Assembly: GCA_965221775.1 (NCBI GenBank)
Contig: CBDCSU010000004.1
Coordinates: 160,001-224,000 of the forward strand
Direction: 5' to 3'
Length of the DNA stretch: 64,000 nt
Source: Candidatus Latescibacterota bacterium
Lineage (GTDB): Bacteria > Latescibacterota > UBA2968 > UBA8231
Shown: positions 1 through 64,000 of the stretch, piece after piece
Numbering within the stretch: the stretch's first letter is position 1
Layout: the number at the start of each line of letters is the position of its first letter
Notes under the pieces: model-generated
Told to the model about the DNA's origin: nothing
What the model saw: only the letters and a program-made list of their open reading frames with translations
The model's database searches: none
Made by a program: the position numbers and the translations under genes

Positions 1-168
1 CACCAGGCGGCCGTCCGCCTCGATGACCGGGGTGTGGGACGGGCGCCAGGTGGGGTCGCCCTCGATGTAGCCCCGGTAGCGCTCGTGGCCCCGGGGGTTG
101 TGGGAGGTGCAGAGCAAGTCGATCAGCTCGTCGAGCTCCGACTCGCGCAGGGGACGGATCGATTCCAT
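1..168 (-). CDS. N-terminal part of a probable GNAT/Eis-like N-acetyltransferase (runs off window edge)
   Basis: ATG at 168 reads MESIRPLRESELDELIDLLCTSHNPRGHERYRGYIEGDPTWRPSHTPVIEADGRLV with no stop. The IRPL..E and DGRLV pattern is typical of GNAT N-termini. Not in the ORF track. Confidence 0.55.
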   Translation of the reverse strand, partial: MESIRPLRESELDELIDLLCTSHNPRGHERYRGYIEGDPTWRPSHTPVIEADGRLV

Positions 169-302
169 GGGGATCAGGAAGTCCTGGCGGGCGGGGATGC
201 CGGGGGGAGTCCAGGCTGGTTGCCCGGGGGCGGGGGATGTATCAAGCTCATGGGGGGAGACAAGATAGAGGCCCATGGGGGAAGGCGCCGGAGGGTGAGT
301 CG

Positions 303-1058
303 ATGAGTCTGAAGGAGGCGACGGCCCTGGTGACGGGGGGCGGCCGAGGCATCGGCCGGGCGGTGGCGGAGGCGTTGGCGAAGGCCGGCGCCGCGGTGGT
401 GGTGAACTACCTGGCCGACGAGGCCGCGGCGCAGCGGACCGTCGACGGCATCCGGGGCTCCGGGGGACGGGCCTGGGCGGTGCCGGCCGATGTGGCCGAC
501 CCGGCCCAGGTGGAAGGCCTGTTCGCCGAGACCCGGCGTCTCCTCGGCGGCCGGCTGGACATCCTCGTGAACAACGCCGGCGGCCCGGGGGTGCGCCGGC
601 CGGTGGCGGAGCTGAGCCTGGAGGAGTGGCGGCGCTGCCTGGAGGTGAACCTCGACGGCGTCTTCCTGTGCACCCGGGCGGCCCTGCCGCTGCTGCCCGA
701 CGGCCGCGGCCGCATCGTCAACGTGACCTCCATCTCGGCGCGCTCGGGCGGCGGCCCCGGGGGCTCTGCCTATGCCGCCGCCAAGGCCGGGGTCAGCAAC
801 TTCACGCGGGCCTGCGCCAAGGAGCTGGCGCCGCGGCGGATCACCGTGAACGGCGTCGCCCCCGGGGTGATCGACACCGACCTGCACCGGCGGGGCACGC
901 CCCCGGAGGAGCTGGCGGCGGTGACCGCCCAGGTCCCCCTCGGGCGCATCGGCGGCGCCGGGGAAGCGGCGGCGGCGGTGGTCTTCCTCTGCGGCGGGGA
1001 GGCCGGCTACATCACCGGCGAGATCCTCGAGGTCAACGGCGGCCTGCGCATGGACTGA
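303..1058 (+). CDS. SDR family NAD(P)-dependent oxidoreductase (FabG-like)
   Basis: TGGGRGIG, NNAG, YAAAK and VNGVAPG motifs; GGAGG upstream of ATG 303. Confidence 0.92.
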   Translation: MSLKEATALVTGGGRGIGRAVAEALAKAGAAVVVNYLADEAAAQRTVDGIRGSGGRAWAVPADVADPAQVEGLFAETRRLLGGRLDILVNNAGGPGVRRPVAELSLEEWRRCLEVNLDGVFLCTRAALPLLPDGRGRIVNVTSISARSGGGPGGSAYAAAKAGVSNFTRACAKELAPRRITVNGVAPGVIDTDLHRRGTPPEELAAVTAQVPLGRIGGAGEAAAAVVFLCGGEAGYITGEILEVNGGLRMD

Positions 1059-1059
1059 G

Positions 1060-3006
1060 ATGCTCCCCGGATCTCGCAAGACCTCGGGAGTGACGCTGCG
1101 CGCGGTCCTCACCGGCGCGGTGCTGATGGCGGCGATCTGCGCGCTCGGCCCCTGGGCGATCCTGATGGTCAAGGGATCGCAGCTCACCAATACCGCCATC
1201 CCCATCATCGCCGTCCTCTTCCTCTTCGGCATGACCGCCGTGGCCGTGCCCGTTCTCGGGGCGCTCCACCGCCGGCTGGCCTTCTCCCGCTCCGAGGTGA
1301 TCACCGTCTACGGGATGATGCTGGTGGGCGCCACCATCGTCACCGGTTTCACCGGCCACTTCCTGTCGGTCATCACCGGGGCGATGTACTACGCCAGCCC
1401 CGAGAACGACTGGAAGGCGATGTTCGTGGAGCACCAGCATCCCTGGGTGTCGCCCACCGACCCCGGGGCCGTGCGCTCCCTCTACGAGGGGCTTGCCGGG
1501 GGCATGGCCGTTCCCTGGTCGGCCTGGGCCCTCACCCTGGCCCTGTGGATGCCCTTCATGGCCGTCCTCTACTGGTGCGTGTTCTGCCTGGCGGTGCTGC
1601 TGCGCGGCCAGTGGATCGAGAACGAGCGGCTCCTCTTTCCGCTCACGAGCCTGCCCCTGGCCATGACCCGGGACCCGGGGAAGTCAGGTGGCCTCTTCAG
1701 CCCTCTCCTTAGAAGCCGGCTCATGTGGCTCGGGTTCGCCCTGCCCTTGCTGCTGCACTCCTGGAACTCCCTCTCCGCCTACCACGACGGCATTCAGGCC
1801 CTGGCCCTGACCGGTTCCTTCAGCCTGCTCCAGGGGGAGGTGGGGGTGCCCTTCCGCCTCAACTTCCCGATCATCGGCGTGGGCTACCTGATGTCGCTGG
1901 GGGTCTCCTTCAGCATCTGGTTCTTCTTCGTCCTGGGCGTGGTGCAGGCCTGGGTCTTCGCGCGCATCGGCCTGGAGATCGGCGGCGGCGACGTGTGGAA
2001 CTCCGGTGGCGCTCCCGCGGCGATCATGCACCAGCAGGCCGGGGCCCTCGTGGTCCTGGTGGGGTTCGTGCTGTGGACGGCGCGGCGGCACCTGGGCGGC
2101 CTGGTGCGCCAGGCCCTGGACAACAAGGGGGGCGGTGAGGAGGTCGTGGCGCCGCGCACCGCGGTCCTCGGCCTGCCGGCGGGCGTGGCCCTCCTGGTGG
2201 CGTGGCTCACCCTGACTGGTCTCAGCCTGTACGTGGCCGTGCTGCTGGTGCTGGGGGCCCTGATCGTCTACATCGGCGTAGCCCGCGTCATCTGCGAGGC
2301 CGGCCTGCCCGGGGTCCAGACGCCGATGGTGCCCCAGGCCTTCATCACCCGCGGTTTCGGACCGTCCGTGCTGGGCCTGCGGAACATGACCGGACTGGGG
2401 CTGAGCACGGTGTGGGTGGGGGCCGGGGGGCTCACCACCATGACGAGCGCCATGCTCCACACCTTCAAGCTGAAGGCCACCGCCGGAGAGCGGCCCGACC
2501 GCCGTCTGCCCTGGATCTTCCTGGCGGCCATCATCGTCGGGATGGCCGGCTCGATCTGGGTCACCATGCGCATTTGCTACGCCCACGGCGGCATCAACAT
2601 GCACGGGTGGTTCTTCGAGGGAGCTCCCAAGTGGCCCCTGACCTACATGGCCTCGGTCTACAACGATCCGGAATCGTCCTTCGCCCCGAGGATGCTGTTC
2701 ACCGGCCTGGGGGGCGGCTTCATGGCCCTGCTGTTCTTCCTGCGCCAGCGCCTGCCCTGGTGGCCCCTTCACCCTATCGGCTTTCCCATCGCCACCACCT
2801 ACCCCATCGTCTCCTACGATTGGTTCGCCCTGTTCATGGCCTGGATCATCAAGGCACTGGTCCTGCGCCACGGCGGGGTGCGGGCCTACCGCTCCCTCGT
2901 GCCCTTCTTCCTGGGCCTGATCCTGGGCGAGTTCTCCACCGCATGCATGTGGGTCTTCATCGACGGGGCCCACGGTGTGGAGGGGAACATGATCTTCAAT
3001 TTCTGA
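1060..3006 (+). CDS. Polytopic membrane protein, DUF6785/DUF6784-like (putative transporter)
   Basis: 648 aa with many hydrophobic segments. Motifs QWIENERLxFPL, RVICEAG, WWPLHPIG and PFFLGLILGE are shared with paralog 6859..8805. Confidence 0.75.
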   Translation: MLPGSRKTSGVTLRAVLTGAVLMAAICALGPWAILMVKGSQLTNTAIPIIAVLFLFGMTAVAVPVLGALHRRLAFSRSEVITVYGMMLVGATIVTGFTGHFLSVITGAMYYASPENDWKAMFVEHQHPWVSPTDPGAVRSLYEGLAGGMAVPWSAWALTLALWMPFMAVLYWCVFCLAVLLRGQWIENERLLFPLTSLPLAMTRDPGKSGGLFSPLLRSRLMWLGFALPLLLHSWNSLSAYHDGIQALALTGSFSLLQGEVGVPFRLNFPIIGVGYLMSLGVSFSIWFFFVLGVVQAWVFARIGLEIGGGDVWNSGGAPAAIMHQQAGALVVLVGFVLWTARRHLGGLVRQALDNKGGGEEVVAPRTAVLGLPAGVALLVAWLTLTGLSLYVAVLLVLGALIVYIGVARVICEAGLPGVQTPMVPQAFITRGFGPSVLGLRNMTGLGLSTVWVGAGGLTTMTSAMLHTFKLKATAGERPDRRLPWIFLAAIIVGMAGSIWVTMRICYAHGGINMHGWFFEGAPKWPLTYMASVYNDPESSFAPRMLFTGLGGGFMALLFFLRQRLPWWPLHPIGFPIATTYPIVSYDWFALFMAWIIKALVLRHGGVRAYRSLVPFFLGLILGEFSTACMWVFIDGAHGVEGNMIFNF

Positions 3007-3013
3007 GCTGTTC

Positions 3014-4387
3014 ATGCCGAGTGAATGGATCGCGTGGCTGCTGGCCGCCGCGGCCGCGGTCACGGCCTGGCTGGTTGGAAGGACCGCCGCCCGGGGCGTG
3101 GCCCGCCCCATGGGCTGGGGTTCCTTCGGGCTGTTCACCGTGGGGGCCGGCCTCTGGCTGTTCGGCGATACCTGCGCCTACTACCACGCCGGGAAGGAGC
3201 CGGCCCTGCGGTTCTCCTACTGGGGCTCCTACCGCGAGCACCAGATGTGGGGGGAGATCGTCGAGGCCTTCCGGCGGCTCCACCCGGAGATCGACGTCCG
3301 GCGGGAGTACATCACCGGCCGCTACACCGACAAGATCCAGAAGCTGCTGCTGGCCGGCGAGGCGCCGGACGTCATGATGTTCGCCGACGAGCACTTCCCG
3401 CGCTTCGCCCCCAGCGGCAAGCTGGAGGCCCTCGACGGGTACTGCCGGTCAGCGGACCGTCCGCTGGACCTGGAGAGGGACTTCTTCGAGACCTCGGCGG
3501 CCCACTTCCAGGCCGACGGCCGGGCCTACGGGATCCCCGTCTTCGGCGGCAACTGTCTGATCCTCTACAACCGCGACGCCTTCCGCGAGGCCGGGCTGCC
3601 GGAGCCGCCCGACCGCTGGACCCTGGACGAGTTCCTCGCCGCCTGCCGGCGCCTCACGGCGGACACCGACAACGACGGCCGCATCGACCGCTACGCCTTC
3701 CTGGTGCCCGGCTGGGTCTACTGGATGCCCTTCCACTTCGCCCACGGCGGCCGCTATCTCGACCCGACCCGGCGCCACTGGCGCCTGTGGGGCCCGGAGG
3801 CCGAGACCTCCTTCGCCTTCTGGCAGGATCTGCGTCACCGCCACCACGTGGCGCCCCACCGCGACGAGCTGGGCGAGACCGGCGGGGTCGCCTTCATGAC
3901 GGGCCGGGTGGCGATGCAGGTGAACGGGCCGTGGGCGATGCCGCCCCTCAACGCCGCCGGGGTGAGCTACGACGTGGCGCACACGCCGGCCGGTCCCGAT
4001 GGGCGGGCGACCCGGGTGACCTGGGACGGGCTGGTCATGTTCAGCGGATCGCGGAAGAAGGACCAGGCCTGGAAGTTCATCCATTTCGCCCTCGGTCTGG
4101 AGGCCCAGGAGACCGTGGCCCGCTACCAGCGCTCGGTTCCCGCCCTCAAGGCGGCGGGGCCGGCCTTCATCGACGCCAACCCGGAGGTCCGCGCCGGGCG
4201 CTTCATCGAGGCCCTGGAGTACTCGCGCTTCCAGCCGATCACGGCGGACTGGGCCCTCATGTCCCGGGAGATGTCCGGCGAGGTCGACCTTATGCTCGAC
4301 GGCCGGCAGACGCCGCGCCAGACTCTGCTGGAGCTGGTGCGCAACGCGCACCTGTCCGAGCGGTTCATCATGCCCGAAATGGAATGA
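3014..4387 (+). CDS. Sugar-type extracellular solute-binding protein with N-terminal membrane segments
   Basis: APDVM, GRAYGIP, ILYNRDAFREAGL, AFMTGRVAM and AWKFIHF are typical of carbohydrate-type SBPs; contains a DTDNDG loop and two N-terminal hydrophobic stretches. Confidence 0.85.
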   Translation: MPSEWIAWLLAAAAAVTAWLVGRTAARGVARPMGWGSFGLFTVGAGLWLFGDTCAYYHAGKEPALRFSYWGSYREHQMWGEIVEAFRRLHPEIDVRREYITGRYTDKIQKLLLAGEAPDVMMFADEHFPRFAPSGKLEALDGYCRSADRPLDLERDFFETSAAHFQADGRAYGIPVFGGNCLILYNRDAFREAGLPEPPDRWTLDEFLAACRRLTADTDNDGRIDRYAFLVPGWVYWMPFHFAHGGRYLDPTRRHWRLWGPEAETSFAFWQDLRHRHHVAPHRDELGETGGVAFMTGRVAMQVNGPWAMPPLNAAGVSYDVAHTPAGPDGRATRVTWDGLVMFSGSRKKDQAWKFIHFALGLEAQETVARYQRSVPALKAAGPAFIDANPEVRAGRFIEALEYSRFQPITADWALMSREMSGEVDLMLDGRQTPRQTLLELVRNAHLSERFIMPEME

Positions 4388-4404
4388 CGACGGAGGAGGG
4401 ACCG

Positions 4405-5646
4405 ATGCCCATGCGCGAACGCCCCGACCTGCTGACCGGGGACAGCCCCGAGGGTCTGCGGGTCTTCCAGCTGACCACACAGGAGTCGCCCTCCTCCCAC
4501 ATCTACATGGAGGCGCAGATCTTCACGCCCGACTCGCGGCGGTTCCTCCTCCATCACCCGGCCCGGGCCCACGGCATCGACTTCATGGACCCGGCCCACC
4601 GCTACCTGGTCTGCGATCTCGATTCCGGCGGCGAGCTGACGCCGGTCATCGAGGAGGTGGGCGCCACGGCGCCGTCGGTGTCGCCGGACGGCCGGTTCCT
4701 CTACTACTTCGTCGACGCCACGAACCCCTGCGAGCCCGGGCGCCTGACCCTCAAGCGGGTCGGCCTGGACGGCGGCGGCCGCGAGGAGGTCGCCGTCCTC
4801 GACGGCGTCCCCGCCGGCTGGCCGGGGCCGTTCTCGCGGCCGTACTCGCTGTCGACGATCTCCTCCGACGGCGCCCGGCTGGCGATCTCCGGCTTCCTCG
4901 GCGACGGCCGTTCGGAGAACGCGCCCTGGGGGCTGGTGGTCTTCGATGTCGCCTCCGGCGGGGCGGAGCTGATCCTGCAGGGGCCGTCGTGGTGCAACGT
5001 CCACGCCCAGTACTGCCGCTCCACCGACCCCGAGGCCGCGCGCGACATCCTGATCCAGGAGAACCACGGCAACCTGTGCGACGCCACGGGCCGCTGCACG
5101 CGGCTGGTGGGCGGCGACGGCGCCGACGTGCACGTCATCCGCGACGACGGCACCGGGTTCCGCGACCTGCCCTGGGGGCGCGACGGCAACGAGTTCTGCC
5201 AGGGCCACCAGTGCTGGGTCGGCCGCAGCCGGCGCGCCGTCACCAGCACCTCCCGGCGCGAGCCCCGCTGCGCCGAGCTGATCGAGGGGAGCGCCGCGCC
5301 CCATGCGGGCCACGTGGGGCTGCGCACCCCGGGAGGGCAGCGCAACGACCTGTCGCGCGGCTTCCCGGCGCCCAGCTTCTGCCACTTCGCCACCGACATC
5401 GCCGGACGGCGGCTGATCTCGGACTCCGGCCCCCGGGAGGGCGGCGGCGGTCTGTGGCTGGGAACTCTGCCCGCCGACGGCCGGTCGCCGGTGGAGGACT
5501 GGACGTGGCTGCTGAACCCGCGCTCGACGTGGCGCAAGGAGAGCCACATCCACCCCTTCCTGTCGCCCGACGGGCGCACGGGGTTCTTCAACTCCGACGA
5601 GAGCGGCGTCCACCAGTGCTACATGGTGAGAGGCTGGGAGGACTAG
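4405..5646 (+). CDS. Oligogalacturonate-lyase-like / TolB-like beta-propeller protein
   Basis: GGAGG RBS before ATG 4405/4411 (alternative ATG 4384). Motifs HIYMEAQIFTPDS, SPDGRFLYY, HQCW and C-terminal HIHPFLSPDG..FFNSD resemble the Ogl family. Confidence 0.6.
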   Translation: MPMRERPDLLTGDSPEGLRVFQLTTQESPSSHIYMEAQIFTPDSRRFLLHHPARAHGIDFMDPAHRYLVCDLDSGGELTPVIEEVGATAPSVSPDGRFLYYFVDATNPCEPGRLTLKRVGLDGGGREEVAVLDGVPAGWPGPFSRPYSLSTISSDGARLAISGFLGDGRSENAPWGLVVFDVASGGAELILQGPSWCNVHAQYCRSTDPEAARDILIQENHGNLCDATGRCTRLVGGDGADVHVIRDDGTGFRDLPWGRDGNEFCQGHQCWVGRSRRAVTSTSRREPRCAELIEGSAAPHAGHVGLRTPGGQRNDLSRGFPAPSFCHFATDIAGRRLISDSGPREGGGGLWLGTLPADGRSPVEDWTWLLNPRSTWRKESHIHPFLSPDGRTGFFNSDESGVHQCYMVRGWED

Positions 5647-5659
5647 CCCCGGGCCGGGC

Positions 5660-6742
5660 TCAGTTGCCGAAGCCCTCGCTGTCGTAGCGGGCGTGGATGC
5701 GGCCCTCGTCCTCGAGGTTGGAGTTGCCGAGGATGGCGACCTCGAGCTGCTCCTTGTTGGACTCGGGGTTGGTGATGGGGCTGGTGTAGGTGAGCAGGTA
5801 GAAGCTCCTCGACAGGTCGGTGATCTCCTTCTGGATCTCGAGGAAGGCCTGCTTCAGCTCGGAGATGATGTCGGCCTCGAAGAAGCCCATGGTGCGGAAG
5901 GTGAGGCGCCGCAGGGGCCCCCGTTCGAGGTCTTCGGTGTTGAGGGCGGCCACGTAGATCTTCTTGAGCTCGCCGCCGGAGCCCACCATGGCGTCGATGG
6001 CGTCCTCGACCTGCAGGCTCGGGTCGGCGTTGTGGAAGCCGTCGGTGAAGACCACCAGGCTGCCGTCGACGATCCCGGTGAGGGAGACCCGGTCCTCCCA
6101 CAGGCCGGCCACGTCCATGATCGCCCCGTAGAGGTTGGTCGAGGGGATCAGGTCGTCCTCGGGGATCGAGGCCACGGCCTCGGCCAGGACCGCGGGGTCG
6201 GAGGTGAAGTCCTGGACCCGCCGCGTCCGGCTGTCGAAGACGTAGATGGCCATCTCCTGGTTGTCGCTGATGCTCTGCACCAGGAAGGTGACGGCCTCCT
6301 TGATCTGCGGCACCTGGCCGCGCACGCTGGAGCTCATGTCGAGGAGGAGCACCGTGGGGATGGTGAAGGGGATCGCCGAGGTGCTCACCGTGAGGCCGGA
6401 CTCGACGCCGACCTTGCGGCCGTTCTCGGCGACGACGAAGTCGGCATCGCCGAGGCCGGGGACGCCGCGGCCGCCGGCGTCCTTCACCTGCAGCAGGAGG
6501 CCCACCTCGCGCGCCTGCGGATCGACGGAGAGCTCGTACTCGGTGAGGTGGTAGAACCGTTCGGAGTCGTAGGTGCAGCTGCCGTCGTCGGTGTTGGCGG
6601 ACCTCGAGAAGTTGAGGCCCGCTATGTCGGTGCAGCCCGGAATCTCCGGCTCCCCGGGGATGTCGACGGGGTTGCCGCCGCCCCCGCAGCCGATGGCAAC
6701 GGCCGCCGCCAGGCCTGTCAGGAAGAGCGCGTTTCGTGTCAT
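5660..6742 (-). CDS. VWA-domain lipoprotein
   Basis: Lipobox AVAIG-C; MIDAS DMSSS, T in STNLYGA, and VVFTDG; one GCTD..LNF..ANTDDGSC motif. Confidence 0.8.
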   Translation of the reverse strand: MTRNALFLTGLAAAVAIGCGGGGNPVDIPGEPEIPGCTDIAGLNFSRSANTDDGSCTYDSERFYHLTEYELSVDPQAREVGLLLQVKDAGGRGVPGLGDADFVVAENGRKVGVESGLTVSTSAIPFTIPTVLLLDMSSSVRGQVPQIKEAVTFLVQSISDNQEMAIYVFDSRTRRVQDFTSDPAVLAEAVASIPEDDLIPSTNLYGAIMDVAGLWEDRVSLTGIVDGSLVVFTDGFHNADPSLQVEDAIDAMVGSGGELKKIYVAALNTEDLERGPLRRLTFRTMGFFEADIISELKQAFLEIQKEITDLSRSFYLLTYTSPITNPESNKEQLEVAILGNSNLEDEGRIHARYDSEGFGN

Positions 6743-6750
6743 CGTGCTCT

Positions 6751-6779
6751 TCGATAGCCACGTTCCCCGGGAATGTCAA
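6751..6779 (-). promoter_or_regulatory. Putative sigma70 promoter for the VWA gene
   Basis: TTGACA-17 nt-TATCGA on the minus strand, with 8 nt between the -10 box and the ATG. Confidence 0.45.
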
Positions 6780-6802
6780 GCAGGGAAAGAGGGGCCTTCT
6801 TC

Positions 6803-6831
6803 TTGAGGGAGTTAGCGCCGCGGGGTAAGAT
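6803..6831 (+). promoter_or_regulatory. Putative sigma70 promoter for the second DUF6785-like gene
   Basis: TTGAGG-17 nt-TAAGAT, divergent from the 6751-6779 promoter. Confidence 0.5.
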
Positions 6832-6858
6832 GATGAGCCCCATGGACGAGGACATCCG

Positions 6859-8805
6859 ATGACGCAGCACTCCGCCGCCGCCGCCGGTCCGGTGCGGGCG
6901 CCGCGCACCCTGATCGCCGGCTCGGCGATGTGCGTCCTCATCGCCGCCTGGGGGCCCTACAACCTGCTCGTCCTGCGCGGGTCCTGCCTGACCATCGACT
7001 TCTCCACGGGGGCGGCGATCGCCGTCCTGTTCTTCGCCGCCTTCTTCCTCAACGGCCTGCTGCGCGCCTTCCTGCCGGTCCTGTCCCTGTCCTCGGGGGA
7101 GCTGTCCATCACCTACCTGATGGCGGCCATCGCCTGCTCGATCTGCACCATGGGGCTGACCCTGCAGCTCGTGCCCCTGGTGCCGGCCATGGATTACCTC
7201 GCCTCGCCGGAGAACGAGTGGGCCCGCGACATCCTGCCCTACGTGCCTCACTGGCTGCGGCTGCAGGGGGAAGACGTGATCCTCGGCTTCTACGAGGGCC
7301 TCTCCGAGGGCGAGTCGATCCCCTGGGGGGCCTGGGCGAAGCCGCTGCTGGCGTGGATGCCCGTGATCGTCGGTCTCTACCTGGTCATGATCTCCCTGGC
7401 CGTGCTCTTCAGCCGCCAGTGGATCGAGCACGAGCGCCTCGCCTACCCCCTGGCCCAGGTGCCCCTGGTCATGACCTCCCAGGAGGAGGGCCGGGCCCTG
7501 AACGCCTTCTTCCGCAACCCGGTCATGTGGCTGGGCTTCTCCGTGCCCTTCACCATCACCGGCATGAACGGCCTCCACTTCTATCACCACTTCGTGCCGA
7601 ATTTCTATCTGAGCACTCACATCAACCTCTTCCACGACATGCCCGCCCTGTGGTTGAACCTGACCTTCTCCATGATGGGCTTCGCCTACCTGGTGCACCA
7701 GGAGGTGGCCCTGAGCGTCTGGCTGTTCTACCTGGTGGGCTACGCCGTCTCCGGCGTGTTCTCCCAGGTCGGCATCACCCGGAGCGTGACGCTCGACTTC
7801 TACGCCCAGCGCGACGGCGGTCCGATCTTCTCCTACGTCCAGTTCGGCGCCCTCATGGCCCTGGTCGGCTATACCCTGTGGACGGCGCGGGGGCATCTGC
7901 GCGGCAGCTGGAGGGCCGCCTGGCGCTCGTCGACCTCCTCGGCCGGGGACGCCATGTCCATGCGCAGCGTCTACGTGCAGCTGATCCTGGGGCTGGTGCT
8001 GATGACGGGATGGTTCACCGCCGCGGGCGTGCCCCTCTGGGCGGGGGCGGCCTTCGTCCTGGTGATGACAGTCACCTTCCTGGGGATCACCCGCATCCTC
8101 TGCGAGGCCGGGCTGGCCCGGACGCGGGCGCAGCTTCCCACGCCCACGGTGCTGCGTTCCATGGTCGGCACCGCCCACCTGGGCCCGGCCGGGACGATCG
8201 GCGTCCTGGGCTACGGGCAGGTCTGGATGAGCGACGTGCGCACCTTCGTCATGGCCGCCGCCGCCAACGGCCTCAAGCTGACGGCCTCGATCCGGGGCAA
8301 GGCCCTGGTCCTGGGGAGCACGGTGCTGGCCGTGGTGCTCGCCCTCGTGGCGTCGATCGGGTCGACCCTCTACTTCGCCTACGAGAGCGGCGCCCACAAC
8401 GCCAACAGCTGGTTCTTCATCCGCGCTCCCCGGTACATCGTCGATTTCGCCGCCGGCTACGTGCGCGAGCCGGCCGCCGTCGACGTGGCGGGCCTGGGGC
8501 TGATGGGGCTGGGCGGCGCCGGCATGCTCGGCCTCTACTGGATCCGCGCCCACTTCCTGGGCTTTCCCATCCACCCCCTGGGGCTGGCCGTCTCGCAGAT
8601 GGCCCTCACCCGGCACATGTGGTTCAGCATGTTCGTCGTGTGGCTGCTGAAGGCGGTGATGATCCGCTACGGCGGCCCCCGCCTGCTGCTGCGGGTGCGG
8701 CCCTTCTTCCTCGGCTTCATCCTCGGGGAGTTCGTGGCCCTCTCCATGTGGCTGATGATCGATCTGGCCACGGGGGCCCAGGGCAACAGCCTCTTCAACG
8801 TCTGA
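6859..8805 (+). CDS. Polytopic membrane protein, DUF6785/DUF6784-like (paralog 2)
   Basis: 648 aa; YLASPENEW, QWIEHERLAYPL, RILCEAG, FPIHPLG and PFFLGFILGE motifs. Confidence 0.75.
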   Translation: MTQHSAAAAGPVRAPRTLIAGSAMCVLIAAWGPYNLLVLRGSCLTIDFSTGAAIAVLFFAAFFLNGLLRAFLPVLSLSSGELSITYLMAAIACSICTMGLTLQLVPLVPAMDYLASPENEWARDILPYVPHWLRLQGEDVILGFYEGLSEGESIPWGAWAKPLLAWMPVIVGLYLVMISLAVLFSRQWIEHERLAYPLAQVPLVMTSQEEGRALNAFFRNPVMWLGFSVPFTITGMNGLHFYHHFVPNFYLSTHINLFHDMPALWLNLTFSMMGFAYLVHQEVALSVWLFYLVGYAVSGVFSQVGITRSVTLDFYAQRDGGPIFSYVQFGALMALVGYTLWTARGHLRGSWRAAWRSSTSSAGDAMSMRSVYVQLILGLVLMTGWFTAAGVPLWAGAAFVLVMTVTFLGITRILCEAGLARTRAQLPTPTVLRSMVGTAHLGPAGTIGVLGYGQVWMSDVRTFVMAAAANGLKLTASIRGKALVLGSTVLAVVLALVASIGSTLYFAYESGAHNANSWFFIRAPRYIVDFAAGYVREPAAVDVAGLGLMGLGGAGMLGLYWIRAHFLGFPIHPLGLAVSQMALTRHMWFSMFVVWLLKAVMIRYGGPRLLLRVRPFFLGFILGEFVALSMWLMIDLATGAQGNSLFNV

Positions 8806-8811
8806 CGCCCC

Positions 8812-9558
8812 TCAGCCCTCCTGCTCCTTCTTCCAGGCCTCGTACTCGGGGCGCGCCTCCTCCGACAGGGGGTAGTACTTCCTCAGGTGGCCGCCCTCGA
8901 GCAGCCGCAGGCGGCTGAACTCCTCCCACTCGGCGTGGGAGCCGGCGGCCTCCACCAGCTCGGCAGCCAGCTTCGCCGGCACCGCCACGACCCCGTCGTC
9001 GTCGGCGACGATGATGTCCCCGGGCAGGACCAGGCTGTCGTTGAGGGCGACGGGCACGTTCACCGCGTAGGGGAAGATGCTGGTCTGGGTGTGGAAGTTC
9101 GGCGTCACCCCCCGCAGCCACAGGCCCAGGTCGAGGTCCCGCTGCACGATGGGGTAGTCGCGGATGCAGCCGTCGACGACGACGCCGGCGCCGCCGCGGC
9201 CCTGGAAGAAGGTGAGCATCATGTTGCCGAAGACGCCGCTCTTCATGTCGCCCCGGGCGTCGACGCAGACCACGTCCCCCGGCCGCGCGTGGTAGAGCAC
9301 GTGCCGGTGCAGCTGCGACTCCGGGTCGGCGTACTCGTCCTGGTCGTACACGTCCTCCCGCTGGGGCATGAACTGCAGGGTGAGGGCCGGGCCGACGACG
9401 CTCCGGCCGGGGGTGAAGGGCACGGGCCCGAGGACGTGCGGGTCCTGGATGCCGAGGCGCTTGAGCTCACCGGCGGCGGTGGCCGAGCCGATGTGGCGGA
9501 GCCCGTCGATGATCTCCGCGGGCGGGCGCTCGATGTCGGGGGTGTGGGTGTCGGCCAT
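8812..9558 (-). CDS. RraA-like / HMG aldolase family protein
   Basis: VGPALTLQFMPQRED, GVFG, GVVVDGCIRD and VLPGDIIVADDDGVV; ATG 9558 with GGAG RBS. Confidence 0.85.
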   Translation of the reverse strand: MADTHTPDIERPPAEIIDGLRHIGSATAAGELKRLGIQDPHVLGPVPFTPGRSVVGPALTLQFMPQREDVYDQDEYADPESQLHRHVLYHARPGDVVCVDARGDMKSGVFGNMMLTFFQGRGGAGVVVDGCIRDYPIVQRDLDLGLWLRGVTPNFHTQTSIFPYAVNVPVALNDSLVLPGDIIVADDDGVVAVPAKLAAELVEAAGSHAEWEEFSRLRLLEGGHLRKYYPLSEEARPEYEAWKKEQEG

Positions 9559-9707
9559 CTGGTTCTCCTCGGCGGTTTCGGTTGGACCCTGTCTCGCGGG
9601 CGGGAGAAGGTAAGGCAGAACCCCGGGGGCATGGCGTCCGCACCCGACGGCTGGTTGACGGCCCCGGCGGCATGACGTTAGCTCCCTGACCGCCGAAGGC
9701 ATCCTGC

Positions 9708-11555
9708 ATGACCGAAGCCCTCCTCATCGCCGCCGCCGTCGTCGTCCTCGCCGCCCTCGTCGCTCTGCGCAGCCGGCGGGGGAGCGCCGGCCACCTCGAC
9801 AGCTCCTACGACGAGTCCGAGGGCCAACGCCGCCTGCACAAGTGGGGCTACGCCGACACCCGCTTCGAGTTCGACGGCCCGCGCAGCGTCCGCGTCACCG
9901 GCTCCCGCTACCCGCTGGCCGGGTACAGCCTGCCGTTCTTCGTCCCCTTCGCCGAGGAGGTTCTCGGCGTGCCGATCACCCCCGGGGAGATGATGCCCGA
10001 GGTCGAGCGCGGCCCCCTGCCTCCGGGCCGCCCCTGCGAGGCCTTCCTCGGCGCCTGCCGGCAGCGGCTGGGCGAGGATCGCCTCGCCACCGACGACGAG
10101 ACCCGCCTGACCCACAGCCACGGCCAGCTCAGCGTCGACGAGATCTACCGCCTCCTCTACATCGGCAGCCTGCCGCGCGTCGCCGACCTCGTGGTCTTCC
10201 CCGAGAGCGAGGAGGAGGCGGGGCAACTCGTGAGCCTGGCGGCGGAGCACGGCGTCTGCCTGGTGCCCTACGGGGGCGGCACCAACGTCAGCGGCGCCCT
10301 CTCCCTGCCGCCGGGGGAGGAGCGCCCCATCGCCTCCGTCGACATGAGCCGCATGAACCGCATTCTGTGGCTGGACGAGGACAACCTGCAGGCCTGCGTC
10401 GAGGCCGGGATCACCGGCAAGGAGCTGGAGCGCCTCCTCGGAGAGCGCGGTTACACCACGGGGCACGACCCCGACAGCGTCGAGCTCTCCACCCTCGGCG
10501 GCTGGATCGCCACCAACGCCAGCGGCATGAAGAAGAACCGCTACGGCAACATCGAGGAGATCGTCGTCGAGGCGACCCTGGTGACCCCGGCGGGGGAGGT
10601 CGAGTCCCGGCGGGCGACGCCGCGCAACTCCATCGGGGTGGCGCCGCGCCTGTGGCTCTTCGGCTGCGAGGGCAACCTCGGCCTGATCACCAAGGCGGTG
10701 ATCAAGATCCACCCGCGGCCCGAGGCGCGCGAGTACGGCTCCCTGGTCTTCCCCTCCCTCGACCACGGGGTCCGCTACCTGAAGGCCCTGCGCCGGGAGG
10801 GGGCCCTGCCGGCGAGCATCCGGCTGGTGAACAACACCGAGTTCCGCTTCGGCCAGGCCCTGAAGCCGGCGCCGTCGGCCGTGACCCGCGTCAAGACGGC
10901 GGTGCAGCGTTTCGTCCTCCAACGGGTGAAGGGCTTCGACCTGCGAAAGCTGGCGGCGTGCACCATCGTCATGGAGGGCACCCGCCGCGAGTTGGCCTGG
11001 CAGCGCAGGATCATCTTCTCCCTGGCCAGGAGGTTCGGCGGCGTCAGCGGCGGCTCCCACAACGGCCGCCGTGGCTACATGCTCACCTTCGCCATCGCCT
11101 ACATCCGCGACTTCCTCAACCAGTTCCACATCATGGGCGAGACCTTCGAGACCTCGGTGCCCTGGGACCGCATCCACGACGTGACCGGCGCCGTCGAGGA
11201 GAAGCTCGCCGAGCAGTGCCGCGGCCACGGCGTGCGCGGGACTCCCTACCTGTCCTACCGCATCACCCAGACCTACCACACCGGGGTGTGCATCTACTTC
11301 ACCATGGGCTTCAGCGGCAAGGGCCTGGAGGCGCCCGACCGCGTCTACCACGACGTGGAGGCGAGCCTGCGGCAGGCGATCCTCGACCACGGCGGGTCCC
11401 TGTCCCACCACCACGGTGTCGGCAAGATCCGCGCCGCCTTCCTTCCGGAGGTCCAGACCGAGGCCAGCCTGAGGATCCTGCGCGAGACCAAGCGGGCCAT
11501 GGATCCGGACGACGTCTTCGGCATCGCCAACGGCGCCCTCGCCGCCGACCGCTGA
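9708..11555 (+). CDS. Alkyldihydroxyacetonephosphate synthase (AGPS)-like FAD oxidoreductase
   Basis: PYGGGTNV, GHDPDSVELSTLGGWIATNASGMKKNRYGNIE, ASIRL, IAYIRD, ETFETS, TQTY..GVCIYF and SHHHGVG match AGPS signature motifs; N-terminal hydrophobic anchor. Confidence 0.85.
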   Translation: MTEALLIAAAVVVLAALVALRSRRGSAGHLDSSYDESEGQRRLHKWGYADTRFEFDGPRSVRVTGSRYPLAGYSLPFFVPFAEEVLGVPITPGEMMPEVERGPLPPGRPCEAFLGACRQRLGEDRLATDDETRLTHSHGQLSVDEIYRLLYIGSLPRVADLVVFPESEEEAGQLVSLAAEHGVCLVPYGGGTNVSGALSLPPGEERPIASVDMSRMNRILWLDEDNLQACVEAGITGKELERLLGERGYTTGHDPDSVELSTLGGWIATNASGMKKNRYGNIEEIVVEATLVTPAGEVESRRATPRNSIGVAPRLWLFGCEGNLGLITKAVIKIHPRPEAREYGSLVFPSLDHGVRYLKALRREGALPASIRLVNNTEFRFGQALKPAPSAVTRVKTAVQRFVLQRVKGFDLRKLAACTIVMEGTRRELAWQRRIIFSLARRFGGVSGGSHNGRRGYMLTFAIAYIRDFLNQFHIMGETFETSVPWDRIHDVTGAVEEKLAEQCRGHGVRGTPYLSYRITQTYHTGVCIYFTMGFSGKGLEAPDRVYHDVEASLRQAILDHGGSLSHHHGVGKIRAAFLPEVQTEASLRILRETKRAMDPDDVFGIANGALAADR

Positions 11556-11563
11556 GCCGCCCG

Positions 11564-12418
11564 GTGCCCCGGGAACCCTCGGTCGTCATCACCGGCGCCT
11601 CTTCCGGTCTGGGAGCGGCCCTGGCCGCGGCCTTCGCCCGGGACGGCGCCCGCCTGACCCTGATGGCCCGGCGGGCGGAGAGGCTGGCGCAGGTCGCCGA
11701 GGCCTGCGGCGCCGCCGAGGTGGAGACGGTGAAGGGGGACGTCACCGTCGCCGCCGACGGGGAGCGGCTCGTGGAGGCGGCGGTCGCCGCCCACGGCGGC
11801 ATCGACTGCCTCGTCGCCAACGCCGGAGTGAGCATGTGGGCGCCCTTCGAGGAGGTGCGCGACCTGTCCCTGTTCCGCCGGCTCATGGAGGTCAACTACC
11901 TCGGCGCCGTGCACTGCGTCCACCCGGCGCTGCCCCATCTGAAGGAGAGCCGCGGGCAGTTCGTGGCGATCTCGTCGATCCAGGGCCGCGTCGGGGTGCC
12001 GCAGCACACCGGGTACTCGGCCTCCAAGCACGCCCTGCAGGGGTTCTGCGACGCCCTGCGCATGGAGTTGGAGGGCAGCGGCGTCAACGTCCTCACCGTG
12101 GTCCTCCACTGGCTCGGCGGCACGGAGCTGCGGGGGCAGGCCCTGGCCGCCGACGGCCGGCCCTTCGGCGAGGGCCGCCGCCGGCCGAGCCGGGACGCCA
12201 TCGGCCTCGAGGAGACCTGCGGCGCCGTCCTGCGGTCGGTGAAGGAGCGCCGCCGCGAGCTGGTGATGCCCTGGAAGCTGAAGGCCCTCCTCGCCATCCG
12301 CGCCCTGCGGCCGCGGCTGTCGGAGGCGATCGTGCGCCGGGCCGTGGACCGCCAGGGGGGCGAGGCCGTGGGCGGGGCTGCGGACACCGGCACCGAAGAC
12401 GGGAGGCAGCGACCGTGA
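11564..12418 (+). CDS. SDR oxidoreductase, DHRS7B-like
   Basis: VVITGASSGLG, ANAG, MEVNYLG, VAISSIQG and YSASKHA; GTG start 8 nt after the AGPS stop. Confidence 0.85.
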   Translation: MPREPSVVITGASSGLGAALAAAFARDGARLTLMARRAERLAQVAEACGAAEVETVKGDVTVAADGERLVEAAVAAHGGIDCLVANAGVSMWAPFEEVRDLSLFRRLMEVNYLGAVHCVHPALPHLKESRGQFVAISSIQGRVGVPQHTGYSASKHALQGFCDALRMELEGSGVNVLTVVLHWLGGTELRGQALAADGRPFGEGRRRPSRDAIGLEETCGAVLRSVKERRRELVMPWKLKALLAIRALRPRLSEAIVRRAVDRQGGEAVGGAADTGTEDGRQRP

Positions 12419-12609
12419 ACCCCGGATCTGCCATCGGCCTCCCTCCACCGGACCGGGAAGGACCTCGCGCTGTGCTCGCCGACCGCCCGGGGTTCACCGA
12501 AGCCTGGATCGGCACCGCCATGGTGATCGCCCACCGCTGGAACCGCGAGGCCCTCCGGAGGGCCCCCCTCGAGCGCCTCGCCCTCGACATCGCACCGAGG
12601 CTGCCCTGA
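12415..12609 (+). pseudogene. Probable internally deleted remnant of an LLM-class flavin-dependent monooxygenase
   Basis: 64 aa with GTGA overlap and GGAGG RBS. LADRPGFTEAWIG resembles the LLM N-terminal motif and is joined directly to a C-terminal-like LERLALDIAPRL. Confidence 0.45.
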
Positions 12610-12647
12610 GCCGGCGATTGCCCGCATCCGCAATCGTTGGCAAGTTT
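12610..12647 (+). terminator. Hairpin, putative intrinsic terminator
   Basis: GCCGGCGATTGC / GCAATCGTTGGC 12-bp stem with two G-U pairs, followed by AAGTTTT. Confidence 0.5.
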
Positions 12648-12692
12648 TCCACGCTTTCCCTTCCGCCTCTACCCCGTCGAACTGGATTCGCC

Positions 12693-15575
12693 ATGACGCG
12701 CCGGCCCTTGCCCGCCCTGGTCCTCCCCCTTCTCGCCGTCGCCGGTCTGACCCTCGCCGGCTGCGCCGCCCGGCCTCCCGCCTCCGGAACCGCCCCCGAG
12801 GCGGCCTCCGACGGCCCGGACACGGTGCTGCCTGTCGATCCCAAGGTCACCCTCGGCACCCTCGACAACGGCCTGCGCTACATCATCCGGCCGAATGCCA
12901 AGCCCGAGAACCGGGCCGAGCTGCGCCTCGCCCTCGACGTGGGCTCGATCCTGGAGACCGACGAGGAGCAGGGGCTGGCCCACTTCGCCGAGCACATGGC
13001 CTTCAACGGCACCACCCACTTCGAGAAGCAGGAGCTGTGGTCCTACCTCGAGTCGGTGGGGCTGCGCACCGGGGCCGACCTCAACGCCCACACCAGCTTC
13101 GACGAGACCGTGTACAAGCTCACCGTGCCCCTCGACTCGGTGCAGGTCGTGGAGCAGGCTTTCCAGATCTTCGAGGACTGGGCCCACGGCATCACCTTCG
13201 ACGGCGAGGAGATCGAAAAGGAGCGGGGCGTCGTCATCGAGGAGTGGCGCCGCGGCCAGGGCGCCGGTCTGCGCATGCTCTACAAGCAGCTCCCCGTGCT
13301 CTTCGCCGACTCCAGGTACGCCGACCGCATTCCCATCGGCCAGAAGGCCGTCCTCGACACCTTCCACCACGACACGCTGCGCGGGTTCTACCGCCGCTGG
13401 TACCGGCCGGACCTGATGGGCTTCGTCGCCGTGGGCGACTTCGAGCCCGCCTGGATGGAGAGCCTGATCACCGAGTACATGGGGCGGGTCCCGGCCGCCG
13501 GGGAGCCGACGGTGCGGCCCGAGGCGCCGGTGCCCGATCACGAGGAAACCCTCTTCGCCATCGTCACCGATCCGGAGGCCACCTCCAACGTCGTCCGGGT
13601 CATGCACAAGGAGGACCCGAGCGACGACTCGACCCGGGGCGCCTACCGGCAGCGCCTGATGGAGAGCCTCTACCACGGCATGCTCAACCGGCGCCTCTAC
13701 GAGCTGACCACCCGGGCCGAGCCGCCCTTCCTCGGGGCGTTCTCCGGCGGCTACTACTCGGTGCGCACCAAGGAGATGATCCAGCTCGCCGCGGGCGTCG
13801 AGAACAACGGCTTCGACAGCGGCCTGGAGGCCCTGCTCACCGAGGCCGAGCGCGTCCGCCAGCACGGGTTCACGGCCACGGAGCTGGCGCGCCAGAAGAA
13901 GGAGCAGCTGCGCGCCATGGAGCAGTCCTGGCGCGAGCGCGACAAGCTGCAGTCGCGGGGCTTCGCCGCCGAGTACATCCGCCACCTGCTGGAGGACGAG
14001 CCGATCCCCGGCATCGAGGGCGAGTACCAGCTCCACCAGGAGCTGCTGCCCACCATCAGCCTCGAGGAGGTGAACGAGCTGGCGGGGGAGTGGACCGGCG
14101 GCGGCAACCGCGTCATCACCGTCACCGCCCCCGACAGGGAGGGGGTCGGCGTGCCCACCGAGGAGGAGCTGCTCGCCACTCTGGAGATGGTCGCCGCCCG
14201 GCCGGTGGAGGCCTACGTCGACCAAGGGGCCGACCTGCCGCTGCTGCCCGACGAGCCCACGCCGGGGTCGGTGGCCTCCCGCGCCGAGATCCCGGAGCTC
14301 GGGGTCACGCGCTGGGAGCTGTCCAACGGCGTGCGCGTCTTCCTCAAGTCGACGGACTTCAAGAACGACCAGATCCTGTTCGCGGCGTACAGCCCCGGCG
14401 GCCACTCCCTGGTGGAGGACGGGGAGTTCGTCGCCGCCTCCACCGCCGCCACCGTGGTCACCGAGGGCGGCCTCGGGAACTTCGACAAGGTGGGCCTCAT
14501 CAAGTGGCTCAGCGGCAAGGTGGTGAGCGTCTCGCCGTACGTCTCGGAGCTGGAGGAGGGGCTGTCGGGCTCGGCCTCGCCCCAGGACGCGGAGACGATG
14601 TTCCAGATGATCCACGCCTACTTCACCGCCACGCGCTCGGACAGCGCCGCTTTCGCCTCCCTCCACACCCGCCTGCGGGCGTGGCTGGAGAACCGCAGCG
14701 CCGACCCCGAGACCGCCTTCGCCGACACGGTCTCGGTGACCATGTCCCAGTACCACCACCGGGCCCGGCCCTGGTCGCTGGCCATGCTCGACGAGCTCGA
14801 CCTGGAGGCCTCGGTGCGGATCTTCCGCGACCGCTTCGCCGACGCCTCGGACTTCACCTTCATCTTCGTCGGCAACTTCACCGCCGAGGCGCTGGAACCC
14901 CTGGTCAACCGCTACCTGGCCAGCCTGCCGGCCCCGGAGCGCGGAGAGAGCTGGCGCGACATGGACATGGACCCGCCCGCCGGGGTGGTGCGGAAGGTCG
15001 TCCGCGCCGGCCTGGAGCCGAAGAGCCAGACCCGCATCCTCTTCACCGGCCCCTTCGACTTCGACGTGCGCGCCGACCGGGTCCAGCTGAGCCTGATGGC
15101 CCAGGCCTTCCAGATCAAGCTGCGAGAGGTTCTGCGCGAGGACCTGGGGGGCACCTACAGCGTCGGCGTGCGCGCCTCCCTCTCCCACTGGCCCGAGGAG
15201 CGCTACCAGCTCCGGGTGAGCTTCGGCAGCGACCCGGAGCGGGCCGAGGAGCTGACCGCCGTCGTCTTCGATCAGATCGACAGTCTGCGCTCCTCCGGCC
15301 TCGACTCGACGTACGTGGAGAGGGTCCGGGAGATCCGCCGCCGCGAGCACGAGGTCGCCCTGAAGGAGAACAACTGGTGGCTCGGCAGCCTGCGCTACGC
15401 CGACACCCACGGCATCGACCCGCTGCTGATCCTCGACCGGTCCCTGGTGGAGGGGCTGACCGCGGCCGACGTGCACCGCCTGGCGCAGCGCTTCGACACC
15501 GGCAACTACGCCCAGTTCGTGATGATGCCGGCACAGGTGGACAGCACCGCCGCCGAGGCGGCGCCCGGGCCGTGA
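12693..15575 (+). CDS. M16 family zinc protease (PqqL-like), lipoprotein
   Basis: Inverted zinc motif HFAEH, NAHTSFDETVY, ERGVVIEEW and LREDLGGTYS; lipobox LTLAG-C. Confidence 0.92.
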   Translation: MTRRPLPALVLPLLAVAGLTLAGCAARPPASGTAPEAASDGPDTVLPVDPKVTLGTLDNGLRYIIRPNAKPENRAELRLALDVGSILETDEEQGLAHFAEHMAFNGTTHFEKQELWSYLESVGLRTGADLNAHTSFDETVYKLTVPLDSVQVVEQAFQIFEDWAHGITFDGEEIEKERGVVIEEWRRGQGAGLRMLYKQLPVLFADSRYADRIPIGQKAVLDTFHHDTLRGFYRRWYRPDLMGFVAVGDFEPAWMESLITEYMGRVPAAGEPTVRPEAPVPDHEETLFAIVTDPEATSNVVRVMHKEDPSDDSTRGAYRQRLMESLYHGMLNRRLYELTTRAEPPFLGAFSGGYYSVRTKEMIQLAAGVENNGFDSGLEALLTEAERVRQHGFTATELARQKKEQLRAMEQSWRERDKLQSRGFAAEYIRHLLEDEPIPGIEGEYQLHQELLPTISLEEVNELAGEWTGGGNRVITVTAPDREGVGVPTEEELLATLEMVAARPVEAYVDQGADLPLLPDEPTPGSVASRAEIPELGVTRWELSNGVRVFLKSTDFKNDQILFAAYSPGGHSLVEDGEFVAASTAATVVTEGGLGNFDKVGLIKWLSGKVVSVSPYVSELEEGLSGSASPQDAETMFQMIHAYFTATRSDSAAFASLHTRLRAWLENRSADPETAFADTVSVTMSQYHHRARPWSLAMLDELDLEASVRIFRDRFADASDFTFIFVGNFTAEALEPLVNRYLASLPAPERGESWRDMDMDPPAGVVRKVVRAGLEPKSQTRILFTGPFDFDVRADRVQLSLMAQAFQIKLREVLREDLGGTYSVGVRASLSHWPEERYQLRVSFGSDPERAEELTAVVFDQIDSLRSSGLDSTYVERVREIRRREHEVALKENNWWLGSLRYADTHGIDPLLILDRSLVEGLTAADVHRLAQRFDTGNYAQFVMMPAQVDSTAAEAAPGP

Positions 15576-16624
15576 AGGTCACCTCCCTGGAGCAGGAGGA
15601 GCTCTTCGTCGGCGGCGAGGGCGGCTGCCACACCTACCGCATCCCCGCCCTGGCGGTGACCGCCGGGGGCGCGGTCCTGGCCTTCTGCGAGGGCCGCCGC
15701 CACAGCCGGTCGGACAGCGGCCAGATCGACCTGCTCCTGCGCCGCAGCACCGACGGCGGCCGCACCTGGAGCCCTCTCCAGGTGGTGGTTACCGAGCCGG
15801 GCATGACCTGCGGCAACCCCTGTCCCGTGGTCGACGCCGCCACCGGCCGGGTGTGGCTGCCGTTCTGCAAGAACCTGGCCGACGGCCCGGAGAGCATGAT
15901 CATCGAGGGCCGGGCGCCGCGCACCGTGTGGATCACCCACTCCGACGACGACGGCGCGAGCTGGTCCGAGCCCCGGGAGATCACGGCGCAGGTGAAGGCG
16001 CCGGAGTGGACCTGGTACGCCACCGGCCCCTGCCACGGGATCCAACTGAGCAGCGGACGGCTGGTGGTCCCCTGCGACCACATCGTGGGTCTCCACCACG
16101 ACGCCCGGCGCGACCCCTACCACTCGCACGTGATCCTCTCCGACGACGGCGGAGAGAGCTGGCGCATCGGCGGCCTCGTCGACGAGGGCACCAACGAGTG
16201 CTGCGTGGTGGAGACGGCGGACGGCTCCCTCTACCTCAACGCCCGCAGCTACCATGGGCGCAAGCTCCGGTCCAGCGCCCGCAGCGATGACGGCGGCGGC
16301 AGCTTCGGCCCGCGGGTCTGCGAGGAGGGCCTGCCGGAGCCGGTCTGCCAGGCGAGCCTGGTGAGCCTGGCGCCGCCCGGTGGGCCGCCCACCGACCGCG
16401 CCTTGTTCGCCAATCCCGCCAGCACCGAGGCGCGGGAGAACCTCACCCTGCGGTTCACGGACGACGGCGGCCGCAACTGGTCGGTGGTGCGCAGCCTCTA
16501 CGAGGGACCGTCGGCCTATTCCGACCTGGCGGTCACCGCCTCGGGCGAGGTCCTCTGCCTCTACGAGCGCGGCGCCGACCACCCATACGAAGCCCTCACC
16601 CTGGCGCGCTTCACCCTCGGCTGA
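15572..16624 (+). CDS. Exo-alpha-sialidase (GH33) family protein
   Basis: YRIP motif; Asp boxes STDGGRTW, SDDDGASW, SDDGGESW and TDDGGRNW; SAYSDL; GTGA overlap with the protease. Confidence 0.88.
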   Translation: MKVTSLEQEELFVGGEGGCHTYRIPALAVTAGGAVLAFCEGRRHSRSDSGQIDLLLRRSTDGGRTWSPLQVVVTEPGMTCGNPCPVVDAATGRVWLPFCKNLADGPESMIIEGRAPRTVWITHSDDDGASWSEPREITAQVKAPEWTWYATGPCHGIQLSSGRLVVPCDHIVGLHHDARRDPYHSHVILSDDGGESWRIGGLVDEGTNECCVVETADGSLYLNARSYHGRKLRSSARSDDGGGSFGPRVCEEGLPEPVCQASLVSLAPPGGPPTDRALFANPASTEARENLTLRFTDDGGRNWSVVRSLYEGPSAYSDLAVTASGEVLCLYERGADHPYEALTLARFTLG

Positions 16625-16640
16625 TCCGGCGCCGCCTGCT

Positions 16641-16668
16641 TTGACCGGCTGCCGGGCGCGCCTAGCTT
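16641..16668 (+). promoter_or_regulatory. Putative sigma70 promoter of the 16709-22782 operon
   Basis: TTGACC-16 nt-TAGCTT upstream of the AGGAGG RBS. Confidence 0.45.
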
Positions 16669-16708
16669 TGGCCCCCCGAGCGCTCGAGCTATTCAAGGAG
16701 GCACGACC

Positions 16709-17704
16709 ATGGAACGGGCCACCAACTTCGCACTCGCCCTGGCCGCCATCGTTCTCGCCGCCGGCGACCCGGTGACGGGACAGACCCGGGAGCAGGGCCC
16801 CTGGTGGCCCCACCCGCTCTGGGGGCCCGAGGACGAGGCCGGCGGCTCGAACTGGATCACCCCCGAGGTCGTCCTGCGCGCCGCGCGGCTGGTGGAGACG
16901 GGCAAGGTCTACGAACTGGGCCAGGTCTACGAGCTGGGCATGCCCCTCTTCGGGCAGCGCACCTACGCCTTGAGCATCCCCGGCTCGCCCACGGGCGGAC
17001 CTTTCGGGGAGAACAACCAGCTCGTCTACTTCGACGACTTCCTGTGCGGCGAGATCGGCCAGATCGGCACCCAGTTCGACGGCCCCGGCCACATCGGCAC
17101 GCGCATGACCATGGGCGACGGCTCCACGGCCGACGTGTTCTACAACGGTTTCACCCGGCGGGAGATAGAGGGCTCCTACGGGCTGAGGAAGCTGGGCATC
17201 GAGAACGTCAAGCCTTTCTTCACCCGGGGCGTGCTCATCGACATCGCCGGCCTCAAGGGGGTCGACGCCCTCGACCACAGCTACGAGGTCACCGTGGCCG
17301 ACGTGCGCGGCGCCCTCGAGCGCCAGGGGATGTCGGAAGGGGAGTTGCAGCCGGGCGACGCCCTGCTCTTCCGCTACGGCTGGTCGAAGTACTGGAAGGA
17401 GCCGGGGAAGTACAACACCAACCCGCCCGGCATCGGCATGGAGGTGGCGGCCTGGCTCGTCGAGCGCCAGCCGTCGATGATCGGCTCCGACCAGTGGACT
17501 ACCGAGGTGGTGCCGAACCCGGACCCGGAGCTGCAGTTCCCCGTGCACCAGGAGCTGATCACCAAGGCCGGCATCTGGAACCTGGAGAACATGGTCTACG
17601 ACGGTCTCGTGGAGGACGAGGTCCACGAGTTCCTCTTCGTCTTCGCGCCGATCCCCTTCAAGGGCGGGACGGGGTCCCCCGGCCGGCCGATCGCCATCCG
17701 ATGA
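16709..17704 (+). CDS. Cyclase family (kynurenine-formamidase-like) metal hydrolase, exported
   Basis: Signal peptide; WGPEDEAG, QIGTQFDGPGH, RGVLID, NLEN and GGTGSPGRPIAI motifs. Confidence 0.88.
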   Translation: MERATNFALALAAIVLAAGDPVTGQTREQGPWWPHPLWGPEDEAGGSNWITPEVVLRAARLVETGKVYELGQVYELGMPLFGQRTYALSIPGSPTGGPFGENNQLVYFDDFLCGEIGQIGTQFDGPGHIGTRMTMGDGSTADVFYNGFTRREIEGSYGLRKLGIENVKPFFTRGVLIDIAGLKGVDALDHSYEVTVADVRGALERQGMSEGELQPGDALLFRYGWSKYWKEPGKYNTNPPGIGMEVAAWLVERQPSMIGSDQWTTEVVPNPDPELQFPVHQELITKAGIWNLENMVYDGLVEDEVHEFLFVFAPIPFKGGTGSPGRPIAIR

Positions 17705-20367
17705 CGGTCCCCACCCCCGCCTCCTTGCGCAGGCTCTGCCGCGGCGCCCTGCCCGAGATCCTCGGCGCCAGCGACGGCAAGGGCATGATGAAGATGGTGG
17801 AGGAGGTCGTCCGCCACGACCGCTGGAACTCCTTCGACCGCTTCCACGACACCACGCGGGTCCTCGTCGAGATGTACGAGAAGGCGGGGGCCGGCGCCGA
17901 GGTGACCCCGGTGCAGACCGGCGGCCGCATCGGCACCGGGCGCTGGATCATCCAGGAGGCCCAGGACGTCAGTTCCGCCACCCTCGACGTGGTGCGGCCT
18001 TTCCGCGAGCGCGTCGCCGACTACCGCGACAACCCCTGGCACGCGGTGCAGTGGACGGCGGCTACGCCGAAAGGCGGGCTGCGCTGCGAGCTGGTGGTAG
18101 TCGATGATGAGGAAACCCTCGACCGCATGGGGCCCGATGGGCTCGAGGGGCGGGCGGTGCTCACGCGCCTCGACATCCGCAGCCGCATGGAGCGGTTCGC
18201 CCAGAAGGGGGCGGCGGCGGTGATCATGGAGAAGGAGGTGGCCAACAACCCCGGCGCCGTGGCCTGGATCAAGTTCGGCTGGGGCGCCGTGCCCATGAAC
18301 CACGCCACGGCGAAGCTGGTGGGGCTGGTGGTATCGCGCCATCAGGGGGACCGCCTCCGGGGGCAGCTTCGGCAGCATGGGCGCCTCGTCGTGCAGGTCC
18401 GCGTCGACGCCCGGCGCTACGTGGGCACCCACGACGTCGTCTGCGGGCTGGTCCCCGGCCGCGACGACCCGCAGGACGAGGTCTGGGCCATCGCTCACTC
18501 CGCCGAGCCGGGGGCCGTGGACAATGCCTCGGGCTGCGCCGTCACCGTCGAGATCGCCCGGGTTCTGGAGGGGCTCATCGCCTCCGGGGCGCTGCCGCGG
18601 CCGAGGCGGACGATCCGCCTGATCAACGGCTACGAGTGCTACGGCTTCTTCGCCTACCTGGAGAGGGTGAAGCGGCTGCAGCCGCCCCTGGCCGGGGTCT
18701 GCATCGACACCCTCGGCTCGCGGCCGGGGATCTGCGACGGCCGCCTCGAGTGGCGGTCGACGGTGCCGGGCTCGGCCGGCTTCGTCGACTGGATCGGGGC
18801 GAAGATCCTGCGCTCCACCCTGCGCCAGTACCGGGCCGCCGGTTACCACCTCGCCCTCGGTCCCTTCATGGCCACCAGCGACACCCTCATCGGCGATCCC
18901 CAGTACGGCTACCCCTGCCCCTGGATCACCAACCACCACAAGCGCGACGGCAGCTCCTGGGACGCCTACCACACCTCGGCGGACCAGCTCGAGCTGCTGA
19001 GCCCGGCCGGGCTCAAGACCTGCGCCGCCGCCATGGCCGCCTACCTCTACTACCTGGCCGACGCCGCCACGCCGGAAGTCGTGGAGATCGCCCGCTCCGA
19101 GACCGACCGCCTCACCGGGGAGGTGCGCGCCCACCGCCGCCGCCTCGACGGCGACGGCGCCGAGTTCCTGCGCCGCGCCCACGAGACCAGCCTGACGCGC
19201 CTGCAGCGCTGGCTCTGGGGCGGCGACCGCCGCGAGGTGATGGCCGAGCTGGGCGGGATGAGCCGCGAGATGGGGCAGGCCGCCGCCAGCGTCCGCCGCG
19301 GACCGGCGATCCGCTCCACCGCGTCCCTGCGCCGTATCCCGCGGCGCAAGGCCCTGCTGACCCCGACCACCGAGAACCTGCCGGCACCGGTGGCCCGCGA
19401 GATCTCCGGCGCCCGCCAGAGCCCCTGGGCGCTGTACTGGGCCGACGGCCGCCGCACCCTCGCCGAGATCACCGCCGCCCTGGCCTGGGAGCGGGGGGGC
19501 CTGCTGGCGCCCGGGGCCACCCCGAGGCGCGGCGAGGTCAGGGCCGAGGATGTGGTCCGGTTCTTCGAGGCCCACGCCGAGATCGACTACGTCGACCTGC
19601 CGGAGCGCGATGAGATGGTCGACAAGGCGAGGATCGTCGCCGACCTGCGCCGTCTCGGCGTCGAGCGCGGCATGGACCTCATGGTCCACAGCTCGCTGTC
19701 GGAGATCGGGCATGTCGAGGGCGGCGCCGACACGGTCGTCTCGGCCCTGCTGGAGGCGGTGGGATCATCGGGGACGCTGCTCATGCCCTCCTTCAACCAC
19801 CGCGCCGCCCAGGTCTACAACAAGATGGCGACGCCGACCACCAACGGCGCCATCCCCGATGCCTTCTGGCGCCGCCCCGCGGCGGTGCGCAGCGAGCATC
19901 CCACGCATGCCGTGGCGGCCCTCGGCCCCCGCGCCGAGCGCTACTGCGCCTCCCACCTGGAGGCGGGGATCTGGGAGCCGGAGAGCCCCATCGGCCAGCT
20001 CGTCCACGGCGGCGGCTGGATCCTCGCCCTCGGCACCACCCACTGGACCTCCACGGCCTACCACGTGGCCGAGATGTCCGTGCCCTGCGGCTGCATCGAC
20101 CCCTTCGGCAACACCGACCGCGTCGTCGGCGGCGACGGCCGCGTCGAGGAGGTCTGGGGGCTGGCCTTCCGCAAGGGGGCGTGCCCGGTGGAGATCTCCC
20201 CGAAGCTGGACGACGCCCTCGACCGCCGCGGCCTGCAGCGGCGCGGCAAGGTGGGGCAGGCGGAGTGCGAGCTGGTACGGGCCGAGGATCTGTGGCGGGT
20301 GCGCCGCGAGCACCTGCGGCCGGTCTGCCCCACCTGCCCCATCGCCCCGAGCTACCGGGACGGCTGA
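17701..20367 (+). CDS. Fusion of an M28/DUF4910-like Zn peptidase domain and an AAC(3)-family N-acetyltransferase
   Basis: 888 aa. N-terminal part: AH..PGAVDNASG, GYECYG, YHTSAD, then WADGRRTLAEI (wHTH-like). C-terminal part: MVHSSLS.IG.VEGG, GTLLMPSF, RSEHPTHA, YHVAE. Confidence 0.8.
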   Translation: MTVPTPASLRRLCRGALPEILGASDGKGMMKMVEEVVRHDRWNSFDRFHDTTRVLVEMYEKAGAGAEVTPVQTGGRIGTGRWIIQEAQDVSSATLDVVRPFRERVADYRDNPWHAVQWTAATPKGGLRCELVVVDDEETLDRMGPDGLEGRAVLTRLDIRSRMERFAQKGAAAVIMEKEVANNPGAVAWIKFGWGAVPMNHATAKLVGLVVSRHQGDRLRGQLRQHGRLVVQVRVDARRYVGTHDVVCGLVPGRDDPQDEVWAIAHSAEPGAVDNASGCAVTVEIARVLEGLIASGALPRPRRTIRLINGYECYGFFAYLERVKRLQPPLAGVCIDTLGSRPGICDGRLEWRSTVPGSAGFVDWIGAKILRSTLRQYRAAGYHLALGPFMATSDTLIGDPQYGYPCPWITNHHKRDGSSWDAYHTSADQLELLSPAGLKTCAAAMAAYLYYLADAATPEVVEIARSETDRLTGEVRAHRRRLDGDGAEFLRRAHETSLTRLQRWLWGGDRREVMAELGGMSREMGQAAASVRRGPAIRSTASLRRIPRRKALLTPTTENLPAPVAREISGARQSPWALYWADGRRTLAEITAALAWERGGLLAPGATPRRGEVRAEDVVRFFEAHAEIDYVDLPERDEMVDKARIVADLRRLGVERGMDLMVHSSLSEIGHVEGGADTVVSALLEAVGSSGTLLMPSFNHRAAQVYNKMATPTTNGAIPDAFWRRPAAVRSEHPTHAVAALGPRAERYCASHLEAGIWEPESPIGQLVHGGGWILALGTTHWTSTAYHVAEMSVPCGCIDPFGNTDRVVGGDGRVEEVWGLAFRKGACPVEISPKLDDALDRRGLQRRGKVGQAECELVRAEDLWRVRREHLRPVCPTCPIAPSYRDG

Positions 20368-20377
20368 GGGCGTTCTC

Positions 20378-21136
20378 TTGAGCGAGCTCTCCTTCCGCGC
20401 TCCGGGCGAGGTGATCGACGCCAACGTCGGCGTCGGCCACCGCCACGACCGGCCCGCCCCCATGGAGGACGCCGCCGGCCTGCTGGCGGAGATGGACCGC
20501 CACGGCGTCGACGCCGCCGTGGTCTACCACGTGCAGGGAGAATCGGTGAGCGCCCTCGACGGCAACGACCTGCTCCGAGAGTGGGTGCAGGACCAGCCGC
20601 GGCTGATTCCCCAGTGGGTGGCCGGCTCCGACCCTGCCACCCACCGGCAGCTGGAGGGGCTGCAGGCGGAGGGCCGGCTGCGCAGCGTGCGCCTCCACGA
20701 CACCGCGTCCTGCCGCGCCCCCTTCACCGACTGGATCTACGGCGACCTGCTCGCGTGGCTGGAGGCGGAGGGGATCCCCTTGTGGATCTCCCTGGCGGAC
20801 AACGACATCGAACAGATGGCCGACACCCTCGGGCGGTATCCTGAGCTGGTGAGCGTGCTCGTGGGCGCCCACTACACGCACGCCGCTCTCGTGCGCCCGC
20901 TGATGCGGAAGCTGCCGCGGTCGCTGCTGGAGCTGAGCCGGCACGAGACCCCCGGCGACGTGGAGGCCCTGGCGCGCGACGTGGGGGTGCGGCGGCTGGT
21001 GTACGGATCCTTCTACCCCCGCTACGCCATGGGGCCCATCCTCTACTACCTGCACCGCTGCGACCTCACGGCCCCCCAACTCGACCTGATCTGCGCCGGC
21101 AACGTGGGCCGCCTCCTCGGGGAGGAGGGCGGATGA
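20378..21136 (+). CDS. Amidohydrolase_2-like protein with degenerate metal ligands
   Basis: IDANVGVG in place of DxHxH, LLAEMDRHGVD, RRLVYGSFYP and ICAGNVGRLL; TTG start (alternative GTG 20411). Confidence 0.7.
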   Translation: MSELSFRAPGEVIDANVGVGHRHDRPAPMEDAAGLLAEMDRHGVDAAVVYHVQGESVSALDGNDLLREWVQDQPRLIPQWVAGSDPATHRQLEGLQAEGRLRSVRLHDTASCRAPFTDWIYGDLLAWLEAEGIPLWISLADNDIEQMADTLGRYPELVSVLVGAHYTHAALVRPLMRKLPRSLLELSRHETPGDVEALARDVGVRRLVYGSFYPRYAMGPILYYLHRCDLTAPQLDLICAGNVGRLLGEEGG

Positions 21137-21879
21137 TCTCCGGCACCCGCGTCATCGACGCCCACGGCCACGTGGGCCACTGGGAGGTCCTCGGCATGCG
21201 CGACGACGCCGGCGAGATCCTGCGGACCATGGACCGCGCCGGTATCGACGTGGCCGTGGTCTTCGGCATCTTCCACCCCGAGGGCCGCAGGTCCAACGAC
21301 GCGGCCGCCGCCTTCGTGGCCGCTCACCCCGACCGCTTCGCCGCCCTGGCCTACGCCTCTCCGCTGATGCCGGACGGCATGGTGTCCGAGTTGCGCCGCG
21401 CCATCGACGACCTCGGCTTTCTGGGGGTGAAGATCTATCCGCCGTACACGCCTTGGCCCCTCGACCACGAGGCCTGGGACCCGATCTACGCCTTCGTCGA
21501 GGAGCGCGGTCTGCCGCTGCTGTCCCACACCGACGCCGGGGACGTCTCCCGGCCGGCCCAGCTGGCGGCGGCAGCCCGGCGCTTCCCCGGGGCCGCCTTC
21601 ATCGCCGGCCACTCCGGCAACATGGAGCCGGCCCGCTCGGAGGCGATCCAGGCCGCCCGGGAGCTGCCCAACTTCTATCTGGAGACCTGCTCCACCTACC
21701 GCACCCCCGGCGTCATCGAGGAACTGGTGGCCGGCGCCGGCGCCGACCGGGTGCTCTTCGGGTCCGACCAGCCGCTGATGGACCCGCGCCCCCAGCTGGG
21801 CAAGATCACCGCCGACCTGAGCGACGAGGAGAAGCGCCTCGTCCTCGGCGGCAACGCCGCACGTCTCCTGGGTCTGTAA
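21133..21879 (+). CDS. Amidohydrolase_2 family protein
   Basis: IDAHGH, GVKIYP, LSHT, IAGHSG, VLFGSD and GGNAARL. Confidence 0.88.
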   Translation: MISGTRVIDAHGHVGHWEVLGMRDDAGEILRTMDRAGIDVAVVFGIFHPEGRRSNDAAAAFVAAHPDRFAALAYASPLMPDGMVSELRRAIDDLGFLGVKIYPPYTPWPLDHEAWDPIYAFVEERGLPLLSHTDAGDVSRPAQLAAAARRFPGAAFIAGHSGNMEPARSEAIQAARELPNFYLETCSTYRTPGVIEELVAGAGADRVLFGSDQPLMDPRPQLGKITADLSDEEKRLVLGGNAARLLGL

Positions 21880-21882
21880 CCC

Positions 21883-22782
21883 GTGGCCGAGCCCCTGACC
21901 CTGCTCAGCATCGGCGCCCACCCGGCCGACATCTTCGACCAGTCGGGCGGCACCATGGCCCACCACGTGGAGCGCGGCGACCGCGTCGCCTGCGCCGTCC
22001 TCACCCACGGGGCCCGCGTCCACGACGCCGAGATCAGCGACGCCATGTTCCACCGGGAACAGGTGCCGGAGGCCGGGGAGCTGAGCGACCTGATGGCGGA
22101 GCGCGCCGAGGTGAAGGCGGGGGAGGTCCGGCGCGCCTGCGCCTTCCTCGGCGTGGAGGAGATCCACTTCCTCGGCTTCGACGACGCCGTGCTCGAGGCC
22201 ACCGAGGAGATCGTGCGCCGCGTGGCGAGCCTGCTGCGCCAGGTCCGCCCGCACGTCGTCCTGACCCACTTCCCGTACGAGGGCGACGCCGTCAACGCCC
22301 ACGCCGTCACCGGCCGCATCTGCCTGCTGGCCCTCGGGCTGGCCGGCAGCGTCGATCCCGGCGACCGCAACCCGCCGCACAAGACGGCCCAGGTCTTCTT
22401 CTTCGGTACGGGGGCGGCGCCCCTGCCGCGGAATGTGTGGGGCGCCCGGGGCGGTTTCTACAACGACGTCTTCATCGACATCGGCGACGTGGTGGAGAAG
22501 AAGCTGGCCGCCCTCGACGCCCTGGTCAGCCAGGGCTACGGCGGAGCCTACGCCCGCAAGCGCATCGAGACCTCGGACGGCGCCTTCGGCAACGCCGCCC
22601 ACTGCAGCTACGCCGAGGGCTTTATCAAGATGAACGCCGAGTGCCACCACTACCTGCCGGTGACGGACCGGGCCCTCGAGCTGGCGGGGTTGAGCGACCA
22701 TCAGGTGATCCCCCGGGCCTCCCTGCGGCACCGATCGGGTCCCCCCGGGGCCGAGCCCGAAGGCCCGGATCGTACGGCTTGA
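21883..22782 (+). CDS. PIG-L/LmbE family deacetylase
   Basis: IGAHPAD, GGTMA, LTHG, VRPHVVLTH, FIDI.DVVEKK..AL and YAEGF. Confidence 0.8.
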   Translation: MAEPLTLLSIGAHPADIFDQSGGTMAHHVERGDRVACAVLTHGARVHDAEISDAMFHREQVPEAGELSDLMAERAEVKAGEVRRACAFLGVEEIHFLGFDDAVLEATEEIVRRVASLLRQVRPHVVLTHFPYEGDAVNAHAVTGRICLLALGLAGSVDPGDRNPPHKTAQVFFFGTGAAPLPRNVWGARGGFYNDVFIDIGDVVEKKLAALDALVSQGYGGAYARKRIETSDGAFGNAAHCSYAEGFIKMNAECHHYLPVTDRALELAGLSDHQVIPRASLRHRSGPPGAEPEGPDRTA

Positions 22783-22807
22783 CATCGGGCGCGCCCCGGC
22801 GTAAGGT
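22779..22807 (+). promoter_or_regulatory. Near-consensus sigma70 promoter
   Basis: TTGACA (22779-22784), 17-nt spacer, TAAGGT (22802-22807). Confidence 0.7.
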
Positions 22808-22813
22808 ACAGAC

Positions 22814-22974
22814 ATCCCCACGGCCGGCTCCTCCGGGATCCGGCCAAAACCGGAGCGACGGTAGGCCGCCTCGTACCGGCGTTCCGGAAAAGTCGAGCGG
22901 TCCTCTGCTTTCTCCTACGCTCGACTCTGTTTCTCCATAGACAGGGGGCCCTCGGGCCTCCTGTCTATTTTCTT
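22814..22974 (+). ncRNA. Putative small regulatory RNA (three hairpins plus terminator), family unknown
   Basis: Lies between the promoter and an intrinsic terminator. Stems at 22822-22845 (C-UCCG-G loop), 22850-22887 and 22891-22926 are separated by A-runs; no plausible ORF. Confidence 0.65.
22937..22974 (+). terminator. Intrinsic terminator
   Basis: ATAGACAGGGGGCC-CTCG-GGCCTCCTGTCTAT 14-bp stem followed by TTTCTT. Confidence 0.8.
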
Positions 22975-23010
22975 GCGCCCCTGACGGACTCCTCCTCGAG
23001 CCCCCGGCCC

Positions 23011-24273
23011 ATGCCCCTCGCCCCCGAAGCCGCCGCCGCCCTCGACCGGCGGCTGGCCCTGGTCGACGCCGCCGAGCCCCGGATCCGGGCCCTGGTCCCG
23101 GAGCAGGACCGCCGCCTGCGCCTCGCCGCCGAGTTGGAGGCCGCGCCCGAGGGCCCCCTGCGGCACCTGCTGGTGGGCGTGAAGGACATCTTCCACGCGC
23201 GGGGACTGCTCACCCGGGCAGGTACCGAGTTGCCGGGAGGCCTCTTCGCCGCGGAGGGCGCGGAGGAGGCCGACGCCGACTGCGTCGCCGCCCTGCGGGC
23301 GGCGGGAGCGGTGGTCCTCGGCAAGGCGGTGACCACCGAGTTCGCCTACTTCGAGCCCGGGCCGACGCGCAACCCGCGAGACCCCGCCCACACCCCCGGC
23401 GGTTCCTCCAGCGGCTCGGCGGCGGCGGTGGCGGCCGGGTACTGCGAGCTGGCCCTGGGGTCGCAGACGGTGGGCTCGGTCATGCGGCCGGCCGCGTTCT
23501 GCGGCGTCGTCGGGTTCAAGCCGACCTTCGGGCGCGTCTCCCGGGGCGGTCTGCTGCCCTGCTCCCCCTCGGTGGACACGGTGGGACTATTCGCCCCGGA
23601 TACGGCTACCGCGGCCCGGGGGGCGGCGGTCATCGTCGATGCGTGGGGTCCCGCCGCCGCCGAGGGCCACTGGGAGTCGCCCCGGCCCGTCCTCGGGATC
23701 CCGGAGGGGCCGTACCTGCGCCAGGCCTCGCCCGAGGGACTGGCGGGGTTCGAGGAGCAGGCGGCGAGGCTGGAGTCCGCGGGCTTCCGGGTGAAGCGGC
23801 TGGAGGTCCTGACCGACATCGACGAGGTCAACCAGCGCCACCGCGACCTGCACGCGGCGGAGATGGCCCTCGTGCACGCCCCATGGATGGAGGAGCACCT
23901 CGATTTCTACAAGCCGCTGACCCGCCAGTTCCTGCTGCGCGGCCGGGCGATCCCCGAGGCGCGGCTCCTGGCCGGCAGGGAGGGGCGCGGCCTCCTGCGG
24001 CTCCAGTTGGAGCAGGCCATGGCGGCCGAAGGCGTCGACCTCTGGATCTGTCCGTCGGCGCCGGGACCGGCCCCCCGCGGCCTGCACGCCACGGGGGATC
24101 CCATCATGAACCTGCCCTGGACCCACGCCGGCCAGCCGGCCCTGAGCCTGCCGGCGGGGCTCGTGGGCCGGCTGCCCCTGGGGCTGCAGTGCGTCGCCGC
24201 CCACGGCCGCGACGAGGCCCTCCTGGCATGGGGCGCCGCCCTCGAGGCGGCCCTCGGTTCCGGCGGCGACTGA
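23011..24273 (+). CDS. Amidase signature family protein
   Basis: GVKD, GKAVTTEFA, TPGGSSSGSAAAVA and GSQTVGSVMRPAAFCG. Confidence 0.92.
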   Translation: MPLAPEAAAALDRRLALVDAAEPRIRALVPEQDRRLRLAAELEAAPEGPLRHLLVGVKDIFHARGLLTRAGTELPGGLFAAEGAEEADADCVAALRAAGAVVLGKAVTTEFAYFEPGPTRNPRDPAHTPGGSSSGSAAAVAAGYCELALGSQTVGSVMRPAAFCGVVGFKPTFGRVSRGGLLPCSPSVDTVGLFAPDTATAARGAAVIVDAWGPAAAEGHWESPRPVLGIPEGPYLRQASPEGLAGFEEQAARLESAGFRVKRLEVLTDIDEVNQRHRDLHAAEMALVHAPWMEEHLDFYKPLTRQFLLRGRAIPEARLLAGREGRGLLRLQLEQAMAAEGVDLWICPSAPGPAPRGLHATGDPIMNLPWTHAGQPALSLPAGLVGRLPLGLQCVAAHGRDEALLAWGAALEAALGSGGD

Positions 24274-24276
24274 ACG

Positions 24277-24305
24277 TCGACCGCCCCGGGCGGCGGTCCT
24301 ATATT
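24277..24305 (+). promoter_or_regulatory. Putative promoter of the PhyH-uxuA-PhyH genes
   Basis: TCGACC-17 nt-TATATT. Confidence 0.4.
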
Positions 24306-24338
24306 TCAACGATTCATCAGTTTCGGCGGAGAGGACGG

Positions 24339-25205
24339 ATGCAGCTGACAAAGGACCAGATCGAGTTCTATCGCGAGAGGGGTTACCTCGGCGTCGAGGG
24401 CGTGTTCTCGGCGGCCGAGGTCGCCGAGTTGCAGCGGGTGACCGACGAGTTCGTGGAGAAGTCGCGCAGCGTCACCGAGCACGACGACATCTTCGACCTC
24501 GAGCCCGACCACACCCCGGAGTTTCCCAAGCTGCGGCGCCTGAAGACTCCCGCCAGGCAGCACGTGGTCTACGACCGCGCCCTGCGCAACGACCGCGTCC
24601 TCGACATCGTCAGCCAGCTCGTCGGCACCGAGGCCGTGCGCGGCCACGGCAACAAGCTCAACATCAAGGCCGCCGACTTCGGCAGCCCCGTGGAGTGGCA
24701 CCAGGACTGGGCCTTCTACCCCCACACCAACGACGACATGCTGGCCGTGGGCGTCTGCATCGACGAGATGACCGAGGCCAACGGCTGCCTCCTCATCATC
24801 CCCGGCTCGCACAAGGGGCCCGTCCTCGACCACCACCTGGACGGCCGCTTCGCCGGCGCCGTCACCGAGCCCGGCTTCGACGACTCCACGGCCGAGAAGG
24901 TGGAGCTGCCCGCCGGCGGCATCTCCCTGCACCACGTGCGCGTCCTCCACGGCTCGCTGCCCAACCGCTCGCCGAACCCGCGCCGCCTGCTGCTCTTCGA
25001 GTACGCCGCCGGCGACGCCTGGCCGCTCAGGGGCTCGGACTGGGACGGCTTCTGCGACTCCTTCGTCCGCGGCGAGCCCTCCAACGAGCCCCGCCTGGAG
25101 CCCGTCCCGGTGCGGCTGGCCCTGCCGGTGGCGCTCCGGGGCGGCTCGATCTACGAGAACCAGAGCGTCCTCAGGGGCACGACCTTCAAGTCCGCCGGGG
25201 GCTGA
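24339..25205 (+). CDS. Phytanoyl-CoA dioxygenase (PhyH) family Fe(II)/2OG oxygenase
   Basis: WHQD, NGCL..IPGSH and HGSLPN...RR. Confidence 0.9.
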   Translation: MQLTKDQIEFYRERGYLGVEGVFSAAEVAELQRVTDEFVEKSRSVTEHDDIFDLEPDHTPEFPKLRRLKTPARQHVVYDRALRNDRVLDIVSQLVGTEAVRGHGNKLNIKAADFGSPVEWHQDWAFYPHTNDDMLAVGVCIDEMTEANGCLLIIPGSHKGPVLDHHLDGRFAGAVTEPGFDDSTAEKVELPAGGISLHHVRVLHGSLPNRSPNPRRLLLFEYAAGDAWPLRGSDWDGFCDSFVRGEPSNEPRLEPVPVRLALPVALRGGSIYENQSVLRGTTFKSAGG

Positions 25206-25209
25206 TCCC

Positions 25210-26205
25210 GTGGCCGGCCACCCCATCGACCGCATCGAACCGGGCCTGAAGATCGCCGCCCAGGTGACTCCCGAGCCGACGCCGGAGGACCTGGACTTCG
25301 TGCGCCGCATGGGCGTGGAGCACGTCGTCTGCTGGACCGATGCCGCCCACTCCAGCTACGACTACTACGCCAGCCGCCGCGACCTCTTCGGCGAGGCCGG
25401 TATCCAGGTCTACGGCTTCGGCAACGGCGACGTCCACAACCAGGACGCCATCGTCCTCGGGCTGGCCGGCCGCGACGCCAAGATCGAGCAGTACAAGCGG
25501 CACATCACCGACCTCGGCCGCGCCGGCATCCCGTACACGACCTATGCCCACATGGGCAACGGCATCTGGAGCACGGAGCGCGAGACCACCCGCGGCGGCG
25601 CCCCGGCCCGCGGCTTCGACCTGGAGCGCGCCGAGGCGGGCCACTGGGGCGGGCGGAGGTACCCCTTGCCCCTGACTCACGGCCGCGAGTTCTCCGAGAA
25701 GGAGATGTGGTCCCACTTCGAGCACTGGGCGCGGGAGGTGCGGCCCGTGGCGGAGGAAGCCGGGGTGCTCATCGGCATCCACCCCGACGACCCACCGGTG
25801 CCCGATCTCGGCGGCGTGCCGCGGTGCATCTTCTCCAGCTTCGACGGCTACCAGAAGGCGATGGAGATCGCCGACAGCCCCAACATCGGCATCTGCTTCT
25901 GCATGGGGAGGGACGTGCTCTCCGCCATCGAGCACTTCGGCGGGCGGCAGATCTTCAAGGTCCACTTCCGCAACGTCGACCGGCCCCTGCCGCACTTCGT
26001 GGAGACCTTCGTCGACGACGGCTGCCAGGACATGTACGTGGTGATGAAGGCCCTGGAGCGGGCCGGCTTCCGCGGCGTCCTGATCCCCGACCACATCCCG
26101 GAGATGGCCGACGACCCGCGGGTGGGCACGGCCTGGACGATCGCCTACATGAAGGCGTTGAAGAAGCGCGCCGAGGAGGAAGTCGCCCTGGAGAGGGCGA
26201 ACTGA
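25210..26205 (+). CDS. uxuA: Mannonate dehydratase-like protein
   Basis: IHPDDPP, VHFRNV, FVETF.DDG, IPDHIP and AWTIAYMKAL. Confidence 0.78.
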   Translation: MAGHPIDRIEPGLKIAAQVTPEPTPEDLDFVRRMGVEHVVCWTDAAHSSYDYYASRRDLFGEAGIQVYGFGNGDVHNQDAIVLGLAGRDAKIEQYKRHITDLGRAGIPYTTYAHMGNGIWSTERETTRGGAPARGFDLERAEAGHWGGRRYPLPLTHGREFSEKEMWSHFEHWAREVRPVAEEAGVLIGIHPDDPPVPDLGGVPRCIFSSFDGYQKAMEIADSPNIGICFCMGRDVLSAIEHFGGRQIFKVHFRNVDRPLPHFVETFVDDGCQDMYVVMKALERAGFRGVLIPDHIPEMADDPRVGTAWTIAYMKALKKRAEEEVALERAN

Positions 26206-27026
26206 TGGGCACCGTCGACTCCCTGCGGGACCAGGTCCTCGACCGGGGCTTCTGCACTCTCGAAGACGTCATCCCCGCCGGCCGCGTCGGCACGGTCCGC
26301 GACGATGTGCTGCGGGCGGCGGCCTCCCACAACCGGGCCGACGCCCCGGCCAACCGCGGCGCCGTCTCCGGGCTGATCAACCACACCCAGGAGTTCGCGC
26401 CCTACCTGGCCGACCCGCGGCTGACGGGCCTGACCGAGGCCCTGCTGGGCCGGCCGGTGCGCGTCTCCTTCACCTCCACCATCATCAGCTACCCGGGGGC
26501 CGAGCGCCTGCAGTGGCACGCCGACTGGCCCTTCAACCAGAACAACGCCGGCCACATCCCGGCGCCCTACCTCGACGCCGTCGTCCACCTCACCTCGATC
26601 TGGATGCTCAGCGACTTCACCGTCGCCAACGGCGCCACCCTCATCGTGCCGGGCAGCCACCGCGAGCCGAACAACCCCACCGGCGGCAACGGCGTGCCCA
26701 TGTTCGAGCCGCACGCGGACGAGATCCACGTGGAGGGCAAGGCGGGGACGGTGATGGTCATGGACAGCCGCATGTGGCACGCCACCCCGGCCAACGACAG
26801 CGGCCAGATCCGCGTGGGGCTGGCGATCCGCTGGGCCCCGTGGTGGCTGAACCTCGACGTGCTGATGCCGGCCTCGGACGACCGCGCCCGCCAGCTGGAG
26901 GAGACGGGGGGCAAGGAGAACCAGGTGCCCCTGGTGGAGCCGGAGGTCTTCGCGGCCCTGCCGGCGGACGTGCAGCCCCTGTTCCGGCACTGGCTCCGCG
27001 GCGGCGGCAACTGGCCCGGGGCCTGA
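26205..27026 (+). CDS. Phytanoyl-CoA dioxygenase (PhyH) family protein
   Basis: WHADWPF, DFTVANGAT.IVPGSH and DSRMWH; TGATG overlap with the upstream gene. Confidence 0.88.
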   Translation: MGTVDSLRDQVLDRGFCTLEDVIPAGRVGTVRDDVLRAAASHNRADAPANRGAVSGLINHTQEFAPYLADPRLTGLTEALLGRPVRVSFTSTIISYPGAERLQWHADWPFNQNNAGHIPAPYLDAVVHLTSIWMLSDFTVANGATLIVPGSHREPNNPTGGNGVPMFEPHADEIHVEGKAGTVMVMDSRMWHATPANDSGQIRVGLAIRWAPWWLNLDVLMPASDDRARQLEETGGKENQVPLVEPEVFAALPADVQPLFRHWLRGGGNWPGA

Positions 27027-27219
27027 GTCCGGCCGCAGCCGCCCCAGCCCTCACCCGACGGCCTTCGGGGCGTCCGCTCCACCTGCCCTTCAGGCAGGAC
27101 CATGCCGCCTTGGGCCGGAGAAGCCCGAGGGTGTGGGCATCTCCTTGATGCGGCGAGGCGGTCCCTCCTCAACGGATGCGCGCCAAGTGACGGCCGGACC
27201 TTCCGCCGGAGCGCCCAGA

Positions 27220-27666
27220 CTACTCCGAGATCTCCTTCTCCATTCGTGCGGTCTGCAGGTGCTGTTCGATATTCACGACGATCTCTGCGGCGGTGTTCTT
27301 CTTCGTCACCGTCTCCAGCAGTCTGTTGTCCCGCGCATCGATGAGCAGGACCAGGCCGGTCTTGTTGTTGGCCTTCAAGTGCTCCTCCACCCCCAGGGCG
27401 GCCGCCAGGAGCCGGGCCTGGGCCGTCCGGGTCGAGTCGGTGACGTCCAGCTGCACGAAGAGGACGGGCTCGTCGGCGACCGCGGCCTGGACTTCCTTCA
27501 GGATGGGCACCAAGGTCTGGCAGGAGCCGCACCAGTCGGCGTGGACCTTGGCCACGTACAGGTCCGGGCCGCCTTCGCCTTCCACCGGGACCGCGGCGGC
27601 GAGGGTGGGGGCCGGGGCCAGCAGGAAGGCCAGGGCGGCGACGGCGAAGACGCATCGGGTCAGCAT
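27220..27666 (-). CDS. Exported thioredoxin-fold protein
   Basis: Signal peptide; HADWCGSC (CxxC) motif. Confidence 0.85.
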   Translation of the reverse strand: MLTRCVFAVAALAFLLAPAPTLAAAVPVEGEGGPDLYVAKVHADWCGSCQTLVPILKEVQAAVADEPVLFVQLDVTDSTRTAQARLLAAALGVEEHLKANNKTGLVLLIDARDNRLLETVTKKNTAAEIVVNIEQHLQTARMEKEISE

Positions 27667-27760
27667 GCAGATGTCCCTTCGAAATGAGGTTGGCGGGAGT
27701 CGGGAAGATCGCAGGTCCGTTGAAGGACGTCCGGCCTCGCCGGGGAGTTCCTCGCCCGTG

Positions 27761-28741
27761 CTAGCGCTTGACCACCGGGGCCATGGCCGCGATGTGCTCC
27801 GGCCCCGAGGCGCAGCAACCGCCGATGATCTGCGCCCCCATCTCCTTCCAGCGGCCGGCGAACTCGGCCATGCGCGAGGGGTAGTAGTCGGCGTTCTGCA
27901 GGATGTCGACGCCGGCGCTCGGCTTCTGGTTGGTCAGCATCGGCCGGTCGGCGAGGGGCCCGGTGGGGTTGTAGCCGAGGTTGGGGTAGGCCCCCACCGG
28001 ACCTGAGAAGGCTCGCCGCAGGATCGGCAGGCCGGCGGAGATGCTCTCGGGGTTGCTGCACATGAGCAGGACGGCGTCGACGGGATGTCCCTCGAGGGCG
28101 GCGGCCAGGTCGCCGAAGCTCTCGCCGTACTGCATGGCGCCGTCCTCCTGGATGTGGCGGACCCCGAGAAAGACCGGGAGTCCCGCCTCGCCGCAGGCGT
28201 CGACGGCGGCGACGCAGTCTTCGACGAAGCCCACGTACTCCGCCAGGATCAGGTCCGCCCCCTCGCCGGCCAGGAGCCTGGCGTGGTCGGCCCACTCTCG
28301 GCGGTACGGCTCCAGGCCCATGACGCGGATGTCCGATGAGGGGACATCCGCCGGCATCGGCCACTGGAGACAGGGCGCGGCGATCCCGCCGGCCACGTAT
28401 CCCGAGCCGCCCATGGAGTCGCGGGCCTCGACGGCGTTGCGGACCGCCGCCGCGGCGTAGGTCCGCCAGGCGCGGCTCTCGCCGATGGTGCCGAGACGGG
28501 ACGGCGTCGTCCAGAAGTTGTTGCTGGTGATGATGTCGGCGCCGACCCGCAGGTAGTCGGAGTGCACCTGGCGGACCACGTCGGCGTACTCCACGTTGGC
28601 CGTAGCCGACCACGCCTTGAGCCGGTTCCCGGCTTCCTTGAGCACATCGGCGCCGCGGCGCTGCAACTCCGAGCCGGTGCCGCCGTCGAGCAGCAGCATC
28701 TCGCCCCGGCCCAGGGGCTCATTGATTCTCCGAGGAGCCAT
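27761..28741 (-). CDS. Homocysteine S-methyltransferase family protein
   Basis: LLDGGTGSEL, H.DYL.VGADII, LMCS, GAYPN and IIGGCC zinc ligands. Confidence 0.88.
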   Translation of the reverse strand: MAPRRINEPLGRGEMLLLDGGTGSELQRRGADVLKEAGNRLKAWSATANVEYADVVRQVHSDYLRVGADIITSNNFWTTPSRLGTIGESRAWRTYAAAAVRNAVEARDSMGGSGYVAGGIAAPCLQWPMPADVPSSDIRVMGLEPYRREWADHARLLAGEGADLILAEYVGFVEDCVAAVDACGEAGLPVFLGVRHIQEDGAMQYGESFGDLAAALEGHPVDAVLLMCSNPESISAGLPILRRAFSGPVGAYPNLGYNPTGPLADRPMLTNQKPSAGVDILQNADYYPSRMAEFAGRWKEMGAQIIGGCCASGPEHIAAMAPVVKR

Positions 28742-28775
28742 CGGGTCTGCCTCCGGTGCTCGGTGAACGTACCAT

Positions 28776-31250
28776 CTACTCCAGGTGAACGAGACGCCGT
28801 GTCTGGCGCCCGCCAGGGTAGCGCAGGGCGGCGAGGTAGACCCCGGCCGCCAGCGCCCGGCCCGATTCGTCCCGGGCATCCCAGTGGACGCGGTGCCATC
28901 CGGAGGCCTGGACCTGGTCGACCAGGGTGCGCACGACCTGACCGAGAAGGTTGTGGACCTCCAGGCGCACCGGACCGGCCTCGGTCAGACGGTAGGGGAT
29001 GGAGGTGCCGGCGTTGAAGGGGTTGGGGAAGGAGGGGTCGAGGCCGCTGGCCGCGGGCCCCGCCGGGGCCGCGGCCGGTTTGGCGGCGGCGAGGGATTCG
29101 ACGGTATCCAGGCGGACGGTGCCGCTCATGGCGAAATACAGCACGTGACGCCGGTGGGGGTTGAGGGGTATGCTGTGCCAGCGCCCCGCTACCTGCCCGT
29201 CGGGGGTGCGGGCGCGGGCCTGATAGAGACCGGTGACGCCGGGGGGAGAGAGGGAGGTCATGGTGAGCAGCAGGCTCCCGTCCCTGTCGGTGCGGCCGCT
29301 CCAGACGTAGTCGGGGCGGCGGCCGGAGATGGCGCGAGAGAACTCGAGGGTGAGGCCGGGGTCGGCGTCGCCGTGGAGAGTGGCCAGTATCGTTGCGGTA
29401 TCGTGGCAGGGAGGCAGTTGGTCGACCCATGGGGCCAGGGGCCTGGGCACGCATCCGGAGAGCCGAAGGCCCTGGACACGCAGGTCCTGCAGCCGCGTGA
29501 GCCAGACCAGTTCCGGGGGGAATCGGCCCGCCAGGCCGGTCTCGTGGAGGAAGAGGAGCCGCAGCTGGGCCAGCTTGCCCAGCTCGCGCGGAATCGGGCC
29601 GGTCAGGGCGTTGCCGGAGAGAAGCAGTTCCCGGAGCCGGGTCAAGTGGCCCAGACCGGGCGGGATGGACCCGGTCAGGCGGTTGTCGTGCAGCCACAAC
29701 AGCTCCAGGTGCTCCAGTTGGTCGAGGGGGGGGATTTCTCCCGTCAGGGCGTTGCCCGAAAGGAGCAGCACACTCAACTGGCTCAGCAGCCCCAGTTCGG
29801 GCGGGATCGGTCCGGTGAGCTGGTTGTCGTGCAGCAGCAGGTACGCGAGCCGGCTCGGTCCCCCCAACTCGGGCGGGACCGGACCGCTCAGGCCGTTGCC
29901 GTGGAGTCCAAGACTCCGCAGCTCTGTCAGTCCGCCCAACTCGGGGGGAATCGTCCCGGTCAGGTGGTTGCCCGAGAGGAGCAGCTCGCGGAGGTCCGTC
30001 AGGTCGCTCAACTGAGGGGGGATCGTTCCTGTCAGCTGGTTGTCCTGGAGCCACAGGAACTGCAGGTTGGCGAGCCGGCCGATCTCCGCAGGGATCGGCC
30101 CCGTCAAGCCGTTGCCATGGAGCAGCAACAAGCCGAGCGAGGTCAGTTGGCCGAGCTCGGGTGGGATCGGCCCCGTCAACTGGTTCCCGGACAGGACCAA
30201 CTCCACGAGCTCGGGCATCTGACCGAGTTCCGCGGGGATGCGCCCGGTCAGGGCATTGGAGCTGAGATCCAACTTCTGCAGGTTCGTCAGGCGGGCCAGG
30301 TCCGGAGGTATCCCTCCGGTCAACCGATTGGAGTGGAGGCCCAGCTCGCGCAGGCTGGCCAGCTGCGCCAGCTGGGAGGGAACGGGTCCCGTCAACTCGT
30401 TGTCGGACAGCAGCAGCCAGTTCAACTTGGCCAGCAGGGCCAGCTCGGTCGGAATCAACCCCGTCAATCCGTTGGCCTGAAGGGCCAACAGCTCCAACTC
30501 CGCCAGTCGGCTCAGCCGGGGTGGAATGGCGCCCGTCAACCCGTTGTCGTGGAGATACAGGGCCGTCAGGTTGGACAACTCACTCAGTTCGGGGGGAATC
30601 GACCCTGTCAGTTCGTTGCCGCGGAGGTTGAGCACCCTCAGCTCCCGCAGTTGTCCCAGCTCGGGGGGGATGGCACCCGTCAAGCCGTTGCCGTGGAGAT
30701 ACAACCCCTGAAGGTTGGCCAAGCCGCTCAGCTCGGGGGGGATCGGACCCGCAAGCTCGTTGTGGGACAGCGCCAGCCACCGCAGGCCCGCGATCTGCCC
30801 TATCTCGGGCGGGATCGGCCCCGTCAGCTCGTTCTGGAAGATGTAGAGTGTTTCCAGGTTGGTCAGTTGTCCGAGCTGTGGGGGCAGCGTGCCCGACAGC
30901 CTCATGCCCGCCAGGACCAGCCGCCGGACGTGGGTGTGATCGACCCAGACCCCCCTCCATCTGGTAATCGGCCTCTCCGGCGACCAGTTCAGGAAAGCGT
31001 CCCCGGCCAGCTCGTCGCGGAGCCCGAGGAGCACCTCGCAGTCGGCCACCAGCAAGGCGTGGTCTTCCGGCTCGGGCACGACAATGCCGTTGGTGCACGG
31101 GTTCGGGAGCGGGTCTTCCCCGGCCGCCATCCGTCCTGGCCATCCGGCCGCGCAAGCGATGAGAAGCGCCACGGCTGGCCGGACGAAGCGAGCCCGGGGA
31201 CGGATGTGAGGCTCGCGGTCCGTCCCGGCCGGCGAAGTACTGCATTCCAT
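28776..31250 (-). CDS. Secreted leucine-rich-repeat protein with C-terminal FlgD-Ig/T9SS-like domain
   Basis: Signal-like N-terminus, cap LNWS...WRGV, about 21 LRRs of 24 aa, and C-terminal FPNPFN...HNLLGQVVRTL...WDARD..G..LAAGVY. Confidence 0.9.
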   Translation of the reverse strand: MECSTSPAGTDREPHIRPRARFVRPAVALLIACAAGWPGRMAAGEDPLPNPCTNGIVVPEPEDHALLVADCEVLLGLRDELAGDAFLNWSPERPITRWRGVWVDHTHVRRLVLAGMRLSGTLPPQLGQLTNLETLYIFQNELTGPIPPEIGQIAGLRWLALSHNELAGPIPPELSGLANLQGLYLHGNGLTGAIPPELGQLRELRVLNLRGNELTGSIPPELSELSNLTALYLHDNGLTGAIPPRLSRLAELELLALQANGLTGLIPTELALLAKLNWLLLSDNELTGPVPSQLAQLASLRELGLHSNRLTGGIPPDLARLTNLQKLDLSSNALTGRIPAELGQMPELVELVLSGNQLTGPIPPELGQLTSLGLLLLHGNGLTGPIPAEIGRLANLQFLWLQDNQLTGTIPPQLSDLTDLRELLLSGNHLTGTIPPELGGLTELRSLGLHGNGLSGPVPPELGGPSRLAYLLLHDNQLTGPIPPELGLLSQLSVLLLSGNALTGEIPPLDQLEHLELLWLHDNRLTGSIPPGLGHLTRLRELLLSGNALTGPIPRELGKLAQLRLLFLHETGLAGRFPPELVWLTRLQDLRVQGLRLSGCVPRPLAPWVDQLPPCHDTATILATLHGDADPGLTLEFSRAISGRRPDYVWSGRTDRDGSLLLTMTSLSPPGVTGLYQARARTPDGQVAGRWHSIPLNPHRRHVLYFAMSGTVRLDTVESLAAAKPAAAPAGPAASGLDPSFPNPFNAGTSIPYRLTEAGPVRLEVHNLLGQVVRTLVDQVQASGWHRVHWDARDESGRALAAGVYLAALRYPGGRQTRRLVHLE
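29445..30920 (-). repeat. ~21 tandem 72-nt coding repeats (plant-type LRR LxxLxLxxNxLTGxIPxxLG)
   Basis: Counted 21 L(T/S/A)GxxP cores in the translation. Confidence 0.9.
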
Positions 31251-31336
31251 GATCTGTTCCAGAGATGGCCGCCAGGATGGTCGTCCGCTTAGATTCGGCC
31301 CATGTCAGCCTCGACCGTCAAGGGAGATCCTAGTCC

Positions 31337-33625
31337 ATGCGCGACTACGAAGCCAACGCCGTCCTGTCGACGAAGGAGTACCGCGTCGTGGGGCGCCGTC
31401 CGGTGCGCCACGACGGCACCGACAAGGTGACGGGCAAGGCGCGCTACGGCGCCGACATGGTCCTGCCGCGGATGCTCCACGGCCGGATCCTGCGCTCGCC
31501 TCACGCCCACGCCCGCCTCGAGTCCCTCGACACGAGCCGCGCCGAGGCCGCCCCCGGAGTGAAGGCGGTGATCACGGCCCGGGACTTCCCGGAACCGGGT
31601 GAGCCGCCCGGCTCCTTCCAGCTGCTCAACCTGATGGCCCGGGACAAGGTGCTCTACAAAGGGCACGCCGTCGCCGCCGTCGCCGCCGCCAGTCCCCACG
31701 AGGCCGAAGAGGCCCTCGACCTGATCGACGTGAGATACACGCCGCTCCCGGCGGTCTTCGACGCGCCGCAGGCCATGGCCGATGGCGCCCCCCTGCTCCA
31801 CGAGGACCTGCAGGAGGCCATCGACCCGGACAGCCTCGACCTGGAGACCTGGCCCCCCAACGTGGGCAACCATCTCGAGAGCGAGATCGGCGACGTTGAC
31901 GAGGGTTTCCGCCGGGCCGAGGTGATCGTGGAGAAGAGCACCACCACGAAGGCCGTGCACCAGGGATACATCGAGCCCCACGCGGGCACCGCCATGTGGC
32001 ACGAGGACGGCCGCCTGACGATCTGGAGCAGCAGCCAGGGCCACTTCTCGGTGCGCGAGCAGACGGCCCGGGTCTGCGGGGTGCCGGTGTCGCAGGTGCG
32101 CGCCGTGCCGCTCGAGATCGGCGGCGGCTTCGGCGCCAAGCTGCGGGTCTACGTGGAGCCGGTGGCGGCCCTGCTGGCGCGCAAGGCAGGGGTGCCGGTG
32201 AAGGTCGCCATGACCCGCGCCGAGGTCTTCGAGGCCACGGGGCCCGCCTCGGGCACGCAGATCCAGGTGCGCCTGGGGGCCACCCGCCACGGCCGCCTCA
32301 CCGCCGCCTCGGCCCGCCTGGTCTACGAGGCCGGCTGCTTCCCCGGCTCCTCCGTGGGAGCGGGGATGCGCTGCATGCTCTCGCCCTACGCCATCCCGCA
32401 CGCCGCCATCGAGGGCTTCGACGTGGTGGTCAACCGCCCGAAGACCGCCGCCTACCGGGCGCCGGGTACGCCGGCGGCGGCCTACGCCGTGGAGACCGCC
32501 CTCGACGAGCTGGCCGAGCGGCTGGGCATGGACCCCCTCGAGCTGCGCCTGAAGAACTGCGCCGCCGAGGGCACGCGCACCATCGCCGGGACGGCCCTGC
32601 CCAAGGTCGGGTTCGCCGAGGTCCTGGAAGCGGCGCGGGACCACCACCACTTCCGCACACCTCTCGAGGGAGCGTGGAGGGGGCGGGGCGTGGCCAGCGG
32701 CTACTGGGGCAACGGCTCCGGCCCTTCGAGCGCCGTGGCGGTGGTCCACGCCGACGGCACCGTGCACCTGGCCGAGGGCTCGCCCGACATCGGCGGCACC
32801 CGTACCTCGGTGGCGCAGCAGTTCGCCGAGACCCTGGGCGTGGCCGTGGAGGACGTGCGCCCCGAGGTGGCCGACACCGACTCGGTGGGCCAGACCTCCA
32901 ACACCGGCGGCAGCGGCGTCACCTTCAAGACCGGCCACGCGGCGATCGCCGCCGCCGAGGACGTGAAGCGCCAGTTGGTGGAGAGGGCCGCGCGCATCTG
33001 GGAGTGCGACCCCGCGCAGGTGAGCTGCACCGGCGGTGTGCTGACGCACGCGGGCGACCCGGAGCTGCGGCTCACCATGAAGGAGATCGCCGCCGGCGCC
33101 GCCACCACGGGCGGCCCCATCGTCGGCCGGGCCGGGGTCAGCCCCTCGGGCGCCGGCCCCGCCCTGGCGACGCACATCGTCGACGTCGAGGTCGACCCCG
33201 AGACCGGCAAGGTGGAGATCCTGCGCTACACCGCCGTGCAGGACGCCGGCAAGGCGATCCACCCGGGCTACGTGGAGGGCCAGATCCAGGGCGCCGTCGC
33301 CCAGGGGGTGGGCTGGGCGTTGAACGAGGAGTACTTCACCAACGCCGAGGGCGTCATGGAGAACTCCACCTTCCTCGACTACCGCATGCCCACCAGCCTC
33401 GACCTGCCCATGGTCGACACGGTGATCGTCGAGGTCCCCAACCCCGGCCACCCCTACGGCGTGCGCGGCGTCGGCGAGGTGCCGATCGTGCCGCCCCTGG
33501 CGGCGGTGGCCAACGCCGTGTACGCCGCCACCGGCGCCCGCATCGACGACCTGCCCATGAACCCGCCGGCGGTGGCGGCGGCCGTCGCGCGGGTCCAGGA
33601 AGAGCGGCTGGCGGCGGGGGGTTGA
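31337..33625 (+). CDS. Xanthine dehydrogenase family molybdopterin-binding subunit
   Basis: KVTGKARY, LRSPHAHA, IGGGFGAK, AYRAPG, VEGQIQG and RGVGE. Confidence 0.92.
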   Translation: MRDYEANAVLSTKEYRVVGRRPVRHDGTDKVTGKARYGADMVLPRMLHGRILRSPHAHARLESLDTSRAEAAPGVKAVITARDFPEPGEPPGSFQLLNLMARDKVLYKGHAVAAVAAASPHEAEEALDLIDVRYTPLPAVFDAPQAMADGAPLLHEDLQEAIDPDSLDLETWPPNVGNHLESEIGDVDEGFRRAEVIVEKSTTTKAVHQGYIEPHAGTAMWHEDGRLTIWSSSQGHFSVREQTARVCGVPVSQVRAVPLEIGGGFGAKLRVYVEPVAALLARKAGVPVKVAMTRAEVFEATGPASGTQIQVRLGATRHGRLTAASARLVYEAGCFPGSSVGAGMRCMLSPYAIPHAAIEGFDVVVNRPKTAAYRAPGTPAAAYAVETALDELAERLGMDPLELRLKNCAAEGTRTIAGTALPKVGFAEVLEAARDHHHFRTPLEGAWRGRGVASGYWGNGSGPSSAVAVVHADGTVHLAEGSPDIGGTRTSVAQQFAETLGVAVEDVRPEVADTDSVGQTSNTGGSGVTFKTGHAAIAAAEDVKRQLVERAARIWECDPAQVSCTGGVLTHAGDPELRLTMKEIAAGAATTGGPIVGRAGVSPSGAGPALATHIVDVEVDPETGKVEILRYTAVQDAGKAIHPGYVEGQIQGAVAQGVGWALNEEYFTNAEGVMENSTFLDYRMPTSLDLPMVDTVIVEVPNPGHPYGVRGVGEVPIVPPLAAVANAVYAATGARIDDLPMNPPAVAAAVARVQEERLAAGG

Positions 33626-33627
33626 GG

Positions 33628-36027
33628 GTGAAGGCCTACCCGCAGCCGGAGCCGGTCTTCGGAGAAGCGCGGTGGATCACCGTGCCGGGGCCGCAGCCGC
33701 GGAACTGCACCTTTCTCGCCCGCCGCGGCTTCACGGTGGCCCGGGTTCCTCCGGCGGCGACCCTGCTCATCGCCGCGGAGGCGCGCTACGCGGCGTACCT
33801 CAACGGCCGCTACCTCGGCTCGGGGCCGGCCCGCGGCACCCACTACCGCTACTTCTACGACAGCTACGACGTCGGCGGATTGCTGGCGGAGGGCCGCAAC
33901 ACCCTGGCCGTGCGCGTCCACTGTCCCCTCGGCGGCACCACCGGCACGGTGCCGCCGCCGCTGCCGGCGCTGATCGCGCGCCTCGACCCGCTGGTCGTCA
34001 GCGACGCCTCCTGGCAGGTCTGCGCCGACCCGGCCCATCGCGCCGACGCCCTCCTCTACAACCTCCACATCGGCTACTCCGAGTACCGCGACCTGCGCCG
34101 CGATCCCGAGGGCTGGGAGGTGGGCGAGGACCGCTTCGCCGGTTGGCTGCAGGCGCGCGAGGTGGGCGCCGCCGGGGAAGCTCTCGACGGCCGCGTGCTC
34201 ACCCCGAGGGACATCCCGCCCCTCGCCGGGCGCCACTACCGGCCGGCGCGCATCGTCGACACCGGCGCCGTGCCGCTCCACCGCCCGGGGATCGAGGACG
34301 ACCTGGACTACGCCGGGCTCATGCAGGTGGAGATGCACCTCGGCCTCTCCCACGAGCTCTTCAACGACATCGAGGCTCTCACCCGGGGAGGGACCGCGAC
34401 CGTCATGCCCTCGCCGCGGCTCACCACCCTGGCGGCGGGGGAGGGCGCCTACCTGATCGCCGACTTCGAGCGCGCCGTCTGCGGGCACCTGGTGCTCGAC
34501 ATCGAGGCCCCCGCCGGCACCATCGTCGACGTCGGCTACGACGAGGCCCTCGGCAACGGGCGGCTGGACCCGAAGCGGTTCAACCCCCTCGGACCGATCT
34601 ACCGCTTCGCCGACCGGTTCATCCTGCGGGCCGGCCGGCAGCGGGTGGCCAGCCGGCTCCACGACCGCGGCGCGCGCGTCGTGCAGCTCACTCTGCGCCG
34701 GTTCTCCGAGCCGGTCCGCGTCCACGGACTGGAACTGGTGGACCGCGTCTACCCGCTGCCTCTGCAGGCCTCCTTCCAGTGCGATCAGCCCTTCCTCAAC
34801 CGGCTCTGGGAGAAAGCCGCCGCCACCGTGGCCGCCTGCAGCACCGATCTCTTCATCGACTGTCCGTGGCGCGAGCAGACCTTCTGGCTCGACGACTACT
34901 ACGAGGAGAACCTCTACTACCTCTGCCTCACCGCCGAGCGCACCTTCCTGGAGCGCAACCTGCGGGTGAGCGCCGAGGCGGCTTTCGACAACGGCCAGAT
35001 GCCCGGCAGATATCCGTCGGCCCGCGACGAGCGGCTGCCGGTGACCACCGCCAACTGGATCATGGTCCTGGCCGACTACTACCGGTACACCGGCGACCTG
35101 GTGCTGGTGCGCGAGCTGCTGCCGGCGGCCGACGCCGCCCTGGGGTGGTTCGACTCCCTGCGCGACACCGACCTGCTGGTGCCCGACCAGACCGACCAGT
35201 GGAACTTCATCGACTGGGGGTACGACACGGCGGGCATCCAGCTCGGCGGCAAGACGGCGGTCCTCAACATGCTGGTGGCCGCGGTCTGCGGGGAGGCGGC
35301 GCGGCTCCACGAGGCGGCCGGCGACCCGGCGCGGGCGCGGCACCTGGAGGCGCGCTCCCGGGAGACCGTGGCCGCCCTGCTGAAGACCCTGTGGGATCCC
35401 GAAGAACGCCGCCTCCTCGACTGCACCGAGCCCGGAGGCGGCCGGCCCACCTCCAGCCAGATCCCCCACGCCCTCGGCCTCTACTACGGCCTGCTGGAGG
35501 GCGGGCACCGCGAGGCGGCGCTGCAGGCCCTTCTCGATCCAGAGGTGGTCCGCGCCGAGCTCGGCTACCAGTACTTCGTGCTCGCCTCCCTGGCGCGCGC
35601 CGGCCGCGGCGACCGCGCCCTGGCCGTGCTGCGCGAGGTGTGGGGCGGGATGGTGGCCGCCGACACGCCGACCCTGTGGGAGGTCGTCGACGGCCGCTCC
35701 TCCATGAGCGGCTGCGGCAGCCTGTGCCACGCGTACGCCTGCGCCCCCCTGCCGATCCTGCAGAGCACGGTCCTCGGCGTCACTCCGCTGAGCCCGGGGT
35801 TCGCCGAGTTCCGCTTCGCCCCCCGGGGCCCGGGGATCCGCTGGGCCGAGGGCAAGGTGCCGACGCCCCACGGCGCGGTGGAGGTGGCCTGGTCGCAACG
35901 CGAGTCCGACGAACCTCTGGAGGCCACCATCGCGGTGCCGGAGGGGGCGGTTGCGGTCTGCGCCGATGGGCGGCGCCTCGGGGCGGGGACCCACGGCCTG
36001 CGGATCGCCGCGGAAGAGTCGGCCTGA
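33628..36027 (+). CDS. Alpha-L-rhamnosidase (GH78)-like glycoside hydrolase
   Basis: YLNG..LG.GP, DCPWREQ, FIDW, TLWE, SLCHAY and VPTPHG; GTG start at 33628. Confidence 0.85.
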   Translation: MKAYPQPEPVFGEARWITVPGPQPRNCTFLARRGFTVARVPPAATLLIAAEARYAAYLNGRYLGSGPARGTHYRYFYDSYDVGGLLAEGRNTLAVRVHCPLGGTTGTVPPPLPALIARLDPLVVSDASWQVCADPAHRADALLYNLHIGYSEYRDLRRDPEGWEVGEDRFAGWLQAREVGAAGEALDGRVLTPRDIPPLAGRHYRPARIVDTGAVPLHRPGIEDDLDYAGLMQVEMHLGLSHELFNDIEALTRGGTATVMPSPRLTTLAAGEGAYLIADFERAVCGHLVLDIEAPAGTIVDVGYDEALGNGRLDPKRFNPLGPIYRFADRFILRAGRQRVASRLHDRGARVVQLTLRRFSEPVRVHGLELVDRVYPLPLQASFQCDQPFLNRLWEKAAATVAACSTDLFIDCPWREQTFWLDDYYEENLYYLCLTAERTFLERNLRVSAEAAFDNGQMPGRYPSARDERLPVTTANWIMVLADYYRYTGDLVLVRELLPAADAALGWFDSLRDTDLLVPDQTDQWNFIDWGYDTAGIQLGGKTAVLNMLVAAVCGEAARLHEAAGDPARARHLEARSRETVAALLKTLWDPEERRLLDCTEPGGGRPTSSQIPHALGLYYGLLEGGHREAALQALLDPEVVRAELGYQYFVLASLARAGRGDRALAVLREVWGGMVAADTPTLWEVVDGRSSMSGCGSLCHAYACAPLPILQSTVLGVTPLSPGFAEFRFAPRGPGIRWAEGKVPTPHGAVEVAWSQRESDEPLEATIAVPEGAVAVCADGRRLGAGTHGLRIAAEESA

Positions 36028-36050
36028 GCAGCGTCTTGGATGTGTCCGCC

Positions 36051-38804
36051 ATGAGCGCCGAACTGGTCCTGCACTACGCCTTCACCGAGTCCGGGGACGA
36101 CCCCATCGTGCGGGACCTGAGCGGAGCCGGCAACGACGGCAGGATCGTGGGCGGCGCCCGGCGCGTGGAGGTCGAGTCCGGCGGCGCCCTGGAGCTCGAC
36201 GGGACGGACGGCCACGTCGACTGCGGGGCCGGCCCGGCCCTGAACATCGGCGAGGCCGGCACGATCATGCTCTGGCTGAAGCCCCGGGCCCCGCTGCAGG
36301 GCGGGATCGTCAGCTGGTCCGCGGGCCCGGAGGAGGCGGATCAGCGCCTGGTCGTGTCCCTGCACACCTGGAAGGAGAGCGGCTTCGCCGGGGATCAGGT
36401 CCACGAGGCCCTGGGCACGTACTTCTCGGACGGCGAGCACTTCGCCGAGCAGTTCCGCACCCCCGAGCACAAGCCCTGGTTGCCGCCGGCCGGCGAGTGG
36501 GTATTCTGGGCCGTCACCTTCGACGGGCGATCGGTGAACTACTACCGCGACGGCGTCGCCGTGGAGACGCGGTTCCAGACGCTGGCGCCCGACACCGGCG
36601 ACGCATCGCTCTGGCTCGGCCGCTGCGTCGGCCTGGGCGGGCCGGGCGACTGTTACAGGGGACTGCTCGGCGACGTGCGCGTCTACCGGGGCGCCTTGAG
36701 CCACCAGGAGATCTACCTGCGCTACATGGAGTCGGCGGCGGGCCGGGGCAAGGAGATCTCCCACTTCGGCTCCGTCGCCATCGAGACGGCGGTCAATCCC
36801 GAGGCCGGAAGGCTCTTCGCCGACCTGGACTACCGCGGCCTGGGGCCGACCGTCGACAGGCCCTCCCTTGCAGTGACCCTTCTCGACGGCGGCGGCGAGG
36901 TCGTGGCCGAAGGGCAGGTGCGCATGGCGCCGTCCTGGGGACATGCCGAGGCGATGCTGGACGTTTCGGAGCTGCCCGCCGGCGGCTACACCTTGCGGGT
37001 CGAGCCCGACCGGGGCCGGGCGGCCAGCGAGACCGTCGAATGGCCGGGAAGAGCGGAGGGCTGGGAGGCGGTGAGGGTGCTGAACAACTTCTGCTGGGAG
37101 CTGCTCGACGAACAGCCGGCTCCCGGGCAGACCGAGCACCTCTTCACCAACCCGCGGCGCGGCTGGGTCTGGTTCCGCACCGAGAGCGAAGGCGACCTGA
37201 CGCTTCGAGTGGCCGGCGCGACGCCGGAGGTCGTCAATCCGGGGGAGGGCGGGCGGCGGGAGGTGATGCGCTGGATGGAGGCCGGCCGGCACCGGATCGC
37301 CCTCAGCGGCACGGGCACGCTCCACCGCCTCACGGTCCGCTCCGTGCCCATCCTCCTGTTCTGGCACTACCCCCACATCGGGCCGGGGACCGGCGACGAC
37401 GGCGAGTACCTGGACCAGCATGTCCTCGGCCCCTGCAACACCCTCCACACCCACCGCCCGGAACCCGGCTCCGCCAACAGCAGGTTCCTGGAGGAATGGG
37501 TGGAGCAGCGAGGACTCCACGCTCTGGAGGGCCTCTACCTGTTGCAGGATGTCCACGACAGGTTCGAGGACGAGACCGCGGAGCAGGGGATCGAGGAGTT
37601 CCTGACGGAGAACGCGGGCATGGGGGAGGCCCGGTACCAGGGGGTGATCATCGACGAGTTCTCCCCCGGCGACGACGTGCAGATGTTCAACAGGAGCTAC
37701 TACGACGAGTGGACGAAGGTCTGCGCCGCCATCCTCGATGATCCCCGGTACGCCGGCCGCTTCATCATGCCGGCCATGGGCTACAACATGTACGACTTCG
37801 AGAAGAGCGCCGCTTTTCTCGCCGGACTGATCGAGCACGGCTCCTACGTCATCGAGGAGCACTACCTGCACCAGTGCCACACCGAGGATCAGGCGTGGCG
37901 GTCGATCCACGAGATCGGCGCCGGCCTCGAGCCGAGGCGGCAGCAGGCGACGCCAGGGTACACGCGGCACACGATCAAGCTGCTCAGCTACCTGCAGCGC
38001 GAGATCTGGAATCCGGCGTGCAGCTTCCGGGTCTTCCTGGACATGCAGTTCGAGCACCATGCCACGCGGCCCGAGTTCTTCGGCGTCGGCGGCATCGGCG
38101 CCTACTCCAGCTACAACTGCAACAACGAGGAGTACGTCCGCTGGGTATCGGCGCTGATGCGGCACTACGCCATCGAGGGCCGGACCGATCGCCTGAGCTC
38201 CGAGCCGTACGCACTCGAGCAGATCCGCAATCCCGACTTTCTCGCGGGGACCGATGGCTGGACGCTGCAGCCCGCGGAGGAGGGGAGCATGGAAGTGAGG
38301 AGCCGCGAGGGCTACGGCCTCACCCAGGAACGGCGCCCCCACCGGAGCCACACGCAGATGCCCTTCCTCTGGACCCGGCGCTCGGGGTCGAGGCCGAACC
38401 GCTTCTCCCAGGAGATCGGCAACCTGGAGGCAGGCGGGTCATATCTCGTGCGTCTGTGGGTGGGCGACTACACCGAGCTGCTGGCCATGGAGTCGAGGGA
38501 CGAGCCGCGGGCGATCCGCCTGCGGGTGGAGGGCGGCGAGGCGTGGGACGGCTGGTACCGCAGCCAGGCCTACGAGGGAGACGAGTTCGCCTTCGCCAGC
38601 TATCTGCCGCCTTTCGACGCCGACAACCGCTACTGGTTCAGGATCCACCAACTCGTCTTCCGCGCCGGCGGGCCCACGGCGCGGCTGGTCGTCGAGGACT
38701 GGAAGGGCGACTCCGGGCCGGGCGGCCCCGTCGGCCAGGAGCTGATGTTCAACATGATCGACGTGCACCCCTACTTCTCACCCGCCGCCGCTCACTCTCC
38801 GTAG
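36051..38804 (+). CDS. LamG/ConA-like domain protein with uncharacterised C-terminal region
   Basis: DLSGAGNDG, ALELDG, WAVTFDG..YYRDG and GLLGDVRVY are LamG-like; ATG 36051. The 1710-aa track ORF is an N-terminal over-extension. Confidence 0.75.
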   Translation: MSAELVLHYAFTESGDDPIVRDLSGAGNDGRIVGGARRVEVESGGALELDGTDGHVDCGAGPALNIGEAGTIMLWLKPRAPLQGGIVSWSAGPEEADQRLVVSLHTWKESGFAGDQVHEALGTYFSDGEHFAEQFRTPEHKPWLPPAGEWVFWAVTFDGRSVNYYRDGVAVETRFQTLAPDTGDASLWLGRCVGLGGPGDCYRGLLGDVRVYRGALSHQEIYLRYMESAAGRGKEISHFGSVAIETAVNPEAGRLFADLDYRGLGPTVDRPSLAVTLLDGGGEVVAEGQVRMAPSWGHAEAMLDVSELPAGGYTLRVEPDRGRAASETVEWPGRAEGWEAVRVLNNFCWELLDEQPAPGQTEHLFTNPRRGWVWFRTESEGDLTLRVAGATPEVVNPGEGGRREVMRWMEAGRHRIALSGTGTLHRLTVRSVPILLFWHYPHIGPGTGDDGEYLDQHVLGPCNTLHTHRPEPGSANSRFLEEWVEQRGLHALEGLYLLQDVHDRFEDETAEQGIEEFLTENAGMGEARYQGVIIDEFSPGDDVQMFNRSYYDEWTKVCAAILDDPRYAGRFIMPAMGYNMYDFEKSAAFLAGLIEHGSYVIEEHYLHQCHTEDQAWRSIHEIGAGLEPRRQQATPGYTRHTIKLLSYLQREIWNPACSFRVFLDMQFEHHATRPEFFGVGGIGAYSSYNCNNEEYVRWVSALMRHYAIEGRTDRLSSEPYALEQIRNPDFLAGTDGWTLQPAEEGSMEVRSREGYGLTQERRPHRSHTQMPFLWTRRSGSRPNRFSQEIGNLEAGGSYLVRLWVGDYTELLAMESRDEPRAIRLRVEGGEAWDGWYRSQAYEGDEFAFASYLPPFDADNRYWFRIHQLVFRAGGPTARLVVEDWKGDSGPGGPVGQELMFNMIDVHPYFSPAAAHSP

Positions 38805-39886
38805 AACCACCGCAGCCCGACGCGGGCCAGGCGGATGCCGTCCAGGGCGTGGTAGTTCACCAGGGCGACGCGGTCGTCGTCGATCCAGGTGAGGCCCGGA
38901 TAGCCGTAGTCCCCGTAGCCGCCCTCCGGGTCGGCCGCCATGCAGCGGAACCGCCCCCAGCTCCGGCCTCCGTCCGTCGAGATCGCCGAGGTCAGGGGCG
39001 AGCGCACCTTGCCGAGGGGAATCTCCAGCTCGCCCACGCGGACCACGGGCTGCTCCTCGCCGCCGTAGAACGCCGGCGCGCGGGGATTTTTGCAGAAGAT
39101 GATCAGAAGGTCCCCGGTGGCGGGGACGCGCGTCGCCAGGAAGCCGGCGCACGGGTCGGGCAGCTCCGGGACCAGCTCCGGCTCGGACCAGGTGAGGGCG
39201 TCGTCCTCGGAATAGCAGCGGGCGAGACAGCCGCTCCGGGTGCGGCAGATCATGATCAGCCGGCCGTCCCCCAGCTCGACCACGCTGGGCTCTTCCGTGG
39301 ACCCGCCGAGGTCGACGCAGCCGCGGCTCGGCCACCAGGAATACCCGCCGTCGTCCGAGTAGAAGCACAGGGAGACGCAGTGGTCTCCGCCCGTGAGCCA
39401 GAATCCCTCCACCGGAATGACGATGCGCCCCGATGACAGTTGGATCACCTTGTCGGCCTGGCTCTGGCAGGACCCCGGGTAGTGGGCGGCGCAGACCGCC
39501 GAGCTCCAGCTCTCTCCCTCGTCGGCGGACCTGCGCACGTACACGTGCTGGTCCAGGGTCGGCGTGTGGTCTCCCCATCCCCGGGGCCGCGCGCTCAGCA
39601 CCTCCAGCGTGTAGAACAGGAGCACCTCGCCGCTCTCCAGCCGCAGCAGGGTGGGGGCGATGGTCTCGAAGTTGTCCTCCCTCGGCAGCGGCGGGAACGG
39701 GTCTCCCCACGTGCGGCCGTCGTCCCGGGAGCTGCGGGCCTCGAGCCAGCACTCGCCCTTGAGCGGGTTGGTCTCGATGGCGTGGACGAAGAGCAGGGAA
39801 CCGTCGGTCCTGCGAAGGATGCTGCCCGAGATGCCGCGGTGGGTGCGGTCGGGCGGCAGGGGGACGACCACGGTCTCTTCAAACAT
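38792..39886 (-). CDS. BNR/Asp-box sialidase-like protein
   Basis: SRDDGRTW, SADEGESW, SDDGGYSW, SEDDALTW, STDGGRSW and YGYP. Confidence 0.85.
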   Translation of the reverse strand: MFEETVVVPLPPDRTHRGISGSILRRTDGSLLFVHAIETNPLKGECWLEARSSRDDGRTWGDPFPPLPREDNFETIAPTLLRLESGEVLLFYTLEVLSARPRGWGDHTPTLDQHVYVRRSADEGESWSSAVCAAHYPGSCQSQADKVIQLSSGRIVIPVEGFWLTGGDHCVSLCFYSDDGGYSWWPSRGCVDLGGSTEEPSVVELGDGRLIMICRTRSGCLARCYSEDDALTWSEPELVPELPDPCAGFLATRVPATGDLLIIFCKNPRAPAFYGGEEQPVVRVGELEIPLGKVRSPLTSAISTDGGRSWGRFRCMAADPEGGYGDYGYPGLTWIDDDRVALVNYHALDGIRLARVGLRWFYGE

Positions 39887-40011
39887 GGGCGGGCACCGCG
39901 TCAATGGCCTTCACTTGCAGGCGCTGAGTCCCCGGACCTGATTGCCGGCCGGCGTGCGGGCGCAAGGTAGAAGGCCGGGGGACTGTCAACAACCGCAGGA
40001 GGGAGGAGTCA

Positions 40012-40092
40012 ATGGCAGGACAGACGAGGCGCGAGGCAGGTCGGACCACCGTACCGTCCCGGCGCCGGAGACCCGCCGGAGGGAGGACGTGA
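40012..40092 (+). other. Possible 26-aa upstream ORF coupled to the TauE-like gene
   Basis: GGAGGAG RBS then ATG 40012 (MAGQTRREAGRTTVPSRRRRPAGGRT); its stop overlaps GTG 40089 as GTGA. Confidence 0.3.
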
Positions 40093-40949
40093 CCCCGACC
40101 CTGTCCCTCCAGGACCTCGGCTTGCCCTCCGAGGCCATGGTGTGGCACGCGGTTCTGCTCACCGTCATCTCCTTCGGCGTCGGCATCGTGGGAGGCTTCG
40201 TCGGCCTCGCCCTCGGCACGGTGAGGCTGCCCGTGCTGCTGTTCCTCGGCATGCCGTCGACCCTGGCGGCGGGCACCAACATCATCGTCAGCACCGCCAG
40301 CTCTCTCTTCGGGGCCCTGCGCCACATGCGCGAGGGCCGAGTCGACCTGCGGGTCGTGCTGATCATGGGGGTGCCCAGCTTCGGCGGGGCGTTCCTCGGC
40401 GGTTACTACGCCGGCGCGGCGCCCGAGGGGCTGCTGATCCTGGTGGTGGGGGTTCTCGTGCTCTGGCAGGGGATCGAGCTCGTCGGCAAGGCTCGGGCCG
40501 CGGCCCGGAGTCCGGGCGGCCCCGAGGCAGCAGCGATGGCCGATGCCATGGCCGGCGCCCGGGGACGCCGCCGCCACCCGGGGCTGGCCGCGGCCATGGG
40601 TCTGGTCATCGGCGTCACCGGCGGCGCCGTCGGCCTCATCCTGGGGAGCCTGCGGCTGCCCGGGCTGATCCGGGTCCTGGGCATGGACCCGCGGATCGCC
40701 GCCGGGACCAACCTCTTCATCGGCTTCGCCATGGGCGCCTCGGGGTGGACCGCGCATGTCGCCCGGGGCCAGGTCGACTACCCCCTGGCGGTGCTCATGG
40801 GCGCGGCCGCCGTGGCCGGCGTCAACATCGGGGCCCGTCAGACCGGCCGCGCCGGCCTGGGCACCCTGCTGGCGTCGATGGGGGCTGTGCTGATCGTCGT
40901 CGGCGCCCTGATGGCCTGGCGCGGCGTGGACGGGTGGCTGCTCCGCTGA
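40089..40949 (+). CDS. Sulfite exporter TauE/SafE family membrane protein
   Basis: Duplicated halves GGFVGLALG...AAGTN and GGAVGLILG...AAGTN; hydrophobic. Confidence 0.85.
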   Translation: MTPTLSLQDLGLPSEAMVWHAVLLTVISFGVGIVGGFVGLALGTVRLPVLLFLGMPSTLAAGTNIIVSTASSLFGALRHMREGRVDLRVVLIMGVPSFGGAFLGGYYAGAAPEGLLILVVGVLVLWQGIELVGKARAAARSPGGPEAAAMADAMAGARGRRRHPGLAAAMGLVIGVTGGAVGLILGSLRLPGLIRVLGMDPRIAAGTNLFIGFAMGASGWTAHVARGQVDYPLAVLMGAAAVAGVNIGARQTGRAGLGTLLASMGAVLIVVGALMAWRGVDGWLLR

Positions 40950-40954
40950 AAGTC

Positions 40955-41725
40955 CTACTCGGTGCGGCAGAGCAGGCCGCCGTCGACGGCCAGGTGCGTG
41001 CCGGTGACGAAGGAGGCCTCGTCCGAAGCGAGGTAGAGGACGGCGTTGGCGATGTCGCCGCCGTGGCCCAGGCGCCTGGCCGGCACCATCTCGGCGTAGC
41101 GGCGCCGTTCCTCTTCCGGGACCTCGAGGTTGTCCCACAAAGGCGTGAGGATCGCCCCGGGCAGCACCGCGTTGACGCGGATGTCGGGGCCGTAGTCGAG
41201 GGCGAGAACGCGGGTGAGTCCGAGGATGCCGGCCTTGGCGGAGTCGTACGCGGTGCAGGTGGCGAACCCGACCAGGGAGTGGACGGAGCCGGTGTTGATG
41301 ATCGCCCCTCCGCCGGTCCTGCGCATCGCGGGGATTCCGTATTTCGAGGCCAGGAAGACCGCCTTCAGGCCGACGTTCAGGGTGAGGTCCCAGCCCGCTT
41401 CGTCGAGCTCGGTGGCGGAGCCGTGCCGGAAGGCGATGGCGTTGTTGTGCAGGATATCGAGACGCCCGAAGCGCTCCTCGGTGCGGGCGACCATCTCCTC
41501 GATCTCGTCGGTCCGGCTCAGGTCGGTGCGGATGAAGACGCTCTCACCCCCCGTTTCCCGGATCTCCGCGGCCACCCGGTTTCCGTTGATCTCGTCGATG
41601 TCGGCTACCGCCACGGAGGCCCCTTCCTCGGCCAGCCGCCGGGCGGTCGCTTCGCCGATGCCGGAGGCGGCCCCGGTGACGATGGCTGTCTTGCCGGCGA
41701 CGCGGCCGGGTCGTTCCGAGCTCAT
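40955..41725 (-). CDS. SDR family oxidoreductase
   Basis: TGAASGIG, HNNA, YDSAK, IRVNAVLPG and VDGG; AAGGAG RBS before ATG 41725. Confidence 0.92.
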   Translation of the reverse strand: MSSERPGRVAGKTAIVTGAASGIGEATARRLAEEGASVAVADIDEINGNRVAAEIRETGGESVFIRTDLSRTDEIEEMVARTEERFGRLDILHNNAIAFRHGSATELDEAGWDLTLNVGLKAVFLASKYGIPAMRRTGGGAIINTGSVHSLVGFATCTAYDSAKAGILGLTRVLALDYGPDIRVNAVLPGAILTPLWDNLEVPEEERRRYAEMVPARRLGHGGDIANAVLYLASDEASFVTGTHLAVDGGLLCRTE

Positions 41726-41827
41726 GACCGTCTCCTTCGTTGGGGCTCTGAAGGAAGGGACAGCCACCCGCGCCCTCAAGAGCTCAAGCCACGGATTCCC
41801 GGGGGCATCCCCGGGCCCGGTTTTTTC

Positions 41828-41856
41828 CTGCAAACGCATTCAGAATCACTTATCTT
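41828..41856 (+). promoter_or_regulatory. Possible promoter of the TBDR operon
   Basis: CTGCAA-17 nt-TATCTT in an AT-rich intergenic region, upstream of the GAGGAGG RBS. Confidence 0.35.
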
Positions 41857-41893
41857 CCGGCCATTCGGGACTGTCGATTAGAGGAGGCTGCTC

Positions 41894-44800
41894 ATGCTGA
41901 ACCGCCCTTTGCTCCGCCTTTTGGTCGCCGCCGCCATCACCGCCCTCGCGGGGGCTGACACGGCCCACGCCGCCGCCGGGAAGATCGCAGGCACGGTGAC
42001 CGATGCCGCCACCGGGGCGGCGCTGGCCAAGGCCAACGTCTTCGTGGTGGAGACCGAAAGCGCCGCCGCCACCGATTCCGAGGGGCGCTTCTTCCTCCTC
42101 AACGTCTCCCCCGGGATCTACACCCTGAGAGTCACCTACGTGGGCTACCGCCCCGTCATCATGGAGGAGGTGCGCGTCTCGGCCGACCTCACCACCGATC
42201 TCGAGTTCCGCCTCGGCGGCGAAGCGATCGAGGTCGAGGAGGTGGTGATCAAGGCGGAGCGCCCGATCATCGACAAGAACGCCACCAACGCGGTGCGCAT
42301 CGTCGAGGCGGAGGACATCGAGATCCTGCCCGGCCGGGGGCTGGGCTCGGTGATCAATCTGCAGCCCGGGGTGGTGATAGACGAGGGCGCCCTGCACATC
42401 CGCGGCTCGCGCTCCGACGAGGTCGGCTTTTTCGTCGACGGGGCCGCCGCGCGCAACCCGGTCTCCGGAGGCAGGGCGGTGGCCGTCATCGACGAGGCCC
42501 TGCAGGAGATCCAGCTCCAGGCCGGGGGGTTCAACGCCGAGTACGGGGGTGCCAATGCCGGCATCATCCTGCAGGAACTGCGTACCGGCGCGCCCGACTG
42601 GGAGGTCGGTCTGCTGACCGAGACGGATGGCTTCACCTCCAAGTACAAGGAACGCTTCGGAACCTACTCCTACGGCTACTCCAACCAGGTCCTCACCCTG
42701 AGCGGCCCGGTGGCCGGCAACAGGGTCCGCGCTTTCCTGGCCGGCCAGCGCCGGATCCAGGATTCGGTCCCCACCTACTGGGAGGGCTTCGAGTTCAACG
42801 ACCTGGCCGACACGGGAGACCGCGGCGGACGGATCCACTGGAGCCGGGACGACGATGGCAACGCCATCCCCGACTCGGTGGACCTGCGGCTGCAGCCGGG
42901 CAATATCGATCACACCCGCTCGGAGCTCCTCAGCGTCAACGGCACCCTGGTGGCCGACCTGCAGCCCTTCCAGCTGCGCCTCACCAGCCTCTACTCCGCC
43001 TCGGAAGGGGAGAACAACGGCGCCCCCGTGTACAACATGCTCAACACGGCGCGCCTGTCCGAGTACGAGCAGACGTCGAGCCTGCACAATCTCAAGGCCA
43101 CCCACTTCCTCGGTCCCCGGACGTTCTACGAGGTGAACGTCAGTCTCTACGGCCAGGACCGCAGGGGCTTCGACCCGGACTTCGGAGACGCCTACCTGCT
43201 CTACAACGACAGCCTCGCCGTGGCCGGGATCAATCCCGATTTCATCCCTTATTCGGCCCAGGGGATCTCCCTGCGGTCGTATGATCTCAACGGCTTCCCC
43301 TTCGCCCGGCGGGGCGACCTGGCCGCCGGCTACGGCAAGGCGGAGGAGAGCTACTACGGAGTCAGCGGCAGCCTGACGCGCCAGACCGACGACCACGAGT
43401 ACAAGATCGGCTTCGACTATCAGCGCTGGACCTCTCGGCGCTACGGCGTCAGCACGGGCGGCCTCCGCCTCGCCATCGAGAACACCTACCCGGAGCTGGA
43501 TAAGGTCTACGACCAGTACTACGACGGGACGGTCGCCGCCGGCGAGCTGCTGGACGCCATGATCGCCAAGGCCGAGACCCTGCCCGACGGCGAGGGCAGC
43601 CTGAAGGACTTCGCCGCTCTCGTCCGAAATACGAGCCGGGCCGACTACTTCGGTTACGACGCCTTCGGGCGCCCGGACCAGGGCAGCGGCCTGGAGGCTC
43701 CGCGCCATCCGGTGCTGGCCTCGGCCTTCCTCCAGGACAAGATCGAGTACGGGGATCTCATCGTGAACGCCGGCCTGCGGTGGGACTACTACGACGTGGA
43801 CAGCTACCGCTTCAAGGACCCGCAGGCTCCAAAGCGCGACGACACGCTCTACACGATCGATCTCGACTCGATGACGAAGACGCGCACCTTCAGCGAGCTC
43901 ACTCCGAGGCTCGGGTTCTCCTTCCCCGTGTCGGACGTGACCGTCTTCCACGTCCAGTACGGCCGCTTCACGCAGATGCCGGCCATGCGCTCCATGTTCG
44001 CCGGCGGAGCCCGGCTGGCCCTGGAGCTGGGGGGGCAGAACTTCATCTCCGTGCCCACGGCCCTGGACATCGAGCCGGTGCGCACCACCCAGTACGAGAT
44101 CGGATTCGAGCGCCAGTTCACCGCATCCGCCTCCTTCGACCTCACCGGCTTCTACCGCGACGTGAAGGGGCAGCTGCACCTGCAGCGGCAGGACATCTCG
44201 GCTGCCGCGGAAAACGCCAGCGCCTACAACTTCCTGCAGAATGGGGACTTCGCCACCACCAAGGGTCTCGAGTTCGTCTTCAAGCTGCGCCGCGTGAACC
44301 GCCTGCGCACCGAGCTGAACTACACCTTGTCCGACGCTCGAGGCACGGGATCGTCGATCAACTCGGCCGTCTCCGGGGTGGAGAACAACACCAACCTGCC
44401 GACGATCATCTCGCCCCTGGACTTCAACGAGACGCACCGGGGCAACATCTTCCTCGACTACCGCTTCGCCGACAATGACGGCGGCACCCTCCTGGAGAAC
44501 CTGGGGGCCAATCTGCTGATGAAGTTCAGCAGCGGCCACAACTTCACCCTCTTCACCGGGTCCATCGGCCAGCGCGGTCCCGAGGAGGGCGGAATCCTCG
44601 CCGGCGACGACCCACGCTCCCGCAAGCCCGTCGAGAGCATCAACGTCTCCTCGACCCCCTGGACCTACGAGGTCGACCTCAAGGTCGACAAGGGAGTCGA
44701 TCTCTTCGGCGTCGATACCAACCTCTACCTGTACGTGTACAACCTCTTCAACCGCAGGAACGTGATCAACGTGTATGGCCGCACCGGCAATGCCGAGGAC

Positions 44801-44983
44801 GACGGCTTCCTGACCAACCCGGACCTGAGCAGCCAGATCGTCGAGGCCAGCGGCGGCCAGACCTACCGGCAGCTGTACGAGGCGATCAATCTGGTCAACC
44901 GGCAGCACTACTGGACGACCCAGGGCGGCGACATTCTCGGCGATCCGCGCCAGATCCGCTTCGGCGTCGAACTGGGACTCTAG
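41894..44983 (+). CDS. TonB-dependent receptor with N-terminal carboxypeptidase-regulatory-like domain
   Basis: Signal peptide, GKIAGTVTD, HIRGSRSDE, GGFNAEYG, QDKIEY..NAGLRWD, PRLGFSFP, YNLFN and C-terminal PRQIRFGVELGL. Confidence 0.92.
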   Translation: MLNRPLLRLLVAAAITALAGADTAHAAAGKIAGTVTDAATGAALAKANVFVVETESAAATDSEGRFFLLNVSPGIYTLRVTYVGYRPVIMEEVRVSADLTTDLEFRLGGEAIEVEEVVIKAERPIIDKNATNAVRIVEAEDIEILPGRGLGSVINLQPGVVIDEGALHIRGSRSDEVGFFVDGAAARNPVSGGRAVAVIDEALQEIQLQAGGFNAEYGGANAGIILQELRTGAPDWEVGLLTETDGFTSKYKERFGTYSYGYSNQVLTLSGPVAGNRVRAFLAGQRRIQDSVPTYWEGFEFNDLADTGDRGGRIHWSRDDDGNAIPDSVDLRLQPGNIDHTRSELLSVNGTLVADLQPFQLRLTSLYSASEGENNGAPVYNMLNTARLSEYEQTSSLHNLKATHFLGPRTFYEVNVSLYGQDRRGFDPDFGDAYLLYNDSLAVAGINPDFIPYSAQGISLRSYDLNGFPFARRGDLAAGYGKAEESYYGVSGSLTRQTDDHEYKIGFDYQRWTSRRYGVSTGGLRLAIENTYPELDKVYDQYYDGTVAAGELLDAMIAKAETLPDGEGSLKDFAALVRNTSRADYFGYDAFGRPDQGSGLEAPRHPVLASAFLQDKIEYGDLIVNAGLRWDYYDVDSYRFKDPQAPKRDDTLYTIDLDSMTKTRTFSELTPRLGFSFPVSDVTVFHVQYGRFTQMPAMRSMFAGGARLALELGGQNFISVPTALDIEPVRTTQYEIGFERQFTASASFDLTGFYRDVKGQLHLQRQDISAAAENASAYNFLQNGDFATTKGLEFVFKLRRVNRLRTELNYTLSDARGTGSSINSAVSGVENNTNLPTIISPLDFNETHRGNIFLDYRFADNDGGTLLENLGANLLMKFSSGHNFTLFTGSIGQRGPEEGGILAGDDPRSRKPVESINVSSTPWTYEVDLKVDKGVDLFGVDTNLYLYVYNLFNRRNVINVYGRTGNAEDDGFLTNPDLSSQIVEASGGQTYRQLYEAINLVNRQHYWTTQGGDILGDPRQIRFGVELGL

Positions 44984-45002
44984 AGGGAAGGGAGAGCGAT
45001 CC

Positions 45003-48000
45003 GTGAAGAAGCTCATCACCTTCGTTGCGGCCGGGGCCCTGCTGGGTGCCACCGGTGCCGTGGAGGGCCGCGGCCTCCTGGCCTACGGGGCGGCCAAGGC
45101 CGCTCAGGACGAGACCATATCCGGCCAGCAGGCCCTGATCAACGTCAACAACATGTCCATGTGGTTCAAGCGCGACGGCTGGTCGGGCCGCAATCCGCTG
45201 AATGACAACTCTGGTGTGACCTTCCCGCGGTCCACGGGGGCGGTCATTTTCCAGGACGGCCTGATCTGGGGAGGCATCGTCAAGGACGGCAATCCCCAGG
45301 AGTTGCGCGTCGGCGGCCAGACCTACGAGATCGGCACCGTTCCGGGCCGCATCATCAGCAGGGGCGAGGCCGAGAATCGGGACGACCCGGGGGTGCGCAT
45401 CTACCGGATCCGCCGGGACTACCAGACCGCGGACCTGCGTCTCGACGCCTCGGAGATCCGGGGGGTGGCTCTGGGTGCGGTGACCGACGAGCACGTCGAG
45501 GGATTGCGCGCCGAGTACGAGCGAGACTGGCGCGAGTGGCCCTGGGAGAAGGGGGCGCCCTTCTATGACAACGACGGGGACGGCTCCTACGACCCGGACG
45601 TGGACGAACCCGGGGTGGCCGGGGCCGACCAAGTGGCCTGGTTCGTCGTCAACGACCTCGACGAGGGAGCCACCCAGTCCCTCTACGGCTCCCAGCCCAT
45701 CGGCGTGGAGGTGCAGATGCTGTTCTGGGCGTATGCCCGCACCGACGCCCTGGGTGACGTGATCTTCAAGAAGTACAGCGTCATCTACAAGGGCACCGCC
45801 GACACCCCGGACACGGCCCGCATCGAGGACATGTACTTCGCCCAGTGGTCCGACCCCGACCTCGGCGACTACGGAGACGACTTCGCGGGGGCCGACGTCG
45901 ATCTGAGTCTGGGATACGTGTACAACTCCACGGACCACGATCACAGCTACGACCGCTTCGGGCTGGCGCCTCCGGCCGTGGGCTACGACTTCCTCCAGGG
46001 GCCCGTGGTGCCGGTCTTCCTCAAGGACGAGAACGGCGACACCGTCCTCGACGAGCAGGGCGAGCCCGTCCTCGACGGGAGTTCGCGGGCGATCTTCAAC
46101 TTCGGACTGCGCCCCGGGTTCCAGAACCTGCCGATGACCTCCTTCGTGTACTTCGCCGCAGGCTCGGCGATCAGCGACCCGGACCTGGGCGACTACGTGG
46201 GCACGCAACAGTGGTACAACCTCTTGCGCGGCTATCAGCCGCAGCCCGACATCGACAACCCGGTGCCATACACCAACCCCCTGACGGGCGAGGCCACCTT
46301 CTTCACCCTCGACGGCGATCCGACCACCGCCCAGGGCTGGAACGACGGCGTCCCCCTGCCCTCGGGAGACCGGCGCATCGTGCTGAATACGGGGCCCTTC
46401 CAGATGGCCCTGGGCGATACGCAGGAGGTGGTGGTGGCCCTGCTGGGCGGCATCTCCACCGACCGCCTGCGCAGCGTCTCCAAGCTCAAGTTCAGCGATC
46501 AGTTCGTGCAGGACGCGTACAACAACTTCTTCGAGGTGCCCTCGCCGCCGGCGGGACCGGACGTGCGGGTTTCCGAGCTTGACGGGAGGGTCCTGCTCGA
46601 CTGGAGCTGGAACGCGGAGGCGATCGTTCAGACGGAGGGCGATGACGGTTCGGGGTTCCTCTTCGAGGGGTACAACCTCTACCAGCTGCCATCAGCCGAG
46701 GCCCCCCTGGACCAGGGGACGCGCCTGGGCACCTACGACCTGGAGAACGGGGTCGCCTCCATTCTCGGCATCGCTCTCGACGACGAGTCGGGCGTCATCC
46801 TGGAGGTGCCCCTGCAGGTCGGGTCCGATTTCGGCGTCCGGCGCAGGGTGTGGGTGACCCAGGACGCCCTGCGCGGAGGCCCCCTGGTCAACGGCCAGGA
46901 GTACTACTTCGCCGTCACCGCGTACAACCGCAACACCGCCGAAGGGGCCGCGGTGACCACCTTGGAGAGCAGCCCCAGGACACTGATCTGCGTGCCCCGC
47001 AAGCCGGCCCTGGGGACCCGGTACGGCACCGAGGCGGACGAGAGCATAGCCGTCGAGCACGCCGGAGGCAGCGAAGGCAGCGTGGAGGTCGTGGTGGTGG
47101 ATCCGACCCGAACGACCGGGGATTCCTACCAGGTGGTGTTCGGGGAGAAGGAAGGGGCCGTGGTCTGGAGCCTGGTCAACACGACCTCGGGCGAGACGGT
47201 CCTGGTGGATCAGAGCCAGACCGGCACGTCCATGTACATGCCCGAGCACGGGTTCGAACTCATGGTCGCCGACGCCCCTCTCGCCATCAAGGAGTTGGCC
47301 TGGCTGCGGGACGGAGAGCCGAATGACGACGACCGCTGGCTCACCGGGGTCAACTGGGGAGGCAGGTCCTTTGGCGGAGGTGTGGACATCGGGGCGTTTT
47401 TCTTCGGCAGTTCCATCGTCACGGGGGCCGACCTCATCGCCGTCGAACTCCGCTTCAGTACCACCAATACCCAGAAAGCCTACCGCTACCTGAGAGGGGG
47501 CGACCCCAACTACGGGTTCCAGGACTTTGTCGAGGTGCCATTCACGGTATGGGATATCGACAGCGATCCGCCCCGGCAACTGAATGCCGGCTTCGTGGAG
47601 AACAGCGGTTCCACCTCGGAAGACCAGACCTGGCTCCCCGCCAACACGGAGGAAGACCGCAACCTGGGAGGGCGCGAGTACCTCTTCCTCTTCAAGAGCG
47701 ACTACAGCGACCAGCCCCTGGACCGCTACTCGACCATGAGCATACTGGGTGACGCCGGGGCTTTCGACGTACTCTACGCCGGGTGGCTGAAGCTGCGGGA
47801 CGAGCACGACAGCTCCGAGTTGGCCGATGGCCAGGTCATGCGCTTCACGCCTTACCGCGTCAACACCAAGGAGGACGTCTTCCGCTTCGAGGTGCCCGGA
47901 GCCCTCTTCGATGGCGATCTGCAGAAAGAGGATGTGGCCCTCATCAACGTCTTTCCCAATCCCTACTACGGGGTCAACGAGGCCGAGGTTTCTCCTTACA

Positions 48001-48251
48001 GCCACTTCGTGACCTTCAGCCACCTGCCGCAGAGGGCGACGGTCCGGCTCTACGACCTGGCCGGCAACCTCGTGCGGGTCCTGGAGAAGAGCGATCCCGA
48101 CCCGTTCCTGCGCTGGGATCTGAACAATCACAACGGCCTGCCGGTGGCCAGCGGCATCTACCTCGCTCACGTGGAGTTGCCCGACGTCGGCAAGAACCGG
48201 ACCCTGAAAGTAGTCGTCGTGCAGGAACAGCAGTTCCTGGAGAGCTATTGA
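45003..48251 (+). CDS. Large exported protein with C-terminal T9SS-sorting/FlgD-like domain
   Basis: Signal peptide, DNDGDG loop, WSDPDLG, FEGYNLYQ and YYFAVTAY (Fn3-like); C-terminal VFPNPYY..FSHLP..WDL.N.NGLPVASGIY. Confidence 0.8.
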   Translation: MKKLITFVAAGALLGATGAVEGRGLLAYGAAKAAQDETISGQQALINVNNMSMWFKRDGWSGRNPLNDNSGVTFPRSTGAVIFQDGLIWGGIVKDGNPQELRVGGQTYEIGTVPGRIISRGEAENRDDPGVRIYRIRRDYQTADLRLDASEIRGVALGAVTDEHVEGLRAEYERDWREWPWEKGAPFYDNDGDGSYDPDVDEPGVAGADQVAWFVVNDLDEGATQSLYGSQPIGVEVQMLFWAYARTDALGDVIFKKYSVIYKGTADTPDTARIEDMYFAQWSDPDLGDYGDDFAGADVDLSLGYVYNSTDHDHSYDRFGLAPPAVGYDFLQGPVVPVFLKDENGDTVLDEQGEPVLDGSSRAIFNFGLRPGFQNLPMTSFVYFAAGSAISDPDLGDYVGTQQWYNLLRGYQPQPDIDNPVPYTNPLTGEATFFTLDGDPTTAQGWNDGVPLPSGDRRIVLNTGPFQMALGDTQEVVVALLGGISTDRLRSVSKLKFSDQFVQDAYNNFFEVPSPPAGPDVRVSELDGRVLLDWSWNAEAIVQTEGDDGSGFLFEGYNLYQLPSAEAPLDQGTRLGTYDLENGVASILGIALDDESGVILEVPLQVGSDFGVRRRVWVTQDALRGGPLVNGQEYYFAVTAYNRNTAEGAAVTTLESSPRTLICVPRKPALGTRYGTEADESIAVEHAGGSEGSVEVVVVDPTRTTGDSYQVVFGEKEGAVVWSLVNTTSGETVLVDQSQTGTSMYMPEHGFELMVADAPLAIKELAWLRDGEPNDDDRWLTGVNWGGRSFGGGVDIGAFFFGSSIVTGADLIAVELRFSTTNTQKAYRYLRGGDPNYGFQDFVEVPFTVWDIDSDPPRQLNAGFVENSGSTSEDQTWLPANTEEDRNLGGREYLFLFKSDYSDQPLDRYSTMSILGDAGAFDVLYAGWLKLRDEHDSSELADGQVMRFTPYRVNTKEDVFRFEVPGALFDGDLQKEDVALINVFPNPYYGVNEAEVSPYSHFVTFSHLPQRATVRLYDLAGNLVRVLEKSDPDPFLRWDLNNHNGLPVASGIYLAHVELPDVGKNRTLKVVVVQEQQFLESY

Positions 48252-48262
48252 GGAGACCTGTC

Positions 48263-49291
48263 ATGATTCGGATCGAAAAGAGCGTCAACCTCCTCCTGGC
48301 GGGCCTTCTCATCCTGGGCGCCACACAGGCAGACGCAGCGGGACGTGACCGCATCGGCACCTCCGCGGCGCCCGAGCTGCTGATTCCGGTGGGAGCCCGC
48401 GACATGGCCCTCGGGGGGGCATCGATCGCCACCACCTCGGGGGTCGAGGCCCTGCACTGGAACCCGGCGGGACTGTTCCGGTCCACCAACAGCGTCGACC
48501 TGATGCTGTCGACCATGGACTACATCGCCGGGATCCAGGTCAACTACCTCGCCGTGGGCAGCCACTTCTCCGGTCTCGGCAACCTCGCCCTGAGCCTCAA
48601 GTCGCTGGACATGGGCGACATCCCGATCACCACCGAGAGCCAGCCCGACGGGACGGGGGGCAGCTTCAAGCCGACCTTCCTCACCGTGGGGCTCCACTAC
48701 GGCCGCGGCCTGACGGACCGCATCGGCCTGGGCACGACCCTGCACTACATCACCAACCGGGTCGACCGCGCCGAAGCGACGGGTATCTCCTTCAGCGCCG
48801 GTCTCCAGTACCTCGACCTGGCCAACATCGAGGGACTCGACTTGGGCGTGGCGGTAAAGCATATCGGCCAGCGAATGAGGTTCGAAGGGCCGGCCCTGTT
48901 GAACCAGGGTCACCTGAACTCGCTGCGGCGCGGCCCTTCCTTCTACAACGTCCAGGCGAGCTCGGCCGACCTGCCCTCGATCTTCGAGCTGGGCCTGGCC
49001 TGGAGCCACCAGCTGCCGGGGATGGCAGAGCTGAACCTCAGCTCCGTCTTCCAGCACCAGAACTACAGCTACGACCAGTACAAGCTGGGAGCCGAGTACG
49101 AGTACAACGACTTCCTGGCCTTGCGCGGCGGCTTCGACTACGCCGCCGACGCCGAGGACGACACCTACCTCTTCGGCAACAGCTTCGGCCTGGGGCTGGC
49201 CTTCGGCCCCGCCGCCCGCCTCGACTACGCCTACGGCGGCGTCGAGCGCTTCGACGCGCTTCACACCTTCACCTTCCAACTGGGCTTCTGA
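48263..49291 (+). CDS. PorV/PorQ family outer-membrane beta-barrel
   Basis: GTSAAPELLIPVGARDMALG, ALHWNPAGL, GAEYEY..LALRGG and terminal aromatic residue (QLGF). Confidence 0.82.
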   Translation: MIRIEKSVNLLLAGLLILGATQADAAGRDRIGTSAAPELLIPVGARDMALGGASIATTSGVEALHWNPAGLFRSTNSVDLMLSTMDYIAGIQVNYLAVGSHFSGLGNLALSLKSLDMGDIPITTESQPDGTGGSFKPTFLTVGLHYGRGLTDRIGLGTTLHYITNRVDRAEATGISFSAGLQYLDLANIEGLDLGVAVKHIGQRMRFEGPALLNQGHLNSLRRGPSFYNVQASSADLPSIFELGLAWSHQLPGMAELNLSSVFQHQNYSYDQYKLGAEYEYNDFLALRGGFDYAADAEDDTYLFGNSFGLGLAFGPAARLDYAYGGVERFDALHTFTFQLGF

Positions 49292-52200
49292 GTCCAGCCC
49301 GGCTTCTGCAACGGCCGCCGGTCCCCTGGGGAACCGGCGGCCGGGCCGTCGCTGTCCTGCTCCTGGTCCTCCTGCCAGGGGGGGATGCCGGGGCCCAGTC
49401 CCAGGCGACCACCGGGGTGATCCGGGGTCTGGTGCGGGACCAGTTCGGCACCCCCGTGGCCGGGGCCGAGGTCACCCTCCGGGAGACGGGGACCAACTAC
49501 GAACGCAGCCTCGCCTCGTCGGACCTCGGGCGGTTCACCGCGTCCCTGCTGCCCCTCGGTGCCTACGGCGTGACCGTGCGGTCCCCCGGCTGGAGCGAGG
49601 TCCGCCGGACCGGGGTGCGGGTGCGGGTGGGGGAGACGGTGGAGCTGACGATCACGCTCCTTCCGCAGATGGAGGCGGTCGTCGTCGAGGCCGCGGCGCC
49701 GGCGGTGGACGTCACCCGGAGCGGGCCGGCCACGCGCCTGCCCGAGGAGGCCGTGGGGGAGCTGCCCAACAACGGCCGCAACTTCCTCGACCTGACGCTG
49801 CTGACCCCGGGGGCGGCGATCGTCCAGGGGCCCGACGGAGACGAGCTGAGCATCGCCGGCCAGCGGGGCATCCACAACAACATCTCCGTCGACGGCGCCG
49901 ACTTCAACAACCCCTTCTTCGGCGAGCAGCGCGGCGGCCAGCGCCCGGCCTTCACCTTCAACCTCGACGCCGTGCAGGAGATGGTCGTCGTCCCTCAGGG
50001 GGCCAACGCCGAGTTCGGCCGCTCCAGCGGCGGCTTCGTCAACGTCATCACCAAGTCGGGGGGCAACGACCTGGGCGGCTCCCTGCACCTCTTCGGCAAG
50101 AGCTCGGCCCTGTCGGGCATGGCGAGGCATGACGGCCTGGAGCGGGAGCCGGACTTCGGCCAGGGCCAGTTCGGATTCACCCTCGGGGGGCCGCTGAAGA
50201 GGGACCGCGCCTTCTTCTTCGCCGCCTACGACCAGCAGGTCCTGCGGGATACGCGCCAAGCCGACGCCGGGCGCATCGACCCCCGGTTGCGCGCCTTCAT
50301 GGACTCGAGCTTCGACGGCGTCCTCGCCGGCGACTACGGCCCCATCGACCGCACCGACGACGCCCGCGCCCTCCTCGCCAAGGTCGACTGGCACCTCTCC
50401 CACCGCCACTACGCCACCCTCAAGTACAACTACACCTGGTCCGAGCAGGTGAACGGCACCTTCGATGTCGACTCCTGGGCGCGCAGCGCCAACGCCGTGG
50501 AGAGGGACTGGTCCCACGCCTTCAACGGCAGCCTGGTCTCGCTGCTGCCGGCGGCGGCGACCAACGAGTTCCGCTTCCAGCTCTCCCGCGAGGACCGGCC
50601 GCGGCCCTACCGGGGGCCGGACAACCCGCGCACCGGGCGGCCCTTCCCGGACACGGCCATGGACTTCGAACACGGCTACCGCTTCGGGATGCCCTACTTC
50701 ATCCCCGTGGAGTACTACGACACTCGCGTACAACTGCTGAACAACGTCTCCCTGGCCCGGGGCGATCACCTGATCAAGGCGGGGATCGAGTGGAACCGGG
50801 TCGAGTCGGTGCAGACCTTCATCGGCTTCGCCAACGGCCGCTACATCTTCAGTTCGGTGGACGGCTTCCTGAACTTCGCCGACCAGGGCAACGGCTACGT
50901 GGAGTGCTCCGACGGCAGTGCGGGCGCAGACGGGGCCTGCCCCGCGGGCACCGAGATCACGGGCCCCGTCCTGGTCTACCTGCAGCAGTCCGGCGTCGGC
51001 GGCCTCACCGTGGAGCAGGCCGGCACCCAGCGGATCCCCCAGCACGAGGTCGCCCTCTTCGCGCAGGACAGCTGGAAGGCCACGGACCGGCTCACCGTCG
51101 ACTGCGGCCTGCGCTGGGAGGCGCAGATCCAGCCCGATCCGATCACCGATCCGGAAGACGTGTTCTTCTCCGAGTTCATCGGCCGCGCAGTGACCAACGA
51201 GACCGGGAGCTACGAGTTCCCCTCCGACGGCCGCATCCCCTCCGACCTGGACATGCTCCAGCCGCGCCTGGGCGTGGCCTGGGACGTGCATGGGGACAGC
51301 CGGACCCTGGTGCGCGCCAGCGCCGGCCTCTACCACGCCCGCATCCCCGGTCTCAACCTGGCCAGCTCGCGCTCGACCAACGGCTCCCGCGGGCAGTCGA
51401 TCTTCCGCTCCAGCGCCCTGACGCCGGTCCTGGGGCCGCCGCCGCCCTTCGGCGAGCTGCTGCCCTCGCCCGCCGGCGATCCCTTCCGCCCCAACATCTA
51501 CGTCTTCCACCGCGACTTCGAGAATCCGCGCACCCTCAGCGCCCATGTGGGGCTCGAACGCGAGCTGCACCCCTCGGGCCTGGTGGGCTCCGTCGACTAC
51601 ACCCATGCCCGCGCCGACCACCTGACACGCTTCGTCAACCACAACGACGCCGTCTTCGGCTCCCCCTGGGCCGCGGGCCTGGGGGCCGACGGCGGCAACG
51701 GCCTCGGCGACCTCACCGTGGTGGAGAGCACGGCGCGCTCGCGCTACCACGGCCTCGGCCTCGGCCTGCGGCGCACGGCGGGGGAGGGGATGCGGTTCCA
51801 GGTCAACTACACCCTCTCGTGGGACAAGTCCGACGACGACAACGAGCGCGACCCCTTCACCTTCCGCTACGTCGACCCGACGCGGCTGGAGCGCGAGTGG
51901 GGCTGGTCCGACCGCGACCAGCGCCACCGCCTCAACGCCTGGGCCCTGGCGCCGCTGCCCGGCGGGTTCCTCGTCAACCACCGCCTGAGCTGGTACTCGG
52001 CGCAGCCCGTCTCCGAGGCCTGCGGCGACGACAACCGCGGCCTGGGGCGGGCGGCGGTCAACCCCTGGGGCGCCCTCTCCGACCGCATCTGCGGCGACGG
52101 CACCATCCTCCGGCGCAACATCCTGCGCAAGGAGCGGGGGTTCTTCTCGTGGGACGTGCGCCTGACGCGGCCCATCCCGTTGGCAGACGGACGCCTGGAG

Positions 52201-52347
52201 GCGATCGTCGAGGTCTTCAACCTCCTCGACACCGACAACTACCGCGAGCCGTCGAGCGCCGGTCTGCTCTTCAACTTCGACGGCACCGTGCAGTCGGGCC
52301 TGGGGGACCCCCGCGAGGTGCAGCTCGGCCTGCGCTGCGCCTGGTAG
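49288..52347 (+). CDS. TonB-dependent receptor (Oar-like), start uncertain
   Basis: LPNNGRNFLDL, VDGADFNN, AEFGRSSGG.VNVITKSG, QDSWK, PRLGVAWD, FNLLD and PREVQLGLR. The first canonical start is GTG 49417, but an in-frame signal peptide lies upstream of it. Confidence 0.85.
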   Translation: MSPARLLQRPPVPWGTGGRAVAVLLLVLLPGGDAGAQSQATTGVIRGLVRDQFGTPVAGAEVTLRETGTNYERSLASSDLGRFTASLLPLGAYGVTVRSPGWSEVRRTGVRVRVGETVELTITLLPQMEAVVVEAAAPAVDVTRSGPATRLPEEAVGELPNNGRNFLDLTLLTPGAAIVQGPDGDELSIAGQRGIHNNISVDGADFNNPFFGEQRGGQRPAFTFNLDAVQEMVVVPQGANAEFGRSSGGFVNVITKSGGNDLGGSLHLFGKSSALSGMARHDGLEREPDFGQGQFGFTLGGPLKRDRAFFFAAYDQQVLRDTRQADAGRIDPRLRAFMDSSFDGVLAGDYGPIDRTDDARALLAKVDWHLSHRHYATLKYNYTWSEQVNGTFDVDSWARSANAVERDWSHAFNGSLVSLLPAAATNEFRFQLSREDRPRPYRGPDNPRTGRPFPDTAMDFEHGYRFGMPYFIPVEYYDTRVQLLNNVSLARGDHLIKAGIEWNRVESVQTFIGFANGRYIFSSVDGFLNFADQGNGYVECSDGSAGADGACPAGTEITGPVLVYLQQSGVGGLTVEQAGTQRIPQHEVALFAQDSWKATDRLTVDCGLRWEAQIQPDPITDPEDVFFSEFIGRAVTNETGSYEFPSDGRIPSDLDMLQPRLGVAWDVHGDSRTLVRASAGLYHARIPGLNLASSRSTNGSRGQSIFRSSALTPVLGPPPPFGELLPSPAGDPFRPNIYVFHRDFENPRTLSAHVGLERELHPSGLVGSVDYTHARADHLTRFVNHNDAVFGSPWAAGLGADGGNGLGDLTVVESTARSRYHGLGLGLRRTAGEGMRFQVNYTLSWDKSDDDNERDPFTFRYVDPTRLEREWGWSDRDQRHRLNAWALAPLPGGFLVNHRLSWYSAQPVSEACGDDNRGLGRAAVNPWGALSDRICGDGTILRRNILRKERGFFSWDVRLTRPIPLADGRLEAIVEVFNLLDTDNYREPSSAGLLFNFDGTVQSGLGDPREVQLGLRCAW
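49312..49343. other. GC-rich inverted repeat after the PorV-like gene
   Basis: CGGCCGCCGGT...ACCGGCGGCCG 11-bp perfect stem; no U-tail. Confidence 0.5.
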
Positions 52348-52348
52348 C

Positions 52349-53584
52349 GTGGAACGCCTCGTCAGCCTCCTCGGCCTGCTGGTGATGGTCGCCCTGACCT
52401 TCGCCTTGAGCGCCGACCGCCGCCGCGTCGACCTGCGCCTGGTGGCGGCCGGGGTGGGGTTGCAGTTCGTCCTGGCCCTGCTCGTGCTCAAGACGGGGCC
52501 GGGACAGGTCCTCTTCGCCCACGCCGGCGCCTTCTTCACCGGCCTTCTGGGCTACGTCGACTTCGGCTCCCGCTTCGTCTTCGGCGACGCCTTCGAGGAC
52601 CACTTCTTCGCCTTCAAGGTCCTGCCCACGATCATCTTTTTCTCCGCCCTCATGAGCGTCCTCTACCACCTCGGCGTGATGCCGCCGGTGGTGGCGGGCT
52701 TCGCCTGGGTCATGCGCCGCAGCCTGCGCACCTCCGGTGCCGAGAGCCTGGCGGCGGCGGCCAACATCTTCGTGGGCCAGACCGAGGCGCCGCTGGTGGT
52801 GCGCCCCTACGTGGCCGCCATGACCCGCTCCGAGCTGACGGCTCTCATGGTGGGCGGCTTCGCCACCATCGCCGGCGCCGTGCTGGCCGCCTTCGTGGGC
52901 CTGGGGATCGACGCCGCGCACCTGCTGGCGGCGTCGGTGATCTCGGCCCCGGCGGCGCTCATGGCCGCCAAGGTGATGGAGCCGGAGGTGGAGACGCCGG
53001 AGACCCTGGGGCGGGCGGCGGTCCGGGTGGAGGGCACCGCCGACAACGTGGTGGAGGCGGCGGCCAACGGCACCCTGGACGGCCTGCGGCTGGCCCTCAA
53101 CGTGGCGGCCATGCTCATCGCCGCCCTGGGGCTGATCGCCCTCCTCGACGGCGCCCTGGGCTGGGCGGGCCGGGGCGCGGGCTGGGTCCTCGGCCTGGAG
53201 GGGATGGAGTGGTCCCTGTCGGCGGCCCTGGGCTACCTCTTCGCCCCCTTCGCCTGGCTCATGGGCATCGAGGCCGCCGACTGCCTGCGCGCCGGCGAGC
53301 TGCTGGGCAAGAAGATGGTGGCCAACGAGTTCGTCTCCTACGTACAGTTGAGCCAGTGGATGCAGCCCGGCTCGGGAGTGGAGCTGAGCCAGCGCTCGGT
53401 GGTCATCCTGACCTACGCCCTGTGCGGCTTCGCCAACTTCAGCAGCATCGGCATCCAGATCGGCGGCATCGGCGGCATCGCCCCGGAGCGAAGGGGCGAC
53501 CTGGCGCGCCTCGGATTCCGCGCCATGCTCGGCGGCACCCTGGCCTGCTTCATGACCGCCTGCGTGGCGGGCATCCTGCTGTAG
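52349..53584 (+). CDS. nupC: NupC/CNT family nucleoside transporter
   Basis: FAFKVLPTIIFFS, NIFVGQTEAP, GFATIAG, ANEFVSY and YALCGFANFSSIGI. Confidence 0.92.
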   Translation: MERLVSLLGLLVMVALTFALSADRRRVDLRLVAAGVGLQFVLALLVLKTGPGQVLFAHAGAFFTGLLGYVDFGSRFVFGDAFEDHFFAFKVLPTIIFFSALMSVLYHLGVMPPVVAGFAWVMRRSLRTSGAESLAAAANIFVGQTEAPLVVRPYVAAMTRSELTALMVGGFATIAGAVLAAFVGLGIDAAHLLAASVISAPAALMAAKVMEPEVETPETLGRAAVRVEGTADNVVEAAANGTLDGLRLALNVAAMLIAALGLIALLDGALGWAGRGAGWVLGLEGMEWSLSAALGYLFAPFAWLMGIEAADCLRAGELLGKKMVANEFVSYVQLSQWMQPGSGVELSQRSVVILTYALCGFANFSSIGIQIGGIGGIAPERRGDLARLGFRAMLGGTLACFMTACVAGILL

Positions 53585-53595
53585 GAGGGACTGTC

Positions 53596-54276
53596 ATGGA
53601 TCGACCACCAGACCCCGCGGCCCGAACCGCGGGCTGGCTGCTCCTGATCACCGCCGCCGCCAGCGTCCTGGCGGTCATCGGCCGGGTCGGGGCCACCGAG
53701 CTGGCGCCGCTGCACCAGTCGCTGGCCGCCATCAGCGACAGGCGCGGGCTCTACGGGACCGGCGGCGCGGCGCGGTTGCTCTCCGGGTGCGCGCTGTATG
53801 CGGCGGCATGGTCCTTGTTGCGGACCTGGATCATGCGCCGCGGACTCGGCTCACGGCCGGTACCCGTGCTGCTGGCGACTTCCGGAGCGGCCACCGCCAT
53901 CTCCGGCGCATCGGCCGTCGCCCTGGCAGCCACCGCGCCGCAGCCCGACTTCCTGGGCTACCTGGACTGGTCGCATCCCGCGATCATGTTGATGCACATC
54001 ACCTGGGTCACCGGCAAGGCCGGGTTCAGCCTGGCCGGTCTGGCGCTGCTGGCGGCGGCGCACCGGCAGTGGCGCGCCGGGGGCTTCCTGCAACCGATCG
54101 CCCCGGTCTCGGCGATCATCGGCGCCGGCATGCAGCTGATCTGGGTCGAGGCCGCGGTGGCGGCCCACTACCTCGCCGGGCCCGCCTTCGTGCTGTGGCT
54201 GGCGGCCATCGGCGTGCTGCTGGTGACCGGCCGCGTGGAACAGCGGTTCACCGTCCTGGCCGAGGAGGAGTCCTGA
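53596..54276 (+). CDS. Hypothetical membrane protein (~6 TM)
   Basis: AGGAGG RBS, ATG 53596, and several hydrophobic segments. Confidence 0.6.
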   Translation: MDRPPDPAARTAGWLLLITAAASVLAVIGRVGATELAPLHQSLAAISDRRGLYGTGGAARLLSGCALYAAAWSLLRTWIMRRGLGSRPVPVLLATSGAATAISGASAVALAATAPQPDFLGYLDWSHPAIMLMHITWVTGKAGFSLAGLALLAAAHRQWRAGGFLQPIAPVSAIIGAGMQLIWVEAAVAAHYLAGPAFVLWLAAIGVLLVTGRVEQRFTVLAEEES

Positions 54277-54280
54277 GAAA

Positions 54281-55582
54281 ATGGAGACCTCGATGACCAC
54301 TGATCGCCGCACCTTTCTGGGCCATCTCTTCGCCGCCGGCTATGGGCTGGGAAGCGTCTCGCTCCTGCGCGCCCAGGATCCGGGCCCGCCCGGAGGGGAG
54401 GTTCGCAAGAAGATCGCCTTCCTCGGCACGGAGGTGCGTACCCACTCCCACGCCCAGCACTTTCTCGACCGCCTGGCCATGGGTTACGGGTGGGGCGGGC
54501 ACTGGGAGGGTCCGCGCCTCGAGATCGCCTCGGTCTACATCGACCAGTTTCCGGAGGGAGACCTGGGGCGGCAGCGGGTCGAGAAGTACGGGCTGAAGCT
54601 CTACCCCGGCATCGAGGAAGCCCTCACCCTCGGTACCGGCCAGCTCGCCGTCGACGGGGTGGTGATCATCGCCGAACACGGAAAGTACCCCAACAACGAG
54701 AAGGGCCAGAGACTCTACCCGCGCTACGAGTGGTTCAAGAAGTGCGTGAAGGTCTTCGAGCAGTCCGGCCGGTCGGTTCCGGTCTTCAACGACAAGCACC
54801 TCTCCACCGACTGGGAGGAGTGCGTCGAGATGGTGGCGGACTCGAAGCGCCTCGGGTTTCCATTCTTCGCGGGCTCCTCCCTTCCGGTCACGCGCCGCAT
54901 GCCCTCGATCGACATGCCCCACGGGACTCCTCTCGAGGAGAGCGTCTGCGTGGCCTACGGCGGCGTCGACAGCTACGACATCCACGCCCTGGAGACGGCG
55001 CAGTGCATGTCGGAACGGCGCCAGGGCGGCGAAGTCGGCATCGAGCGCGTGCTGGCCCTCCGCGATCAGGCCATGTGGGATTACGTCTTTCGCAGCGACC
55101 GGGCCGGCACCCGCCGCCTGATCGAGTCCGCGTTGACTCGCAGCCACAATCTCCCCGTGAGCGGCGGCTACTACACCGACCGCATCACCTGCGAGTGGGC
55201 CCGCGAGCAGTTCGGCCGAGCCATCGGCTACTTCATCGACCACCGCGATGGTTTCCGCACCTCCATGTTCCTGGTCGGCATCCAGGACTTCAACTATGCC
55301 GGGCTTCGCGCCGACGATGGTGAAATCGTCTCGACCCAGATGTACCTTCCCATGCCCGGCCACGGCTCCTCCACGGCCGACTTCTTTCACCCCTTGGTGC
55401 GGCACATCGAGGAGACCGTCCTTACCGGCCGGGTCCCGTACCCCGCCGAACGCACCCTCCTCACCTCCGGCATGGTCATCGCCGGAGTGGAGAGTCTGCA
55501 CCGGGGCGGCGTGCCGGTCGACACCCCGGAGATGGCGGTGCGCTACACGGTGGGCCCGGAGTCGACCTACTGGCGGGACTGA
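54281..55582 (+). CDS. Tat-exported Gfo/Idh/MocA-like oxidoreductase (uncharacterised)
   Basis: DRRTFL Tat motif; LAVDGVVIIAEHG.YP, VFNDKHLS, AGSSLP and HALE. Confidence 0.7.
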   Translation: METSMTTDRRTFLGHLFAAGYGLGSVSLLRAQDPGPPGGEVRKKIAFLGTEVRTHSHAQHFLDRLAMGYGWGGHWEGPRLEIASVYIDQFPEGDLGRQRVEKYGLKLYPGIEEALTLGTGQLAVDGVVIIAEHGKYPNNEKGQRLYPRYEWFKKCVKVFEQSGRSVPVFNDKHLSTDWEECVEMVADSKRLGFPFFAGSSLPVTRRMPSIDMPHGTPLEESVCVAYGGVDSYDIHALETAQCMSERRQGGEVGIERVLALRDQAMWDYVFRSDRAGTRRLIESALTRSHNLPVSGGYYTDRITCEWAREQFGRAIGYFIDHRDGFRTSMFLVGIQDFNYAGLRADDGEIVSTQMYLPMPGHGSSTADFFHPLVRHIEETVLTGRVPYPAERTLLTSGMVIAGVESLHRGGVPVDTPEMAVRYTVGPESTYWRD

Positions 55583-55678
55583 GGGATCTTGAGAAGAACC
55601 TTGTCCAGCATCTTGAAGAGCATAGCCAGGCATCACGAAATGAGCGTCGAGGAACTACTGGAAGTGGTGGGAGCATAG
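55583..55678 (+). pseudogene. C-terminal fragment of a HicA-like toxin
   Basis: Reads ILRRTLSSILKSIARHHEMSVEELLEVVGA*, resembling the HicA C-terminal (G)TL.SIL...SVEEL helix; N-terminus absent; AT-rich. Confidence 0.5.
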
Positions 55679-55720
55679 CCGTTGAAGTGTCCAAGGGGGC
55701 CTTGCCGTCCCGCGCCTCGC

Positions 55721-56479
55721 GTGAAGGCGTTCTGCGTCGGCCAGGCGAAATCGGGCACTGCCTCGATCGCCGGGCTCCTGTCCGCCAACTACCGCGTGGC
55801 CCATGAACCCGAGCGGGCGGCAACGCTCGACCTGATCCTCCGGCACGCGCACGGTGAACTCTCGGACACGGCCGTCGGGGAGCACCTTCGGGTGCGGGAT
55901 GCCCGGCTCGACCTGGAATACGACGTGGCATGGGCAAACCAGTTCCTCATCCGGCACTTGGTGGACGTCTTTCCCGCGGTGGGATTCATCGTGCTGATTC
56001 GAGACTGCTACACGTGGCTGCAGTCGCTCACGAGCCATCTCGCCGTCCGCGACGTGCCTTCTGACGTGACCGAGTTCCTGAAGTGGTGGTTCAAGCCGGA
56101 CAGGTATCCGCACGGCCCCGCCGACCGCGTCCTCGAGGAGCGTGGCCTGTTCTCGGTGTCGGCCTACCTGCATGCGTGGAACCGGCATGTCGAGTCCTGC
56201 CTCAAGTCGATTCCGCCGGAACGGCGGTTGGTGCTGCGGACCAACGAACTCGGTGCCTCCCATCAACGTCTGGCCGGCTTTCTGCGAATCCCCGTCAACT
56301 CTCTCGACATGGCCCGGGGTCACCGCAACCGCGGTGCCTCGGCGGAACCACTTGCATCTCTCGTGGCCCCCGGGTACATCGACGAGATGGTCCACTCGAT
56401 CTGCGGGTCCAACATGGCGCGCTACTTCCCCTCGATTGGAGACAGGCTGCCCCGACCATGGATGGAAGCGCCGCACTGA
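55721..56479 (+). CDS. Sulfotransferase family protein
   Basis: AFCVGQAKSGTAS (5'-PSB loop), HEP, FIVLIRD..TWLQS (3'-PB) and LAGFL. Confidence 0.8.
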   Translation: MKAFCVGQAKSGTASIAGLLSANYRVAHEPERAATLDLILRHAHGELSDTAVGEHLRVRDARLDLEYDVAWANQFLIRHLVDVFPAVGFIVLIRDCYTWLQSLTSHLAVRDVPSDVTEFLKWWFKPDRYPHGPADRVLEERGLFSVSAYLHAWNRHVESCLKSIPPERRLVLRTNELGASHQRLAGFLRIPVNSLDMARGHRNRGASAEPLASLVAPGYIDEMVHSICGSNMARYFPSIGDRLPRPWMEAPH

Positions 56480-58938
56480 CCGCTCAGGTCCGCGCCCGGG
56501 TGGATGGGGACGGGCAACTCGAGGTCGAGGCCGGGCTGTTGGTCCTCGGGGCTCTCGAGGGGGACGCGGCCCTGGACCGGGCCCTGTCGGAGGAGGCCGG
56601 CCCTGCGGAAGCACGACCGGATGCCGAGGCGGATGTGACCCAGGCTCCGGCGAAACGTGCGTACCTCGACAAGATCTCGGTCCAGGGGTTTCGCGGTATC
56701 GGCGCCGTTTGTGACTTGCAGGTCCCCCCCGGCCCCGGCCTCACGCTGGTGGTGGGGCGCAACGGCAGCGGCAAGTCGAGCTTCGCCGAAGCCCTGGAGC
56801 TGTTGCTGACGGGCAAGAACCAACGCTGGGAGGGCCGCTCGGCGGTGTGGAAGGAAGGGTGGCGCAACCTGCACTGGTCCGGGCCGGCGGAGATCGCGGC
56901 CACCTTCGCGGTCGAAGGGCGAGGACAGCCGCTCACCGCAAGACGCGCATGGGTGCAGGGTGAGGGTCTGGACGCCGGGACCGACGAGGTAGATGGGGTC
57001 CAGGGGGACAACTTCCGTGCGTCACTTGGTTGGCACGAGGAGATCGTGACGTATCGCCCCTTTCTGCCGTACAACGAATTGGGGTCGATCCCCGACTACC
57101 GGCCCACCGAGCTGTACGACATGATGTCGGCGGCCCTGGGTCTCGAGGCTTTGGTGGAGGCTCGCCAGCGGCTACGCCAGCAGAGGCTTGACCGCGGCAA
57201 GCAGGTTCGAGCCGCGGAGGACGCACGGAAAGAGTGGTTCTCCCAAGTCGAGGAGCTCGACGATGAGCGGGCGCGGACCTGCGCGCAGGCAGCCAGGAAA
57301 CCCAAGGCCACCACTTGGGATCTCGACGCCGTGGCGCGGGTTCTGGAGGGAGCGCTCGAACCGGAAGGCGAGGGCGTGATCGCCCGGCTGCGCCAGCTCG
57401 CCACCCTCGCGGTGCCGGGCGTGGAAGAGGTGACGATAGCGGCTGAAGAGTTGCGGGCCGCAACAGAGGCGGTCAGGGACGCCGAACAGACCGATGCCGG
57501 CCGCGCCCGGCAGACCGCCGATCTGCTCGACCACGCACTGGCAGTGCACGCCGCACATGGAGATCAACCATGCCCGGTCTGTGGCTCCGGGGAATTGACT
57601 GCCGAGTGGCGGTCTCGTGTGGAGGCGGAAGTGCAGCGCTTGCGGACGGAGGCGGCCACGGCGAACCAGGCACATGCGATGCTTGCCAGGGCCCGCCAGG
57701 CCGCCCAGGCCTTGTTGGCCGAGCCGCCGGAGATTCTGGGTCGTGCTGCGGACACAGCCGGTCTCGACGCGACTGCTCTGCAGGAGGCATGGGGACGTTG
57801 GAGTGGTTTACGGGACGCAGCGGATGACAGCCTGATCGAGCACCTGGAAGAGGAGTACCTCAATCTCGCCGCCGTCCTGGACTCCTTTCGGGAGCAGGCC
57901 GCCGCCGAGTTGGGGCGCATGGAGGAAGCCTGGCGTCCTCTCGTCGATACCCTGCGCTCGTGGCTGCCAACCGCACGCGACGCGGTACACGCTTCCCGGT
58001 TGGTCCCGCATCTGAGCAGCGCGGAGAAGTGGCTCAACTCGGAGACCGACCTGATCCGGGCCGAACGGTTCGGTCCCATTGCGCAGCGGGCCTCGGAGGT
58101 GTGGGAGACCCTGAGACAGAACAGCAGCGTGACGCTGGATCACCTCAAGCTCGAGGGCTCGGCGACCCAGCGTCATCTCGTTCTCGACGTCAGCGTCGAC
58201 GGAACCGACGGCCAGGCCCTCGGGGTGATGAGTCAGGGCGAGATTCACGCCCTGGCCCTCAGTCTGTTCCTGCCGCGGGTGCTGCTGCCCGAGTCTCCCT
58301 TCGGGTTCGTCGTCATCGACGATCCGGTGCAGGCCATGGACCCGGGGAAAGTCGACGGTCTGGCGCGCGTGCTCGCTATGGTGGCGCAAGAGCGGCAGGT
58401 CGTCGTCTTCACCCATGACGAGCGACTGCCCGAATCGGTTCGCCGGCTGCAGATCCCGGCGCAGGTGGTCGAAGTCACGCGGCAATCCGGCTCGCAGGTG
58501 GCGTGCCGGACCATCGGCGACCCGGTTGCCCAGTACCTGGCCGATGCCCGCGCGCTGCAGCACACCGAAGACCTTCCGGCCGAAGCCGCGGCGCGGGCCC
58601 TGCCCCAGTTCTGCCGCCTCGCCATCGAAGCGGCGTGCACGGAGGTCGTCCGCCGCCGGCGCATCGGGCGCGGCGAGCCCCACTCCGACACGGACAAGGC
58701 GCTGAACGACGCCCGCACGCTGACGCAGAAACTCGCCCTCGCCCTGTTCGACGACGTCGGGCGCGGGGGGGAGGTGCTGGCCCGGCTCAACCGGTCCGAC
58801 TCCAGATGGGCCGATGCCGTCCAGTGGGCGAACCGTGGGGCCCACGGAGCCGCCGGGGCTACTCCGGACCTCTCGTCGATGGTCGGCTCCACCGGACGCC
58901 TGGCAGGATGGCTCGTCAAGCTCGATGGCAGCCCATGA
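56458..58938 (+). CDS. Rad50/SbcC/RloC-like ABC ATPase with zinc hook and C-terminal HEPN-like region
   Basis: GFRGI, Walker A GRNGSGKS, coiled coil with central CPVC, signature MSQGE, Walker B FVVIDDPVQAMD and H-loop VFTHD; C-terminal extension FCRLAIEAAC...ANRGAH. Confidence 0.85.
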   Translation: MDGSAALTAQVRARVDGDGQLEVEAGLLVLGALEGDAALDRALSEEAGPAEARPDAEADVTQAPAKRAYLDKISVQGFRGIGAVCDLQVPPGPGLTLVVGRNGSGKSSFAEALELLLTGKNQRWEGRSAVWKEGWRNLHWSGPAEIAATFAVEGRGQPLTARRAWVQGEGLDAGTDEVDGVQGDNFRASLGWHEEIVTYRPFLPYNELGSIPDYRPTELYDMMSAALGLEALVEARQRLRQQRLDRGKQVRAAEDARKEWFSQVEELDDERARTCAQAARKPKATTWDLDAVARVLEGALEPEGEGVIARLRQLATLAVPGVEEVTIAAEELRAATEAVRDAEQTDAGRARQTADLLDHALAVHAAHGDQPCPVCGSGELTAEWRSRVEAEVQRLRTEAATANQAHAMLARARQAAQALLAEPPEILGRAADTAGLDATALQEAWGRWSGLRDAADDSLIEHLEEEYLNLAAVLDSFREQAAAELGRMEEAWRPLVDTLRSWLPTARDAVHASRLVPHLSSAEKWLNSETDLIRAERFGPIAQRASEVWETLRQNSSVTLDHLKLEGSATQRHLVLDVSVDGTDGQALGVMSQGEIHALALSLFLPRVLLPESPFGFVVIDDPVQAMDPGKVDGLARVLAMVAQERQVVVFTHDERLPESVRRLQIPAQVVEVTRQSGSQVACRTIGDPVAQYLADARALQHTEDLPAEAAARALPQFCRLAIEAACTEVVRRRRIGRGEPHSDTDKALNDARTLTQKLALALFDDVGRGGEVLARLNRSDSRWADAVQWANRGAHGAAGATPDLSSMVGSTGRLAGWLVKLDGSP

Positions 58939-59312
58939 GTCCCGCCGAGATCATCGACGAGGCGGATTCGCTGGTAGGCCCCGATCCTAGCGGCCGCGTC
59001 CACGGCTGGCCGAGAATTGCGGCCGTGCTCTGCCGGCATGCGATCGAGGAGGCCCTTCGGCAATACTGGTCCCTGCGCGAGCCCGGCCTGGAGCGCTGCA
59101 GCGGGCGCGCGCAGCTACTGTGTCTTACCGTCTACCTGAGGGACCGCGACCTCGGCCGAGAGACCTTGGCGGCGTGGTCCGATCTGAGCCGTGCCTGTCA
59201 TCACCACGCATACGAGCTCGCTCCGACGGCGGAGGAGCTGCGGAACCTGCTGGACGTGGCGCGGCGGTTCACGCGCGAGGTCTCACGCCAGATCGCAACC
59301 CACCGGGGGTGA
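58935..59312 (+). CDS. Small HEPN-like protein (125 aa)
   Basis: ATGA overlap with the ATPase; helical; LCRHAIEEAL and RACHHH (Rx4H). Confidence 0.65.
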   Translation: MSPAEIIDEADSLVGPDPSGRVHGWPRIAAVLCRHAIEEALRQYWSLREPGLERCSGRAQLLCLTVYLRDRDLGRETLAAWSDLSRACHHHAYELAPTAEELRNLLDVARRFTREVSRQIATHRG

Positions 59313-59319
59313 TCGTCCC

Positions 59320-61191
59320 ATGCCCCGCCGCCCAGCCGTGATCCGAAGACTCCTCCTGCTGATCACCGCCGCCTCCGCGGCCCCCCTGGCCGCCGCCGTC
59401 GACCTGGCCGCCCTCGACGGCTGGCGGATCGTCGTCGCCCCCGGCGCCATCGCCTCCGAGGAGTACGCCGCCCGGGAGTTACAGAACCACCTCGCCCTCG
59501 CCGGCGGCCCCGAGCTTCAGATCCTCTCCGCGCCTGAAGGTCCGGGCGGCCACATATACGTCGGCCCTGACGCCGCCACGCAGAGCCCCGTCGGCTTCGA
59601 CCCCGCCGACTACGGCCCCGAGGACCTGCGTATCGTCGTGCAACCCGGCGCCATCGTCGTGGCCGGCGGCCGGCCGCGGGGGACCCTCTACGGGGTCTAC
59701 ACCTTCCTCGAGGACTACCTCGGCGTGCGCTTCGTCACCGCCGACCACACCCACGTCCCACCCTTGGGTGAGAAGAGGCCCATCGGTCCCGTGGACCGGG
59801 TCTACCGGCCGCCGCTGGAGTGGCGCTGGGCCGACTTCGAGACCAACTACGCCCGCCCCGACTTCGCCGCCCGGCGGCGGCTGAACGCGGGAAGGGTGGA
59901 AGCCCTGCCCCCGGGCAGCACCGACTGGAGCCTGGTGGGCCGCTACGGCGGCCGCTCGCCCGTGCATCTCGTGGAGCACTCCTTCAACGCCCTGCTGCCG
60001 CCGTCCGAGTACGCCGACGACCACCCGGAGTACTACTGCCTCTACGAGGGCGAGCGCTGGGCCCACCGGCGCTACGAGGACGGCCGCTTCCACGAGGACC
60101 TGCAGCCGTGCATGACCCACCCCGAGGTCCTGCGCCTGATCACCCGCGCCGCCCTCGGATTCCTGGAAGCGCGTCCCCGCCAGATGGACGTCAGCGTCGG
60201 CCAGAACGACGGCAGCGTCTGGTGCCAGTGCCCGTCGTGCCGGGCGATCAACGAGCGCGAGGGCACGCCCATGGGCTCGCTGCTGACCCTGGTGAACGCC
60301 GTCGCCGACGAGGCCGCCGCCGCCCATCCGGGGCGGCTGGTCTCGACCCTGGCCTACGCCTACAGCGCCCCGCCGCCGCGTTCGCTGAAGCCGCGCGACA
60401 ACGTCCTGATCATGTGGTGCAGCATCGACGCCTGCTTCATCCACGCTTTCGACGACCCGGACTGCCCGGACAACGCCGCCCAGTACGCCCAGTTGAAGGC
60501 CTGGTCCCGGATCGCGCCGAACCTGCACGTGTGGGACTACTACATGAACCACGACCGCCGCGGGTTCCAGCTGCCCCTGCCCAACCTGCGGTGGATCGAC
60601 CGCAACGTGCGCGCCGAGGTCGACCTCGGTGTCCGGGGCCTTTTCACCCAGGCCTTCAGCAGCTCCCACGGCAACGAGTTCGAGGGCCTGAGGAACTACC
60701 TGCTGAGCCGGCTCATGTGGGACCCCTCCCTCGACGGCCGGGCCCTCATGGTCGAGTGGCTGGACCTCCACTACGGCCCGGCGGCGCCGCCGATCCTGGG
60801 CTGGATCGACCGCCTCCACGACCGCGCCATGGCCAGCGGCCTGCACCGCCACAGCCTCGGGGGCCGCTACGACGAGTACGGCCTCGACGAGTCCGATGTC
60901 GCCGCCGGCCTGGAAGCAGTTGAGGAGGCGATGAGCCTGGCCGACAGCGACGCCGTGCGCCGCCGCGTCGGGCAGGCCTCCGTCTGGGCCTGGCGGGCCG
61001 CCCTGGAGCCGGTGTGGTACGCCACGGGGGAGGTCGATCTGGATCCGCGGCAGGCGGAGGAGCTGCGCGCCCGGGCGAAACGGTTCTTCGAGCTGTGCCG
61101 CGAGCACGACGTGCGGCGCACCGCCTCCGGCAGCTGGTTCGCCATCGACAAGGCCGAGGCGCGCGTGCGCGCCGCCATCGGCGACTGGTAG
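59320..61191 (+). CDS. DUF4838-like exported protein
   Basis: Signal peptide; YAARELQ, GGRPRGTLYGVYTFLE, HPEYY, QPCMTHPEV, QNDG..WCQC..C, TLAY and WDYY. Confidence 0.78.
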   Translation: MPRRPAVIRRLLLLITAASAAPLAAAVDLAALDGWRIVVAPGAIASEEYAARELQNHLALAGGPELQILSAPEGPGGHIYVGPDAATQSPVGFDPADYGPEDLRIVVQPGAIVVAGGRPRGTLYGVYTFLEDYLGVRFVTADHTHVPPLGEKRPIGPVDRVYRPPLEWRWADFETNYARPDFAARRRLNAGRVEALPPGSTDWSLVGRYGGRSPVHLVEHSFNALLPPSEYADDHPEYYCLYEGERWAHRRYEDGRFHEDLQPCMTHPEVLRLITRAALGFLEARPRQMDVSVGQNDGSVWCQCPSCRAINEREGTPMGSLLTLVNAVADEAAAAHPGRLVSTLAYAYSAPPPRSLKPRDNVLIMWCSIDACFIHAFDDPDCPDNAAQYAQLKAWSRIAPNLHVWDYYMNHDRRGFQLPLPNLRWIDRNVRAEVDLGVRGLFTQAFSSSHGNEFEGLRNYLLSRLMWDPSLDGRALMVEWLDLHYGPAAPPILGWIDRLHDRAMASGLHRHSLGGRYDEYGLDESDVAAGLEAVEEAMSLADSDAVRRRVGQASVWAWRAALEPVWYATGEVDLDPRQAEELRARAKRFFELCREHDVRRTASGSWFAIDKAEARVRAAIGDW

Positions 61192-61206
61192 GGGGAGGAG
61201 GGAAGA

Positions 61207-61476
61207 GTGGCGGTGGTCTTCATCCCCCGGCGGCTGCGGCCGCTGAGCGGAGGGCGCGGGCAGGTCCGCGTGGAGGGCGCCACGGTGCGCCAGGTGATCG
61301 AAGCCCTGGAGGCCGAGTGCCCGGGGATCAAGGCGAGGCTCTACGACGCCGAAGGGGACGCCCTGGCCCGCGGCATGGCGGTCACCGTGGACGGCGTCAC
61401 CGGGGAGCTGGGCCTGCTGGAGAAGGTGGGACCGGAGAGCGAGGTCCACTTCCTGCCCGCCATCGCCGGCGGCTGA
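61207..61476 (+). CDS. MoaD/ThiS family ubiquitin-like sulfur carrier
   Basis: 89 aa; VEGATV..VIEALE..CPG and C-terminal PAIAGG. Confidence 0.9.
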   Translation: MAVVFIPRRLRPLSGGRGQVRVEGATVRQVIEALEAECPGIKARLYDAEGDALARGMAVTVDGVTGELGLLEKVGPESEVHFLPAIAGG

Positions 61477-61544
61477 TCGCGGCTGGTTGCCATGGTGCCG
61501 TGCATCGGCGTTTTTGGTTGTCCGCCCTCAGACCGGAGCCCTCG

Positions 61545-62900
61545 ATGATCGACGTACGCCGACTGCGCGCCGAACCCGACGCCATGCGCCGCGCCATCGC
61601 CCTGCGCCGGGTCGACCCCGCGCGGGCCGACGTGGACCGCTTCCTCGACATCGACGGCCAGCGCCGCGCCCTGCAGCAGCAGATCGACGGCCTCAACTCG
61701 CAGAAGAAGGAGCTGGCCCGCCTCGGCCGGACCGACCCCCGGGCCGCGCGCCGGAAGGGCCAGGAGCTGCGCGAGCAGGGGCGCGAGCTGGACGCCCGCC
61801 TGGGCGAGCTGACCGCGGAGTGGCAGGCGATCCTCGACTGGTTCCCCAACTGGCCGCACCCGGAGATGCCCGAGGGCGCCGGCGAGGAGGAGAACGCGGA
61901 GGAGTGCGTGTGGCTGCCGGGCCGCGGCTACCAGCCGCAGGACCAGCTCGGGGCCGGTTACCACTCGGCGGCGGCCATGCCGAAGGGCGCCGTCCACGGG
62001 GAGGGGGAGTTCGAGCCCCGGGACCACTCCGAGCTGTCGGCGGCCCTCGGCGCCGACACCTTGCAGGCCTCCAAGGTCTCGGGCTCGCGCTTCACCTACC
62101 TGACCGGGGACCTGGCGCGCATGCAGTACGCCCTGCAGCAGCTCCTGGCCGACGAGATGCTGCGCCGCGGCTACGAGATGATGGTGCCGCCCCTGCTCGT
62201 GCGCGAGCGCGCCCTCCACGGCACCTCCCACTTCCCCGAGGGCCGCGACCAGGTCTACGCCATCCAGACCGACAACGTCGAGGAGGGGACCCAGCTCTTC
62301 CTCGTGGGCTCGTCGGAGCCGGCCAACTTCAGCTACTTCATGGACCGCACCCTCGACGAGGCCGACCTGCCCGCCAGGCTCTTCGCCTTCACCGCCTGCT
62401 TCCGCTCCGAGGCCGGCTCCTGGGGCAAGGACGTGAAGGGCATCAAGCGGCTGCACCAGTTCGACAAGCTGGAGATGAACGCCGTCTGCACCCCCGATCA
62501 GTCCGAGGCGATGTACGAGGAGTTCGGACAGATCAACGAGTGGCTCCTGCAGCAGCTGCAGCTGCCCTACCGCATGGTCGACAAGTGCGGCGGCGACGCC
62601 GGGTACCTGGCCAGCCACCGGCAGCGCGACGGCGAGGTGTGGATGCCGGGGACGGGGGAGTTCATGGAGGTCATGACCGACACCAACACCACCGACTACC
62701 AGGCCCGCCGCATGAACATCCGCTACCGGCCCGCCGGGGGCGGCAGCCTGGTCTTCTGCCACACCGTCAACGACACGGGCTGCGCCATGGGCCGCATGCT
62801 CATCGCCATCGTCGAGAACTACCAGCAGGCCGACGGCTCGGTGAAGGTCCCCGAGGTCCTGCGGGCGGTGGTCGGCAAAGAGCGGATCCACCCGTCCTGA
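61545..62900 (+). CDS. serS: Seryl-tRNA synthetase
   Basis: N-terminal coiled coil, KVSGSRF, motif 2 CFRSEAG...RLHQFDKLE, DYQARR, and motif 3 HTVNDTGCA.GR..IAIVENYQ. Confidence 0.95.
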   Translation: MIDVRRLRAEPDAMRRAIALRRVDPARADVDRFLDIDGQRRALQQQIDGLNSQKKELARLGRTDPRAARRKGQELREQGRELDARLGELTAEWQAILDWFPNWPHPEMPEGAGEEENAEECVWLPGRGYQPQDQLGAGYHSAAAMPKGAVHGEGEFEPRDHSELSAALGADTLQASKVSGSRFTYLTGDLARMQYALQQLLADEMLRRGYEMMVPPLLVRERALHGTSHFPEGRDQVYAIQTDNVEEGTQLFLVGSSEPANFSYFMDRTLDEADLPARLFAFTACFRSEAGSWGKDVKGIKRLHQFDKLEMNAVCTPDQSEAMYEEFGQINEWLLQQLQLPYRMVDKCGGDAGYLASHRQRDGEVWMPGTGEFMEVMTDTNTTDYQARRMNIRYRPAGGGSLVFCHTVNDTGCAMGRMLIAIVENYQQADGSVKVPEVLRAVVGKERIHPS

Positions 62901-62952
62901 CCTTCGTGCCGCTGCCGCCGCTGGCCGCGCCTGCCCGCGAAGAGGCTCCCGA

Positions 62953-64000
62953 ATGACTCAGATCCCCCGCATCGGCACCGACCGCCAGCTCCTCGTCGAC
63001 CAGTACTGGATCGAGGACAGCCGCGGGGTGAGGCGCAGGCTCCACGAGCCGATGCGGCGCAACACGGCGATCGCCGCCGACCGGCCTTGGGAGCGGGGCG
63101 GCGTCTCCTACATGACCGTCTTTGCCGACGGCGGCAGGTACCGGGCCTGGTACCGCTGCGACGGCGACAACCCGATCCGGGACGACCAGCGCCAGCCCCT
63201 GATCGCCTGGGCCGAGAGCGGCGACGGCGTCCACTGGGAGAAGCCGTCCCTGGGCCTGATCGAGTTCGAGGGCTCCACCGACAACAACCTTGTCTGGCAG
63301 GGGCCGGGCAACAACCTCTCCCTCTTCCGCGACGACGGCCCCGGCGTGCCCGCCGACGAGCGCTACAAGGGCATCGTGCGGACGTCGGACCTGCTCGCCC
63401 TGGTCTCGCCCGACGGCCTGCGGTGGCGACTGCGCCGGGAGGCGCCGATCCACACCGACCGGCCCTTCGACTCCCACAACATCGTCTTCCGCGACCCCTT
63501 CCGCGGCGACTACGTCATCTACGCCCGCGGCGTCGCCGGCCGGGGCGACTTCAAGGGAGGCGTGCGCTGGGTGCGGCGCTCGACCTCCGCCGACTTCGAG
63601 AGCTGGAGCGAGTGGGAATCGATCGACGTCGGGCGCGAGCCGGATGAGCACCTCTACACCAACGCCTGCGTGCCCTACGAACGCGCCCCGGGGAGCTACC
63701 TCATGTTCCCCTCGCGCTTCGTCAAGGAGCGCATGCCGGATCCCGACTGGCCCCACGGCCCGGGGGTGAACGATATCCTCTTCCTGTCGAGCCGCGACGG
63801 CGTGCGCTTCGACGCCTCCCTGCGCGAGGCCTTCCTGCGGCCGGGACCCAACCCCGACAACTGGCACGAGCGCGCCATCTACATGGAGCACGGCCTGCTG
63901 CACACGGCGCCGGGGGAGATCTCCCTCTTCGGCATGGAGAGCTGGCGCCTGCCTTCGAACCGCATCCGGCGCTACACCCTGCGCACCGACGGCTTCGTCT
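62953..64000 (+). CDS. Beta-propeller glycoside-hydrolase-like protein (truncated by window end)
   Basis: ATG 62953 reads MTQIPRIGTDRQLLVDQYWIE...DRPWE...AESGDGVHWEKPSLG...FDSHN...SRDG...YTLRTDGFV; open to the edge. Confidence 0.65.
   Translation, partial: MTQIPRIGTDRQLLVDQYWIEDSRGVRRRLHEPMRRNTAIAADRPWERGGVSYMTVFADGGRYRAWYRCDGDNPIRDDQRQPLIAWAESGDGVHWEKPSLGLIEFEGSTDNNLVWQGPGNNLSLFRDDGPGVPADERYKGIVRTSDLLALVSPDGLRWRLRREAPIHTDRPFDSHNIVFRDPFRGDYVIYARGVAGRGDFKGGVRWVRRSTSADFESWSEWESIDVGREPDEHLYTNACVPYERAPGSYLMFPSRFVKERMPDPDWPHGPGVNDILFLSSRDGVRFDASLREAFLRPGPNPDNWHERAIYMEHGLLHTAPGEISLFGMESWRLPSNRIRRYTLRTDGFV

Follow-up and report, generated by a model that had tools for sequence, protein, structure and literature searches.

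The locus described here occupies positions 22779–22975 on the + strand of a 64,000-nt stretch of Candidatus Latescibacterota DNA (the window), and comprises a promoter, the single-stranded 5′ segment CAUCCCCAC, hairpins 1 to 3 and an intrinsic terminator with a stem of 14 bp. It is a real small regulatory RNA (sRNA) gene of about 160 bases, previously uncatalogued, and occurs in a single family of marine bacteria that are uncultured. Its elements, each with the basis of the call, are:

22779–22784, + strand: −35 box TTGACA (sequence reading)
22802–22807, + strand: −10 box TAAGGT (17-nt spacer from the −35 box)
22812–22975, + strand: predicted sRNA transcript, about 162–164 nt (promoter geometry, fold and covariance-model match)
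22813–22821, + strand: 5′ single-stranded motif CAUCCCCAC, candidate seed (unpaired probability)
22822–22845, + strand: hairpin 1, UCCG tetraloop closed by C-G (fold)
22850–22887, + strand: hairpin 2, apical loop GGCCGCCUCG at 22864–22873 (fold)
22891–22926, + strand: hairpin 3, 9-bp stem and 18-nt loop GUCCUCUGCUUUCUCCUA at 22900–22917 (fold)
22927–22936, + strand: single-stranded linker CUGUUUCUCC, with the second UUUCUCC (fold)
22937–22975, + strand: intrinsic terminator, 14-bp stem (8 G-C), CUCG loop and UUUUCUU tail, the stem-loop at 22937–22968 (fold)

An original prediction for this DNA had listed the same promoter, hairpins, linker and terminator at the same positions, and all were recovered. 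It had also reported UUUCUCC twice in unpaired regions. We find these copies at 22909–22915, in the hairpin-3 loop (unpaired probability 0.99), and at 22930–22936, in the linker (0.93).

Promoter, transcript and fold

The −35 box shares bases with the TGA stop (22780–22782) of an upstream PIG-L open reading frame. A consensus promoter scan left the sRNA promoter uncalled, because TAAGGT shares just 3 of its 6 bases with TATAAT. The promoter is supported because both hexamers and their spacing are kept in relatives: TTGACA is identical in 12 of 12 aligned homologues and reads TTGACA or TTGACT in distant ones, and the −10 box appears as TAACGT, TAAAGT, TAGGAT, TAGGGT, TACCGT or TACGGT, with a spacer of 17 nt in all. 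We infer a 5′ end at 22811–22814 (about 22812) and a 3′ end at about 22975; a covariance model matches 22810–22974 with 167.7 bits. No open reading frame starts within the sRNA, which is single-copy in its own genome.

On the + strand the minimum free energy was −85.4 kcal/mol (z = −7.39), which none of 200 shuffles equalled, against z = −2.98 on the − strand. Many G-U pairs are retained on the + strand, and the promoter and terminator concur with it. The CU-rich motifs have unpaired probabilities of 0.79–0.99 and rank with the most strongly conserved positions. The 5′ segment at 22812–22821, which contains CAUCCCCAC, has an unpaired probability of 0.95; the motif itself is identical in g1, g6 and g8, and is retained 5 nt past the −10 box in g22, g2 and g12. 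The hairpin-3 loop carries CCUC as well as UUUCUCC, and in the linker a (U)CUCC(C) core is retained in relatives. The window as a whole holds TTTCTCC six times, an ordinary count, since 12 of 100 shuffles reach 6.

Conservation and covariation in one family

We found credible homologues, counted after inspection of the matches, in 19 of 76 genomes, all in a single family (f1) of MAGs labelled Latescibacterota or Gemmatimonadetes; the order-level genome set was identical to these 76. None was found in 87 genomes from 13 other families of the phylum. By method, blastn gave homologues in 12 of 41 genomes, and covariance-model matches fell in 18 of 76 and 20 of 132 genomes. Several weak matches were set aside. 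Those at L031–L034 and L050–L052 (25–35 bits) are false positives, because each is a tRNA T-arm followed by a terminator; a match in G087 (30.7 bits) was doubtful and was left out of the homologue count; and a match on C6 in the sRNA's own genome (19 bits, E 0.029) was noise.

The sRNA is conserved over 8 genera while its flanks diverge. An RNAalifold consensus from a MAFFT alignment contained 43 pairs in 4 helices, of which 16 had changed on both sides, and compensatory changes were present in all four helices. In alignment A2, 99.0% of cells were paired; slid controls reached 35–51%, and 0 of 500 shuffles matched the observed value. When 18 distinct sequences were used, compensatory changes affected 34 of the 43 pairs, in an alignment that was itself fitted to the model. 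Thus the structural conservation in relatives that the original prediction asked for is present, and, together with the fold score and the conserved promoter and terminator, it bears out the claim of a self-contained structured sRNA of about 160 nt.

Conservation is unevenly spread along the molecule. Hairpin 1 is variable in sequence among relatives, with 5 of 9 pairs compensatory in A2; hairpin 3 has 3 of 8 and is absent in G009; and the terminator has 5 of 12. The T-run of the terminator is longer (7–8 T) in lower-GC relatives, and members of the high-GC subgroup have a short U-tail, UUUUCUU. The hairpin-2 loop and the 5′ end are conserved above the stems. The apical loop GGCCGCCUCG, with the core CGCCUC, is the best conserved part of the sRNA: conservation averages 0.88 over its columns and 0.77 over paired ones, and the consensus of the hairpin-2 apex is GACGRUAGSCCGCCUCGURYCG.

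Signal in RNA libraries

Short contigs from RNA libraries fall on the sRNA in 3 of 4 runs, from 2 studies, with none from run X2. They span 22831–22997, 22795–22956 and 22828–22915. The bins just upstream (22751–22791) and further downstream (23079–23160) had no cover; neither the strand nor the ends of a transcript can be read from the contigs, and their uncovered parts are not evidence of absence. The contigs reach beyond the predicted transcript, by 17 nt ahead of its start in one case and by 22 nt beyond the U-tail in another, which leaves room for DNA carry-over or read-through. We take these contigs as a weak hint of expression. Contig pieces at 23300–23500 were discarded as short matches to the conserved amidase domain that come from other organisms. 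The lineage was itself seen in marine and sponge-labelled metatranscriptomes.

Search for target mRNAs

The 3′ end of the organism's 16S rRNA is ...CACCUCCUUUCU. Complementarity to Shine-Dalgarno (SD) sequences is weak evidence by itself, because any CU-rich RNA complements them. Start regions were taken from a crude in-house ORF search; 13 of them contained GGAGAAA, to which UUUCUCC is complementary, compared with 1.7 expected. In a census of the motif, 24 sites adjoined starts and 15 were examined with Pfam; at least one of the 15 is an internal start (in an aldehyde dehydrogenase), and L084 (BNR) may be another. For the 5′ motif and the hairpin-2 loop, complementary sequences were not enriched at starts and gave no convincing match there. 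RNAduplex runs that set four segments of the sRNA against some 20,000 candidate starts yielded GC-rich noise only.

The best-looking candidate sites lay before HpaB (GGGAGAAAGC-N2-AUG) and TauD (GGAGAAAGG-N1-AUG). Both were rejected on comparison with five other sRNA-bearing genomes (G006, G001, G014, G016 and G045), whose orthologues retain a generic SD only, without the extended complementarity. In the sRNA's own genome (G000), the hairpin-3 loop is complementary to the pre-16S trailer AAGGAGAAAG, which immediately follows the 3′ end of 16S, and G006 is near-identical; we regard this pairing as a coincidence, because the complement is missing in G023 and G045, both of which carry the sRNA. 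No conserved mRNA target was found in silico. Genes for Hfq, CsrA and ProQ were not detected in the sRNA's own genome, which is 96.8% complete.

A companion RNA in relatives

A second sRNA, of about 90 nt, is present in 14 relatives; in 13 of them it lies immediately upstream of the studied sRNA on one contig, and in G008 it stands at another contig end. It has its own promoter and terminator, and the promoter carries a conserved palindrome, TCTAGRSCTAGA, which points to transcription-factor control. We did not find it in the genome of the studied copy, where nhmmer was also used, or in G002, G004, G006 and G007. Its invariant loop, GAGGCG, complements CGCCUC in the best-conserved loop of the studied sRNA. 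When computed for 10 genomes, a contiguous complement of 6–7 nt linked these invariant loops in all 10, and it was seen by eye in the other two; composition-preserving shuffles of the companion loop reach this complement in 14–127 of 2000 trials. The loops do not covary, because both are invariant, and the match counts as a single observation, because the genomes share one ancestor. The companion may be a sponge of the studied sRNA.

Comparison with known RNAs

A scan of the whole window against Rfam gave no match at gathering threshold, in line with the earlier statement that the RNA was not recognised as 6S, SRP, tmRNA, RNase P or a known riboswitch. The sub-threshold matches were to ar14 (33.8 bits), asX1 (20.6), Xoo1 (20.4), P24 (14.6) and CsrC (10.7), and we rejected membership in all five families, as all scored below threshold. 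The best of them, ar14 (RF02344, alphaproteobacterial), covered 22845–22972 with E 1.4e-4, against a gathering score of 58.8, and did not match any of 9 homologous loci at E ≤ 1. According to two papers (PMC4615179, PMC10746234), each hairpin loop of the ar14, or cuckoo, RNAs bears CCUCCUCCC. The loops here are UCCG, GGCCGCCUCG and GUCCUCUGCUUUCUCCUA, and an exact copy of CCUCCUCCC occurs in 0 of 19 homologues. We used this exact count because a search of the window for CCTCCTCCC with 2 mismatches was uninformative (619 matches, 576 expected). Weak matches to mmgR/suhB (RF00519), an alphaproteobacterial sRNA, on loci L026 (24.1 bits) and L022 (23.8 bits; gathering score 41) were treated as chance or convergent likeness; the window's own copy gave none at E ≤ 10.

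The closest resemblances are of design. Cuckoo RNAs have 2–4 adjacent hairpins and are often multi-copy, and the 321 reported are all alphaproteobacterial; one member of the family, NfeR1, is described in PMC10746234 as Hfq-independent, with three anti-SD-like motifs that redundantly occlude ribosome-binding sites. The studied sRNA likewise has adjacent hairpins followed by a terminator, and anti-SD-like pyrimidine motifs in several unpaired regions. Unlike in ar14, its motifs vary among themselves, with none in hairpin 1; unlike the cuckoo RNAs, it is single-copy and occurs in MAGs labelled Latescibacterota or Gemmatimonadetes. In sX13 of Xanthomonas, C-rich loop motifs pair with G-rich motifs near translation starts without Hfq (PMC3771888). 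The two RNAs share an unstructured 5′ region, three stable stem-loops and a G+C-rich host. However, the sX13 loops carry CCCC/UCCCCCU, whereas those here carry CCUC/CUCC, with CCCC at the 5′ end only; sX13 comes from another phylum, and we see no sequence or Rfam relationship, since it is not among the five Rfam matches at E ≤ 10.

RoxS uses several C-rich single-stranded regions against the ribosome-binding sites of mRNAs, and is sponged by RosA, a separate stand-alone sRNA with G-rich regions that is controlled by a transcription factor (PMC8216469). RosA, beside RoxS/RsaE in Firmicutes, has a parallel in the companion RNA, which has a GAGGCG loop and a palindrome in its promoter, and in relatives the genes of the studied sRNA and its companion stand in tandem. 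Unlike RoxS and RosA, with which there is no homology, the pair is incomplete in the genome studied, and the interaction is a prediction. The Csr/Rsm RNAs differ in having multiple GGA motifs where the loops here are CU-rich; the genome has no CsrA match, and the CsrC hit lies on the opposite strand. With NfeR1, sX13 and RoxS as a class, the studied sRNA shares its own promoter and terminator, independence from neighbouring genes, and conserved, accessible pyrimidine motifs complementary to SD or G-rich sequence. It is outside their families and shares their design type.

Discussion

We propose, with a probability of about 0.6, that this is a stand-alone trans-acting RNA that would work by Hfq-independent anti-SD pairing through redundant CU-rich seeds. 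The sigma-70-type promoter TTGACA-17-TAAGGT would initiate transcription at about 22812 and the strong intrinsic terminator would stop it at about 22975. The RNA exposes four pyrimidine-rich segments: the 5′ CAUCCCCAC, the hairpin-2 loop GGCCGCCUCG, CCUCUGCUUUCUCC in the hairpin-3 loop, and UUUCUCC in the linker. Within each of these putative seeds is a core, CCUC, CUCC or CCCC, that complements SD or G-rich sequence. As redundant seeds they could pair with the translation-initiation regions of several mRNAs and block 30S binding, and translation would then be repressed without Hfq. The exposed C/U-rich loops probably cover ribosome-binding sites on mRNAs in this way; the pairing, the repression and the identity of the target mRNAs are what we infer. 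Of the original prediction of a novel base-pairing sRNA, the novelty of the gene holds, as do seeds that are unpaired and conserved; base pairing itself is left without a conserved target from our searches.

The same prediction had offered an attenuator for the downstream amidase as an alternative, in which the RNA would be a cis-acting leader of that gene (23011–24273), its terminator read through under some condition. The amidase starts just 36 nt past the U-tail, with no promoter called between them by the consensus scan; the tail is short in the high-GC subgroup; one RNA-library contig runs 22 nt beyond it; and an amidase also lies downstream in G006 (by Pfam), with a similarly placed open reading frame in G007 and G002 (by position only). 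But the downstream gene is not constant across the family. It belongs, by lineage, to one of five families (amidase, sulfatase, GFO/IDH/MocA oxidoreductase, PhyH or Zn-ADH) and is on the opposite strand in three genomes (G009, G010 and G016). The terminator has a 14-bp G+C-rich stem, the consensus fold contains no alternative anti-terminator, and Rfam gave no riboswitch or leader match. Because the promoter and loops are conserved while the flanking genes differ, we conclude that this is a stand-alone sRNA gene rather than an amidase leader, for which we see a slim chance. That the region is a non-functional, chance G+C-rich palindrome or a repeat element is very unlikely. High-GC genomes do fold well by chance, and even the − strand scores below its shuffles here, but the sequence is single-copy, is kept across 8 genera despite diverging flanks, shows compensatory changes in four helices against slid and shuffled controls, and has a conserved promoter and terminator.

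Two further readings accept the gene and give its loops other partners. The RNA could be a protein-titrating or otherwise non-base-pairing structured RNA whose invariant loops, above all the hairpin-2 apex, bind an RNA-binding protein or the ribosome. That apex is conserved in sequence well past the needs of pairing, in stem and loop alike, the repeated similar motifs are reminiscent of titrating RNAs, and the failure to find a conserved mRNA target would fit. We nonetheless judge this unlikely: CsrA, Hfq and ProQ were not detected, the motifs do not resemble the GGA of Csr/Rsm RNAs, and no candidate binding protein is tied to the locus, because the flanking genes vary. Alternatively, the main partner could be another sRNA, in a two-RNA module with the upstream companion in which the two pair loop to loop, either acts as sponge or antagonist, and only one half is left in the genome studied. 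The tandem arrangement in 13 genomes, the companion's own promoter and terminator, the 6–7 nt complement across the genomes examined and RosA sponging RoxS as a precedent (PMC8216469) speak for this. However, the hairpin-2 loop is invariant even in the five genomes where the companion was not found, so it must serve another function there, and the loop match was spotted post hoc, after the sequences had been inspected. We therefore give this reading a small chance, and retain anti-SD pairing with mRNAs as the preferred one.

The companion also allows a more tentative and rather doubtful extension of that preferred reading, an ancestral regulator–sponge module. Here a CU-rich regulator under a sigma-70-like promoter would be paired with a companion under transcription-factor control, whose terminator loop GAGGCGA would imitate an SD site and capture the regulator's CGCCUC in a kissing interaction, switching the regulon on or off. 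The high-GC subclade, which includes the genome studied, would have lost the sponge, and its regulator would have relocated. Were this correct, regulator and sponge would form a genetically linked pair and the first sRNA circuit that we found described for the phylum; a full-text literature search on Gemmatimonadetes small RNAs found no bacterial sRNA of the phylum.

Finding a new family of sRNAs of a familiar kind is ordinary in itself. The present family, which Rfam lacks, comes from an uncultured lineage and is well supported: four helices covary, and both promoter and terminator are conserved. Through it, a recurring design, in which a hairpin scaffold presents several redundant C/U-rich anti-SD seeds and works without Hfq, would reach a further phylum, which argues for a convergent origin. 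Post-transcriptional control in bacteria known only from MAGs can be approached through the covariance models and through the companion RNA linked to this one.

A structured RNA with its own promoter

The CU-rich sRNA gene, promoter included, occupies 22779-22975 of the window on the forward strand; the RNA is about 160 nt long, with three hairpins and a terminator. The promoter, hairpins, linker, terminator and two UUUCUCC copies named in the original prediction were all found in place:

21883-22782 (+): PIG-L-family ORF, upstream neighbour
22779-22784 (+): -35 box TTGACA, overlapping the PIG-L TGA stop codon (22780-22782)
22802-22807 (+): -10 box TAAGGT, 17 nt from the -35 box
22813-22821 (+): single-stranded motif CAUCCCCAC
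22822-22845 (+): hairpin 1, UCCG tetraloop
22850-22887 (+): hairpin 2, loop GGCCGCCUCG
22891-22926 (+): hairpin 3, 9-bp stem, loop GUCCUCUGCUUUCUCCUA
22909-22915 and 22930-22936 (+): two copies of UUUCUCC
22927-22936 (+): linker CUGUUUCUCC
22937-22968 (+): terminator stem-loop, 14 bp, with tail TTTTCTT
23011-24273 (+): amidase ORF, downstream neighbour

The forward strand folds with a minimum free energy of -85.4 kcal/mol (z = -7.39), a value that 0 of 200 shuffles equalled; for the reverse strand, z = -2.98. No ORF starts within the sRNA. The long ORFs overlapping it have distant starts; that at 21453-22940 also overlaps, in a different frame, the Pfam-supported PIG-L gene. Through its -35 hexamer, the sRNA promoter is embedded in the 3' end of the PIG-L coding sequence. 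A consensus promoter scan did not call this promoter because its -10 box agrees with TATAAT at just three of six positions; conservation in relatives supports the predicted promoter.

Homologs of the sRNA in one bacterial family

The sRNA is single-copy in its source genome, G000, where the window corresponds to C4:160001-224000, and blastn located it in 12 of 41 related genomes, G000 included. A covariance model built from the blastn-found sequences (R1) recovered it in 18 of the 76 genomes of the family, which also make up the order-level set. A second model (R2), based on 19 matches, gave hits in 20 of the 132 genomes of the class. In a sample across the phylum it matched 19 of 151 genomes, with none among the 87 of these that belong to 13 other families. 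Inspection of the alignments left 19 credible carriers in eight genera, all of family f1 (G000-G009, G010, G014, G016, G020, G023, G045-G047 and G091). The G023 match, at 45.2 bits, is a true but diverged homolog, and that in G087, at 30.7 bits, is doubtful. Weak extra matches to both models (L031-L034 and L050-L052, 25-35 bits) proved not to be homologs: they are tRNA genes followed by a terminator, the T-arm mimicking hairpin 3, and a cut-off near 40-45 bits is advisable. Neither 31 genomes of genus g14 nor the other genera searched yielded the sRNA, in covariance searches that score just some tens of the thousands of first-look candidates per genome and so could miss diverged copies. Twelve public records contain it, all of them metagenome-assembled genomes (Candidatus Latescibacterota bacterium, 6; Gemmatimonadaceae, 3; Gemmatimonadetes, 2; bacterium, 1); by these labels, the host is not an alphaproteobacterium. 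A single full-text literature search gave no paper describing an sRNA from this phylum (Gemmatimonadetes).

Run on 12 sequences aligned with plain MAFFT, RNAalifold returned the four helices seen in the single-sequence fold, with 16 of 43 consensus pairs changed on both sides. In this alignment 99.0% of cells are paired, against a mean of 93.4% in shuffles, none of which (0/500) reached the observed value. Sliding the partners by 1-3 columns left 35-51% of cells paired and 0-4 compensatory pairs, versus 16. An alignment of 18 distinct sequences, fitted to the model and hence biased towards structure, has 34 of 43 pairs compensatory and 97.2% of cells paired. Each of the four helices holds several compensatory pairs, in sequences that are kin, such that the changes are not independent events. 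The reading of a novel sRNA is supported by the 19 carriers, the compensatory pairs in all four helices and the conserved promoter.

The copy in G009 (L025:1501-1635 (-); 135 nt, 120 bits) wholly lacks hairpin 3 while keeping the 5' motif, hairpins 1 and 2, a CUCCC linker and the terminator. Either hairpin 3 is dispensable or this copy is an assembly artefact.

The sRNA is not tied to the amidase gene

The original prediction had allowed that the element might instead be an attenuator of the amidase. An amidase does follow in G000 and some relatives, but the neighbouring genes change between lineages.

Genes flanking the CU-rich sRNA, with strands relative to it
Downstream, amidase (+): G000 and G006 by Pfam; a comparable ORF in the same place in G007 and G002 (ORF position only)
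Downstream, sulfatase (+): G001, G003
Downstream, GFO/IDH/MocA (+): G005, G008
Downstream, GFO/IDH/MocA (-): G016
Downstream, PhyH (-): G009, G010
Downstream, Zn-ADH (+): G046, G047, G020, G023
Upstream, PIG-L: G000
Upstream, GNAT: G001, G005, G009, G016
Upstream, epimerase (-): G046, G023
Upstream, DsbA-like (-): G047
Upstream, beta-lactamase (-): G010
Upstream, AP_endonuc_2: G020
Flanks of the two g6 genomes: no Pfam family found

The -35 box is identical in 12 of 12 sequences and variation in the -10 box is confined to positions 3-5; the flanks upstream of the -35 box and downstream of the T-run cannot be aligned between subgroups. The distant genera g22, g2 and g12 share a layout of TTGACW, 17 nt, TAGGAT/TAGGGT/TACCGT, 5 nt and C(A)AUCCCCA, with an extra insertion between the 5' motif and the conserved hairpins. 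We conclude from these comparisons that the CU-rich sRNA is a gene of its own; with neighbours that vary by lineage, an amidase leader or attenuator is unlikely.

In four loci of the distant genera (L026, L028, L029 and L030), the covariance-model match starts 56-105 nt downstream of the -35 box and the 5' CAUCCCCA motif is retained directly after the -10 box, placing the extra 5' insertion or hairpin outside both R1 and R2. The spacer of about 36 nt between the U-tail and the amidase ATG (22976-23010) contains a further CUCCUCCUC word at 22989-22997 and no obvious Shine-Dalgarno (SD) sequence, and G006 has AUCCUCCC twice at the equivalent position; read-through transcripts may thereby carry an additional anti-SD-like motif. 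Just past the amidase stop, at 24277-24305, the scan gave a terminator-like hairpin (24279-24298) and an overlapping promoter-like TCGACC-17-TATATT.

Five metatranscriptome runs from two studies, labelled marine or sponge metagenome, each contained a small share of a 601-nt query. Contigs from four of the five were mapped on 22300-23500:

22831-22997: X1, 167 nt, 1 mismatch, depth 11.9
22795-22956: X3, 162 nt, 2 mismatches, depth 2.8
22828-22915: X4, 108 nt (88 on the sRNA, the other 20 not fitting), 0 mismatches, depth 12.6
22392-22736: X2, 345 nt on the PIG-L gene and none on the sRNA, 5 mismatches, depth 3.5

Bins 22751-22791 and 23079-23160 had zero cover in all four. As assembled contigs, these data show neither strand nor transcript ends. 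One contig starts 17 nt upstream of the predicted sRNA start and another extends 22 nt beyond the U-tail, so DNA carry-over or some read-through may contribute, and the contigs are a weak hint of expression.

Redundant CU-rich seeds may occlude ribosome-binding sites

The predicted probability of being unpaired is 0.95 for the 5' end, 0.79 for the hairpin 2 loop, 0.99 for the hairpin 3 loop and 0.93 for the linker. Across 18 distinct homologs, conservation is 0.88 in the hairpin 2 loop (consensus GG-nCGCCUCG), 0.81 at the 5' end and 0.77 in paired columns; UCUCC persists in the hairpin 3 loop, as does UnUCC in the linker. The 16S rRNA of the source organism ends in ...GGAUCACCUCCUUUCU, so the CCUC, CUCC and CUUUCU motifs resemble the ribosome's anti-SD tail. 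The heptamer complementary to UUUCUCC, GGAGAAA, is rare (300 sites in this 70% G+C genome) and falls in 13 start regions versus 1.7 expected, with starts called by a crude home-made ORF finder. Genes for Hfq, CsrA and ProQ went undetected in the 96.8%-complete genome, in searches that did match named control genomes carrying them. The redundant C- and CU-rich seeds would occlude ribosome-binding sites independently of a chaperone, and such a base-pairing, anti-SD mechanism is the best-supported reading, with a probability of about 0.6.

We found no conserved target. Scanning duplex energies across all candidate starts gave mainly GC-rich noise, and complements of the 5' motif and the hairpin 2 loop were not enriched at starts. 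Twenty-four GGAGAAA sites adjoin starts; among the 15 checked against Pfam, the best with correct N-termini precede HpaB, TauD, a PhyH protein, an epimerase, a gamma-glutamyltranspeptidase and an MR_MLE enzyme. HpaB and TauD were rejected as conserved targets, as orthologous start regions retain just a generic SD (in five other carriers and four readable carriers, respectively). Directly after the 16S 3' end on G000:C6 (L098), UCUAAGGAGAAAGG is a 9-nt complement of the hairpin 3 loop CUUUCUCCU, and the pre-16S trailer of G006 is near-identical (UCUAAGGAGAAAAGG); the complement is absent in carriers G023 and G045, and we regard this pairing as coincidence.

A companion RNA in relatives

Apart from the high-GC members of genus g1, each carrier has a second conserved unit directly upstream of the sRNA -35 box, outside the window (14 relatives):

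L016:1699-1790 (-): companion RNA
L026:1714-1807 (-): companion RNA
L029:1328-1408 (+): companion RNA
Nine further loci: companion RNA

An A-tract and a palindrome, (A)TCTAGRSCTAGA(T), open the unit; a promoter (CTTGAC, 17 nt, TAGTAT) follows, and then a transcript of 79-107 nt that has a conserved GUCAC...GGUGC motif and ends in a terminator hairpin with loop C[CAG]GAGGCGA, in which GAGGCGA is invariant. The conserved A-tract AAAAAACA and palindrome lie just upstream of the companion -35 box, ~45-70 nt before the transcript start (for example in L016:1687-2022 (-)), and resemble a transcription-factor operator; nothing comparable accompanies the CU-rich sRNA promoter. A model of the unit (R3) matched in 16 of 76 genomes. 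Thirteen matches sit immediately upstream of the CU-rich sRNA and share its contig (that in G003 is truncated where the contig starts), one (G008) is on another contig end, and two in g14, at 41 and 33 bits, are doubtful. R3 found no companion in G000, G002, G004, G006 or G007, high-GC members of g1, and nhmmer found none across the G000 genome.

The companion's GAGGCG is perfectly complementary to the invariant CGCCUC in hairpin 2. In all 10 genomes for which pairing was computed, the two loops would form an uninterrupted run of 6-7 Watson-Crick pairs (about -12 to -14 kcal/mol), and the remaining two genomes have the same loop complement by eye. Shuffled companion loops reached the observed pairing in 14-127 of 2000 trials; with both loops invariant and the genomes sharing ancestry, this complementarity, spotted post hoc after the sequences were seen, counts as a single observation. 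By analogy with RosA/RoxS, it suggests a sponge-regulator pair. Because the hairpin 2 loop is invariant also where the companion is missing, such pairing cannot be its sole role.

A new family of a familiar kind

The Rfam check proposed in the original prediction was run: across all 64 kb of the window, no family reached its gathering score. With permissive settings, 22600-23200 gave five sub-threshold matches, the best to the alphaproteobacterial ar14 family (RF02344; 22845-22972 (+), 33.8 bits versus a gathering score of 58.8, E = 1.4e-4). At E<=1, nine homologous loci gave no ar14 match, just mmgR (24 bits) and LOOT (26 bits), both far below threshold. None of the 19 homologs has the ar14-defining CCUCCUCCC motif, and the 321 cuckoo RNAs reported from their authors' homology searches are all in 78 alphaproteobacteria (PMC4615179). 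From what is known so far, the CU-rich sRNA would work like ar14/cuckoo RNAs, but it is not a member of that family, and we read the likeness as convergence.

Similar designs have been described elsewhere. NfeR1/alpha-r14 has three hairpins and redundant CCUCCUCCC motifs in unpaired regions and is Hfq-independent (PMC10746234); sX13 has an unstructured 5' end and three stem-loops with C-rich loops and is likewise Hfq-independent (PMC3771888); RoxS is a further sRNA with redundant C- or CU-rich seeds (PMC8216469). By analogy, the features of the CU-rich sRNA fit the class of chaperone-independent sRNAs that would act by occluding ribosome-binding sites. We conclude that the CU-rich sRNA represents a new RNA family whose functional type is familiar.

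Follow-up and report, generated by a model that had tools for sequence, protein, structure and literature searches.

Two overlapping genes on the forward strand of the window, by which we mean the whole 64,000-nucleotide stretch analysed here, encode a large Rad50/SMC-like ABC ATPase and a small helical protein. Both are currently annotated in general terms only, as an "AAA family ATPase" and a "hypothetical protein". Their features are listed below by window position, with the basis of each in brackets.

56458..58938, + strand: Rad50/SMC-like ABC ATPase gene, 826 aa, ATG at 56458 (ORF and start codon, Pfam, homologues)
56458..56661, + strand: N-terminal extension, residues 1–68 (alignment consensus; Pfam head matches from residue 69)
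56755..56781, + strand: Walker A/P-loop GRNGSGKSS, residues 100–108 (alignment, 18 sequences)
57571..57582, + strand: CPVC zinc-hook motif, residues 372–375, at the apex of the coiled-coil insert (alignment)
58228..58416, + strand: C-terminal head lobe, from the signature to H653 of the H-loop (alignment; best PADLOC matches PDC-S06 and LmuB)
58486..58935, + strand: C-terminal helical domain, HEPN-like, residues 677–826 (AF2, alignment, hhalign)
58615..58617, 58627..58629 and 58843..58845, + strand: R720, E724 and H796, triad of the C-terminal domain (alignment, 35 sequences)
58935..58938, + strand: ATGA overlap between ATPase stop and small-gene start (sequence)
58935..59312, + strand: gene for a stand-alone protein of predicted HEPN fold, 125 aa (AF2, Foldseek, locus survey)
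59034..59036, 59046..59048 and 59199..59201, + strand: R34, E38 and H89, triad of the small protein (conservation among 77)

The ATPase consists, in order, of an N-terminal extension, a split head, a coiled coil with a zinc hook and a C-terminal helical domain. In the extension, a variable linker rich in acidic residues and proline comes after a conserved helix (LxVEAGLLVLAALEG). Across 18 aligned homologues, invariant residues include G100, N102, G103, G105, K106, S107 and S108 of Walker A, the signature MSQGE (591–595), Walker B IDDP (620–623), M627 and D628 of the D-loop, T652, H653 and D654 of the H-loop, and C372, P373 and C375 of the hook, while V374 is kept in at least 90%. The intact ATPase motifs and the coiled coil with a CPVC hook described in an earlier, sequence-only reading of this DNA are therefore both borne out. 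The protein scores 54.5 bits against Pfam SMC_N (cut-off 40) and exceeds the cut-offs of AAA_21, AAA_23 and AAA_15. Against AAA_13, which we take to be the Pfam family of PrrC and RloC, it reaches 21.2 bits, below the cut-off of 36, and the match covers the head lobe only; its scores against the NCBIfam Rad50 and SbcC models fall far under the cut-offs. By sequence, the head is matched best in the PDB by Rad50 and SMC proteins. In PADLOC, LmuB models rank among the top matches to head and coil; the coil matches, to LmuB and PbeC, are weak. The ATPase has more than 4229 homologues, and the best 120 are mostly 812–843 aa long.

The second gene begins in the stop codon of the first, and the shared ATGA and the 125-aa helical product are as the sequence-only reading had given them. 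The AF2 model of this small protein (pLDDT 88.8, pTM 0.84) has five helices. Its Foldseek PDB list is headed by HEPN proteins (TMq, the TM-score normalised to the query, 0.54–0.71; probability ~1.0; E-values weak at 0.04–0.3, none ≤0.001), with matches to the sacsin HEPN domain, MntA-HepT toxins, SO_3166, TT1696, AF_0298 and TM0613. The model has the four-helix up-down core of the HEPN fold and we call the protein HEPN-like, bearing in mind the weak E-values. The nearest named ESM-Atlas clusters are HEPN_RnaseLS or HEPN (score 0.78–0.81), which we treat as a lead only. The protein had no match among the PADLOC models, with E-values up to 10 allowed, and none in Pfam (HEPN included) or NCBIfam. 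Near-invariant in the family are R34 (76 of 77 sequences), E38 (77 of 77) and H89 (74 of 77). The Rx4H pattern to which catalysis had been ascribed is present in the copy in the window, where R86…H91 lies within LSRACHHHAYE (residues 84–94), but does not hold across the family: of the 77 small proteins, only 42 have R86, the canonical arginine, while 52 have H91 and 67 have Y93.

About 173 residues follow the H-loop of the ATPase, and the final 150 form a confidently predicted domain of seven helices (AF2 pLDDT 93.9), in agreement with the extension of about 150 aa noted before. Among 35 sequences, C719, R720, E724 and G739 are invariant and G794 and H796 are kept in at least 90%; at the place of the canonical HEPN Rx4-6H stands N-x-G-x-H. 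The search for a HEPN fold, which succeeded for the small protein at weak E-values, gave less here: Foldseek returned only weak HEPN entries, mostly with TMq ~0.26 and at best 0.50 (2q00), all at E ≥ 0.26. A HEPN fold of this domain is weakly indicated, mainly by its profile similarity to the small protein. Like the small protein, it matched no PADLOC model at E ≤ 10, and no Pfam or NCBIfam model.

That similarity emerges when profiles are compared. With hhalign, the C-terminal domain and the small protein align over 113 columns (probability 78%, E 1.8e-5), R720 being paired with R34 and E724 with E38, and the small-protein profile matches ATPase residues ~691–737 repeatedly. Pairwise BLASTP between the two helical parts is without significance (best E 0.13). 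The strings in which a parallel pattern had been seen, FCRLAIEAAC...ANRGAH and LCRHAIEEAL...RACHHH, are present as given, and the parallel stands by profiles but not by BLASTP. Judged by these profiles, the C-terminal domain is a distant paralogue of the small protein.

Both helical domains carry an Arg-x3-Glu...His triad. RloC and PrrC are defined by Arg-X3-Glu-X36-52-His in the published description, which reports that RloC loses its nuclease activity when any single triad residue is mutated (PMC2610378). The spacing in the small protein, R34-x3-E38-x50-H89, falls within the RloC range; the Glu-to-His distance of 71 in the C-terminal domain lies outside it. The division into a "degenerate" fused and a "catalytic" free HEPN domain is not supported: the same triad is found in both, and R86 is not conserved in the small protein. 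The triad also bears on whether these domains are RNases at all. In a defence or conflict module of another kind, the bundles would bind a nucleotide, nucleic acid or phage protein, and something else would serve as effector, such as ATP-driven DNA clamping or a host factor recruited in trans. Some HEPN domains without the catalytic motif are described as binding instead (PMC3710099), the canonical Rx4-6H is conserved in neither domain, and the fold matches are weak in E-value. However, the strict Arg/Glu/His of both domains is the triad that, in the published account, was validated by mutation in PrrC and RloC (PMC2610378), and the pair has no further effector gene as a conserved neighbour. 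We regard a non-RNase module as distinctly unlikely.

The two genes are strictly paired. Of 78 related loci, 77 have the small gene immediately behind the ATPase gene and in the same orientation, and in the remaining one the contig ends 98 nt past the ATPase. The genes are fused in none of the 77; an in-frame start with a 4-nt stop overlap occurs in 49, and 19 more have the start within 40 nt. We read the ATGA overlap as probable translational coupling. No third gene is conserved, any other gene cluster being common to at most 13 of the 78 loci, and synteny around the pair is not conserved beyond a genus. The pair is a conserved, self-contained module. Related loci are spread patchily over at least seven phyla, with representatives in Acidobacteriota, Actinomycetota, Chloroflexota, Dormibacterota, Gemmatimonadota, Myxococcota and Spirochaetia, and the pair was found in three plasmid records. 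One scan of species-representative genomes gave at least 510 genomic relatives of the pair, and the small protein falls into 1359 clusters at 50% identity. In the window, the two genes have GC3 values of 0.81 and 0.82 and most neighbours 0.93–0.98, and the low-GC3 stretch also takes in the two upstream genes (0.89 and 0.81). The atypical composition noted earlier is real, but the HicA relic said to adjoin it was not found: among 94 stop-to-stop ORFs of 30–140 aa on both strands of positions 52500–61500, none matched HicA in Pfam at E ≤ 0.05. Its low GC3 in the window, patchy spread and plasmid records give the pair the character of accessory genes.

A predicted contact links the two products. 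The C-terminal domain and the small protein scored 0.53 in complex prediction (median of three runs) against 0.00 for the best of three controls, with 100% contact agreement between runs and a partner pLDDT of at least 81. Of 157 solved complexes, 116 reach the mark for this score, as do 2 of 215 mismatched pairs, but passing scores of 0.60 or less come from only 18 of the 157 solved complexes, plus both passing mismatches, and since our prediction used its own alignments these counts hold only roughly. A score of 0.53 lies in a band that is more often wrong than right unless the pairing is likely beforehand, and it lends weak in-silico support to the heterodimer that the sequence-only reading had proposed.

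The contact could also belong to a module in which the small protein is a regulator. It would then act like a decoy or an antitoxin, a HEPN protein that covers the C-terminal nuclease domain and keeps it from productive homodimerisation until DNA is sensed; or, the other way round, the small HEPN would be the sole toxin and the ATPase tail would sequester it. The paralogy of the two domains, their weakly supported contact and a tight translational coupling that suggests fixed stoichiometry all agree with such a role. HEPN toxins are, moreover, often restrained by a bound partner, as described for PrrC and its restriction enzyme (PMC3710099), and a preprint describes other modes of HEPN inhibition (bioRxiv 10.64898/2026.02.22.705581). 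A pure decoy or docking site is nevertheless unexpected, because both domains keep the triad at 90% or more over wide divergence, and we think a regulatory role of this kind rather unlikely.

The neighbours of the pair in the window, which include a sulfotransferase, a DUF4838 protein and a seryl-tRNA synthetase, are not defence genes. When 30 diverse loci were surveyed for defence neighbourhoods, as the sequence-only reading had suggested, strong PADLOC defence matches lay at most two genes away in 10, a raw count, not an enrichment. These neighbours comprise type IV restriction, GmrSD, BrxD with BrxHI, Azaca ZacAB, Shango SngBC, a type I methylase (1 of 30 loci), type I-U Cas and HEC-09. One pair is inserted in a BREX locus, between PglX/HEC-04 and PglZ/BrxL. 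The other 20 loci have no known defence gene as an immediate neighbour. Across the 30 loci the neighbours further include an integrase, a PIN gene and a relaxase.

These contexts tell against a housekeeping role, in which the pair would be an SbcC/Rad50-type DNA-repair ATPase with an accessory subunit. Such a role would agree with the Rad50 and SMC matches to the head, with the GO term for double-strand break repair (GO:0006302) that PGAP assigns to one RefSeq homologue, and with a locus (L012) that has an SbcD-like and an SbcC-like gene upstream. The latter two form a pair complete in itself, however, and no Mre11/SbcD-type (Metallophos) gene lies beside our pair in the window, as the sequence-only reading had stated, or in 29 of the 30 loci. 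The lack of synteny beyond a genus, the patchy distribution across phyla, the atypical codon composition and the defence neighbourhood of 10 of the 30 loci, with one insertion inside BREX, likewise speak against repair, and in the published comparison SbcC and Rad50 have no equivalent of the C-terminal domain (PMC2610378). We disfavour this explanation as highly improbable.

On balance, we lean towards a two-gene defence module of the abortive-infection type, RloC-like, with its nuclease part in two pieces, which probably stops infection by cutting RNA. Most of the computational checks suggested in the sequence-only reading turned out in its favour. In this model the ATPase would form a dimer, held together by the zinc hook and by the heads when they engage ATP, and it would sense DNA that is damaged or of phage origin, as the analogy with RloC and Lamassu suggests. 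Its C-terminal domain and the co-translated small protein would most likely pair as a hetero-oligomeric, metal-independent HEPN-type RNase, held off by the resting ATPase. DNA sensing would change the conformation of the ATPase and release the RNase, which would then cut tRNA or other RNA and so stop translation and phage growth. A bolder version, which we put forward tentatively and would not bet on, is that the pair represents a large unnamed defence family in which one half of a HEPN-type RNase is attached to a Rad50-like DNA sensor and the separate, translationally coupled subunit contributes the other, with a composite active site that exists only in the sensor–effector heterodimer and is switched by an ATP- and zinc-hook-dependent conformational change.

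Modules that combine an ABC ATPase with a nuclease, such as RloC, PrrC, OLD, PARIS, Septu and Lamassu, are prominent in bacterial immunity, and to our knowledge the gating of the nuclease by the ATPase is understood for only a few of them. The pair described here is abundant yet unnamed, its small protein and C-terminal domain are absent from current family libraries, and it occurs in soil phyla poorly covered by E. coli-based screens, Acidobacteriota, Actinomycetota, Chloroflexota and Dormibacterota included. With one nuclease-like paralogue fused to the ATPase and the other free, it is a natural test system for two questions: do PrrC/RloC-type nuclease domains act as dimers, and by what means are they controlled by a Rad50-like sensor? 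If the proposal is borne out, the pair would give defence-annotation tools a new detectable family and account for one kind of cargo gene in BREX and other defence loci.

How does the pair compare with known systems? It differs from SbcCD and Rad50-Mre11 in having no Mre11/SbcD beside it and in its extra C-terminal domain. Among defence-library models, the best match to the C-terminal head lobe is PDC-S06 (PADLOC, E 2.4e-12), in which the "S" presumably denotes a single-gene candidate. These are ATPases of ~850 aa whose model lengths of 740–862 leave a C-terminal tail of similar size, but the match ends at the head (model ~600–711), and neither the C-terminal domain nor the small protein matches a PDC-S06 model. 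Lamassu, as described, resembles the pair in its Rad50/SbcC-derived ATPase, with CxxC hooks in some clades, and its small partner protein, and its mechanism is reported to be DNA-end sensing (bioRxiv 10.1101/2025.04.02.646746). Lamassu has an LmuA effector, however, whereas no LmuA gene or other conserved third gene accompanies the pair in 78 loci and the small protein has no LmuA or LmuC match in PADLOC. In the descriptions of Lamassu, moreover, the small gene (LmuC) precedes the ATPase instead of following it, its product is HTH-like or SbcD-CTD-like instead of HEPN-like, and LmuB has no C-terminal nuclease-like domain.

HepT of HepT-MntA and the stand-alone HEPN toxins SO_3166, TT1696 and AF_0298 are the best structural matches to the small protein (TMq 0.65–0.68 for HepT), which resembles them in size and in being all-helical. 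The partner of HepT is the MNT nucleotidyltransferase antitoxin, whereas that of the small protein is an ABC ATPase, and no nucleotidyltransferase gene was found among the neighbours in the window and the 30 loci. The Rx4HxY-like RACHHHAY of the small protein in the window, which we liken to what we take to be the HepT motif, is not conserved family-wide.

PrrC, as described, has what is proposed for the pair: an ABC ATPase N-domain that controls a C-terminal Arg-x3-Glu...His nuclease, and a latency that depends on a protein partner, in its case the restriction enzyme of the EcoprrI type I R-M system (PMC3710099). It has neither coiled coil nor zinc hook, unlike the ATPase here, and always lies within a type I R-M locus, whereas a type I methylase is near the pair in only 1 of the 30 loci. 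RloC comes closest. We compared it through its published description rather than by direct sequence comparison; AAA_13 stays below its cut-off, and no model named RloC or PrrC is among the PADLOC matches listed, and by these two measures the pair falls outside the RloC sequence family. The Geobacillus kaustophilus protein (804 aa) is close in size to the ATPase, and the two have in common a split ABC head, a coiled-coil insert, a CxxC hook predicted to bind zinc, a C-terminal helical domain with Arg-x3-Glu...His and no Mre11/SbcD partner. The hook in the coiled coil agrees with the published definition of this feature (PMC2610378), and RloC is described as occurring, like the pair, sporadically and at times inside R-M or Pgl/BREX loci (PMC3710099, PMC2610378). 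RloC is, however, a single protein, whereas here an obligate second gene (77 of 78 loci) encodes a free nuclease-like paralogue, and the Glu-to-His distance in the fused domain is 71 as against 36–52. The likeness to RloC that the sequence-only reading had drawn is real as regards architecture and triad. On the bolder reading given above, the pair would apply the RloC principle in split, heteromeric form and may be either an evolutionary precursor of RloC or a derivative of it.

The ATPase and the small protein downstream of it are encoded by two genes that share the bases ATGA, as the sequence-only reading had it. The features of the locus, by position in the window, are:

55682-56479: Sulfotransfer_4-family sulfotransferase gene upstream of the ATPase gene, overlapping the start of the latter by 22 nt; third-position GC (GC3) 0.81
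56458-58938, + strand: ATPase gene, starting with ATG at 56458, 826 aa
56458-56661: N-terminal extension of the ATPase (residues 1-68), a conserved helix (LxVEAGLLVLAALEG) and then a variable acidic/Pro-rich linker, ahead of the ABC head
58935-59312, + strand: small gene, starting with ATG at 58935, 125 aa; its first bases, ATGA, are common to both genes
61192-61473: ThiS-like small high-GC3 ORF between the DUF4838 and seryl-tRNA synthetase genes; Pfam ThiS, E 3.4e-6, 27.9 bits against a cut-off of 22.5

The GC content of the window is high, about 0.65-0.74, and spurious ORFs are plentiful because of it. GC3 is 0.81 for the ATPase gene and 0.82 for the small gene, compared with 0.93-0.98 for most other genes in the window; the gene at 54281-55582 has 0.89. 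Since the values for the pair and its upstream genes fall below those of most window genes, the pair lies in a compositionally atypical stretch, again in agreement with the sequence-only reading. Other loci do not conserve the sulfotransferase gene near the pair, and in the window the two may have entered together on one acquired segment. The neighbours of the pair encode a nucleoside transporter, a membrane protein, a Tat-signal protein, the sulfotransferase, a DUF4838 protein (its gene begins 8 nt past the small gene), the ThiS-like ORF and seryl-tRNA synthetase, and none is a defence gene. A HicA relic that had been placed beside the pair could not be recovered: no remnant was present among 94 small ORFs covering 52.5-61.5 kb.

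The window also encodes TonB-dependent receptors with CarboxypepD_reg domains, a sign of a Gram-negative host. A block at 41894-52347, of lower GC (about 0.64-0.68 over 42-48.5 kb), carries a TonB-dependent receptor gene, a gene for a 1082-aa protein without Pfam match, a second large outer-membrane barrel gene and a possible porin-like ORF at about 48.3-49.3 kb. It looks like a nutrient-uptake locus without relation to the pair.

Pfam assigned the head of the ATPase (SMC_N, AAA_21, AAA_23, AAA_15), and its best sequence relatives in the PDB were SMC and Rad50 heads. In an alignment of 18 homologues (45-76% identity), Walker A, the signature MSQGE, Walker B IDDP, the D-loop and the H-loop histidine are invariant, as are C372, P373 and C375 of the CPVC hook. 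The N-terminal extension matched no family model; it may serve in autoinhibition or partner docking. The last 150 residues (677-826, here the C-terminal domain) form seven helices in the predicted structure (pLDDT 93.9). In 35 sequences with identities as low as 30%, this domain has C719, R720, E724 and G739 without exception and G794 and H796 in at least 90%, the histidine lying 71 residues past E724.

To follow the pair in other organisms, we scanned species-representative genomes, which yielded at least 510 ATPase relatives among the 711 pattern matches listed, and retained 78 loci. Represented among them are Acidobacteriota, Actinomycetota (Nocardia, Streptomyces, Actinoplanes and others), Chloroflexota, Dormibacterota, Gemmatimonadota, Myxococcota, a Proteobacteria-labelled MAG and Spirochaetia; the pair has its nearest homologues in Acidobacteriota and a Spirochaetia-labelled assembly. 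With a small-protein HMM, the small gene was located directly downstream of the ATPase gene and on its strand in 77 of the 78 loci; in the remaining one, a 2.5-kb contig, the sequence stops just past the ATPase gene. In 49 of the 77 the small gene has an in-frame start that overlaps the ATPase stop by 4 nt; 19 more have a gap of at most 40 nt, and the remaining nine, all of the Nocardia clade, have gaps of 98-383 nt. None of the 77 loci carries both proteins in one ORF. After clustering of 931 called genes, non-pair families reached 13 loci at most, and the ones that did reflect Nocardia synteny: there is no third conserved gene. The ATPase and small genes are an obligate two-gene unit.

The genes are separated, not overlapping, in the Nocardia-clade loci L052, L054, L056, L060-L062, L064, L067-L069, L071, L074 and L076. 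In this clade the pair stands in conserved synteny beside AAA_5 (MoxR-like) and DUF5691 genes.

A profile search of 1.84 billion representatives returned 1359 small-protein clusters at E<=0.001, of which 987 remained at E<=1e-10, and 148 of the best 150 representatives were no longer than 200 aa. One of the two exceptions, P0308 (485 aa), has the end of an ATPase joined to a small-protein part, with the C-terminal domain breaking off after 79 of its 150 profile positions; P0036 (219 aa) is a similar, shorter piece. These two may be rare in-frame fusions, frameshifts, or artefacts of sequencing or gene calling. A search of longer proteins for fusions of the small protein yielded nothing beyond a 305-aa protein and a transposase fusion of 388 aa. 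In the latter, P0332, a small-protein homologue (47% query coverage) is fused to transposase domains PF10551 and PF00872, which looks like insertion-sequence disruption of a small gene. The pair was present in only three plasmid records, and tblastn gave no match in phage genomes at E<=1e-10. RefSeq names the two proteins ‘AAA family ATPase’ and ‘hypothetical protein’. The system is abundant and without a name in the libraries searched.

The small protein had no match in Pfam, NCBIfam or PADLOC, the last in line with the proposal of an undescribed system, and in NCBIfam both it and the ATPase were far from any cut-off. Searches of the PDB by phmmer and profile, with the small protein and with the C-terminal domain, gave chance-level matches only, such as designed helical bundles. 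The AlphaFold model of the small protein is a five-helix bundle (pLDDT 88.8, pTM 0.84), and its top Foldseek matches in the PDB are HEPN proteins: sacsin HEPN, HepT toxins of MntA-HepT, SO_3166, TT1696, ST0689, AF_0298 and TM0613. Their query-normalised TM-scores were 0.54-0.71 and probabilities near 1, with E-values of 0.04-0.3 and none at or below 0.001. ESM-Atlas returned the protein's own unnamed family first and, as a lead, HEPN_RnaseLS or HEPN as nearest named clusters (0.78-0.81). Of the HEPN folds proposed for both helical parts, that of the small protein is borne out as HEPN-like; Foldseek matches of the C-terminal domain model were weak and gave no clear fold assignment.

Among 77 members of the small-protein family, R34 (76), E38 (77) and H89 (74) are nearly constant, and W25, R27, W81, S85 and P97 are each conserved in more than 90%. 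The constant core, as read from this alignment, is Arg-x3-Glu-x50-His. The Rx4H motif claimed earlier can indeed be read in the string RACHHH of the window copy; over the family it is an over-reading, as R86 occurs in 42/77, H91 in 52/77 and Y93 in 67/77.

A parallel had also been drawn between the two helical parts. BLASTP found no significant match between them, and the likeness emerged in profile-profile comparison (78% probability, E 1.8e-5, 113 columns), where R720 pairs with R34 and E724 with E38. The small-protein profile matches residues ~691-737 of many ATPases and the reverse search also matches (E-values 4e-5 to 1e-2, the sets searched holding 120 to about 270 sequences). The surroundings of the histidine are alike in form, S85-x-A87-x-H89 and N792-x-G794-x-H796. 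Our reading of these profiles is that the C-terminal domain and the small protein are distant paralogues.

Complex prediction for the C-terminal domain with the small protein gave 0.53 (median of three runs), the best of three controls scoring 0.00, with 100% contact agreement between the runs and partner pLDDT of at least 81. Of 157 solved complexes, 116 passed the score mark, as did 2 of 215 mismatched pairs, counts that are approximate here, our own alignments having been the input; 18 of the 157 solved complexes reach the mark with scores of at most 0.60, as do both passing mismatches. Complex prediction, the sole direct test of this pairing, weakly suggests that the two domains associate.

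We then searched the two called genes flanking the pair on either side in 30 of the 78 loci (119 proteins), hand-picked for their taxonomic diversity and the length of their flanks.

Neighbours of the pair in related loci, with the database matched
L009: type IV restriction enzyme (PADLOC)
L025: GmrSD/Orf5 (PADLOC)
L028: BrxD and BrxHI (PADLOC)
L037: PglX and HEC-04 upstream, PglZ and BrxL downstream of the pair (PADLOC)
L038: ZacA and ZacB (PADLOC)
L041: GajB-like helicase and PDC-S48 (PADLOC); TrwC relaxase (Pfam)
L047: SngB and SngC (PADLOC)
L058: type I methylase (PADLOC)
L063: type I-U Cas7 and Cas5/6 (PADLOC)
L075: HEC-09 (PADLOC)
L001: DUF222/DUF433 (Pfam)
L003: integrase (Pfam)
L022: PIN gene (Pfam)
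L078: PLD nuclease (Pfam)

The expected defence surroundings were found in part: PADLOC matched known defence proteins at E<=1e-20 (most far lower) in 10 of the 30 loci, and neighbours in the remaining loci, as in the window, are metabolic or unknown. Enrichment is here our judgement and not a statistic, the 10/30 standing without a background rate. At L037:4416-15228 (a Gemmatimonadota MAG) the order is PglX, a HEC-04-like ATPase-TOPRIM gene, the pair, PglZ and BrxL. This pair is inside a BREX locus, and the gene order therefore places two different ABC-ATPase modules in one BREX cargo slot. Three PADLOC rows were set aside as generic: UvrA-like to mad3 (L011), SbcC-like to LmuB (L012) and ankyrin to PDC-M72A (L006). 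A repair-type nuclease was nearby only in L012 among the 30 loci; there (L012:102-4357, Dormibacterota) genes for an SbcD-like (Metallophos) and a 1023-aa SbcC-like protein form a complete pair about 600 nt upstream of the ATPase gene.

Starting from the observed anatomy, obligate pairing and coupling, HEPN-like fold of the small protein, shared conserved triads and frequent defence context, we propose the following mechanism. Like RloC and Lamassu, an ATPase dimer would recognise DNA, whether as ends, as damage or as intermediates of phage replication. The small protein and the C-terminal domain of the ATPase would pair into an RNase that needs no metal and becomes active only once the conformation has changed, a step dependent on ATP and the hook. 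Cleavage of RNA, probably tRNA, would abort infection. The sequence-only reading had assigned catalysis to the free HEPN and called the fused copy degenerate; because the triad is kept in both (R720/E724/H796 and R34/E38/H89), we prefer catalysis by both domains. Either one may alternatively act as a decoy or inhibitor. We regard the mechanism as a whole as slightly better than an even bet. What had been observed from the sequence was real, the HicA relic and Rx4H apart, and its interpretation is partly supported.

Among known systems, Lamassu was rejected because LmuA is absent, the gene order differs and LmuC has another fold; SbcCD because the nuclease partner is absent and an extra domain is present; and HepT-MntA because there is no nucleotidyltransferase among the neighbours examined. 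The best PADLOC matches of the ATPase (mad3, LmuB, PDC-S06, HEC-01A) are all limited to the head or coil, and no RloC or PrrC model is among the rows listed for the pair. The ATPase matched Pfam AAA_13, which we take to be the PrrC/RloC family, below the cut-off. Searches of the RloC, HEPN, zinc-hook and ABC-ATPase defence literature gave no account of the pair, nor did passages of the embedded-defence preprint, the BREX survey and the DARNA preprint; its clade is perhaps listed in the ABC-ATPase classification (PMC7544218) or the supplements of PMC3710099.

As defined in PMC2610378, RloC combines an ABC ATPase and a coiled-coil insert bearing a Rad50-like CxxC hook, without an Mre11-like partner, with a C-proximal triad, Arg-X3-Glu-X36-52-His, in common with PrrC; any single triad mutation abolishes anticodon-nuclease activity, and mutation of the hook makes the protein hyperactive. 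RloC is controlled by its zinc hook and DNA-dependent ATPase, according to PMC3458546. The HEPN survey classes the PrrC and RloC nuclease domains as HEPN under ABC-domain regulation and reports RloC-family genes within Pgl operons (PMC3710099). Our ATPase has the RloC architecture and the Arg-x3-Glu element. Its C-terminal domain differs in the distance from Glu to His, 71 compared with 36-52 in RloC, whereas the free small protein, at x50, falls within the RloC spacing. We rate the pair as an RloC-like ABC-ATPase/HEPN system whose nuclease module is split and duplicated.
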